Assembly: GCA_031256725.1 (NCBI GenBank)
Contig: JAIRQE010000021.1
Coordinates: 208,051-240,050, forward strand
Direction: 5' to 3'
DNA length: 32,000 bases
From: Propionibacteriaceae bacterium
GTDB lineage: Bacteria > Actinomycetota > Actinomycetes > Propionibacteriales > Propionibacteriaceae
Part shown: positions 1 through 32,000 of the stretch, piece after piece
How positions within the stretch are numbered: the first letter of the stretch is position 1
Layout: the number at the start of each line of letters is the position of its first letter
Program-made: the position numbers and the translations under genes
The notes under the pieces: model-generated
Database searches by the model: none
Told to the model about the DNA's origin: nothing
What the model saw: the letters and a program-made list of their open reading frames with translations, nothing else

Positions 1-579
1 TCCCTACACACTCCAGGTTCAGTCATAAGAACTGATCCTGAGCCAGGAACACCCGTAGCCGCAGACACCATAATCACTGTGTATCTTGCAGAGATTGTCC
101 TCAACGTTGGTGAGGACAGATTCGATCCCCCAAGTCTCATCGGACTTTCACATGAGCAAGCCGAGCAGATTCTCACGGATGAGGGATTCACGATTGAGTA
201 CGTTACGGTCCCCAATCAGGCCCCAGCGGGGGAGTGGCTTGGTACAACATGTGAAAGGCGTAAAGAAGGCGTCTGCCAGTTCTACATCTCCGAAGGGCCC
301 CTCTCCACGGACCCAGACCCCGCCACCTCAAGGGCCACTGCAGTACCACTGCTCGATGAACTACCCTCCACTATAGAAAGGGAGATCTGGAATTACCGGA
401 TCTTCACCTGGGATGGTGCACAGTTCACCCCCACCGCCCAGATGACTCTAGATGGGGACCATTGGAACTACGCCCGAGGAGTACGGATCGCCGACTTCTT
501 CTACATAGCCACTTCAAACAGTGTCCAAGTCTACGAAATGGATGGGTACACCGAACTAGCCAAAGTGGTACTCAGTTAG
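1..579 (+). CDS. PASTA-domain protein, C-terminal part (5' end lies outside the window); likely the extracellular sensor region of a PknB-like Ser/Thr kinase
   Basis: Frame 1 is open from nt 1, so the ORF-track GTG at 79 is internal. Translation SLHTPGSVIRTDPEPGTPVAADTIITVYLAE is followed by PPSLIGLSHEQAEQILTDEGFTIEYVTV...GVCQFYISEGP. This fits the PASTA pattern (P-x-v/l-x-G-l-s-x-x-x-A-x-x-x-L...G..v..v.s.GP) twice. An ~90-aa unassigned C-terminal domain follows. Confidence 0.5.
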   Translation, partial: SLHTPGSVIRTDPEPGTPVAADTIITVYLAEIVLNVGEDRFDPPSLIGLSHEQAEQILTDEGFTIEYVTVPNQAPAGEWLGTTCERRKEGVCQFYISEGPLSTDPDPATSRATAVPLLDELPSTIEREIWNYRIFTWDGAQFTPTAQMTLDGDHWNYARGVRIADFFYIATSNSVQVYEMDGYTELAKVVLS

Positions 580-691
580 CCCATCAGTGTGGGTCTTGGG
601 AAGCGCCCCCTTGGCCCACAAGATCGTCATGATGACGGTCTGCTGATGAGTCACCTGCCTCTCCGGCACCAACCATAGATATACACCGATA

Positions 692-711
692 ATCAATAGA
701 AATGTATTGAT
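692..711. promoter_or_regulatory. Inverted repeat ATCAATA-N6-TATTGAT, candidate operator of the downstream XRE regulator operon
   Basis: Perfect 7-bp arms at 692-698 and 705-711 in an AT-rich stretch about 30 bp upstream of the ATG at 742. Small XRE regulators commonly autoregulate through such palindromes. Confidence 0.3.
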
Positions 712-741
712 AAACGATAAATTCATGGTAAGGTAGTACTC

Positions 742-1215
742 ATGGCTGAAGGATCATGGTGGACTGCGCGTAAGTCCGCAACTCTGTCTATCGTTGTTGC
801 TTGGATGGGACTGGTGATAGGAATTGTACTCATTCCCATGCTGATTCCAGTGTTAAAGATGATCAGGGTAGAGGGAACCATTTTCGATGATGAGTTTATC
901 CTTCGCGCTGCGGGCCCTTTATATGCCTGTCTAGCTTTCGGAATCGCAGCAGTTGTCATCCTACTGCGACTATTGGGAGATATCCGTCGTGAAGAGGTTT
1001 TCACTCAGGCGAATGTACGACGCCTACGACTGATCTCCTATTGCGGGTTCGCAATCATGGTGTCCAGCGTATTGGGTGCCATTCTCGCTGTACCTCGTCC
1101 CTTTTTCATCATCTTGGGTCTCATCGCAGGGTTCCTGGGTTTGCTGATGCGCGTTGTGAAGAACGTGATTGATGCAGCTCGGTTGCTTAAAGAAGACGCC
1201 GACTACACGATCTGA
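742..1215 (+). CDS. DUF2975-like small multi-pass membrane protein
   Basis: 157 aa with about 4 hydrophobic helices. It lies directly upstream of a YozG-like HTH gene, which is the widespread DUF2975 + YozG gene pair. The C-terminal motif VKNVIDAARLLKEDADYTI is typical of that family. Confidence 0.7.
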   Translation: MAEGSWWTARKSATLSIVVAWMGLVIGIVLIPMLIPVLKMIRVEGTIFDDEFILRAAGPLYACLAFGIAAVVILLRLLGDIRREEVFTQANVRRLRLISYCGFAIMVSSVLGAILAVPRPFFIILGLIAGFLGLLMRVVKNVIDAARLLKEDADYTI

Positions 1216-1224
1216 GAGGGAATC

Positions 1225-1443
1225 ATGTCAATCAATCTCAATCTCGACGTCGTCATGGCGAAGAGACGTATCCCTGCAGGGGAGCTTGCCCATCGCGTTG
1301 GCATAACCCCAGCCAATCTTTCCATCCTCAAGAATAATAAGGCCAAGGCTATTCGCTTCTCCACCTTGGAGGCCTTGTGCCGCGAACTCGAATGCCAGCC
1401 GGGTGACCTGCTGGAGTACATTGAAGGAGATGACCGTGACTAA
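1225..1443 (+). CDS. XRE/Cro-C1 family helix-turn-helix transcriptional regulator (YozG-like)
   Basis: 72 aa: LDVVMAKRRIPAGELAHRVGITPANLSILKNNKAKAIRFSTLEALCRELECQPGDLLEY. This is the canonical YozG-type HTH_26 sequence. It starts 9 nt after the stop of the DUF2975 gene. Confidence 0.85.
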   Translation: MSINLNLDVVMAKRRIPAGELAHRVGITPANLSILKNNKAKAIRFSTLEALCRELECQPGDLLEYIEGDDRD

Positions 1444-3106
1444 ACCTATCGCCCCACCTCAGTCCATGGATGCACCTCAGCCCATGGGCATACCTCAGCC
1501 CATGAACGCGCATCAACCTCCACCACCGAGTTTTTATGTCTACGAATCACAATCTAAGAAGGTCTATCCGGTTGACGCAGCGGAAACGGTACTTGCTCTC
1601 GTCGTTGTCATGCTTGGTTTTCTTTTCTGGAATTGGTTCATTCCTCGATCGGGAGACTGGGCAGTAGCGGGGTCTTCAGCGGATCTTGAGTATGGTGGCT
1701 TTTACCCAGATTACTATCCAGGCATCGCGATAACCCTCTTCTTTGTTTTGGCCCTCGCAACCTCGCTGATCTACTTCCAAGCACGTAAAGTCACCCTCTC
1801 ACAAGGGGGAATGATCGGCGCAGGGATTGTCTTCCTCTCAGCCCTTCCTTTCGCAATCTATTCTGCGACCCCTCTGCACTTCTTCGCGATCATCTTCACT
1901 TTGGGGCTGTACGTACTGTGGCACGCCTACGCCGCCAACACAGCTATCGCCAAGTTCCCGGGTGTTCTCACAAGTGCTGATTTGCTCAACCAGACCTTGG
2001 TCGTACCCTTCTCCAACATGGGTGCCTGGTTTGCGGGCCTGCGTTCTTTTGGCCACAAAGGAAAGGGTACCAACCAGGTCATCGCCGCCATCGTGGGGAT
2101 CATTATCGCAGTCCCCATCTTCGCCATCATCATCGCCTTGCTGGCTTCAGCCGACGCACAATTCAGCACATGGATTGAGGGGATCGGCGTGTACTTTGAA
2201 AACCTGAAGGTGGGGAGGTATGTCCTATGCCTGACCTTCGGGTTCCCTGTGGGGTTCTATATCTTCGCTCTGCTGTACGGGAATGCTCGTCGCATGGGTA
2301 CCGAAACCATGACGCCAAAGTCGCTGTTGAGTACTGCTCAAAATGCGCGCAAGGTGAGTATTGTGGCCGTGGGTACTCCTGTGGCCATCTTGGTGCTAAT
2401 CTATGGTGTCTTTCTTGCGGCAGTGGTCTCCAATCTCCATAAGACGATGACGACAGTCCATAGCCCCGATTTCACCTACGCTGAGTTTGCTCGTCGCGGG
2501 TTCTTTGAGTTGGCTGTTGTTGCTGGGATCAATCTCGTGATTCTGGGGTTCATCTACTTGTTCTGTCAGCGCAAACCTGGGCCTTATCCGGTCTTCTTGA
2601 GGGTACTGGGATCAACGATGTCGGCTCTGACCTTGGTGATGGTCGTACTGTCGATCACGAAAATGCTGATGTATTGGGAGCAGTACGGCCTGACTCGCTT
2701 GCGTGTGTACACGATGTGGTTCATGTGTGTGATGTTTGTGGTCTTTGCACTGCTTCTCGTGTGGCATCTGCGTCGCTTCAAGGTGGGTACCGCCATTGTG
2801 ATGGTGATGGGTCTGTCGTTCCTTGGGTTGACATGGGCTAACGTGGACTCCATTATCGCTAATCACAATGTGGATAGGTACCTCAGTGGTCAGGTGGAGA
2901 CTATCGATGTGGACTATCTGGGGGAGGATCTCTCGGATGCGGCTGTACCGGCTTTAATCAGGTTGAGTGAGGATCGTCGTGTTCAGGCTCAAGCCAATAG
3001 GGCCCTAGCCATTCGCAGAAGTGAGGGTACCAACATGCTTCCGGCAGGTGATGCTCCGTGGACAGCTTGGTCCTGGGAGTCTCATCGGGCACATCAGCTT
3101 CTGTAG
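1430..3106 (+). CDS. DUF4153/DUF4173-like polytopic membrane protein with a proline-rich N-terminus
   Basis: Long ORF with more than 10 hydrophobic segments. The N-terminus has PQSMDAPQPMGIPQPMNAHQPPPP repeats. The C-terminal IANHNVDRYLSGQVETIDVDYLGEDLSDAAVPAL resembles the conserved DUF4153 tail. The start is uncertain: GTG 1403, ATG 1430 or GTG 1436. The GAAGGAG at 1423-1429 best fits GTG 1436. The gene overlaps the HTH gene stop. Confidence 0.65.
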   Translation: MTVTKPIAPPQSMDAPQPMGIPQPMNAHQPPPPSFYVYESQSKKVYPVDAAETVLALVVVMLGFLFWNWFIPRSGDWAVAGSSADLEYGGFYPDYYPGIAITLFFVLALATSLIYFQARKVTLSQGGMIGAGIVFLSALPFAIYSATPLHFFAIIFTLGLYVLWHAYAANTAIAKFPGVLTSADLLNQTLVVPFSNMGAWFAGLRSFGHKGKGTNQVIAAIVGIIIAVPIFAIIIALLASADAQFSTWIEGIGVYFENLKVGRYVLCLTFGFPVGFYIFALLYGNARRMGTETMTPKSLLSTAQNARKVSIVAVGTPVAILVLIYGVFLAAVVSNLHKTMTTVHSPDFTYAEFARRGFFELAVVAGINLVILGFIYLFCQRKPGPYPVFLRVLGSTMSALTLVMVVLSITKMLMYWEQYGLTRLRVYTMWFMCVMFVVFALLLVWHLRRFKVGTAIVMVMGLSFLGLTWANVDSIIANHNVDRYLSGQVETIDVDYLGEDLSDAAVPALIRLSEDRRVQAQANRALAIRRSEGTNMLPAGDAPWTAWSWESHRAHQLL

Positions 3107-3548
3107 TGACCTGATAGACTTGTCCTTGGTCCCCCGTACGGCGGTACCTCCCCCAACCCCTCCAGGGCCGGAAGGCAGCAAAGGTAAGGGAGCTCTACTG
3201 GGTGTACGGGGGGCTCTTCTGTTTTCAGGGAGAGTCCGAAAATTTCAGAGAGAGTCCGAAAACCTCCTACAAACAATAGAGCTTGCTAGAAAGCGCCCTA
3301 GTAGCGCGGGCTTCCGTTCATGAACTGGAAACGTTACCGGAATTATGTTCACGCTCACACTTTTCTGGATTTTTTTGAAACCCCTTTCCACAAGGGAAGA
3401 TAGTAAATTCAGGTCATTTTGCCGTCTGTGATCCTTAGAATTGTCAGTTGCTTAAGTTCCCCAAAAGCGTAGAGTTATCGACGAAATCATAATAGTTGTG
3501 GGTCCCGAGAAAGGGCGCGCAACACAATCGAAGGTTTGGGGGGACGAA

Positions 3549-6500
3549 ATGTCCACACTGCGGAAAAGTGCCTACGGGCTCGTTGCTGTTGTACTTGCAG
3601 CACTTCTTTCACTCTCACTAGTACCTAACGCCCAAGCGGTCGACGGTATTCCCGTCGCCTTTCCGCTAGGTTCACAGCAGATCTATATCAGCCAAGGTTA
3701 TGGTGGTGCAAACAACAACGCGTACACGCGGTGGTACACAGCTCAGATGAATGCGAATGGGTCCGCGGACCTCGTGCCCGTCTCAAGCGACATGACCATT
3801 GATACCCAGATGATCAATGCCCATGGGTACTCTGAACGCGACATGATGATCTATGGCATCGGACTTTCGAATTCCGCAGCAACCACGGGTGCTGGTACAC
3901 GAGAACTCGTTCGAGTTGGGCTCAGTGCAGATGGTACACAGATCGTCACCCAGAACCTCGGAGTCGTCGCAGGACTACCAACCCCCAATGACTCCTACAA
4001 TGCTGGAACCATGGTCCCCACAGGTGATAGTTGTGGACTGGCCACGGCTGATGATTGCCGGGCAATACTCATCGTCAAAGCCTCAAATTCAGCTGGCAGT
4101 CAGAACGTATCCTCCCTCTATATGATCAACGTCGACACCGTTTCTGTCGTCAAGACGATCCACCTATCGACTGCTATGCCAAATGTCTCAGATATCTTCT
4201 GGAAAGATGGCTTCATCTGGGCAGTACATGGTGATCCGACGAATGCTCAGGGTAACAAGATTGCCTCCAGGGTCTACCGGATTGACCCAGCCACCGGTCA
4301 GGTGAGTGTTTACACCCCTAGACTTGATATTAACTACGAATCCTATGGGGCACAGTACCTCTATGGGAACGGGAACTTTGGCATCCTGGGCAACACCACG
4401 GGGACTATGTACCAAATTCACATTGATGATCCGAGGGGGAACCCAACCTTTTCAGTTGTCTCTTACCGTTCCACGGGACTGTCCACCACCAAGAATGATG
4501 GTACGGCATATCGCGGTGTAGCTACCGACCTGAAGTTGGAGAAGACCACGAATAAGACTTTCAAGCCAGGAGATCCTGTCACCTACACGATCACAGTGAC
4601 CAACCTTGGTCCCACAGATTTCTCCGATTCCTCCGGTTGGGTTCTCACAGACATCCTTCCTGCAGTACCGAGCCCCTCCACAATCACGGGGCTCCCGGAA
4701 GGCTGTGTCATTAATGATGTCACACTGAATTGTTGGGGTGGGGCACTGCCTCATGGGCAATCAGCCACGATCAGCTTCACATATCCGGGATCTGCGACCA
4801 CAGGAATCACCGATGATGTGGTGAACACTGCAACAGTGCTCGGCAACGAATATGACCCCGATCTTTCGAATAATACGTCCACTGCAACGACCTTCCCCCT
4901 CGCCATCGACATCGTGAAGACTTCCTCAATCGGCAACATCATTGCTGTCAACGATCCGATCACCTATTCATTCACGGTCACCAATAGTGGGGGAATGACT
5001 CTTGATGATGTCTCGGTGAGTGACCCATTCTTGGAGGGGTTATCCATCTCAGTGACATGCCCTAAGACCACACTGATCGCCAATGAGTCAATGGTGTGTA
5101 CGGCGGCTTATGCAGCCACATCTGATGATATCGCGGCAGGTCAGATTATGAACACGGCCACAGCCAGTAGTACGTGGACCGATCCCGATGACCCAGGAAT
5201 GGAACCCATTACGGTGACCTCTCCTGAGTCGACTGTGATCATCATGGTGGGTGCTCTCAGCATCAACAAAATTGCTGATGTTCACATCGTGAAAGCCGCA
5301 GGAGATATCGTCAACTACTCCTTTGTTGTCACCAATCTTGGTGGAGTACCCCTGCATGACATCACCATCATAGACACTATGCTCACTGGTTCTGGGGTTC
5401 CCATCGTCTGCCCATCGACAACCCTTCCCGATGCATCTGAAGCTCCCAATAATGCCATGACATGTACTGCTCGTTATACGGTGACTTCAGCGGATATTGC
5501 TGCTGGCCAGATCGTCAACGTTGCAACAGCCACTGGGATTGACCCAGATGGCGACTCAGTACCAGCTCCGCAGTCCTCAGAGATCGTGAATGTTGCTGGC
5601 TTGACCATCACTAAGGATGCCAACAAGACCACTGTGTCCGCTGATGGTGAACAGGTCATCTATACCTTCCAGATACGCAATACGGGCCGGGTCAAACTGA
5701 CCAATGTGGCGGTGAACGACCCTATGCTCACCGGCGCTCTCGTTCCGATCAAGTGCCCATTGACCACTCTGATAGCGGGTGCGACTATGACATGTGCGGC
5801 AACATATATCGTGACTGAGGACGATATTGCTGCTGGTGAGATCCATAATGTGGCTACTGCTGGTGGTACTGATCCTGATGATAACCCAGTCACCACCCCC
5901 GAATCTTCGGTGAGTGTTGATGTAGCGTCGCTCGTGCTCAAGAAGACTTCAGATGATGAGGTGGTGTCCGCTGCCGGTGAAGAGGTTACGTACAACTTTG
6001 AGATTGCGAACACAGGCAATACTGATCTGACGGATGTGTCTGTTGACGATCCTATGGTGCAGGCTGCTGGTGCTGTGGTGATATGTCCACAGACTACCCT
6101 TGTAGTCGGAGAATCCATGACCTGTCATGCCACTTATGTGGTGAACGATGCTGATATCACTAATAAAGAAATCGTCAACATTGCAACAGCTCAGGGTACC
6201 TTCCCTGAAGGTGAGGTTGTCTCACCTCCGTCAACCGTCACCATAAATGTGAATAAGCCCGAGCCTAGGGAAACTTCCATCGCCGTTGTGAAGTCAGCAG
6301 ATAAGACTGTTGTTGGTGCAGTAGATGACGAGATCCTTTACACCTTTGCTGTGACTAACACGGGTAAGACCACTCTAAGTAACATCACCATCAACGACCC
6401 CATGTTGGATGCTGCTGGTGTTGTGGTGACCTGTCCTCCATCTGACCTCGCTAGTGGAGCAAGTGTTGAGTGTGTGGCCCCTTACCGTGTGACTGCTGCC

Positions 6501-8126
6501 GATCTGGCATCTGGCAAGATCGTGAATGTGGCGACGGCTTCGGGTGTTGATCCTGATGGTGAAGATGTGACCAGTCCTGAGTCTACTGTGACTGTTGGTG
6601 TGGTTGAGCTTGGTTTTGTGAAGTCCGCTGATCGTGAATCGGTTGAGAAGGCTGGAGACCAGATCCTCTACTCTTTCCAGGTGACCAACACTGGAACAGT
6701 CGACGTGAGCGACATCACTGTGGTGGATCCCATGTTGGCCGCTGCCGGTGTGGACATCTCCTGCCCCTCGACGCAGTTAGCTCCTGCAGCAAAGATGACA
6801 TGTACTGCAACCTATACGGTCACCGATGCTGACATTGCTGCTGGTCAGATTGAGAATCTTGCCTCTGCAACTGGGAAGGACCCCGATGATGGTGATGTCT
6901 CCACTGATCCTGATATGGTCACGGTTGATGTTGCTCGTATGTCCATCGTGAAGACTGTAACACCTGAGACAGTGATACATGCTGGTGACAAGGTAGAATA
7001 CTCCTTCATCGTCACCAATAATAGTGATGTTTTCATCAGTGAAATCGCAGTCAAAGACCCCATGCTCATCGAAGCTGGGGTAGAGATCAACTGTCCTGCA
7101 ACAACCCTTGTTGCCGGAGCATCCATGAGTTGTACAGCAACCTACACGGTGACCTCCGAAGAGATCACTGCGGGGGTACCGATCGTCAACGTGGCGACCA
7201 GTGAGGGTATAGACCCTGACGGCAACCCTGTTGTCACCCTAGAGGATACAGCAACAGTAGAGGTACTAACCGCCTCACTGAAGGTCGTCAAGACCGCAGA
7301 CCGCGATGTCGTGACCAAGGCTGGCGACGTGATCCTCTACAACTTCGACGTTGAAAACACTAGTGATGTCATCGTGACTGACATCGTCATCAACGACCCA
7401 ATGCTGGATGCTGCAGGAGCGGCAATCAGCTGCCCGGTCACCTCATTGGATGCACACGCAACCATGACCTGTACCGCTTCCTATACCGTCACCCAAGCTG
7501 ACATCAACGCGGGCAAGGTACGAAATGTCGCCACGGCGACTGCAAAGGACCCAGCAGGCACCCCTGTCGAGACTCCAGAAACAAGTGTTGAGATTCCAGC
7601 CGCGCCTGTCATCTCACTCACCCTGGTGAAATCCACGACCGCCAAGACAGCAAAGCTTGGCGACATGATCACCTACACCTTCACGATTACGAATACTGGA
7701 ACAGTGAGCATGACTAACCTCACCATTACAGAAACAAAGTTCACAGGTACTGGCAAGGTCCTCGACATGTCAGGTTTGACATGCGCCACCACCAATGCGG
7801 CAGTTCCTTCAGTCGCATTGAACAGTGTCACCCTAGAGCCAAACCAAACAATCATGTGTACGCTTCCTGCCTATCAGGTCGTTTCTGGTGATGTGGCCAC
7901 TGGCCGAGTAACCAATACAGCCGTTGCTGAAGGTACTCCGGTAGGAACGGACGGCCTACCAACGGTATCCAACCCTTCAACAACTGAAACTGGCATCATT
8001 CGGGTCCACCTAGTAGCCACTGGTGGTACAACCCCTCCCGCCACCCACAGTGGACTCCTAGCACTGATCCTGATGTCCAGCGGATTGGTTGCCCTCCTCA
8101 CAACACGCATCCGCAAGAAGGCGTAA
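3549..8126 (+). CDS. Cell-wall-anchored surface adhesin: signal peptide, ~300-aa N-terminal head domain, ~10 tandem DUF11/DUF7507-like Ig-fold repeats, LVATG sorting signal
   Basis: ATG 3549 is preceded by GGGGGA and gives MSTLRKSAYGLVAVVLAALLSLSLVPNAQA|VDG, a signal peptide with an AxA site. The ORF-track GTG at 3498 adds a non-signal extension. The C-terminus is LVATGG + hydrophobic GLLALILMSSGLVALLTT + RIRKKA, a sortase-type sorting signal. The repeats share the pattern xxY(T/S)FxVTNTGxxxLxxVxVxDPML....CP...L..G..M.C.A.Y.VT..D...G.I.N.A. Confidence 0.85.
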   Translation: MSTLRKSAYGLVAVVLAALLSLSLVPNAQAVDGIPVAFPLGSQQIYISQGYGGANNNAYTRWYTAQMNANGSADLVPVSSDMTIDTQMINAHGYSERDMMIYGIGLSNSAATTGAGTRELVRVGLSADGTQIVTQNLGVVAGLPTPNDSYNAGTMVPTGDSCGLATADDCRAILIVKASNSAGSQNVSSLYMINVDTVSVVKTIHLSTAMPNVSDIFWKDGFIWAVHGDPTNAQGNKIASRVYRIDPATGQVSVYTPRLDINYESYGAQYLYGNGNFGILGNTTGTMYQIHIDDPRGNPTFSVVSYRSTGLSTTKNDGTAYRGVATDLKLEKTTNKTFKPGDPVTYTITVTNLGPTDFSDSSGWVLTDILPAVPSPSTITGLPEGCVINDVTLNCWGGALPHGQSATISFTYPGSATTGITDDVVNTATVLGNEYDPDLSNNTSTATTFPLAIDIVKTSSIGNIIAVNDPITYSFTVTNSGGMTLDDVSVSDPFLEGLSISVTCPKTTLIANESMVCTAAYAATSDDIAAGQIMNTATASSTWTDPDDPGMEPITVTSPESTVIIMVGALSINKIADVHIVKAAGDIVNYSFVVTNLGGVPLHDITIIDTMLTGSGVPIVCPSTTLPDASEAPNNAMTCTARYTVTSADIAAGQIVNVATATGIDPDGDSVPAPQSSEIVNVAGLTITKDANKTTVSADGEQVIYTFQIRNTGRVKLTNVAVNDPMLTGALVPIKCPLTTLIAGATMTCAATYIVTEDDIAAGEIHNVATAGGTDPDDNPVTTPESSVSVDVASLVLKKTSDDEVVSAAGEEVTYNFEIANTGNTDLTDVSVDDPMVQAAGAVVICPQTTLVVGESMTCHATYVVNDADITNKEIVNIATAQGTFPEGEVVSPPSTVTINVNKPEPRETSIAVVKSADKTVVGAVDDEILYTFAVTNTGKTTLSNITINDPMLDAAGVVVTCPPSDLASGASVECVAPYRVTAADLASGKIVNVATASGVDPDGEDVTSPESTVTVGVVELGFVKSADRESVEKAGDQILYSFQVTNTGTVDVSDITVVDPMLAAAGVDISCPSTQLAPAAKMTCTATYTVTDADIAAGQIENLASATGKDPDDGDVSTDPDMVTVDVARMSIVKTVTPETVIHAGDKVEYSFIVTNNSDVFISEIAVKDPMLIEAGVEINCPATTLVAGASMSCTATYTVTSEEITAGVPIVNVATSEGIDPDGNPVVTLEDTATVEVLTASLKVVKTADRDVVTKAGDVILYNFDVENTSDVIVTDIVINDPMLDAAGAAISCPVTSLDAHATMTCTASYTVTQADINAGKVRNVATATAKDPAGTPVETPETSVEIPAAPVISLTLVKSTTAKTAKLGDMITYTFTITNTGTVSMTNLTITETKFTGTGKVLDMSGLTCATTNAAVPSVALNSVTLEPNQTIMCTLPAYQVVSGDVATGRVTNTAVAEGTPVGTDGLPTVSNPSTTETGIIRVHLVATGGTTPPATHSGLLALILMSSGLVALLTTRIRKKA
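4527..7997 (+). repeat. About 10 tandem, diverged ~110-aa (~330-bp) domain repeats inside the adhesin gene
   Basis: Successive units start near LKLEKTTNKT, AIDIVKTSS, LSINKIAD, LTITKDAN, LVLKKTSD, IAVVKSAD, LGFVKSAD, MSIVKTVT, LKVVKTAD and LTLVKSTT. Units 2-9 each carry a conserved Cys pair (..CP....C.A.Y). The copies are diverged at the nucleotide level and no long identical stretches were seen. Confidence 0.8.
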
Positions 8127-8131
8127 CCCCC

Positions 8132-8180
8132 GGTCCGTCCTCTCGGCGGGGATCCCCCAACTCCCCCCGAAGGACGGACC
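8132..8180 (+). terminator. GC-rich hairpin downstream of the adhesin gene (I-shaped terminator candidate, no U-tract)
   Basis: GGTCCGTCCT (8132-8141) pairs with AGGACGGACC (8171-8180). The inner CGGCGGGG/CCCCCCG can extend the stem. It begins 6 nt after the TAA stop. The flanking sequence CCCCCAACTCCCC is repeated at 8154-8166 and 8181-8193. Confidence 0.4.
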
Positions 8181-8274
8181 CCCCCAACTCCCCAACGGCC
8201 AGTACGATTCCCTCCTGCTGGCCGGTGGGGTGTGTAATTGGCCTGTACGCCCTGTTATTCGGTAAGATCCTCTC

Positions 8275-8362
8275 GGAGGATTCGCCTAGAGGCCTATGGC
8301 GCTCGCTTGGAAAGCGGGTTGGGTTCACGCCCTCACGAGTTCGAATCTCGTATCCTCCGCCA
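8275..8362 (+). tRNA. tRNA-Ser (anticodon GGA), CCA encoded
   Basis: Hand-folded cloverleaf. Acceptor GGAGGAT/ATCCTCC, D-stem GCC/GGC, anticodon stem CTCGC/GCGGG with loop TTGGAAA, long variable arm TTGGGTTCACGCCCTC, T-arm ACGAG-TTCGAAT-CTCGT, discriminator G, CCA. Confidence 0.95.
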
Positions 8363-8422
8363 TATGCTTCTTACTCAAACCACAAGAATGGGTAAAGGGC
8401 ATGTAGGTATCGTTTTGTTCTG
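8340..8422 (+). repeat. Left direct repeat of the island (attL-like): tRNA-Ser T-arm/3' end plus ~60 bp downstream
   Basis: TTCGAATCTCGTATCC (8340-8355) is identical to 21281-21296. GCCATATGCTTCTTACTCAAACCACAAGAATGGGTAAAGGGCATGTAGGTATCG... (8359-8422) matches 21331-21394 at about 54 of 64 positions in a hand alignment. Confidence 0.8.
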
Positions 8423-8423
8423 A

Positions 8424-8447
8424 GTCGCCCATTTGGGCGGCTTTTTC
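8424..8447 (+). terminator. Rho-independent terminator after tRNA-Ser
   Basis: GTCGCCC-ATTT-GGGCGGC (7-bp stem including one G-U pair) followed by TTTTTC. Confidence 0.6.
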
Positions 8448-8726
8448 GTCTTCCAGTTCACTCCTGTTCGCGGATTTTGCCTTTGTCTGGCCACCGGTGA
8501 GCGTGTGTGGCCTGCTCGGGGTTGTGGGCAAGTTCTGGGCTTGAACCGCCCGCAGCCTGCTTGTCTGCGTTCACGGCGGTTTGCCCTGCAACTTGCCCGA
8601 GGTTGACCAGCTCTGAACAGAAGAACGCTCAGCAATTGGTTGAAAAAGCCATCAAGGAGATTCGCGCACCACCTCCCTGACTACTATTTCAACTCCTGTG
8701 AGCCGAAATGGTCACACCTCCCATAA

Positions 8727-11700
8727 ATGTCGCTACCAGTGCCTAGGATAGGAAATGTGTATTTGACGGTGACAGACCTCTTAGCTCAACTTGCTGCTTC
8801 TGCGACCTCTGAGAAGGACAAAGGCGACAAGTTCGAGCGTCTTGTCCGTAAGTTTCTTCAACTGGATACAGCCTGGGCAAGTCGCTTCTCAGAAGTGTTT
8901 ATGTGGACGGAGTGGCCAGGGCGAGACGGGCAACCTGACAGGGGAATAGATCTGGTTGCTATTGACCGAGAGACTCGTGCGCCGTGGGCTGTCCAATGCA
9001 AGTTCTATGCCCCTGATCACTATCTGACCAAGCCGGACATTGATTCCTTCTTGGCTGAGTCTGGGAAGCACCCCTTTGTGGGTAGGCTCATTGTTTCCAC
9101 CACCGAGCGTTGGAACCCAGCTGCCGAAGCATCCATTCAGAACCAACAGATCCCTGTTCAACGCATTGGGATGACAGATCTCCTTGATTCGTCTATCGAC
9201 TGGTCCCACTTCTCGTTTACCAAACCAGAGGACCTTCCGCTCAAACCGAAGAAGAAGCTTCGCCCTCACCAAGATCAGGCTCTCGCAGCAGTTCATGAGG
9301 GTTTGGCTACCCATGATCGAGGCAAGCTCATCATGGCTTGCGGTACGGGAAAGACCTTCACGAGTCTCAGGATTGCTGAGTCAGAAGTGGGCTCAGGTGG
9401 GTCAGTTCTGTTCCTGGTCCCGTCAATTGCCCTCCTTTCTCAATCTCTCAAAGAATGGTCTTTAGAAGCGGAAACACCGTTACGTACTTTCGCTGTATGC
9501 TCAGATTCTAAGGTGGGCAAAGACAAGGGTGGCGAGGGTGAAGACATCTCGATTGTTGATCTGGAGATCCCGGCCACAACAGATCCAACTCGACTGATCA
9601 CCCAGGTTCAAGGTAACCCTGACGCTGGAAAAGATCGAATGACAGTAGTCTTCTCCACCTACCAGTCAATCGACGTCATCCACCAAGCCCAAGACCACGG
9701 CTTAGGTAGATTCGATCTGATCATCTGCGATGAGGCTCACCGTACGACTGGCGCAACATTGTCTGGAACGAGCGAGTCAGCCTTCGTGAAAATCCACGAC
9801 GATAACTACATCGGTGGAGCCAAGCGGCTCTACATGACGGCCACCCCACGTATCTATGACGATGCATCAAAGGCTAAAGCTGGGCAAGCCGATGCACTTT
9901 TGTCGTCAATGGATGACGAGGATCTTTATGGTCCTGAGTTCCATCGTCTCGACTTCGGTGAAGCCGTCGCTTTAGGGCTGCTCTCTGACTATAGGGTCGT
10001 AATCCTCACCGTACCGGAGGATTCAGTCTCTCGTATGATGCAGTCTGCTTTCGCCGTCAATTCAGAGTTGAACCTCCCAGACGCCGCCAAGATTATTGGT
10101 TGTTGGAATGGTCTGGCCAAACGCGGTGGGGAGCAGGACTTCCCAACTGATCCTGAACCCATGCGCCGAGCGGTTGCCTTCGGAGCCGACATCAAGACAT
10201 CAAAACTGTTTACAGAAGAGTTCGGCACGGTCGCAGGTCATTATGCTGATCTCCTCGAAGAAAACTCGACCACCATCGAGTCTGATGGTTCCGTCATTGT
10301 CGAAGATCAGGACCTCCTAGACACCGAAGTGCACCACGTTGACGGCACGATGAACATCCTCACCCGTAACGCCGCTCTTGACTGGCTGAGAAGCGAACCG
10401 CCAGACGGCCATTGCCGTATCCTCTCAAATGCTCGCTGCCTAGCTGAAGGCGTGGATGTACCAGCCCTGGATGCCGTCATCTTCCTCAACCCCCGCAAAT
10501 CTGAAGTCGATGTCGTACAAGCGGTGGGCAGGGTCATGCGCCAAGCCCCAGGCAAGAAGTACGGATACATCATCCTTCCCATAGGTATCCCCGCAGGCGA
10601 GACCCCTCATGAGGCCCTCCGCCGTAATGACCGCTTTTCTGTGATCTGGAAAGTTCTCCAGGCTTTGAGGGCCCATGATTCCCGCTTCAATGCGATGATT
10701 AACCAGATCGAGTTAAATTCCCAACCGCCAGCTCAACTCAGAGTCATTGGTGTGGATCTGCCAGAACCAGGGGAGAGGAAGACCGATCCGGCCACCCCTG
10801 ATCTTCAAGCGATGCTTCCTATGGATTGGCAGGAATGGCGTGATGCGATCTATGCCAAGATCGTCGACAAGGTGGGTTCTCGAAGGTACTGGGAAGATTG
10901 GGCCAAGGATGTGGCTGATATCGTCGAAGCCCACACCGCTCGCCTCACAGCCCTTGTGGAATCTGGTGATTGGAAGATTCAAGCAGCCTTCACGAGTTTC
11001 CTCGGCGCACTCAGAGCGAACCTGAATGATTCGATTGACACCGAGCAAGCAATCTCGATGCTTTCCCAGCACATGATCACCAAGCCAGTCTTTGATGCCC
11101 TCTTCGAGGACTACTCCTTCTCCGCCCACAACCCTGTAGCCCAGGTCATGCAGGGAATGCTGGATGCTTTAGAGGGAAGCAACCTTGAGGCCGAGACAGC
11201 GGCCCTAGACAAGTTCTACACCTCAGTACGAGAACGAATCCAAGGCATCGACAACGCCCAAGGCAAACAACGAGTACTCATGGAACTCTATGAAAAGTTC
11301 TTCCGCCTAGCCTTCAAGAAAACCGCTGAGTCCTTGGGTATCGTCTACACCCCAGTCGAGATCGTTGACTTCATTATCCGAGCGGTGAACGATCTCCTTC
11401 AAGAACACTTCGGTCAAACTCTCAGTGACAAGGGTGTACACATCCTCGACCCCTTCACTGGCACTGGTACTTTTATCGTGCGCCTCCTAGAATCTGGGCT
11501 CATCAAACCCAAGGACTTGGTACGAAAGTACGAGGAGGAGTTGCACGCCAACGAGATCCTGTTGTTGGCGTACTATATCGCAGCCGCAAATATAGAGGTC
11601 ACGTTCAGGGAACTTCAACGCGACGATGTTTGCCGCAATGCAGGTTGTACATGCCCCGATTATGAGCCCTTCCCTGGAATCGTTCTAACCGACACCTTCC

Positions 11701-13640
11701 AGATGACCGAGACTGGGGACACTCTGGACAATCAAGTCTTCGTTGCCAACAATGATCGAGCTTCTACTCAATTGGAGTTACCCATTCGTGTGATCCTTGG
11801 CAACCCGCCCTACAGTGTCGGCCAAACTAGTGGAAATGATGACAACGCCAACCTGAAGTATTCGACCTTGGATGCCAGAATAGAATCAACCTACGCTGCT
11901 CAATCCAAAGCGGTGACAGGGAGAACAACCTATGACTCATATATTCGCGCAATGCGCTGGGCATCTGATCGGCTAGGTCAGACAGGAATAGTCTCCCTTA
12001 TTACGAACAATGGCTATCTGAATGCAAACAGTGCAGATGGACTTCGCCTGACGTTATGCGACGAGTATGACGACATCTACGTGCTAAACCTACGCGGTAA
12101 TTCTAGAGATCCTGGACAAGCAGCGAAACGAGAAGGTGGCAATGTCTTTGGAGTCAGGGTTGGAGTTGCAATCATCTTCCTTGTAAAGAGACAGGGTGCT
12201 CCTTCTATGGAAAGGATCAGGTACTACGAAACTGAAGACCACATGGTAAAGGGGCATAAACTACGGATGCTTTCAGAGACTCATCTAGGAGATATTCCTT
12301 GGCAAGACATCTATCCCAATCCTGACGGTGACTGGACTTTACAGAGAAGTGCGCTCTTTGAGACTTACCTTCCCCTGATCCATAAACAATCACTCAAAGC
12401 CGTCTTCGTGCAACACAGTCTTGGTCTTGGTAGTAATCGTGATGCCTGGGTGTACAACTCGTCGCTGTCGTCCCTGAAGATGAACGTGGAGCGGATGGTC
12501 GAGAGGTATAACGAGGAAGTCGCGCGCCTTTCGGATGCATCTCCATCCGACCGTAAGGTCTTGGCTGACAGAGACCCACGGGCGATAAGTTGGTCATCAA
12601 GTCTGGATTCCTGGCTCGCTCAAGGAAGAGCAATTGACATAGCACAAGGACATTGGATGGATGCTCAGTATCGTCCGTTTTGCCGACAGATGGTTTATTG
12701 CGGACCCGGTTTGATCCACCGACTTGGCGGGATTCCATCGTTTTTTCCTACACCAGCCCATGACAACATGGGATTCACCTTGACTGGTGCATCATCACAC
12801 TACGAGTTTGCGATTCTCGCCACGACTTGTCTTCCCGATCTGCACTTGCTTGACACAGGACAGTTCTTTGCTCGTTGGCGCTATGAGTCGATCCCCACCG
12901 ACTCGAAACAAGAGGCGTTCCATTTTGAAGAGCAAGACACCAAAGGGGGATATCGAAAGGTCGACAACATAACAGATTCTACTTTGCGCAGCTATCAAGA
13001 ACGCTATGGCATGCAGGTTACGAAGGATGACATCTTCTTTCACGTTTATGGTTTGCTCCACAGCACCGACTATCGTGAATCATTTGCTGTAGATCTGAAA
13101 AAGATGCTCCCACGCATTCCCATGGTTGCCGATCTGAAAACTTTCGAGGTTTTCGTGACTGCTGGACGAGAACTATTCGATCTGCATACCGGATACGAAA
13201 AGGTCGATCCGTGCCCAAACCTAATTGTCACGGGTGACGATCCCCAAGGCGACCCCTATGACTGGTACCGAGTGGACAAGATGCGTTACGGTGGCAAGTC
13301 CACCACCAAGGATAAAACCACCGTGATCTGTAACCCCCGAATCACAGTGACCGGCATTCCGCTTCAAGCCCAGGAGTACATGCTAGGAGCCCGAAGCGCC
13401 CTAGACTGGATCCTAGAGCGCTACCAAGTAAAAATCGACAAACCTTCGGGAATAGTGAACGACCCCAATGACTGGTCTCGCGAGCACCACCAACCTCGCT
13501 ACATCCTCGACCTCCTAACCCGAATCGTCACTGTGAGCATTCGAACTGTCGAGATTGTGGATTCTCTACCCAACCTTGAATTCAACGAAGACGGGGCTGT
13601 GGCAAGATGCCTTTCCGACACTCCGAAGGAGGAAAACTAA
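8727..13640 (+). CDS. Type ISP-like single-polypeptide restriction-modification enzyme (Mrr-type nuclease + SF2 DEAH translocase + gamma-class N6-adenine methyltransferase + target-recognition domain)
   Basis: 1637 aa. The N-terminus DKGDKFERLVRKFL...RGIDLVAID...WAVQCKFY has the Mrr-like D-(x)n-QxK PD-(D/E)xK motif. Walker A MACGTGKT is at nt 9339-9356. Motif II DEAH is at 9729-9740. TATP and QAVGRVMR form motifs III and VI. The AdoMet motif DPFTGTGTF starts at 11448. The catalytic NPPY is at 11802-11813. About 600 aa of C-terminal region remain. Domain order and size match the LlaGI/LlaBIII class. Confidence 0.85.
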   Translation: MSLPVPRIGNVYLTVTDLLAQLAASATSEKDKGDKFERLVRKFLQLDTAWASRFSEVFMWTEWPGRDGQPDRGIDLVAIDRETRAPWAVQCKFYAPDHYLTKPDIDSFLAESGKHPFVGRLIVSTTERWNPAAEASIQNQQIPVQRIGMTDLLDSSIDWSHFSFTKPEDLPLKPKKKLRPHQDQALAAVHEGLATHDRGKLIMACGTGKTFTSLRIAESEVGSGGSVLFLVPSIALLSQSLKEWSLEAETPLRTFAVCSDSKVGKDKGGEGEDISIVDLEIPATTDPTRLITQVQGNPDAGKDRMTVVFSTYQSIDVIHQAQDHGLGRFDLIICDEAHRTTGATLSGTSESAFVKIHDDNYIGGAKRLYMTATPRIYDDASKAKAGQADALLSSMDDEDLYGPEFHRLDFGEAVALGLLSDYRVVILTVPEDSVSRMMQSAFAVNSELNLPDAAKIIGCWNGLAKRGGEQDFPTDPEPMRRAVAFGADIKTSKLFTEEFGTVAGHYADLLEENSTTIESDGSVIVEDQDLLDTEVHHVDGTMNILTRNAALDWLRSEPPDGHCRILSNARCLAEGVDVPALDAVIFLNPRKSEVDVVQAVGRVMRQAPGKKYGYIILPIGIPAGETPHEALRRNDRFSVIWKVLQALRAHDSRFNAMINQIELNSQPPAQLRVIGVDLPEPGERKTDPATPDLQAMLPMDWQEWRDAIYAKIVDKVGSRRYWEDWAKDVADIVEAHTARLTALVESGDWKIQAAFTSFLGALRANLNDSIDTEQAISMLSQHMITKPVFDALFEDYSFSAHNPVAQVMQGMLDALEGSNLEAETAALDKFYTSVRERIQGIDNAQGKQRVLMELYEKFFRLAFKKTAESLGIVYTPVEIVDFIIRAVNDLLQEHFGQTLSDKGVHILDPFTGTGTFIVRLLESGLIKPKDLVRKYEEELHANEILLLAYYIAAANIEVTFRELQRDDVCRNAGCTCPDYEPFPGIVLTDTFQMTETGDTLDNQVFVANNDRASTQLELPIRVILGNPPYSVGQTSGNDDNANLKYSTLDARIESTYAAQSKAVTGRTTYDSYIRAMRWASDRLGQTGIVSLITNNGYLNANSADGLRLTLCDEYDDIYVLNLRGNSRDPGQAAKREGGNVFGVRVGVAIIFLVKRQGAPSMERIRYYETEDHMVKGHKLRMLSETHLGDIPWQDIYPNPDGDWTLQRSALFETYLPLIHKQSLKAVFVQHSLGLGSNRDAWVYNSSLSSLKMNVERMVERYNEEVARLSDASPSDRKVLADRDPRAISWSSSLDSWLAQGRAIDIAQGHWMDAQYRPFCRQMVYCGPGLIHRLGGIPSFFPTPAHDNMGFTLTGASSHYEFAILATTCLPDLHLLDTGQFFARWRYESIPTDSKQEAFHFEEQDTKGGYRKVDNITDSTLRSYQERYGMQVTKDDIFFHVYGLLHSTDYRESFAVDLKKMLPRIPMVADLKTFEVFVTAGRELFDLHTGYEKVDPCPNLIVTGDDPQGDPYDWYRVDKMRYGGKSTTKDKTTVICNPRITVTGIPLQAQEYMLGARSALDWILERYQVKIDKPSGIVNDPNDWSREHHQPRYILDLLTRIVTVSIRTVEIVDSLPNLEFNEDGAVARCLSDTPKEEN

Positions 13641-15616
13641 TGACTAAGTACTACCTCGATTTCTTGCCAGAACACGTTGAACGATCTTCTGTGCACCGAA
13701 ACGATCCAGTAAAAGCCGTTTTTGAGATCATTTGGAATTGCCTGGATGCCGATGCTCATGCAGTAGTTGTCGCGCTCAAGAGAAATGAGGCAGGTGGTAT
13801 CACTGGAGTCTCCATCAAAGATGATGGGCATGGTATAACTCCTGAAGCCGCCATATCGGAGTTCAAGCCAGTTGGTCCATCCTGGAAATCGACTCCAAGA
13901 TCAGTGAGTAAAAAGGAGGGGCGTCCTCTGCATGGTAAACACGGAGAAGGCAGATTGAGGGCATTTGCCCTGGGTCAGGATGTTCAATGGGTGAGTATTG
14001 CTGAAGACACGGGCAAGATCTGGAAAGAAACAACCATTCAGGCAAGTGGTAGTGAACTGCTCGTAGTGGATATTTCAGACAAAACAACGACTTCGCGCGC
14101 ATCTGGCACTCATTTCACCACCCAGGATGGTGACCGACTAGGAAAACTGGAAGCGGAGGCAATGATGGTGAAGCTGACGAATGAGTTTGCTGCCTACTTG
14201 CTTTCTTTTCCTAGTGTGAGCATCTCTTACGAAGGCAGAACTATTGATCCGAAGTCTGTAATGAGATCAGATTTTGTCAGTGACTTGGCATGGGAATTCG
14301 GGGGTGTCGAGCATCGGGCTGAGATTAGGATCATTGAGTGGCAAGACAATCGTGGAAGGGTCGTGTACTTGGCGGATCAGTCGGGTATACCTCTAGAAAA
14401 ACTAGACAAGTCCCCTGCTAGTGACTTTTCGTACGCCGCTTATATTATGTGGGAGGATATGCCAGAGCATCGAGGCGAGTGGTTATTGGAAAAACTCGAA
14501 ACCGAACCATCAATACTTCATGTGTTATTGGATATGTCTCTCACTTTCATCAAGGACTACTTCAGCTCCCGACGTGCAGAGCGTCGTCGCGAAATTGTCG
14601 ATCAATGGAAGCGGGACAAGACATATCCATATGATGCGGAACCGGCGACTCCTGAAGATCAAGTCGAACAAGCCATGTTTGATGTCGTGGCAACCGCAGT
14701 GCATTCAAACGTTCCCAATTCTCCTAATCAACAGCGTATGACACTGACCCTGCTGAAAGAAGCACTTCAAAAACGCCCTGATAACCTTACAAGTCTCCTT
14801 GATCAGTATCTGAACCTTAGCCTCGAGGAGCGTGAGCAGCTCGAATATCTTTTAGGAGATATCGGTCTTTCTAGGATTATTAGAGCCACGGCCAATGTGA
14901 GTGACAGGTTCCGTTTCTTAAGGGGTTTAGAACTCATGATTGATGACCCAGAGGCGAACAAACTGATTCGAGAGCGAGACCACCTTCATAAGATCCTAGA
15001 GCATGAATTGTGGGTGTTCGGAGAACAGTTCAATTCAATGATCAGTGAACGGGGTCTGACGGCAGTTCGCGATAGGCATAGGGATGTTCTTGGTTTGGAG
15101 CCTGTTTCAGGCAGTGTTCGTAGAGCGGATGGCTCTCTTGGCCGGGTTGATCTTTTGTTGTCTGCAACGACTCGTGAATCTGGAAGGAACCGACACTTAG
15201 TCGTTGAGTTGAAGGCTCCCAGTGTGGATGCAAAAAGTGAAGAGTTAACTCAGCTTCATTCGTACGCGGAAGCAGTAGCAAGAGACTCACATTTTGGTGG
15301 TGTACAGGTTCTCTGGGAGTTTTACTTGGTAACCGCAAGAATTCATTCATCCATTGTTAATCAGACTAGACAGTCGAATCGACCTCCTGGACTTGTATCG
15401 GAGTTCCCCCTAGATGATGGGTATGGTTCGCAGATAAGGGTTTGGGTGAAGACTTGGGCGGAAATAATCGAGGATAATCGTCAACGCTTGAATTACTACC
15501 AAGAGCATCTTCAAACAGATCACAGTTTAGAAGATGCAAAAGAGTATCTAGTGAGTCATTATCCGACAATCATTCCAGAGGCATTTATGCTTGAGACAGA
15601 TCCAGAAGGCACATAA
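13640..15616 (+). CDS. GHKL (MORC/paraMORC-like, HATPase_c_3-type) ATPase fused to a C-terminal Shedu/DUF4263-like PD-(D/E)xK nuclease domain
   Basis: ATG 13640 overlaps the upstream TAA by 1 nt (TAATG), with a strong SD (GAAGGAGGAAAA) 4-14 nt upstream. The ORF-track start at 13607 is less likely. The Bergerat-fold motifs are the N-box FEIIWNCLDADA, G1 box DDGHGIT and G2 box HGKHGEGRL. The C-terminus has ILEHELWVFGEQF...GRVDLLL(D at nt 15149)...HLVVELKAP(E 15206, K 15212)...LTQLHSYAE. This fits the D...ExK...Q..Y layout of Shedu-type nucleases. Confidence 0.7.
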   Translation: MTKYYLDFLPEHVERSSVHRNDPVKAVFEIIWNCLDADAHAVVVALKRNEAGGITGVSIKDDGHGITPEAAISEFKPVGPSWKSTPRSVSKKEGRPLHGKHGEGRLRAFALGQDVQWVSIAEDTGKIWKETTIQASGSELLVVDISDKTTTSRASGTHFTTQDGDRLGKLEAEAMMVKLTNEFAAYLLSFPSVSISYEGRTIDPKSVMRSDFVSDLAWEFGGVEHRAEIRIIEWQDNRGRVVYLADQSGIPLEKLDKSPASDFSYAAYIMWEDMPEHRGEWLLEKLETEPSILHVLLDMSLTFIKDYFSSRRAERRREIVDQWKRDKTYPYDAEPATPEDQVEQAMFDVVATAVHSNVPNSPNQQRMTLTLLKEALQKRPDNLTSLLDQYLNLSLEEREQLEYLLGDIGLSRIIRATANVSDRFRFLRGLELMIDDPEANKLIRERDHLHKILEHELWVFGEQFNSMISERGLTAVRDRHRDVLGLEPVSGSVRRADGSLGRVDLLLSATTRESGRNRHLVVELKAPSVDAKSEELTQLHSYAEAVARDSHFGGVQVLWEFYLVTARIHSSIVNQTRQSNRPPGLVSEFPLDDGYGSQIRVWVKTWAEIIEDNRQRLNYYQEHLQTDHSLEDAKEYLVSHYPTIIPEAFMLETDPEGT

Positions 15617-15876
15617 AGAATTGAGGTGATATCGCTAGAAAGATGACATGGCCTAGTACTTCTATGGACTGGACCTCAATGCCGTTTGAACCATCTGCGA
15701 ATGACTTGGTCTCGATGGGTGCTTTACAAGGAGAAACGCAGACTGGAAGTGATTTTCCGATCAAAATGCTAGGAACTGATCTGCAAACGTCACACGATTC
15801 ATTGGTCATTAACAAGGGGAAACGGAGATTTCCGTGGACGATGTCGATGAATTCTATTCAGAACCGTCTGCAAACG

Positions 15877-17553
15877 TCACAGTGCTTTCCAGATTGCCTG
15901 TGCATGGGAACCAACGTTCCGGATTCTTCCTCGTCGCCTCATTTTCGTAAGCAGGTTAGATAGCTTCGCCGCTTTGTCATCGATCCCATCGCCAAACTTG
16001 TCCCATAGCAAAGACTCCAGGTCAGCACGTGAAGCGCTTCCGTGTTGGGATAGGTAGGTAAGAATGGTCTTCTCGAAATAAGTATCACTGAGAGCTCTAG
16101 TTTGAGTGCTAGCTAGTGATCCAGCTAGTTGAGCTATTTTGGCTGAGACAAATAACTGCGGAGAGCGTCCTTCGATCAGTTCTTGTCTCCGAAGCCTTTG
16201 TCGGTCTACTCGATTGATTGGTAGACCTTTTTGCACACGATCTAAAGCCAGTATGTCAGCCAATGGAAGGTCACTTCGTTCCATAAGCACGGTTGTGTAT
16301 GCCTCATCCACGACTCGTCCGTATAGGTTGAACTTCACATGTGTGGGATCGGATAGGTCGTAATCGGGAAGAGGTAGGAAGCGATTGCGTTGAAGGGTTG
16401 TCATTTTGCGGATGCCGAAACCCATGGTCTCGATCATTCCGACGCTTGCCATGGCTTCGACTAGGAATGGGTTGCGGTAGTCTTCGGGCACCTTATCTGT
16501 GGTCACGTAATCCTCTGGTCGGCCTTCGAAGAATGAGCCACGGTTGACTATTTCTAGACGATCTACGTACTCGGTGACGATGATGCGTGCTCTGCTGGTG
16601 TAGTCCTGGTGAGCCAGGGCGTTGTGGATGGCCTCTAGGACGACCCATCGGTCGTACTTGTGGACTGTCTCCGCGATCAATGTGGCTGGTCTGAGCAGCT
16701 TGATTTCTAGGTTGCGTATGCGCTGGTAGAGATTGGTGGTGTTGAGCAAGAAGGGGGTCGTGAAGTGATGGTAGCCCTCTTCTTGGCCGACTAGGTGCCA
16801 TGTGATCTGGGCCATATGCGGGTTGAGTTTTCCTCCAGCAGCATATGTGCCAAGTAAAAGGATTGTGGCTCGGGTTATGCAGCCATCGCGGGTGAGACGG
16901 GCTCGTTCGAGGAACTCTTCCGTGCCCCAGTTGGCGATGTCGTCGGCAACCTCAGGATGCTTAGCAGCAAACTCGCTCCTAGCTTTAGCTAGGGCTTTCT
17001 CATCGAGATCCTTGATGGTTGCACCAGGCACGGGCACTGCCGTCCAGTCATTGTCGATTTTTTGGCGGCGAATGGTGTCCTGTTTATCAAGGCTCAACGG
17101 CACGAGGGTTTCTCCATCACGCGCGTAATAGTGACCTTTCCATGACATGGGAATTCCGCGGGGTGCTGAAGGTACTTCTAGGAGCAGAACCCGCCCATGT
17201 GTCAGCAGTTCATGGATTCCACGAAAGCCTGATCCCGGTCGAGTGCCTTGCTCTATGTGATCGCGGAGGGTTCTTTCGTTCTTTTCTCCACGCAAATAGT
17301 CGGTGCCTACGATGGTTCTGGAGTTATCCACGCCCAGTACAATCCAAGCTACTTCTTGACCAGCAAGGTTTGCTTCATTGGCGAGGGCTGTAAAGTAGCG
17401 CCCTAACTTGTCTTCGTCGAATTGTCTCTTGGCTTCTTTGAACTCGACAAGTGGACCTTCCCGACTGGCTAGAAGACGGTTAAGAGTTTCCTGGAGTTCT
17501 CTTTGGGATGCGCTGTGGCTCACCCTGATTACACTACTGGTTGGGTCGGACAT
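15877..17553 (-). CDS. AlbA_2 (Schlafen-like, 'divergent AAA') + HATPase_c_4 + C-terminal wHTH protein (often mis-annotated as RecG-like/transcriptional regulator)
   Basis: 558 aa. The N-terminus GPLVEFKEAKRQFDEDKLGRYFTALANEANLAGQEVAWIVLGVDNSRTIVG is the AlbA_2 signature (E-x-K ... AfAN ... l-x-x-GV-x-d). The middle VLEAIHNALAHQDYTSRARIIVTEYVDRLEIVNRGSF is the HATPase_c_4 signature. The C-terminal ILTYLSQHGSASRADLESLL is wHTH-like. An AAGGAAGGA RBS lies upstream. Confidence 0.8.
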   Translation of the reverse strand: MSDPTSSVIRVSHSASQRELQETLNRLLASREGPLVEFKEAKRQFDEDKLGRYFTALANEANLAGQEVAWIVLGVDNSRTIVGTDYLRGEKNERTLRDHIEQGTRPGSGFRGIHELLTHGRVLLLEVPSAPRGIPMSWKGHYYARDGETLVPLSLDKQDTIRRQKIDNDWTAVPVPGATIKDLDEKALAKARSEFAAKHPEVADDIANWGTEEFLERARLTRDGCITRATILLLGTYAAGGKLNPHMAQITWHLVGQEEGYHHFTTPFLLNTTNLYQRIRNLEIKLLRPATLIAETVHKYDRWVVLEAIHNALAHQDYTSRARIIVTEYVDRLEIVNRGSFFEGRPEDYVTTDKVPEDYRNPFLVEAMASVGMIETMGFGIRKMTTLQRNRFLPLPDYDLSDPTHVKFNLYGRVVDEAYTTVLMERSDLPLADILALDRVQKGLPINRVDRQRLRRQELIEGRSPQLFVSAKIAQLAGSLASTQTRALSDTYFEKTILTYLSQHGSASRADLESLLWDKFGDGIDDKAAKLSNLLTKMRRRGRIRNVGSHAQAIWKAL

Positions 17554-17557
17554 TTTC

Positions 17558-17690
17558 TCATCCTTCCTTAATCTTGCCCAGCACTTGTTCCCTGATTTCT
17601 TCTGCCTGGGCTTCCATGATGGCTTGCTGGTACTCTAGTTCGGCTCGCTGGTAGCGAAGGGCAGTGGCCACCGAGTGGCGCGGCTGTCCC
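17558..17690 (-). pseudogene. C-terminal remnant of a second, diverged tyrosine recombinase
   Basis: One minus-strand frame reads ..QPRHSVATALRYQRAELEYQQAIMEAQAEEIREQVLGKIKEG*. This parallels GGHTSATTALRYQRAELDYQRD, the catalytic-Tyr region of the 19951-21112 integrase. No upstream catalytic domain is present. Its stop lies 4 nt before the ATG of the 558-aa gene. Confidence 0.6.
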
Positions 17691-17893
17691 TGCGCCTCTC
17701 AGTTTCACAGGGTTTACATCTAGAACGTCTAGGTTGGGACACCAGGTAGGACTTACCATCGGCGGCAGTTGTTCGGAATTTCCGAACAACTGTTTGCTCA
17801 CTCTGCTCGTCGGCACTGAATACGCGACCGATGTGCTTGCCGCACGTCAATGGTTGGCCGTCTCGTTGGTACAGTACGATCTCGCCTAAGAGT
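17691..17893 (-). pseudogene. Truncated, frameshifted RhuM-family remnant
   Basis: The minus strand reads GEIVLYQRDGQP...GKHIGRVFSADEQSEQTVVRKFRTTAADGKSYLV, then after a frame change NLDVLDVNPVKLRG. This parallels the intact RhuM at 18858-19868 (GEIVLYQRDGQP...HIQNIYAEGELSE...FRQVRTEG...YNLDLIISLGYRVRS). An internal ~28-aa deletion and loss of the C-terminal two-thirds are evident. Confidence 0.6.
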
Positions 17894-17951
17894 TGTTGCT
17901 CACCTCCATATGAGTTCGTCTTGACTATCTGGTTCGACTAGCTCTCCGCTT

Positions 17952-18112
17952 CTACGCTGCCGAATTTGGTGAGATAGTCAAGGATGAGTCGTTGAAATGA
18001 GAGTTATCCAAAGCTCTTGCTATCATGTATTCGGTGACAATGATACGGGTGTTGGATGAGTAATCTTGGTGAACTCAGGCGTTATGAATGGTGCAGTGGT
18101 CACTTACTAGTG
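17952..18112 (-). pseudogene. HATPase_c_4 domain fragment with in-frame stop (remnant paralog of the 558-aa gene)
   Basis: The nucleotides at 18027-18110 align without gaps to 16567-16650 of the 558-aa gene. The translation HCTIHNA*VHQDYSSNTRIIVTEYMI compares with EAIHNALAHQDYTSRARIIVTEYVD. It sits just downstream of the 181-aa AlbA_2 ORF. Confidence 0.5.
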
Positions 18113-18196
18113 AGTGATCACTCGGACTTCTTTTTCTTGGTTATGGCCACAATACTTCCCATGCACAGGAACCAGACAATCCATAAGACGATATTG

Positions 18197-18742
18197 TCAC
18201 CTACTGCTTCCGCTAAGGATGCACCCTTCCCGATCAGGATGATGGTGTAGATAGGTGAGGTCTGCTGTCTTGTCAATGGGCGTGTTGGCATCCTGAACCC
18301 GGGTGTAGATGCTATTCGCTCGAACAGTGCGCGGCCTGGCACCAGCAGGCGCCTCAGTGAAGTCCTCCGTAATAAGGTACAGCGTATGGGAGGTATTTTT
18401 GACGATGAGAACATCAACCTGATGCCCAACCAGGGTGAAAGTCTGAACCAGCGCAGTGGGTCGCATTCCTCCCTGGAACTTCTTGTAGCGCAGGAAGTTC
18501 GTCAAGTCGTTGGTGTTCCTTCTGCCCTGGTCATTCTCTACTCCCACAACTGCGAAGCCATTGGCTTCATTGACCCCTATGATGATGTAGGCGTCTCTAT
18601 CCTCAAGGTTGTTCGCCATGCAGATGATGTCGTGTAACAGTTCGGCGCCCAAGGGCCACTGCTTCTTGAAGTCCCAATAGCCGCCCTCGCGACAGTCGCT
18701 GATGAGGCTTAAGACCACATCAGCAAGCTCATCATCAGTCAT
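18197..18742 (-). CDS. AlbA_2 (Schlafen-like) domain-only protein, possibly the truncated N-terminal half of a longer AlbA_2/HATPase_c_4 paralog
   Basis: 181 aa. GGYWDFKKQW...LLHDIICMANNLEDRDAYIIIGVNEANGFAVVGVEND...SIYTRVQDANTPI fits the AlbA_2 pattern. The next 100 bp downstream hold the HATPase_c_4 fragment. Confidence 0.65.
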   Translation of the reverse strand: MTDDELADVVLSLISDCREGGYWDFKKQWPLGAELLHDIICMANNLEDRDAYIIIGVNEANGFAVVGVENDQGRRNTNDLTNFLRYKKFQGGMRPTALVQTFTLVGHQVDVLIVKNTSHTLYLITEDFTEAPAGARPRTVRANSIYTRVQDANTPIDKTADLTYLHHHPDREGCILSGSSR

Positions 18743-18857
18743 GTGTCAATCCTTATCAGCTGGTAGTATGCGAGTGCTTGCGCCAGAGGTAATCGCCGAT
18801 GGTTCAATACTGGAGGATTTGCCAGTAGTCGTGAACCTCCGGCCCATGACCGTGCCA

Positions 18858-19868
18858 TCACTGTTTACCCTCGACTTCCCGCTGAAGGCCCTTGACCGCC
18901 TCCAAGTACGCCTCTTCGATATCAGATGGTTCGACGGTGATCCTGGCCCGATACTTGGCGTACTCACTCTCGGCCTTGGTCACGGCTTGTTGGTGGCTGA
19001 CGCTACCTGGCCCGTCGAGTGTCTTGGCCTCCATTGCCACGATGAGCCGGTCCAGATGAGCGAGCCAGTCACGCATGTACGTCAATTCATGGTTCTGGGC
19101 GCGGAATTCGGCGGCATCGAAGTACGCCGACACCAGAGTGTTCAGCCGCTTCAACTCGCCCTCGTCGAGGTAATTCTTGGTGATGCCCACTTCGGCCTTG
19201 GTCGGCTGGCTTCCACTGAATGACAGTAACCCCATGAACGGCTTCCCCGCATCAGCGCGAGTCACGATGACCTCAGCAGCCGTTTGGCCGTGGGCGGCGA
19301 AGTGTAGCTTGTTCTGAACGACGCGGAAGAACTGGACGCTCTCCTCGCTGTGCGGATTGTAATCGACGCTGGTCGCGTACAGGTCGAGCACTTGCCGGTA
19401 CAGCACCTTCTCCGATGACCTGATGTCGCGGATGCGGTCGAGCAGTTCTTTCCAGTACGAGCCACCACCGAGGTTTTTCAGGCGGGCATCGTCCATCGTG
19501 AAGCCCTTGATTAGGTACTCTTTCAGCCGCTCCGTCGCCCAGATGCGGAATTGCGTGGCAACGCTTGAGCGCACCCGGTAGCCGAGCGAGATAATGAGGT
19601 CGAGGTTGTAAAACGGCATGACGCGCGAGACCTGTCGTGAGCCTTCGGTGCGAACCTGTCGGAAATCCCGACAGGTTGCCGCCTCGCTGAGTTCACCTTC
19701 GGCATAGATATTTTGGATGTGTTCCACCACGTTGGTGCGGGAGGTCTGGAACAGATCAGCCAGCTGTTGTTGGCTTAGCCACATTGTCTCCCCATCAAGA
19801 TGCACGTCGATGGCCGGTTGCCCATCGCGCTGGTACAGCACAATCTCACCCGTGGGTTGCTCGGTCAT
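18858..19868 (-). CDS. rhuM: RhuM-family protein (virulence/R-M-island-associated DNA-binding protein)
   Basis: 336 aa. GEIVLYQRDGQPAIDVHLDGETMWLSQQQLADLFQTSRTNVVEHIQNIYAEGEL...YNLDLIISLGYRVRSSVATQFRIWATERLKEYLIKGFTMDDARLK is the conserved RhuM core. Confidence 0.85.
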   Translation of the reverse strand: MTEQPTGEIVLYQRDGQPAIDVHLDGETMWLSQQQLADLFQTSRTNVVEHIQNIYAEGELSEAATCRDFRQVRTEGSRQVSRVMPFYNLDLIISLGYRVRSSVATQFRIWATERLKEYLIKGFTMDDARLKNLGGGSYWKELLDRIRDIRSSEKVLYRQVLDLYATSVDYNPHSEESVQFFRVVQNKLHFAAHGQTAAEVIVTRADAGKPFMGLLSFSGSQPTKAEVGITKNYLDEGELKRLNTLVSAYFDAAEFRAQNHELTYMRDWLAHLDRLIVAMEAKTLDGPGSVSHQQAVTKAESEYAKYRARITVEPSDIEEAYLEAVKGLQREVEGKQ

Positions 19869-19950
19869 CGCTCGCCTCCGCCTTGTTCTCAGGTACGCTG
19901 TTCAGTCTAACTATCGGCACTGACATTTCTCTCACCGCCCTGCCTCCGAC

Positions 19951-21112
19951 TTACCTAACCCCTGTTCTTCGATCTCTTGGGATTGAATCTCCATCAGAGT
20001 CCCGCTGGTAATCCAACTCTGCCCTCTGGTAGCGTAACGCCGTCGTGGCGGATGTGTGCCCACCCACCGCCATGACAGCTCGCAGATTACCGCCCGAATG
20101 ACGGTAGATCGCCGTTAGCCCGGTGACACGGGTACCGTGGAAAATGTAACCGCCATCATCAGTGAGTAATCGCTTAATCTTCTCGTCCTCAGTTGCATCA
20201 GCCACCTGTTGGCAGGCCTTCTTGAATGCTTTCAACCATGCCGCTGACCGTACCGGCTTGCCATCTGCTGACCAGAACAGCAAACCATGTGGGCCAAGCT
20301 GGGTGTGATTCAGAAGATGATCGCGCACATCCGGCATTAACGCACTTGGAATGATCAGGCGCCTGTTACTCCGCTCGGTCTTCAGTCCACCGATGGGGTT
20401 ATCCCAGTCCCGCTTGTTGATGGAGTGCTGAATGTGTAGGACATCATCATCGAAATCCTGGCGTTGCAACGCCCGTACCTCTCCTGAGCGCAACCCCAGC
20501 ACCCCGGCCAGCAGTACGCCCAAACGGAACCATGGCGGCATCTCGTCAGCGATGGCATACAACACCGGCAGTGGATCGTTGTTGCGTTCCTTCGATGGTT
20601 TACCAGCGCCCTTGATCCTCGCCGGGTTCACATCGATGGCGGCGTTCATGATCGCCCGCAACAGGCCGTACGCCTGATGGCACGAAGCAGCCCGCTCGAC
20701 GACCGGCAGGCTCTGCCACCATGCCCGAACCTGGCGGCGGGTCAGTTCCTCGATCAGTACGTCGCCGAGACCATGAGTCGTCCATGCAGGCGGATCGCCT
20801 GGTCTCGATATACGCCGCACCGAAGGTTGCGATTGTCGGAGCGTCCTTGCGAGCTTGCTCGGCTTGCCGGGCTTCTTCCACCCGCTCGGCAGGAGGGCTC
20901 CACCGGTCAGTCTCGATCAGGCGACGCTCCCTCTCCAACCAGACCCGAGCAGCACCCTCAGTCTGGAAGCTGCGTGATGCGAAGTACTCCGCACTCGGCT
21001 GTACCCCAGAAATGCCACCATGCCGGTATGAGGCCGTGAAGTTACCCGACTTTTGCCGTCATACCGTGCCCCACGTGGACCGGTAGCCACTCGGTTTCCT
21101 TGCTCTTGGCAT
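19951..21112 (-). pseudogene. int: Tyrosine recombinase/phage-type integrase, disrupted (in-frame TGA at codon 18 and a frameshift/deletion near 20800-20830)
   Basis: The minus-strand ATG at 21112 gives MPRARKPSGYRSTWGTV*(TGA = 21061-21059)RQKSGNFTASYRH...FQTEGAARVWLERERRLIETDRWSPP...TFGAAYIETRR. The reading then continues only in another frame: ...HGLGDVLIEELTRRQVRAWW...GLRSGEVRAL...FHGTRVTG...GGHTSATTALRYQ. These contain the catalytic R, HxxR and H..Y boxes. The linker between TFGAAYIETRR and GLGDV is about 20 aa shorter than usual. Confidence 0.75.
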
Positions 21113-21280
21113 AACTCTTATCTCTCGCGTGAATCTCAGCTCCGCTACGTTATCGCTACGCTATGTACCTATAACAAGCATACTCAAGCGGGTGCAACTG
21201 AATACACTCTTCATCTACAGCACCTTGTCAGGTGCGTGTTTTCAGTTCTGGCAAGGAGCGAGGAAACCACCCCGCTCGTA

Positions 21281-21394
21281 TTCGAATCTCGTATCCCCGC
21301 TGGTCAGTCACAAAGAGAAGGATTAAGATCGCTATATGTTCCTTACTCAAACCACAAGAATAGGTAAAGGGCATGTAAATATTGTTTGGTTTGG
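21281..21394 (+). repeat. Right direct repeat of the island (attR-like): degenerate tRNA-Ser 3' fragment, ~31-bp insertion, then the shared ~64-bp segment
   Basis: TTCGAATCTCGTATCC-CCGC (21281-21299) is followed by an unrelated TGGTCAGTCACAAAGAGAAGGATTAAGATC. Then comes GCTATATGTTCCTTACTCAAACCACAAGAATAGGTAAAGGGCATGTAAATATTG.... The upstream bases do not form a T-stem, so this is a fragment and not a second tRNA. Confidence 0.8.
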
Positions 21395-21564
21395 GGCTGC
21401 ATTCTCTCATCTGGACCCACAAACAGTAATGGTGAGGAAAAGCCCTCGCCTACTGGAAGATCGGACCCTAAGGTCAGCCAATAAATAAAATGTAGCATCG
21501 TAAAAGGGGCGAAGAACCCAAAGACTGGTCTCGCAGGTTATTGTTGGATGGTTAACAGACTGCG

Positions 21565-22212
21565 ATGAAAGAGACTTCCATGATGGATTCAAGTACCCAA
21601 TGGTCTTATCCCCGGCATCAGACAATCTTGGGGGAGATTAGTGTCAGACTTCATACGTACGAGAATGTGTACGCGATGCATCCAGATCATCTTTCGCGGA
21701 TTCAGGAAGATGGGCGGGATGTTCTGGAATCGTCTCGTCTTGCATGGGACAGGGGGCAACAGGAAACTGAGGGCCACCTTTCTGTTGCAGTGACCTTGAC
21801 GCCTGGGCGTGGCATCCGCATCAGTGCAATTGGTGTACACAGTGAGGGTGTCAAATCCCTGGTGGTCACGCTTCACGGGGTACCACGCGGTGATATCACC
21901 AACGTACCTGAGGGTCGTCTTTCCATACCAGAGGATGGGTGTACCATTTCTTATCCAGGAGGATGGCCGGACCATGCAAGCGCCCACTTGGGTATTGAGG
22001 TAACCGAGTCTCTGCTCCTGTCGATTCGTTCCGAGGATGACCAGATACGCTCCAAGACCTTTGTAATGATTCCCCACGTATCGGACCCAGGCATGATGGA
22101 TGTTGACCTCCTTCTTGAGAGTGACCCAACAGATTCCAGTACCTCCCTGACCATACCCGAGTGGGTTGTCGTGGTACTAAATCGAACCAGTCCTGATTCC
22201 GAAAAAGCGTAG
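21565..22212 (+). CDS. Hypothetical protein (no recognisable domain)
   Basis: 215-aa ORF with balanced, acidic composition. Competing antisense ORFs have low-complexity, Ser/Gly/Trp-rich translations. No motif was recognised. Confidence 0.4.
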   Translation: MKETSMMDSSTQWSYPRHQTILGEISVRLHTYENVYAMHPDHLSRIQEDGRDVLESSRLAWDRGQQETEGHLSVAVTLTPGRGIRISAIGVHSEGVKSLVVTLHGVPRGDITNVPEGRLSIPEDGCTISYPGGWPDHASAHLGIEVTESLLLSIRSEDDQIRSKTFVMIPHVSDPGMMDVDLLLESDPTDSSTSLTIPEWVVVVLNRTSPDSEKA

Positions 22213-22389
22213 GCGTTTGCGCCCAAAGAAGGATTTCCACTCGTCCCTTGGGTGGATCCTGGGGATAGCGATTCTTTGACAACGGTACAGTCGTGGTCTT
22301 GTCGTACGGAACTGGCATAATAAGAAACCCAATCCAGAGCCAGTGAGGAGTACCCCATCAACCCCAAGTACCACAAGCTCACGTCCGCT

Positions 22390-23592
22390 GTGACGGCGAT
22401 GTTGATGTGCGTACTCTCTATGGCAGGGTGCTCAACCCAGCCCCCAGAACTCCCTGTCATCGAACTGACACTTCCTGCAGCAGTTGACCCGATGCCCTAC
22501 TTCCCGCCGCCGCTCAAAACTGCGATCGATGAGGTCCTATACAACGCCCTCAAGAATCATGAGGAGCGAATCGATCTGACCCAGTTTCGGTACCACGAGG
22601 ATCAGGTCCCAAACATCCATGACTTCATCAAACAGTACCCCGAGTTCGATTACGGGGATGGGTTCAGCGCGCTATATTACACAGTCAACTCGATGGTGAC
22701 GCGGGTTCAGATCACCTATCCGGCCCATGTTGGCGACTATGATCGCGAGCTTGCCGATGCGGTGGCTAAGGCCATCATGACCATCCGTACCCGTCTTCCT
22801 CGCAACCCCAGCGAGGCCGAAATTGTGGCCACCATCTCCGACTTTATCGCAACCACGGTCGCCTACACCTTCGAATCTGATGGGTTCACCCCGGATACGA
22901 GCCTGTCCACCACCTACCATGCCATGGTCCAGGGCAGGGGAGTCTGCGATGCCTATGCTGATGCGTTCACCCTTCTGGCAAGGAGGTTTGGTCTCGAAGT
23001 CATCACTGTATCGGGTGTCACCCAATCCCCGGAGGGGGAGGGCAACCACGCGTGGAACATGGTCAAAGTCGATGGCCAGTGGTATCACGTCGACACAACA
23101 TGGAACGACCCGGCACCAGACGTACCCGGGCAGGCCCACCATACCTACCTTCTCCTGTCCGACAAGGCAATTCGTTCTCCAAGGGGCCTCAGTGAGAGTA
23201 CGCACCTTTCGTGGTACGCCCGCTGGTTGGAGTTTCAGGGCGACGAGATTCCAGAAGCGGTATCCACCACTTACGATGATGCTTTCTGGGTGTACGAGAA
23301 AACTCCACTCACCTTCGTGACAAGGCCTTTTGCAGAGCGGGAGCAGGAACACCATAGTGCAACCATCGAGTCGAAGTTGTCGGAGGCCCGCAAGACCGGT
23401 ACCGAGGTGGTCGTCTATCAGTTCGCCCTCACCTCCGAAGAGGTACGCGCCCGCTGGAATCAGTTGTACCCTGGAATCCTTCTAGTCGTCACGACTCCCA
23501 TGAACTCCGACATCGTCTATTCGGTTCAACTCCAGGACGCCTATCTGGCTGATCAGGAAAACCCGTTCGGCAAGAAATGGAGACCCCACTAA
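22390..23592 (+). CDS. Transglutaminase-like (cysteine-protease fold) lipoprotein
   Basis: The lipobox is LSMAGC near the N-terminus. The start is GTG 22390 or ATG 22399. The core is GRGVCDAYADAFTLLARRFGLEVITVSG...GNHAWNMVKVDGQWYHVDTTWNDP, the Cys-His-Asp transglutaminase-core triad. Confidence 0.8.
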   Translation: MTAMLMCVLSMAGCSTQPPELPVIELTLPAAVDPMPYFPPPLKTAIDEVLYNALKNHEERIDLTQFRYHEDQVPNIHDFIKQYPEFDYGDGFSALYYTVNSMVTRVQITYPAHVGDYDRELADAVAKAIMTIRTRLPRNPSEAEIVATISDFIATTVAYTFESDGFTPDTSLSTTYHAMVQGRGVCDAYADAFTLLARRFGLEVITVSGVTQSPEGEGNHAWNMVKVDGQWYHVDTTWNDPAPDVPGQAHHTYLLLSDKAIRSPRGLSESTHLSWYARWLEFQGDEIPEAVSTTYDDAFWVYEKTPLTFVTRPFAEREQEHHSATIESKLSEARKTGTEVVVYQFALTSEEVRARWNQLYPGILLVVTTPMNSDIVYSVQLQDAYLADQENPFGKKWRPH

Positions 23593-23622
23593 CCCCTGCT
23601 ATACTCTCATGTGGCTGTCCAC

Positions 23623-23696
23623 GCGAGTGTAGTTCAATGGTAGAACATCAGCTTCCCAAGCTGACAGTGCGGGTTCGATTCCCGTCACTCGCTCCA
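23623..23696 (+). tRNA. tRNA-Gly (anticodon CCC), CCA encoded
   Basis: Acceptor GCGAGTG/CACTCGC, D-arm GTTC-AATGGTA-GAAC, anticodon stem TCAGC/GCTGA with loop TTCCCAA, T-arm GCGGG-TTCGATT-CCCGT, then T-CCA. Confidence 0.95.
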
Positions 23697-23882
23697 GTAA
23701 TGACGAATCACTATCTCACATTCATGAATGGTTGTGAAACCTACCTGGGAATCGGACCCGAGAGGGTTCGAACGTGAGGAGAAGACCCCGAAGCGCCCCT
23801 TTGAGTAGTGAGGCCCGAGGGAGCCCAACAGGCTGACGAAGGGGGCGGATTGCGGAGCAATGCGCATATGCTGAGGTGTACA

Positions 23883-23901
23883 TGTGTCAAAAGATACGTC
23901 C
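23883..23901 (+). repeat. Dispersed ~30-bp repeat, copy a (left half only)
   Basis: TGTGTCAAAAGATACGTCC. It matches the first 19 nt of the other copies but lacks the CCTGACACAC arm. Confidence 0.6.
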
Positions 23902-23921
23902 TCGCAAGCGTTTCCTGGCAC

Positions 23922-24374
23922 TCAGGCTAGGAGGGCTTTGACTTTTGCAGCTACGGTACCACCATCAGCTCGGCCCTGTACTCGGGCGTTGACGGCCTTG
24001 ATGATCATGCCCATTTGTTTGAGGGAGGCACCCTCAATAGCAGCAGTCTCCTCGGCGACAATGGAATCCAATTCTGCCTCAGTCAGGGGTGCAGGAAGAT
24101 AGCGTGCGAGCAGTTCGGCTTCGCGTTCTTCCTTGTCAGCCAGCTCTGGACGATTGCCGGCGGCATAGGCCTCGGCGGATTCGCGGCGTTTGCGAGCCTC
24201 GCGGGTGATGACCACCAGTTCCTCATCTTTGCTGAGTTCGCGGGCTGAATCTCCGGCGACCTCTTCATTAGCGATCGCTGCGACAATCATCCGCAGTACG
24301 CCTGTGGTAAAGGCATCCTTTGCCTTCATTGCGGTCACTAGGTCTGCGCGGATCTGGTCCTTGAGTTCAGCCAT
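23922..24374 (-). CDS. GatB/YqeY domain-containing protein
   Basis: MAELKDQIRADLVTAMKAKDAFTTGVLRMIVAAIANEEV...LSKDEELVVITREARKRRESAEAYAAGNRPELADKEEREAELLARYLP..L.E.EL...V....A.....KQMG.I.KAV. The start ATG at 24374 follows AAAAGGAGAAG. The ORF-track start at 24464 is an upstream extension. Confidence 0.9.
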   Translation of the reverse strand: MAELKDQIRADLVTAMKAKDAFTTGVLRMIVAAIANEEVAGDSARELSKDEELVVITREARKRRESAEAYAAGNRPELADKEEREAELLARYLPAPLTEAELDSIVAEETAAIEGASLKQMGMIIKAVNARVQGRADGGTVAAKVKALLA

Positions 24375-24795
24375 GTCTTCTCCTTTTGCTTGAGTACCAG
24401 GCCAGCACTGTGGCAGACCCAGATTCCATGGTCTCATACTGGTGATTTCTGGCCAAAAGGGCATTCAGCAAGATGTGATCTACGCACAACTTCGCCACAT
24501 CACCTGTACTCAAGTTCTGGTGATTCACGACAGGGCTGATACTCCCCAACTTCGCAATATCACCCTCGTACTCAGGTTCGGTGGATGGTTTGAGAAGTTT
24601 GACCTCATTCAGTGCAGTTTTTGGTGTACAAAGTTCACAATCCCAGTGCGGTCGCACCAAGGGGTCGATTGTGAGAACTTATGTACGGCGGAGGCTTCTG
24701 CGACCCCATGATCAGCAAAAGGGACCCGCAATCCATGATTCACAATCCCTGGGTATGTCGGGGGGCGGTGGCCATGTGTCAGGGGACGGGAGGAC

Positions 24796-24825
24796 GGTGT
24801 GTCAGGGGACGTATCTTTTAACACA
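24796..24825 (-). repeat. Dispersed ~30-bp repeat, copy b (inverted orientation)
   Basis: The plus strand is GGTGTGTCAGGGGACGTATCTTTTAACACA. The reverse complement TGTGTTAAAAGATACGTCCCCTGACACACC matches copy d at about 26 of 30 positions. Confidence 0.7.
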
Positions 24826-24832
24826 AGACCTT

Positions 24833-24872
24833 TATGTATGTGAGGTGCCTAGTATGTATGTGAGGTGTCTAG
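24833..24872 (+). repeat. 20-bp tandem duplication (x2) in the yqeY-hpt intergenic region
   Basis: TATGTATGTGAGGTGCCTAG followed by TATGTATGTGAGGTGTCTAG, with one mismatch. Confidence 0.85.
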
Positions 24873-24920
24873 TGTTCGGATTTCCTGATGCCACTGAGGA
24901 GCAGATGGTGAGGTTGATAA

Positions 24921-24949
24921 TGTGCCAAGAGCTACGTCTCCTGACACAC
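24921..24949 (+). repeat. Dispersed ~30-bp repeat, copy e
   Basis: TGTGCCAAGAGCTACGTCTCCTGACACAC. Partial tail reiterations follow (ATCCTCTGACACATCCTGACA). Confidence 0.65.
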
Positions 24950-25024
24950 ACATCCTCTGACACATCCTGACATTGATACACAAACGACGAAAAGCCGTAC
25001 CTCATCCTAAGGTAGAATCGGTAT

Positions 25025-25576
25025 GTGAATTTGGATGATGTCCCCGATGACTTGAGTGCCGTACTTTTTACTGAGGAGCAAATCACTACGCGAATCAGGG
25101 AACTCGCTGCCCGGATCGATCAGGATTATGCTGATAGGAACCCGCTTATGGTGGGGATTCTCAATGGTGCTGTCATGATTATGGCCGATTTGAGTCGTGC
25201 CTTGAGTATCCATTGCGAGATGGATTGGATGGCGATCTCATCCTATGGGTCGGGCGTATCCTCGTCAGGGGTGGTACGCATCCTCAAAGATATGAACACC
25301 TCCGTTGTCGGTCGCCATGTGCTCATCGTCGAGGATATTGTTGATACTGGCCTGACTTTGGCGTATCTCATTGAAAATCTGAAATCCCGAAATCCGGCTT
25401 CGATTGAGGTCTGTGCAGGGTTCCGCAAACCGGAGGCCCAACGTAATGAGGTCGAAGTGAAGTACCTCGGGTTCGATATTCCAAGCGATTTCGTTGTGGG
25501 CTATGGACTCGACTACGCTGGAAGATATCGTAACCTTCGAGGTTTGGGGATTCTGTCCCCGTCGGTCTACTCGTGA
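25025..25576 (+). CDS. hpt: Hypoxanthine-guanine phosphoribosyltransferase
   Basis: LFTEEQITTRIRELAARIDQDY....PLMVGILNGAVMIMADLSRAL.....MDWMAISSYG...SSGVVRILKD......GRHVLIVEDIVDTGLTLAYL...L....PASIEVC....KP........V.Y.GF.IP..FVVGYGLDY...YRNL. The PRPP-binding VLIVEDIVDTG motif is present. The start is GTG 25025 (no in-frame ATG nearby). Confidence 0.95.
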   Translation: MNLDDVPDDLSAVLFTEEQITTRIRELAARIDQDYADRNPLMVGILNGAVMIMADLSRALSIHCEMDWMAISSYGSGVSSSGVVRILKDMNTSVVGRHVLIVEDIVDTGLTLAYLIENLKSRNPASIEVCAGFRKPEAQRNEVEVKYLGFDIPSDFVVGYGLDYAGRYRNLRGLGILSPSVYS

Positions 25577-25580
25577 CAGC

Positions 25581-25626
25581 TCCATAAGGATCAACAACAC
25601 ATGTCCATAAGGATCAACAACACATG
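25581..25626 (+). repeat. Perfect 23-bp tandem duplication spanning the RBS and ATG of ftsH
   Basis: TCCATAAGGATCAACAACACATG occurs at 25581-25603 and again at 25604-25626. Confidence 0.95.
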
Positions 25627-28170
25627 AAATTCTTGAAGACACTCCTCAGGAGTCCCTTTTTCTGGGTCCTGATCGCCATCATTGTCACCGCAGGCATTTT
25701 CAGGGTGACCCAAAATGAACCCAAGTACGAAGAGGTACCAACCTCTCAAGCAATCGGAATCATCATGGGTGGGGAGTACCTCAAGGAGGTCATCCTTACA
25801 GATAACACCCAGTTGATCCAGATCACGAAGAGCGATGATTCCAGGATTGAAGCTTCGTGGGTGGGTGATCCGACTTCTCTTGTGGATCGTCTCAATGAAC
25901 GCGCCGCCCAAAGGACTCTCGAGAAGTGGAATGGTGTCAACGCTGTTCCAGGTATTGCACAGACCCTTCTTTCCTGGCTTCCTCTCTTCCTGATTCTGGG
26001 TATCTTCGTCTTCTTTATGCTGAGTACCATGGGTGGCGGCGCAGGTGGTCGTGCCATGAGTTTCGGTCGTTCGCGAGCCAAGATGGCGAATAAGGACACC
26101 CCGAAAACCACTTTCGCTGACGTCGCTGGCGTGGATGAAGCAGTGGAGGAACTCCAGGAGATCAAGGAGTTCCTTGAGGATCCAGGCAAGTTCAAGGCCT
26201 TGGGCGCGAAGATCCCCAAGGGTGTGCTCCTCTATGGTCCTCCCGGAACGGGTAAAACCCTCCTGGCTAGGGCTGTTGCTGGTGAAGCCGGCGTACCCTT
26301 CTATTCTATTTCTGGCTCCGATTTTGTGGAGATGTTTGTCGGTGTGGGTGCCTCAAGGGTACGTGACCTCTTCGATCAGGCGAAGTCGAATGCTCCAGCG
26401 ATCGTCTTTATTGATGAGATTGATGCCGTCGGTCGTCACAGGGGAGCGGGCATGGGTGGTGGCCACGATGAACGTGAGCAGACTCTCAACCAGCTTCTGG
26501 TCGAGATGGATGGCTTCGATGTTCACGGCGGTGTGATCCTGATTGCTGCAACGAACCGTCCTGATGTTCTTGATCCGGCTCTTCTTCGCCCCGGCCGTTT
26601 TGATCGTCAGATTGCCGTGGATGCCCCTGATCTTAAGGGCCGCTTCAAGATTTTGAAGGTACACGCGACTGGGAAACCTTTGGAGGCGGATGTTGACCTT
26701 GAGGGTGTGGCCCGTCGTACCCCTGGCTTTACGGGCGCGGATCTGGCCAATGTTCTCAACGAGGCAGCACTGCTCGCAGCGAGAACCAACCTGTCCCTGA
26801 TCACGAATTCGGTCTTGGATGAGTCTATTGACCGCGTGATTGCGGGACCTCAAAAGCGTACCCGTGTGATGAACTCGAAGGAGATCCTCATCACTGCCTA
26901 TCACGAGGGTGGTCACGCTCTGGTCGCAGCTGCGATGCCGGGCAATGACCCTGTACAAAAGATCACGATCCTTCCACGCGGCAAGGCTCTCGGGTACACA
27001 ATGGTCATGCCTGATCAGGATAAGTATTCTCAGACCCGCGGTCAGCTCCTTGACCAACTGGCCTACATCATGGGTGGGAGGGCTGCCGAGGAGCTCATCT
27101 TCCATGACCCCACGACTGGGGCTAGTAATGACATTGAGAAGGCCACGAAGCTGGCGCGTGCGATGGTCACCCAGTACGGTATGACCGAGTCCCTGGGTGC
27201 AGTACGTTACGGTGCCGGTGATCGTGAACCTTTCGTTGGCATGGAGGTTTCCCAGGGTTCGACTGTGTCTCCGCAGACTGCGGCCACGATTGACGCCGAG
27301 GTTGCCGCCCTCATCAACAATGCACATCAGGAGGCTTTCGACGCCCTAGTTGATAACCGTGATATCTTGGATGAATTGGTACGCCAACTCCTTGAGCATG
27401 AAACCTTGGACAAGGAACAGGTTGCTGCCATCTTCAAGAATCTAAGGATGAGGCCCGCTCGTCCTGCGTGGACTGGCTCTGATACCCGTCGGCCCTCGCT
27501 GATTCCTCCGATCCCTGAGCCCTATGTACCCGAGCCTGTTTTGGACGATGAGACTCCTACCCAGGAGATCCCACCTCAGGTACAAGCCCAACTCCAGCAA
27601 GTTCCTCCGACTCAATGGCCTCCCCCCGGGTGGCCCGTACCTCCTACCCCCCAGGATTACATGGGGGTCAATGACCCTCAAAAACCCAGTGGCTCTCCTG
27701 CCATCCAGCGTGAAGGTGAGCCTCCCTTCATTCTGAATCATGGTGATTCTCCCGTCATTCCGCACGGAAATGATCCCGTCATTCTGGGTACTGCGACTTC
27801 GCTCAGCACAGGTTCCGTCGAAGAATCCGGAATCGATCCCGATTCTGCTCCGGTACCTCCTCAGGCGGATACCCCGCAGTTCTGGACCCCACCCCAGGGG
27901 TCGGTACCTTTCCCAGACGAGTCCTTCCACCTCCCAGTGTTCCCAACGCCCGACCCGACTCTTGGAATACCCCAACCTTCATGGGCGGTACAACCCCCAG
28001 ATCCCCAACCCGAAGAATCCAGGTTCGACCAAGATCCCACGAACCCTTTCATCCCGGGATCAAGCGATGGGGTTCCTGACCCAACCCAGGGATTTGGCCC
28101 TCTTGGCCCAGGAACCTGGATTGATCCCCAGGACCCTAGCAACTGGCCGCCACCCCAACCCAGGTCTTGA
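25624..28170 (+). CDS. ftsH: ATP-dependent zinc metalloprotease FtsH with a long proline-rich C-terminal extension
   Basis: Two N-terminal TM helices. Walker A is [18 protein letters not shown] and Walker B is IVFIDEIDA. The SRH is [20 protein letters not shown] and the zinc site is HEGGHAL. The last ~235 aa (nt ~27457-28167) are P/Q/D-rich low complexity. Confidence 0.97.
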
Positions 28171-28181
28171 GGAAGAACAAG

Positions 28182-28211
28182 GGTGCCAGGAGATACGTCC
28201 CTCTGACACAC
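28182..28211 (+). repeat. Dispersed ~30-bp repeat, copy c (ftsH-folE intergenic)
   Basis: GGTGCCAGGAGATACGTCCCTCTGACACAC. Confidence 0.7.
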
Positions 28212-28238
28212 TCCAACCTAGACTCGAAGGAAGAAACA

Positions 28239-28814
28239 ATGTCTTTTGATGCCAAGCGTGTAGAAGCAGCTGTACGTGAGCTCCTGATTGGAGTGGGGGA
28301 GGACCCTGACCGTGAAGGGCTGCGCGATACCCCTGCCCGTGTGGCACGGGCCTATGAGGAGGCTTTTGCTGGTCTTCAGATGAATCCTGCTGAGGTGCTT
28401 GGTACCCGTTTCAATATCGATCATCAGGAATTGATCCTGGTTCGTGATATTGAGTTGTGGAGCTACTGCGAACACCACCTGGTACCTTTCACAGGTCTAG
28501 CCCATGTCGGCTATATCCCTGGTGAGAACAAGCAGATTGTTGGATTGTCGAAGTTAGCTCGTCTGGTTGATGTGTTCGCCAAACGCCCCCAGGTTCAGGA
28601 GCGTCTGACCACCCAAATCGCTGACGAACTCATGTCTGAGTTGGAGCCTTCGGGTGTCATCGTGGTGATTGAGGCCGAACATCTGTGCATGTCGATGCGG
28701 GGGGTACACAAGCCCGGCTCACGTACAGTCACCTCCGCTGTGCGTGGTACCCTCTACAACCCCACGACCAGAGCCGAAGCCATGAGCCTCATCATGGCCG
28801 CACCGCGCCGCTAA
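28239..28814 (+). CDS. folE: GTP cyclohydrolase I
   Basis: [22 protein letters not shown]...[19 protein letters not shown]....[28 protein letters not shown].........[18 protein letters not shown]. The start ATG at 28239 follows GAAGGAAGAAACA. The ORF-track start at 28167 overlaps the ftsH stop and the repeat element. Confidence 0.95.
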
Positions 28815-28826
28815 CACCCACGAACC

Positions 28827-30005
28827 ATGAAGCCAGATCTTGCCACCCTGCTGGACCCAGCCCCCACCAGACTCATGGCGATCATCAACGTCACCCCTGA
28901 TTCTTTCTCCACTCCCAACGCTTCTTCCATCCCCACCCCCAACGACACCCCAACCCTCGCCGCCGAATCCACCCCTAACGACCAAACTTCACAAATCCAG
29001 ACCATTTCCGACCGTTCTTCCCCAAGTACTCCGGTTGTGTCATGTTTTCTGGGGGAAACAGGGGTACAACTGGACAGTTTTTCCCAGCCGATCCCACATG
29101 CCCCAGGTTTTGTGAACTTACATACTAGTGCGCCCACGAACGTACGTCCCAAGGAAGCAGACTCACATGGCAAGGATCGTGATCTGATCATCCGTCACGC
29201 AATAGACCAGGGTATAAATCTGGCTGAGCAGGGTGCCCAGATCATCGACATTGGGGGGGAGTCCACCCGCCCCGGCGCGACCCGTACCACCGAGGCTGAG
29301 GAGTTCGCCCGAGTCATCCCCGTGGTCGCTGCGCTAGCGAATATTGGACTCCCAGTCTCTATAGATACTGTACGTTCTCGCGTAGCCCAGGCTGCCGTCG
29401 ATGCAGGCGCAATCCTCATCAACGATGTCTCAGGCGGCCTAGCAGATCCCACAATCCTCACAGTCGCTGCCCAAGCAGGGGTTCCCATTGTTCTCCAGCA
29501 TTGGCGTACCCCCTTTGACCACAAGCCCACCCACACCAACATTCTTTCCGAGGTACCAGCCGAGCTAGCCACCAGAGTGAAGGCGGCCCGTGAAGCCGGC
29601 ATCCCTTCCGATCACATCATCCTCGATCCGGGTATTGGTTTCGCCAAGACGAACGCCGACAACTGGGAGTTGGTGTCCAACCCTCATGTCATCACGGAAC
29701 TGGGTTTCAGAACCCTGTGGGGTGTTTCCCGCAAGAGGTTCCTGGCGGAAGCCTATGATCATCCAACCGAGCCTTGGGAACGCGATACAGCAACCGTAGC
29801 ACTCACCACCCACCTTGGCTCCCATCGGGCCTGGGCTGTGCGTGTACATACGATCACTGATCAGAAAGCAGCCGTACAGGTGGCGAACTTCATCTCAGGG
29901 TCTTCCTCACACCACCCCCAATCCACGCAAGAGGTCCTTCTACTCAGATCTGAAGGTGTGTCACAAGATATGTCCCCTGACACCACGACAGGAGTACACC
30001 TATGA
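28827..30005 (+). CDS. folP: Dihydropteroate synthase carrying an ~85-aa low-complexity insertion after the NVTPDSFS loop and a ~35-aa C-terminal extension
   Basis: LMAIINVTPDSFS ... AQIIDIGGESTRPGA ... VSIDT ... ILINDVSGG ... ILDPGIGFAKT ... GVSRKRF are the canonical DHPS motifs. 110 aa separate DSFS from IIDIGGES, against about 25 aa in E. coli FolP as I recall it. Confidence 0.9.
   Translation: MKPDLATLLDPAPTRLMAIINVTPDSFSTPNASSIPTPNDTPTLAAESTPNDQTSQIQTISDRSSPSTPVVSCFLGETGVQLDSFSQPIPHAPGFVNLHTSAPTNVRPKEADSHGKDRDLIIRHAIDQGINLAEQGAQIIDIGGESTRPGATRTTEAEEFARVIPVVAALANIGLPVSIDTVRSRVAQAAVDAGAILINDVSGGLADPTILTVAAQAGVPIVLQHWRTPFDHKPTHTNILSEVPAELATRVKAAREAGIPSDHIILDPGIGFAKTNADNWELVSNPHVITELGFRTLWGVSRKRFLAEAYDHPTEPWERDTATVALTTHLGSHRAWAVRVHTITDQKAAVQVANFISGSSSHHPQSTQEVLLLRSEGVSQDMSPDTTTGVHL
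29955..29986 (+). repeat. Dispersed ~30-bp repeat, copy d (inside the 3' end of folP, just upstream of folB/K start)
   Basis: GGTGTGTCACAAGATATGTCCCCTGACACCAC. The arms GTGTCA / TGACAC are reverse complements. Confidence 0.7.
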
Positions 30006-30904
30006 GAACAGCATTGACTGGGGACGATGATACTCGCATGAACCTTCTTGACCGTATGGAGATCATCGGGATCGAGACCTGGGCCTTCCACGGGGTCTTC
30101 GATCATGAACGCCGTGACGGTCAACCTTTTCTTGTGGATCTCACCTGGTGGCTGGACATGGGTCAGGCTGCCGATTCTGATGACTTGGCCAAGACGGTTG
30201 ACTATGGGGAAGTCACGTCAATGGTCATCAATCTTCTTCAGGGTACTCCCGTGGATCTCATTGAGACCCTGACATACGCCATCGCCGACACTGTGATCAC
30301 CCACTTCGGTTTCGACTACCTCCGAGTGAGTGTCCATAAGCCCCAGGCCCCCCTTGAGGTTGGTTTCACTGATGTCATCATCACAACGACCGCGGCAAAC
30401 GAGATTCATCCTCGTGAGGTTGTTGTCTCTTTGGGTTCCAATATTGAACCGAGGCTCGACTACCTCCAGTACGCCGTCACTGCTTTAGCCTCAACTCCGG
30501 GTATCACCGAGGTACGTGTCTCTGAAGTCTTTGAGACCCACCCCCAGTCTGATGTACCACAACCCGACTACCTTAATGCGATTCTGATTGTGACCTCGAT
30601 CCTGCCCGCCAAAGACCTCATGTCGAGGGCCCTTGACATCGAGTCCTTATGCTTGCGTACACGCGAGGTACCTCACGGCCCCAGAACACTCGATATTGAC
30701 TTGATCACCATTCACGGTGAGACCTGGGATGACCCTTTCTTACGGATTCCTCACCCTCGCGCTGCTCGGCGTGCCTTTGTTCTCGTACCCTGGCTTTCTC
30801 TGGATCCGAAGGGCTCTCTCAACGAGCGGTTGATCAGTGACTGCCTTGTTTCCCTACCAAATCAGGGTGTACACCCAACCGGATTACAACTCTTCGTCCC
30901 ATAG
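30002..30904 (+). CDS. Bifunctional dihydroneopterin aldolase / 2-amino-4-hydroxy-6-hydroxymethyldihydropteridine pyrophosphokinase (FolB-FolK fusion)
   Basis: The N-terminal half is IEIIGIETWAFHGVFDHERRDGQPFLVDL....DDLAKTVDYGEV...V......DLIETL...IAD.V...F......VSVHKP.AP (FolB). The C-terminal half is VVSLGSNIEPRLDYLQ.AV.AL......V.VS.V.ET.P......PDYLNA.L.V.........L.....IE....R.....GPRTLDIDLI.......DP.L.IPHPRA..RAFVLVPW (FolK). ATG 30002 overlaps the folP stop (ATGA). ATG 30038 is an alternative start. Confidence 0.9.
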   Translation: MRTALTGDDDTRMNLLDRMEIIGIETWAFHGVFDHERRDGQPFLVDLTWWLDMGQAADSDDLAKTVDYGEVTSMVINLLQGTPVDLIETLTYAIADTVITHFGFDYLRVSVHKPQAPLEVGFTDVIITTTAANEIHPREVVVSLGSNIEPRLDYLQYAVTALASTPGITEVRVSEVFETHPQSDVPQPDYLNAILIVTSILPAKDLMSRALDIESLCLRTREVPHGPRTLDIDLITIHGETWDDPFLRIPHPRAARRAFVLVPWLSLDPKGSLNERLISDCLVSLPNQGVHPTGLQLFVP

Positions 30905-30957
30905 GAAAAAAACTTAGACAATGTTGATGAAACCTGGTTCTCTTTGTGGTCGAGATG

Positions 30958-30966
30958 TGCTAATAT
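30958..30966 (+). promoter_or_regulatory. Candidate extended -10 promoter element (TGCTAATAT)
   Basis: TGn-TAATAT lies about 55 bp after the folB/K stop and about 125 bp upstream of a double hairpin plus U-tract. No good -35 was seen. Confidence 0.25.
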
Positions 30967-31090
30967 TTCAGTAGTTCAGTTGATGAAGCTGTAATGGTCT
31001 CTTTCAAATGAGCGAGTGGGGGATTCTCCACAGATAGAGTCTTTCAAGACCCCGACAAGGTTCGCCTCCCAGTACCTTGTCGCGGAAGAG

Positions 31091-31126
31091 GGCCTGCGAT
31101 TTATCGCGGGTCCTCTTTTCTTTCTT
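31091..31126 (+). terminator. Rho-independent terminator
   Basis: GGCCTGCGA-TTTA-TCGCGGGTCC (9 bp including two G-U pairs) is followed by TCTTTTCTTTCTT. It is preceded by a 9-bp hairpin, CGACAAGGT (31053-61) / ACCTTGTCG (31074-82), with a C-rich loop TCGCCTCCCAGT. Confidence 0.55.
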
Positions 31127-31684
31127 CCCAGTGGTAACCCGTATAATGCTAACTACCGCTCGGTCTCTCCGAGGCCAGGTTTACTTTCCCTATCAGTCCA
31201 TGTTTCTGGGCGTGGCGTAAAGTTTTTCTTCTATGATCCTGATAAATTGAGTCTCAAGAACCGCCCTCACCGTCCGGGGGCGGTCCCACTATTTGTACAG
31301 CCTTGTGGTTTCTGCCTGGTGTTCATGATGTCTCTCGCCCCAATTCACATGAGCGCGACCCGAGGCGAGAGACACCCCCTCACCTCCCTCCATAAGGAGG
31401 ACGGCCTATCTTGTCCGGATATCTCACCAATGGCGAGCCTAATCAGGCTTGTAGCTTCCATGTAATGTATCACTACTGAAGCAATACCATTTCACCCTTG
31501 TCAGTCTTCACCCTTGTCAGTACTGTCTCAAATGCCGAAGAATTCGGTCGATGCTATTGCTCCATGAAGACACAATAGTTAAGATTCGTGCGAGGACTGT
31601 GAGGAGCCTTCCCCTTTTAGCTGCTTTTTTACTCTGCAGGACCCTGGATTCTCGTGTTGATTTTCGGTTGCCAAGGGCACATCT

Positions 31685-31708
31685 GTGCCCCTTTTTGTCT
31701 CTTTCACT
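31685..31708 (+). terminator. Rho-independent terminator
   Basis: GGGCAC-ATCT-GTGCCC followed by CTTTTTGT. Confidence 0.6.
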
Positions 31709-31851
31709 AGGACAATACTTGCGCGCCATTGTGCCTTGTGGAATTATTGCGCCTTAGGAGAACTATGTTCTCTGCCTTGTAGACCGTCATCGTCTGACTG
31801 TTAAGGGGCCTTTCTTTGTGTACACAGTGTACCTAGCAACGTGGAGGTATA

Positions 31852-32000
31852 ATGATATCTGTAAGTACTGTTTCGACTTCTCGCTTCTCTAATCGTCGTG
31901 GGTTTGTGAAGCCTGTGGCTTTGTTGACGACGTTTGTGATGATTGTTTCGACGGTGGTGTTGGGGCAGGGGTTTGTTGCTCCTCGGGCTGATGCTGCTGG
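31852..32000 (+). CDS. Secreted protein, N-terminal part (3' end lies outside the window)
   Basis: The ATG at 31852 follows GGAGG (31843-47). The translation MISVSTVSTSRFSNRRGFVKPVALLTTFVMIVSTVVLGQGFVAPRADAAG has a basic n-region, a hydrophobic core and an A-x-A site. It runs open to the window end and is too short for the ORF track. Confidence 0.5.
   Translation, partial: MISVSTVSTSRFSNRRGFVKPVALLTTFVMIVSTVVLGQGFVAPRADAA

What the first reader, a model, noticed from the sequence alone, without database searches (positions are those of the whole stretch)
8727..15616. Type ISP-like R-M enzyme translationally coupled to a GHKL-ATPase/nuclease: candidate uncharacterised two-gene defence system
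Seen in sequence: the 1637-aa ORF has the full Type ISP layout. It has the Mrr-type D..QxK nuclease, GTGKT/DEAH/TATP/QxxGR helicase motifs, FxGxG + NPPY methylase motifs and a long C-terminal TRD. Its TAA stop overlaps the ATG of the next gene by one base (TAATG at 13638-13642). A strong Shine-Dalgarno (GAAGGAGG) is embedded in its last codons, which indicates obligatory co-expression. Established knowledge: characterised Type ISP enzymes (LlaGI, LlaBIII) act as stand-alone single polypeptides. Comparative genomics (Iyer, Abhiman and Aravind 2008) noted MORC/paraMORC-type GHKL ATPases embedded in R-M loci. To my knowledge no Type ISP + GHKL-nuclease pair has been functionally studied. Inference: the partner could be a second effector. 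It might be an ATP-dependent clamp/nuclease recruited to stalled translocases, or a backup triggered by anti-restriction. The two-gene unit sits in a tRNA island next to other defence-type genes.
Basis: partly seen in the sequence, partly recalled or inferred. Interest (0 to 1): 0.85.

Follow-up and report, generated by a model that had tools for sequence, protein, structure and literature searches.

The report
Two stacked defence genes, not a pair
A complete Type ISP restriction-modification enzyme and a stand-alone ATPase-nuclease defence gene share one operon on a tRNA-linked island, but comparison with about 200 related loci shows they are two independent, known kinds of system, not a new two-gene system.

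Summary
ORF 8727-13640 is a full Type ISP enzyme that matches LlaBIII end to end. Its TAA overlaps the ATG of a 658-aa gene (TAATG at 13638-13642), and GAAGGAGG lies 7 nt upstream. The 658-aa protein has an N-terminal GHKL ATPase with a transducer-like domain and a C-terminal PD-(D/E)xK nuclease (D504, E523-x-K525, Q538xxxY542).

The interpretation as a dedicated two-gene system is not supported. Of 185 homolog loci with upstream flank, only one has an ISP upstream: a Phaeobacter plasmid, with a 4-bp overlap. That pairing arose independently. The two GHKL proteins are 33% identical and the two ISPs 44%, and each has closer unpaired relatives.

The closest ISP relatives carry other downstream genes. 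Two of these also overlap the ISP stop by 4 bp: a Gabija-like gene pair and an AAA_13 ATPase. So the overlap reflects tight packing, not partnership.

The GHKL-nuclease matches the paraMORC3 architecture. It resembles the single-gene GHKL-Shedu VcSduA, which defends alone, but it lacks the DUF4263 signature. About 5% of family members sit directly behind restriction genes of various types. A loose synergy with R-M therefore remains possible.

The parts
8275..8362 (+). tRNA-Ser (GGA), the integration target at the left edge of the island
   Evidence: ARAGORN.
8330..8419 (.). Left copy of an imperfect direct repeat: the tRNA-Ser 3' end plus 62 nt downstream. attL-like.
   Evidence: the repeat finder families D1 and D3. 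Pairwise alignment.
8727..13640 (+). Type ISP restriction-modification enzyme, 1637 aa, a single polypeptide
   Evidence: Pfam domains. PADLOC REase_MTase_IIG at 2063 bits. End-to-end match to LlaBIII 4xqk and LlaGI 5ffj.
8862..9227 (+). ISP Mrr-type PD-(D/E)xK nuclease domain (aa 46-167)
   Evidence: PF13156 Mrr_cat_2, E 2e-42.
9252..10541 (+). ISP SF2 helicase-like translocase (aa 176-605) with GTGKT, DEAH, TATP and QAVGR
   Evidence: PF04851 and PF00271. Motifs read in the translation.
10887..11264 (+). ISP coupler domain (aa 721-846)
   Evidence: PF22240, E 7e-49.
11274..12056 (+). ISP N6-adenine methyltransferase (aa 850-1110) with FTGTG and NPPY
   Evidence: PF02384 and PF07669. Motifs read in the translation.
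12402..13514 (+). ISP C-terminal target-recognition domain (aa 1226-1596)
   Evidence: PF18135 Type_ISP_C, E 4e-95.
13625..13632 (+). Shine-Dalgarno GAAGGAGG for the downstream gene, inside the last ISP codons
   Evidence: Read in the sequence.
13638..13642 (+). TAATG: the ISP stop and the GHKL start overlap by one base
   Evidence: Read in the sequence. ORF table.
13640..15616 (+). GHKL ATPase / PD-(D/E)xK nuclease, 658 aa. paraMORC3-like, a single-gene defence candidate.
13640..14644 (+). GHKL ATP-binding domain plus a transducer (S5-like) domain, aa 1-335. Motifs E29/N33, D61xGxG65, G99-G104, T157.
   Evidence: PF13589. The AF2 model has pLDDT of about 90 over most of this span. Foldseek aligns 340-450 columns to TRAP1/Hsp90, GyrB-43K, MORC2/3 and MLH1, E down to 3e-11.
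14915..15613 (+). C-terminal PD-(D/E)xK nuclease domain (aa 426-658)
   Evidence: Weak HSDR_N_2 hits in 67 of 69 and 34 of 40 members. All top Foldseek hits are PD-(D/E)xK nucleases. As a phmmer query it finds 1031 representative clusters at E <= 1e-3.
15149..15265 (+). Catalytic core codons: D504, E523-L-K525, Q538-x-x-x-Y542
   Evidence: Invariant in alignments A1, A3, A8 and A9.
15643..15963 (+). 106-aa ORF 26 nt downstream of the GHKL gene. No family match. Unclear whether it is a real gene.
   Evidence: It was a singleton in the neighbour clustering.
15877..17553 (-). Schlafen AlbA_2 + HATPase_c_4 protein (558 aa), island cargo
   Evidence: Pfam. Weak PADLOC pAgo-associated hits.
18197..18742 (-). 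AlbA_2 protein (181 aa), PADLOC candidate PDC-S50
   Evidence: Pfam. PADLOC E 2e-57.
18858..19868 (-). RhuM-family protein, PADLOC candidate PDC-S05
   Evidence: Pfam E 1e-103. PADLOC E 2e-142.
19951..20820 (-). Tyrosine recombinase/integrase of the island
   Evidence: PF00589.
21271..21391 (.). Right copy of the tRNA-Ser 3'-end repeat (85-87% identity, with a 31-nt insertion). attR-like.

Best explanation
The segment carries two autonomous defence modules of known kinds. They are packed head to tail and co-transcribed on an integrase-bearing island of about 13 kb inserted at tRNA-Ser.

Gene 1 is a Type ISP restriction-modification enzyme. By homology to LlaGI and LlaBIII, its C-terminal TRD reads an asymmetric site. 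The gamma-class methyltransferase marks one adenine on host DNA. On unmodified DNA the SF2 motor translocates downstream using ATP. The Mrr-type nuclease cuts when two enzymes collide head-on.

Gene 2 is a single-polypeptide GHKL ATPase with a transducer domain and a PD-(D/E)xK nuclease (paraMORC3 architecture). The inferred mechanism is an ATP-driven dimeric clamp that gates its own C-terminal nuclease against invading DNA. This is the mechanism proposed for the GHKL-Shedu VcSduA, where both ATPase and nuclease point mutants lose protection.

The one-base stop/start overlap and the embedded Shine-Dalgarno ensure co-expression in this genome. They reflect compact stacking of defence cargo, not a dedicated partnership.

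Shown here: domain content, motif integrity, the operon junction, the island borders, and the lack of conserved linkage. Inferred: the enzymology of both proteins and their functional independence.
For: ISP identity rests.

GHKL-nuclease anatomy:
- HATPase_c_3 match and conserved ATP motifs.
- The GHKL-plus-transducer fold matches Hsp90/TRAP1, GyrB, MORC and MLH1.
- D504/E523xK525/Q538xxxY542 is invariant from Actinomycetota to Proteobacteria and phages.
- PD-(D/E)xK-only fold hits and recurrent HSDR_N_2 hits.

Independence of the two genes:
- None of the 80 genome loci has an ISP next to the GHKL gene.
- The largest neighbour cluster there holds 6 ORFs.
- Overall, 1 of 185 loci with at least 500 bp of upstream flank has an ISP.
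- The family is large, with uniform length and architecture: 1031 representative clusters, and the top 150 are either about 640-830 aa (mostly about 650-700) with the nuclease domain at about 415-690, or shorter fragments.
- It also occurs in plasmids and in phage genomes between tail genes.

The only other ISP+GHKL pair (Phaeobacter pGal_E78, 4-bp overlap) is an independent assembly:
- ISPs 44% identical and GHKLs 33% identical.
- Each GHKL has closer unpaired relatives, at 46-48% and 50-55%.

Control for the overlap argument. ISP relatives at 62-69% identity are followed by:
- a Gabija-like AAA_15/TOPRIM gene plus UvrD, with a 4-bp overlap;
- an AAA_13 ATPase, with a 4-bp overlap;
- no defence partner at all.

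Literature:
- paraMORC3 members with C-terminal RE-fold nucleases occur as stand-alone genes (PMC2292703).
- VcSduA, with a GHKL N-terminal domain and a C-terminal PD-(D/E)xK nuclease (DUF4263) domain, protects alone next to an independent Type IV system, and E27A and K557A abolish protection (PMC12137116).
- 602 of 5,499 Shedu genes lie inside R-M loci (bioRxiv 10.1101/2023.08.10.552793).
Against: The same gene order, with translational coupling, arose twice in distant phyla (the window and the Phaeobacter plasmids).

About 8 of 177 family members lie directly behind restriction-type genes:
- Type III Res in two Gordonia species;
- Type I HsdR;
- a PstI-like REase;
- DUF499;
- a methylase plus GmrSD_N/HNH.
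This is more than random placement would give and could mean functional cooperation.

No experiment was possible. Independence is inferred from comparative genomics and from an analogue (VcSduA) whose DUF4263 signature this family lacks.

The genome scan used peptide patterns derived from actinobacterial sequences, so it was biased. The later metagenome and viral scans, which used a diverse alignment, reduce this bias but do not remove it.
Confidence: 0.75

Rival explanations
1. Loose synergy. The GHKL-nuclease is autonomous but is preferentially recruited behind restriction operons of any type. There it acts as a second line of defence. It might attack DNA ends or stalled complexes produced by restriction, or cover phages that evade or inhibit R-M. 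Co-transcription with the ISP would then be selected, though not obligatory.
For: Two independent ISP+GHKL operons have overlapping stop and start codons. Other family members lie 8-70 nt behind Type III Res (L017, L085), Type I HsdR (L131, L132), a PstI-like REase (L141), DUF499 (L143) and a methylase plus GmrSD_N/HNH (L084). Iyer et al. 2008 proposed that paraMORCs work with R-M helicases and nucleases. Gu et al. suggested that Shedu may complement R-M and BREX.
Against: Fewer than 10% of loci show such neighbours, and most upstream genes are unrelated housekeeping or mobile-element genes. The partners belong to mechanistically different restriction types, which argues against a specific interface. 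Defence genes of any kind cluster in islands. ISP genes are equally tightly followed by Gabija-like and AAA_13 genes.
Confidence: 0.17
2. Obligate two-gene system. The GHKL-nuclease is a dedicated second effector or clamp. It needs the ISP translocase for recruitment or activation, or needs its methylation for self-protection.
For: Translational coupling with a strong embedded Shine-Dalgarno. Recurrence of the pair in Phaeobacter plasmids. No paper in the searched library treats Type ISP together with GHKL or Shedu proteins.
Against: Only 1 of 185 homolog loci is ISP-linked. The nearest relatives of both window genes are unpaired. The two known pairs are not each other's closest relatives. All catalytic motifs of the GHKL protein are equally conserved in the stand-alone majority. 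This would not be expected if the window copy had specialised.
Confidence: 0.05
3. The 658-aa protein is a Type II or Type IV restriction endonuclease of the BbrUII/HgiDII kind. Those enzymes also carry an N-terminal GHKL domain. Host DNA would be protected by a methyltransferase, here possibly the ISP's.
For: NCBIfam NF050001 (BbrUII/HgiDII) and PADLOC REase_II models hit the N-terminal region. 54 of 69 family members hit PDLC03419. The profile length (659) is similar to the protein length.
Against: The hit covers only the GHKL part (aa 28-126). It scores 48.8 bits against a cut-off of 550. No methyltransferase is a conserved neighbour in the family. An unprotected sequence-specific REase could not be kept as a stand-alone gene in hundreds of genomes.
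Confidence: 0.03

Closest known systems
Type ISP restriction-modification enzymes LlaBIII and LlaGI (PDB 4xqk, 5ffj)
   Same: The domain order is the same: Mrr nuclease, SF2 translocase, coupler, N6-adenine methyltransferase, TRD. The window protein aligns with LlaBIII over residues 14-1621 (1204 bits). All six Pfam signature domains are present.
   Different: It is an actinobacterial orthologue. Its TRD is only distantly similar, so its target sequence is unknown. Here it is co-transcribed with a downstream defence gene.
paraMORC3 family of GHKL ATPases (Iyer, Abhiman and Aravind 2008, PMC2292703)
   Same: Both have an N-terminal GHKL domain with intact ATP motifs, followed by an S5/transducer-type domain. 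Both have an extra C-terminal globular domain of the restriction-endonuclease fold with E-D-ExK motifs and RecB-like features (QxxxY here). Both occur mostly as stand-alone genes without conserved neighbours, and occasionally inside R-M operons (one search compared).
   Different: The paper describes paraMORC3 as prevalent in Proteobacteria and Bacteroidetes. The window copy belongs to a large actinobacterial branch. I could not obtain the paper's seed sequences, so direct sequence membership is untested.
VcSduA, a GHKL-ATPase Shedu of Vibrio cholerae (PMC12137116), and Shedu type 1D (Gu et al., bioRxiv 10.1101/2023.08.10.552793)
   Same: It is a single polypeptide with a GHKL ATPase, an Hsp90/MORC-like middle domain and a C-terminal PD-(D/E)xK nuclease. 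VcSduA sits next to, but works independently of, a restriction system (GrwAB). The ATPase glutamate and the nuclease lysine are essential in VcSduA (E27, K557), and the equivalents E29 and K525 are conserved here.
   Different: The Pfam DUF4263 model that defines Shedu does not match this family. It matched 0 of 69 and 0 of 40 members, and appears on none of the 240 listed homologs. The PADLOC SduA model hits weakly in 13 of 69 members. Solved Shedu structures rank only 9th and 10th among weak fold hits. The nuclease domain looks closer to HSDR_N_2/RecB-like nucleases.
Defence-island stacking behind Type ISP genes (Gabija-like and AAA_13 genes in L208 and L083)
   Same: In ISP genes 67-68% identical to the window's, the start of an unrelated downstream defence gene overlaps the ISP stop codon by 4 bp. 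The junction style is the same as in the window.
   Different: The downstream cargo differs: a GajA/GajB-type pair, or an AAA_13 ATPase, instead of the GHKL-nuclease.

Membership tests
Type ISP R-M | N-terminal Mrr-type PD-(D/E)xK nuclease | tested here: met
   PF13156, aa 46-167, E 2e-42.
Type ISP R-M | SF2 helicase-like ATPase with Walker A (GTGKT), DEAH and motif VI | tested here: met
   PF04851 and PF00271. Motifs read in the translation.
Type ISP R-M | ISP coupler domain between motor and methylase | tested here: met
   PF22240, full length 1-126/126, E 7e-49.
Type ISP R-M | Gamma-class N6-adenine methyltransferase (FxGxG, NPPY) fused in the same polypeptide | tested here: met
   PF02384 and PF07669. 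FTGTG and NPPY read.
Type ISP R-M | Type ISP C-terminal specificity domain, and overall collinearity with LlaBIII/LlaGI | tested here: met
   PF18135, E 4e-95. Residues 14-1621 align to residues 14-1578 of 4xqk_A.
Type ISP R-M | ATP-driven translocation and cleavage on head-on collision; hemimethylation of an asymmetric site | not testable with these tools
   Needs biochemistry or methylome data.
paraMORC3 (GHKL-S5-RE nuclease) | GHKL domain with intact ATP-binding motifs | tested here: met
   PF13589, E 2e-15. E29, N33, D61, G63, G65, G102 and G104 are invariant in all three family alignments. G99 is invariant in two and at least 90% conserved in the third.
paraMORC3 (GHKL-S5-RE nuclease) | S5/transducer-type domain after the GHKL domain | tested here: met
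   The confident AF2 model of aa 1-335 aligns over 340-450 columns with the GHKL-plus-middle domains of TRAP1, GyrB-43K, MORC2/3 and MLH1.
paraMORC3 (GHKL-S5-RE nuclease) | C-terminal restriction-endonuclease-fold domain with E-D-ExK motifs | tested here: met
   Invariant E454/E456, D504, E523xK525 and Q538xxxY542. HSDR_N_2 and PDDEXK_9 hits. All top fold hits are PD-(D/E)xK nucleases.
paraMORC3 (GHKL-S5-RE nuclease) | Sequence membership with the family's published seed proteins | not tested
   Seed sequences and the additional file are not held.
Shedu (SduA) | DUF4263 (PF14082) nuclease domain signature | tested here: not met
   No PF14082 hit at E <= 1 in 69 actinobacterial or 40 diverse members. 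It is absent from the precomputed Pfam of 240 listed homologs. A profile of the C-terminal domain finds no Shedu chain in the PDB sequences.
Shedu (SduA) | Match to the SduA defence-system HMM or structural match to solved Shedu | tested here: inconclusive
   PADLOC PDLC00401 gives E 0.0019 for the window protein and matches 13 of 69 members, best 8e-5. Foldseek places 8ti9_C and 8ps5_A at ranks 9-10, E 0.02-0.03, behind MspJI, NucS, FokI and McrC.
Shedu (SduA) | Single-gene system: nuclease motifs I-IV with an N-terminal regulatory domain and no obligate partner | tested here: met
   Motifs are conserved. There is no conserved neighbour.
BbrUII/HgiDII Type II REase (NF050001) | Full-length match above the curated cut-off | tested here: not met
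   48.8 bits against a cut-off of 550. Only aa 28-126 match.
MutL | Match above the curated cut-off, and a MutL C-terminal dimerisation/endonuclease domain | tested here: not met
   TIGR00585 scores 27.6 against a cut-off of 180, in the GHKL motif region only. PDB MutL hits are confined to aa 19-80.
   1 of 185 GHKL loci has an ISP. None of 6 close ISP relatives has the GHKL gene.

The most novel reading that the evidence does not exclude
The GHKL-nuclease family is a general companion of restriction systems. It is repeatedly captured at the 3' end of Type ISP, I, II and III operons, twice independently behind ISP with overlapping stop and start codons. There it would sense products or failure of restriction, such as DNA ends, stalled translocases or anti-restriction proteins, and deliver a second ATP-gated cut. 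The window pair would then be a natural test case for R-M/GHKL-nuclease synergy.
Probability: 0.15. Interest if true: 0.6.

Novelty: new member of a known kind. Interest (0 to 1): 0.3.

Why it matters
The finding mainly serves as a caution. A one-base stop/start overlap and an embedded ribosome-binding site between two defence genes do not define a system. The same ISP lineage is coupled just as tightly to Gabija-like and AAA_13 genes in other genomes.

On the positive side, the window gives a clean, intact example of two things:
- an actinobacterial Type ISP enzyme;
- a very large GHKL-ATPase/nuclease family with no specific annotation: at least 1000 clusters at 50% identity, found in Actinomycetota, Proteobacteria, plasmids and phages.

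That family has no Pfam model for its nuclease domain and no entry as a system in PADLOC v2. It is probably a single-gene defence of the paraMORC3 or GHKL-Shedu type. If the minority association with restriction operons reflects real synergy, this pair and the Phaeobacter pGal_E78 pair would be convenient to test.

Tried and rejected
1. Neighbour clustering of 80 genome loci by all-against-all BLASTP found no conserved neighbour. My first conclusion, that the pairing is unique to this window, was too strong. A later plasmid search found the Phaeobacter ISP+GHKL pair. I then widened the sampling with a diverse alignment.

2. I tried several ways to place the C-terminal domain in Shedu/DUF4263:
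- Pfam on 69 and on 40 members;
- a profile against PDB sequences, which returned only spurious TPR-repeat hits;
- a separate AF2 model of aa 426-658 searched with Foldseek, which gave only weak generic PD-(D/E)xK hits.
None gave a specific link.

3. I looked for family accessions in the supplements of the Shedu and V. cholerae papers. The files were either not held or truncated.

4. A phmmer search of 1.84 billion representatives with the nuclease domain showed the family's size. Its top 150 hits all have the same architecture or are shorter fragments, so it did not reach other nuclease families.

5. The promoter and terminator scan of 8300-16200 gave counts at chance level and was uninformative.

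I re-ran it with database proteins only.

7. I considered and rejected three identities for the 658-aa protein. It is not MutL and not a BbrUII/HgiDII REase, because both scores fall far below the curated cut-offs. It is not a histidine kinase, a name some sources give it, because no HisKA domain is present and the GHKL subtype is MutL/MORC-like.

Full report
**1. Observation**

The window holds a 1637-aa ORF (8727-13640, +) followed by a 658-aa ORF (13640-15616, +). The sequence at 13620-13645 reads ACTCCGAAGGAGGAAAACTAATGACT. So the TAA stop (13638-13640) and the ATG (13640-13642) share one base, and GAAGGAGG (13625-13632) lies 7 nt before the ATG. An alternative in-frame ATG at 13607 is unlikely, because the N-termini of 20 of 22 aligned homologs coincide with the ATG at 13640.

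**2. The upstream gene is a genuine Type ISP enzyme**

Pfam finds all the expected domains in order:
- Mrr_cat_2 (aa 46-167)
- ResIII and Helicase_C (aa 176-605)
- ISP_coupler (aa 721-846)
- N6_Mtase and Eco57I (aa 850-1110)
- Type_ISP_C (aa 1226-1596)

PADLOC's fused REase-MTase model scores 2063 bits. The protein aligns with LlaBIII (4xqk) over residues 14-1621 and with LlaGI (5ffj). The family is abundant in Actinomycetota, and the closest relatives are 62-69% identical.

**3. The downstream gene**

The N-terminus matches HATPase_c_3 (aa 25-129, E 2e-15). By profile it is closest to the MutL, Topo VI-B and MORC branch of GHKL ATPases.

An AlphaFold2 model built on 69 homologs is confident over most of aa 1-335 (pLDDT about 90). 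Foldseek aligns 340-450 columns of it with the GHKL-plus-middle domains of TRAP1/Hsp90, GyrB-43K, MORC2/3 and MLH1. This region is therefore a GHKL domain plus a transducer (S5-like) module.

The C-terminal third carries E454/E456, D504, E523-L-K525 and Q538-x-x-x-Y542. These are invariant across actinobacterial, proteobacterial, plasmid and phage members. It gives weak but recurrent matches to HSDR_N_2 and PDDEXK_9 (67 of 69 and 34 of 40 members). A separate model of aa 426-658 (pTM 0.71) hits only PD-(D/E)xK nucleases, all weakly: MspJI, NucS, FokI, McrC, Shedu and HamA.

**4. Is the pair a system?**

I collected homolog loci from five sources:

| Source | Loci or records |
|---|---|
| Species-representative genomes | 80 loci |
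| Metagenomes | 80 loci |
| Viral contigs | 34 loci |
| Plasmids | 47 records with a match, 5 fetched as loci |
| Phages | 2 records, 1 fetched |

- In the 80 genome loci no ISP is present. Neighbour clustering found nothing conserved, and the largest neighbour cluster held 6 ORFs.
- Pfam on 90 co-directional upstream ORFs found 4 with ResIII. The rest formed a heterogeneous set including aconitase, PPK2, a relaxase and a transposase.
- Across all held loci, 185 have at least 500 bp of upstream flank, and exactly one has an ISP upstream. That locus is Phaeobacter gallaeciensis plasmid pGal_E78. There an annotated Type ISP gene ends in ACATGA, overlapping the ATG of the GHKL homolog by 4 bp.
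- This second pair is not a transferred copy of the window pair. The ISPs are 44% identical and the GHKL proteins 33%. The window GHKL has closer unpaired actinobacterial relatives (46-48%). The Phaeobacter GHKL has closer unpaired relatives (50-55%).

**5. View from the ISP side**

Six of the closest ISP relatives (62-69% identity) were inspected with annotated neighbours, and none has the GHKL gene:
- L208 is followed, with a 4-bp overlap, by an AAA_15/OLD-TOPRIM ATPase and a UvrD helicase. This is the Gabija gene pattern.
- L083 is followed, with a 4-bp overlap, by an AAA_13 ATPase.
- L081, L082, L207 and L209 have an unrelated small gene 800 bp away, convergent genes, or only a 28-aa convergent fragment before the contig ends.

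Overlapping stop and start codons behind this ISP lineage are therefore common and involve different downstream defence genes. The overlap shows co-expression in this genome, not functional dependence.

**6. What the GHKL-nuclease is**

With the nuclease domain alone as query, 1031 representative clusters (50% identity) match at E <= 1e-3. The best 150 are either about 640-830 aa (mostly about 650-700) with the nuclease domain at about 415-690, or shorter fragments. This is a large family with a fixed architecture. Members occur on conjugative plasmids and in Pasteurella phage genomes, between tail genes.

A protein of the same layout, V. cholerae VcSduA, protects E. coli against T1-like phages on its own. 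It needs both its ATPase glutamate and its nuclease lysine. It sits beside, but is independent of, the GrwAB restriction system (PMC12137116). Gu et al. class GHKL-bearing Shedu proteins as type 1D and report 602 of 5,499 Shedu genes inside R-M loci.

The Pfam DUF4263 signature is nevertheless absent from this family. The PADLOC SduA model hits only weakly, in 13 of 69 members. I therefore file the protein as paraMORC3-like and as working like a GHKL-Shedu, not as a demonstrated Shedu member.

**7. A residual signal**

Among 177 loci with enough flank, 60 have a plausible co-directional ORF ending within 150 bp upstream. Those that could be named include restriction-type genes:
- Type III Res, preceded by Mod where the second gene upstream was annotated (L085), in two Gordonia species (L017, L085)
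- Type I HsdR (L131, L132)
- a PstI/BsuBI REase (L141)
- DUF499 (L143)
- a methylase plus GmrSD_N/HNH (L084)
- the Phaeobacter ISP

They also include AbiEii, DUF3644, VirB11, a fumarylacetoacetase and a histidine kinase.

Roughly 5% of loci are thus directly behind restriction genes of mixed types. This fits defence-island clustering and the 11% reported for Shedu. It also leaves room for a loose, non-obligate synergy with R-M, to which I give about 0.15-0.2.

**8. Context**

The two genes lie on an island of about 13 kb bounded by an imperfect direct repeat. The repeat consists of the tRNA-Ser 3' end plus 62 nt (8330-8419 against 21271-21391, 85-87% identity).

The island also carries:
- a tyrosine recombinase (19951-20820, -)
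- a RhuM/PDC-S05 gene
- two AlbA_2 genes, one of which is PDC-S50

The flanking genes are housekeeping: a DUF7507 surface protein upstream, and a transglutaminase-like gene, tRNA-Gly, hpt, ftsH and the folate genes downstream. The source is a Propionibacteriaceae MAG.

**9. Verdict**

The proposal of a two-gene system is not supported by comparative evidence.

The best explanation (0.75) is that two autonomous defence genes of known kinds are stacked in one operon on an integrative island. Novelty: new members of known kinds. Interest is modest at 0.3. It rests mainly on the large GHKL-nuclease family, which has no specific annotation, and on its occasional recurrence behind restriction operons.

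No paper in the searched library links Type ISP enzymes with GHKL or Shedu proteins. An experimental test of the window pair or the Phaeobacter pair would therefore still be new, but I expect it to show independence.

Noticed in passing
window 8330-8419 and 21271-21391: An imperfect direct repeat (85-87% identity, with a 31-nt insertion in the right copy). It consists of the tRNA-Ser 3' end plus 62 nt of downstream sequence. It brackets an island of about 13 kb that ends with a tyrosine recombinase (19951-20820, -). These are likely attL and attR of an integrated, possibly decaying, element.
   Followed up: partly
L208 4001-12467 (ENA ERZ27257311 k141_848141): A Type ISP gene 68% identical to the window's. 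Its stop is overlapped by 4 bp by an AAA_15/OLD-TOPRIM ATPase gene, which is followed by a UvrD helicase gene. This is the Gabija pattern, and it sits next to a TrwC relaxase. So ISP genes are tightly stacked with other autonomous defence systems.
   Followed up: partly
L083 6001-13889 (ENA ERZ27257305 k141_448906): An ISP relative (67% identity, called as 1838 aa). A 791-aa AAA_13 ATPase gene follows it with a 4-bp overlap. This is another tightly coupled but different downstream partner.
   Followed up: no
L088 70-8131 (Phaeobacter gallaeciensis pGal_E78, NC_023141.1): The only other ISP+GHKL-nuclease operon found (ATGA overlap). It lies on a conjugative plasmid that recurs in five Phaeobacter records. 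A 374-aa hypothetical gene follows 23 nt downstream and has no PADLOC match.
   Followed up: partly
L087 5001-6959 (Pasteurella phage Pmp14, OR544131.1); also Pmp3: A full-length GHKL-nuclease homolog (31% identity) is encoded inside a phage genome, among hypothetical genes between the tail-protein genes and the tape-measure gene. This is a moron-like position and suggests phage-carried defence or superinfection exclusion.
   Followed up: no
L085 3404-9977 (Gordonia pseudamarae CP045809.1) and L017: The GHKL-nuclease gene lies 41 nt behind a Type III Res gene in both loci. In L085, where the neighbours were annotated, the operon is Mod (N6_N4_Mtase) then Res (ResIII/YagJ) and lies in an ICE-like region with ArdA, a resolvase and a relaxase. 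This is the clearest non-ISP case of the family sitting behind a restriction operon.
   Followed up: partly
window 15643-15963 and 15780-15881: A 106-aa ORF lies 26 nt after the GHKL gene. It has no family match and no homolog in the 80 genome loci. It contains an exact 15-nt direct repeat (TCTGCAAACGTCACA) at 15780 and 15867. Its 3' end overlaps the convergent AlbA_2 gene. It may not be a real gene.
   Followed up: no
window 15877-17553 (-), 18197-18742 (-), 18858-19868 (-): The remaining island cargo. There is a 558-aa Schlafen AlbA_2 + HATPase_c_4 protein with weak similarity to pAgo-associated PADLOC models. There is a 181-aa AlbA_2 protein matching PADLOC candidate PDC-S50 (E 2e-57). There is a RhuM protein matching PDC-S05 (E 2e-142).
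   Followed up: partly
window 3498-8126 (+): A 1542-aa protein with nine DUF7507 repeats, DUF11 repeats and DUF6923, probably a cell-surface protein. It lies just upstream of the tRNA-Ser and is unrelated to the finding.
   Followed up: no
window 8727 vs 8757: The public annotation of the ISP (P0121) is 1627 aa, starting 10 codons downstream of the ATG at 8727. Homolog alignments begin around residues 11-14, so the true start is uncertain.
   Followed up: no

Follow-up and report, generated by a model that had tools for sequence, protein, structure and literature searches.

A predicted GHKL ATPase–nuclease fusion of the paraMORC3 type carried by a tRNA-Ser genomic island in a Propionibacteriaceae bacterium

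Described counterparts and overall layout

Proteins joining a GHKL ATPase to a nuclease in one polypeptide were described by Iyer, Abhiman & Aravind (Biol Direct 2008; PMC2292703) under the name paraMORC3, in which a GHKL domain and an S5/transducer domain are followed by an extra C-terminal restriction-endonuclease-fold domain with E-D-ExK motifs. The nuclease-bearing paraMORC3 were reported as standalone genes without conserved neighbours, sporadic in distribution and laterally mobile (PMC2292703). The GHKL–nuclease architecture was placed among the type 1D Shedu in 2023 (bioRxiv 10.1101/2023.08.10.552793). Most recently, VcSduA (A1552VC_00276), a type I-D Shedu of the Vibrio cholerae WASA lineage, was established as an antiphage system (Adams et al., Nat Microbiol 2025; PMC12137116), and phage defence was lost on mutation of either the ATPase (E27A) or the nuclease (K557A) (PMC12137116).

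We analysed a 32,000-nucleotide stretch of DNA from a Propionibacteriaceae bacterium, called here the window, in which one gene encodes a fusion of this kind (Table 1). The identical NCBI protein is named 'MAG: ATP-binding protein [Propionibacteriaceae bacterium]'. A longer open reading frame begins at 13607, but the ATG at 13640 is the likelier start. The original prediction, made from the sequence alone, had called this domain combination unusual. The three precedents above remove that description: the fusion itself is already known, having been described in 2008, with one example shown working in 2025.

Compared by published description, the window protein resembles paraMORC3 in its intact GHKL motifs, its S5/transducer domain and its C-terminal nuclease; it likewise lacks the MORC-specific S5 motif, and its family stands alone and is laterally mobile. 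The taxonomic range differs, as paraMORC3 was reported mainly in Proteobacteria and Bacteroidetes whereas the window copy and its nearest relatives are actinobacterial. The likeness to VcSduA considered here is one of architecture: a single polypeptide with an N-terminal GHKL domain, a clamp-like middle and a C-terminal PD-(D/E)xK domain. Catalytic positions are similar (E27 and K557 in VcSduA, E29 and K525 in the window protein), and VcSduA, too, is encoded on a genomic island next to another restriction system. However, VcSduA is reported to have a recognisable DUF4263 domain, while Pfam finds no DUF4263 in the window family. Neither the best 120 relatives of a gammaproteobacterial (Salmonella) homologue nor the Vibrio clusters included a V. 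cholerae protein. On sequence, structural models and analogy, we consider it likely that the gene encodes a paraMORC3-type enzyme acting as a self-contained antiphage or anti-mobile-DNA nuclease like VcSduA.

Table 1. Positions of the fusion gene, its predicted parts and the island features in the window.
Feature	Position	Strand	Evidence or remark
Fusion-protein CDS	13640..15616	+	658 aa, stop codon included (ORF list)
Ribosome-binding site GGAGG and ATG	13628-13632 and 13640-13642	+	Sequence read directly; GGAGG 7 nt upstream of ATG
GHKL (Bergerat-fold) ATPase domain, aa 1-190	13640..14209	+	Pfam HATPase_c_3, profile matches, residue conservation
Motif I/N-box, E29-N33-D36	13724-13756	+	Within GHKL domain
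Motif II, D61xG63xG65	13820-13840	+	Within GHKL domain
Motif III, G99..G102xG104	13931-13957	+	Within GHKL domain
Motif IV, T157	14102-14119	+	Within GHKL domain
Beta-rich middle (transducer/S5-like) domain, aa ~191-290	14210..14509	+	AF2 strands, Foldseek span
All-helical linker, aa ~291-440, six long helices	14510..14959	+	AF2 secondary structure
EQLEYLLGDIG segment	14834-14866	+	Part of all-helical linker
Predicted PD-(D/E)xK nuclease domain, aa ~441-626	14960..15517	+	Conserved residues, AF2 order, weak Pfam matches
Nuclease E445 and W458/E462, first helices	14972-15031	+	Conservation
Nuclease D504	15140-15160	+	Conservation
Nuclease E523-x-K525	15194-15220	+	Conservation
Nuclease Q538-xxx-Y542	15245-15271	+	Conservation
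Type ISP restriction-modification enzyme gene, 1,637 aa, single polypeptide	8727..13640	+	Pfam
tRNA-Ser(gga) gene	8275-8362	+	ARAGORN
Left island boundary repeat: tRNA-Ser 3' end and 57 nt downstream	8330..8419	+	Direct-repeat families D1, D3
Right island boundary repeat: partial tRNA-Ser 3' end and 62 nt downstream, 85-87% identity	21271..21391	+	Direct-repeat families D1, D3
Tyrosine integrase gene, just inside right repeat	19951-20820	-	Pfam Phage_integrase

ATPase and middle domains

The three N-terminal motifs on which the original prediction relied were located in the protein, EIIWNCLDADA at aa 29-39, DDGHGIT at aa 61-67 and HGKHGEGRL at aa 98-106. The GHKL assignment itself, together with the fold comparison proposed for it against MORC, MutL and Hsp90, was borne out at three levels. 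Pfam HATPase_c_3 matched aa 25-129 of the window protein (E 2.1e-15), the family profile searched against PDB sequences matched MutL, Topo VI-B and MORC2, and Foldseek with the full-length AF2 model matched Hsp90/TRAP1, GyrB-43K and MORC2/3 at E ~1e-10. The structural alignments to the TRAP1 N+M, GyrB 43K and MORC2/3 ATPase modules spanned 360-460 columns, so the likeness reaches past the GHKL domain alone.

The AF2 model places the strands of the middle domain at aa 194-270, with pLDDT ~87-96. A helical linker of ~250 aa had been proposed between the two catalytic ends; the model retains ~150 aa of it as helices, at residues 292-325, 338-353, 362-378, 380-391, 395-407 and 410-435, and gives the preceding portion to the beta-rich transducer. 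The linker region is conserved across the family. The MutL, MORC, Topo VI-B, GyrB and Hsp90 modules have in common with the window protein a Bergerat fold, four ATP-binding motifs and then a transducer domain. Unlike MutL, MORC and the topoisomerases, the window protein lacks a MutL C-terminal domain, a Toprim/topoisomerase partner and CW or coiled-coil domains, and it differs from these GHKL-plus-transducer modules in having its own predicted PD-(D/E)xK nuclease. The earlier label 'MORC-like' proved too specific, as the MORC-specific S5 motif GhXhhpXXRhl was absent from the window protein and was detected by regex search in only 16 of 346 full-length relatives.

A histidine-kinase identity was also considered but did not hold: the protein has no HisKA/DHp domain, and its weak matches to BaeS (E 0.004 to 0.1) fall in the helical linker.

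Two further readings take their support from the ATPase end. Some database names would make the protein a housekeeping MutL-like DNA-repair factor. The names given by UniRef and NCBI to the Vibrio and Alteromonas relatives, the MutL matches in the PDB and a match to TIGR00585 (E 1.3e-6) all point that way. However, the TIGR00585 match scores 27.6 bits against a cut-off of 180 and covers aa 23-70 only, some 50 residues of the N-box region, and the C-terminus carries a PD-(D/E)xK domain instead of that of MutL. The family occurs patchily, its copies lying on plasmids, in islands and on conjugative elements; no MutS gene is linked to it, and a conserved syntenic position in core genomes was not seen in the loci examined. 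A repair function of this kind appears extremely improbable.

The second reading takes the protein for a Type II restriction endonuclease with a GHKL domain, as in the BbrUII/HgiDII family, sequence-specific and offset by a protective host methyltransferase. NCBIfam NF050001, a model of 659 positions that we count as the same length as the window protein, matches it at E 3.8e-13, and the PADLOC REase_II models PDLC03419 and PDLC03485 match 44/58 and 47/73 family members. Yet these matches are restricted to the GHKL N-terminus (profile positions 26-121); the NF050001 match reaches 48.8 bits, where the curated cut-off is 550, and covers about the first 100-120 residues only, and beyond this part BbrUII/HgiDII is unrelated to the window protein at the sequence level. 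Nor is a dedicated methyltransferase gene conserved beside family members. We regard this assignment as very unlikely, and favour the self-contained defence nuclease.

The nuclease domain and its relation to Shedu

The C-terminal motifs quoted in the original prediction were likewise found: ILEHELWVFGEQF at aa 452-464 (nt 14993-15031), GRVDLLL at aa 501-507, HLVVELKAP at aa 519-527 and LTQLHSYAE at aa 536-544. Conservation of these and of the ATPase residues was measured across 73 diverse relatives at ~30% identity. N33, D36, D61, G63, G99, G104, E445, W458, D504, E523, K525 and Q538 are kept in all 73, while E29 and Y542 are each kept in 72, G102 in 72, G65 in 70 and T157 of motif IV in 59. 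Neither E454 nor E456 of the aromatic helix is conserved; among acidic residues, conservation falls on E445 and on position 462, which is E or D in 72/73. Conservation across 73 relatives at this degree of divergence means that the quoted motifs are not chance matches, and the retention of ATPase and nuclease residues in 72-73 of the 73 indicates that both active sites are under selection. The catalytic residues of the two domains are conserved throughout.

In the AF2 model the nuclease residues E...D...ExK...QxxxY are arranged in alpha-beta-beta-alpha-beta order, in a domain modelled with moderate confidence (pLDDT 47-88 in the full-length model). Weak Pfam matches to HSDR_N_2 recur in 51/58 and 48/73 members, with the alignment at aa 502-546, and other members give weak matches to the PD-(D/E)xK families NucS_C, VRR_NUC, Mrr_cat and PDDEXK_9. 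These data support the prediction, made from sequence and model, that the C-terminal domain is a PD-(D/E)xK (restriction-endonuclease-fold) nuclease.

The domain had been assigned more narrowly, to the DUF4263 nuclease of Shedu. Of this claim the PD-(D/E)xK core stands, with its invariant E, D and ExK and its QxxxY; the DUF4263 assignment was not confirmed. Pfam PF14082 (DUF4263) gave no match in ~145 members (the window protein at E<=1, 58 and 73 members at E<=0.1 and 13 relatives at E<=1), and it is absent from the precomputed Pfam annotation of ~325 listed homologues. A bridge to DUF4263 was sought among proteobacterial, Deinococcus and Bacillota members and among nuclease-only relatives, again with no PF14082 match. 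The PADLOC SduA model (PDLC00401) matched the window protein weakly (E 0.0019), at aa 399-475 only and over profile positions 201-271 of 404. Weak matches to it at E<0.01 occur in 26/131 members (16/58 and 10/73; best 1.1e-5), and in the two members with a reported match region this is confined to aa 399-475, ahead of the D/ExK strands. Three family consensus sequences gave no match to the same model at E<=1, which weakens the sporadic matches of single sequences.

Searches of PDB sequences with four HMM profiles (full-length and C-terminal, each narrow and diverse) retrieved no SduA, EndoMS or other nuclease. On the C-terminal side these searches gave only a spurious, TPR-like match in the last helix. 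Among the matches listed for the full-length model against PDB and BFVD, Foldseek returned GHKL proteins exclusively. A separate AF2 model of aa 392-658, built from 22 sequences, had a pLDDT of 56.5, which makes its Foldseek matches (Mad2 and CorA, E>0.1) meaningless; we treated them as noise.

Canonical Shedu SduA (B. cereus, E. coli; DUF4263/PF14082) shares several features of layout with the fusion protein. It is a single-gene defence system, and its C-terminal PD-(D/E)xK nuclease, with motifs I-IV, is likewise preceded by a helical linker and a regulatory N-terminal region that varies. Motifs I-IV (E, D, ExK, Q) are present and invariant in the window family, although they are common to the whole superfamily and do not single out Shedu. 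The spacing from K to Q is 13 residues in the fusion protein and 29 in B. cereus Shedu (E204, D249, E264, K266, Q295). The N-terminal sensor is an ATPase in the former, as opposed to a DNA-end-binding or sPC4/Whirly domain in canonical SduA. Since PF14082 never matches the family, it may represent a lineage distinct from that of the tested VcSduA.

Genomic context and proposed function

The fusion gene is cargo of a 13-kb integrative island at a tRNA-Ser gene, bounded by direct repeats of families D1 and D3 spaced ~12.95 kb apart. Within these tRNA-bounded repeats its neighbours are a Type ISP restriction-modification gene, AlbA_2/Schlafen, RhuM and the integrase. The Type ISP protein, encoded directly upstream, contains the Pfam domains Mrr_cat_2, ResIII/Helicase_C, ISP_coupler, N6_Mtase and Type_ISP_C (E 4.5e-95). 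Its TAA stop (13638-13640) overlaps the ATG of the fusion gene in the sequence TAATG (13638-13642), and no promoter-like or terminator-like site was found between the two genes, which from the sequence are probably co-transcribed.

This arrangement raises the possibility that the protein serves the adjacent Type ISP enzyme as an accessory subunit, with a GHKL clamp that would hold DNA or loop it and a nuclease that would be the second one available to the translocating enzyme. The stop/start overlap, the fusion gene's own GGAGG and the lack of an intergenic promoter or terminator are all in keeping with it, and a minority of neighbours in related loci have ResIII/DEAD helicase, N6_Mtase or Type_ISP_C domains. 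An accessory role in RM operons was proposed by Iyer et al. for MORCs and paraMORCs, whose genes they found linked to SF-II helicases and methylases (PMC2292703).

ORFs within 6 kb in 77 related loci were clustered all against all. No conserved partner gene emerged, no neighbour family being common to more than 8 of the 77, in agreement with the standalone nuclease-bearing paraMORC3. An ISP homologue lay directly upstream of a relative in 0/77 loci, so that the pairing was seen in this window only; matches to the ISP helicase region occurred near a relative in 3/77, on the other strand at distances of 0.1-2.2 kb. The closest relatives examined have unrelated contexts, and the ISP enzyme of the window has all the expected domains. 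Known Type ISP enzymes such as LlaGI and LlaBIII are complete single-polypeptide systems, which we also counted against an accessory subunit, as we did the fact that Iyer et al. called the nuclease-bearing paraMORC3 standalone (PMC2292703). We judge a dedicated ISP subunit to be unlikely. The fusion protein is probably co-expressed with the Type ISP enzyme here, yet generally independent of one, although the overlap may be compatible with a functional partnership instead of independence.

Some relatives adjoin Drt2 and a Dcm/LlaMI RM pair, others Abi_2, ThsB_TIR and pP_pnuc_1, and others again ApeA-HEPN, NYN and FtsK/resolvase; a broken copy adjoins an OLD/UvrD (Gabija-like) pair and Mrr. The family thus sits in defence islands and mobile elements. 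Its C-terminal profile recovered no fewer than 1,620 clusters (50% identity), almost all of identical layout, scattered sporadically over Actinobacteria, Alpha- and Gammaproteobacteria, Deinococcus and Bacillota. Full-length proteobacterial relatives are 30-33% identical to the window protein, and 47 plasmids bear a family copy. The family has spread horizontally. Its members are usually annotated as 'ATP-binding protein' only, and some as 'DNA mismatch repair protein'.

By analogy with MutL, MORC, Topo VI-B and GyrB, a self-contained defence nuclease of this design might work in four steps. ATP binding would close two GHKL domains as a dimer, the transducer and linker domains would form a clamp or cavity round DNA, an ATP-driven change would position or license the paired nuclease domains at the C-termini to cleave foreign DNA, and ATP hydrolysis would reset the enzyme. 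Dimerisation, the clamping of DNA, the trigger and the way in which the ATPase is coupled to the nuclease are all inferred from these analogues. A different view, which we hold to be quite unlikely, is that the family is an independent GHKL/PD-(D/E)xK lineage that is not Shedu and is missed by defence finders, its copy here being a translationally coupled ISP partner, for example an ATP-gated clamp nuclease acting on translocase-engaged DNA.

Taken together, our results leave the general picture unchanged and are mostly of value for annotation, since a large family with uninformative names has the architecture of an experimentally validated antiphage nuclease. The ISP stop/start overlap makes this locus a natural place to test the idea, put forward in 2008, that paraMORCs work with helicase-type restriction enzymes. 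Should the family belong with VcSduA, censuses of defence systems count too few of its members; a separate lineage would mean that GHKL-gated nucleases arose or diversified more than once.

Active sites and domain organization

The ATG of the fusion gene is preceded by GGAGG at 13628–13632 and overlaps the TAA of the gene upstream, so that the start predicted at 13640 is plausible. A database entry, 'MAG: ATP-binding protein [Propionibacteriaceae bacterium]', is identical to the window protein, whose nearest non-identical relative shares 49% identity. All the peptides quoted in the original prediction were found in the window protein at the positions claimed for them.

Conservation was assessed in an alignment of the window protein with 72 relatives (73 sequences), ∼30% identical to it and taken from the weaker-scoring portion of the best 150 listed matches of an exhaustive profile search. 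Residues N33, D36, D61, G63, G99, G104, E445, W458, D504, E523, K525 and Q538 are kept in 73/73 sequences, E29 and Y542 in 72/73, and E or D occupies position 462 in 72/73. Judged from this alignment, the motif peptides are not chance matches, and the comparison demonstrates, at the sequence level, one polypeptide with two intact, conserved active sites. The acidic residues of the predicted 'aromatic helix' had to be reassigned: E454 and E456 are not conserved, the conserved ones being E445 and E/D462.

The N-terminal half is a GHKL ATPase with a transducer domain. Its GHKL fold, as first proposed, is supported by a Pfam HATPase_c_3 match (E 2.1e-15). Among solved structures, the family profiles matched MutL, Topo VI-B and MORC2; that the protein is itself a MutL-like repair factor is highly improbable. 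The full-length AlphaFold2 model (mean pLDDT 78) aligned with N+M fragments of TRAP1/Hsp90, the GyrB 43-kDa fragment and the MORC2/3 ATPase modules over 360–460 columns (E ∼1e-10), more than the Bergerat fold alone. Since the MORC-specific S5 motif is absent from the window protein, 'MORC-like' is too specific and 'paraMORC-like' is the better term. Nor is the middle region a single helical linker of ∼250 aa; in the model it comprises a beta-rich domain and then six long helices.

The C-terminal domain is a PD-(D/E)xK nuclease, with invariant residues in the expected structural order and weak but recurrent Pfam matches. In the model, E445...W458/E462 lie on a helix and D504 at a strand start; E523-x-K525 closes the next strand, and Q538-xxx-Y542 is on the helix that follows, with further strands beyond. 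HSDR_N_2 was weakly matched in 51/58 and 48/73 family members (best E 2.7e-5), with occasional weak matches to NucS_C, VRR_NUC, Mrr_cat, PDDEXK_9 and PDDEXK_4. Another candidate reading was a Type II restriction enzyme with a GHKL domain, akin to BbrUII/HgiDII. The corresponding model, NCBIfam NF050001, has 659 positions, the length of the window protein, and shares its GHKL N-terminus (aa 26–126), and a paraMORC-like scaffold may therefore underlie some classical Type II enzymes. The match is restricted to the GHKL part, however, and scores 48.8 bits where the cut-off is 550; this identity is improbable for the window protein.

Features of the window, the window protein and relatives' loci (L084, L088 and L091; coordinates local to each locus)
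Feature	Position	Strand	Remarks
Protein with DUF7507/DUF11/DUF6923 repeats	3498-8126	+	1,542 aa; Pfam E 1e-216
tRNA-Ser(gga) and left repeat region	8275-8419		
Island boundary repeats, imperfect direct	8330-8419 and 21271-21391		tRNA-Ser 3' end + 62 nt
Type ISP stop/fusion gene start overlap, TAATG	within 13628-13642		1,637-aa Type ISP gene upstream
GHKL-nuclease fusion ORF	13640-15616	+	658 codons
Exact 15-nt direct repeat TCTGCAAACGTCACA	15780-15794 and 15867-15881		two copies, 87 nt apart
Schlafen/AlbA_2-domain proteins	15877-17553 and 18197-18742	-	inside island
Beta-rich domain	aa ∼191-290		AlphaFold2 model, pLDDT ∼87-96
Six long helices	aa ∼291-440		AlphaFold2 model
Nuclease-module-only relative	L084 3010-3747		Curtobacterium plasmid
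Nuclease-module-only relative	L088 6001-7026		Enterocloster
Broken family member	L091 4994-7026		three ORFs: 86-aa HATPase_c_3, 218 aa, 341 aa

Relation to Shedu and known fusions

The fusion was first taken to be unusual, which the literature does not bear out; the architecture is not novel. It corresponds to paraMORC3, described as GHKL followed by S5 and, at the C-terminus, a restriction-endonuclease-fold domain bearing E-D-ExK motifs, whose nuclease-bearing genes are standalone and laterally mobile (Iyer, Abhiman, Aravind 2008, PMC2292703), and has been listed among type 1D Shedu, whose N-terminal modules include HATPase_c_3 and a GHKL-associated middle domain (Gu et al. 2023, bioRxiv 10.1101/2023.08.10.552793). 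Vibrio cholerae VcSduA has the same architecture and protects against phage without host killing, protection being abolished by E27A (ATPase) and by K557A (nuclease) (Adams et al. 2025, PMC12137116). By architecture and residue position, these residues are likened to E29 and K525 of the window protein; across the family, the N-box glutamate lies at 26–32 and the ExK lysine at 521–545.

Sequence profiles gave little trace of the predicted DUF4263 kinship. Pfam PF14082 matched neither the window protein (E ≤ 1), nor any of 131 family members (E ≤ 0.1), nor Salmonella, Psychrobacter and Deinococcus members and ten short relatives (E ≤ 1), and it is absent from the precomputed Pfam annotation of ∼325 listed homologues. 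The PADLOC SduA model weakly matched the window protein (E 0.0019) and 26/131 family members (best 1.1e-5); in the window protein and a Deinococcus member, the two with a region reported, the match is confined to aa 399–475, the helices ahead of the catalytic strands. Three family consensus sequences, expected to outscore single members were the relationship detectable, had no SduA match at E ≤ 1, and four profile searches of PDB sequences did not find SduA. In B. cereus Shedu (E204, D249, E264/K266, Q295), the K-to-Q spacing is 29 residues, versus 13 in the window protein. The nuclease domain is in the same PD-(D/E)xK superfamily neighbourhood as DUF4263, HSDR_N and NucS, and the Shedu label, plausible from the literature, was not confirmed by these sequence comparisons.

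Family distribution, genomic context and proposed mechanism

At 50% identity, 1,620 clusters matched the C-terminal-region profile, 517 of them at E ≤ 1e-30; nearly all those listed are 640–700 aa long, with the domain at aa ∼390–655. Within Actinobacteria, 77 species genomes encode full-length members; such proteins are also present in Alpha- and Gammaproteobacteria, among them Salmonella, Klebsiella, Pseudomonas and numerous Vibrio species, as well as in Deinococcus and Paenibacillus, and 47 plasmids carry a copy. Relatives of linker plus nuclease only (∼210–415 aa), with no GHKL gene nearby, recall domain-only 'type 2' Shedu, yet without a Pfam DUF4263 match; one adjoins a resolvase in a conjugative element. 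The broken member at L091 adjoins an OLD-TOPRIM/UvrD (Gabija-like) pair and an Mrr nuclease.

Clustering of all ORFs within 6 kb found no conserved partner gene, each neighbour family occurring in at most 8/77 loci, and the 136 immediate neighbours in related loci are heterogeneous by Pfam annotation. Family members lie in defence islands and on mobile elements, with neighbours of individual relatives such as Drt2 and a Dcm/LlaMI pair; Abi_2, ThsB_TIR and pP_pnuc_1; or ApeA-HEPN, NYN, FtsK and resolvase. These data show a gene that is mobile, defence-associated and partner-independent.

In the window, a 12.95-kb integrative island at tRNA-Ser(gga) carries the fusion gene as cargo, together with a complete Type ISP restriction-modification enzyme, two proteins with AlbA_2/Schlafen domains, RhuM and a tyrosine integrase. 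The boundary repeats are 85% identical over 26 nt of the tRNA 3' end and 87% over 62 nt, a length and degree of mismatch unusual for an att site. The AlbA_2 proteins, one of which (558 aa) also has HATPase_c_4, may represent additional cargo for defence or regulation. The first TCTGCAAACGTCACA copy lies in the gap between the convergent fusion and AlbA_2 genes, and the second extends 5 nt into the AlbA_2 ORF 3' end. Directly upstream of the tRNA, the repeat protein resembles a large surface protein.

Because its start overlaps the Type ISP stop, the fusion gene is suggested to be co-expressed with the Type ISP gene, and this translational coupling would be its sole local peculiarity. The overlap could also mean that the fusion protein serves the Type ISP enzyme as an accessory subunit; none of the 77 related loci showed the pairing, and we regard this role as unlikely. 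As a partner-independent GHKL-nuclease, by analogy with GHKL families and VcSduA, the protein would dimerise through its N-terminal domains, driven by ATP; the transducer and linker domains would form a clamp, and the paired nuclease domains would be licensed, ATP-dependently, on foreign DNA.
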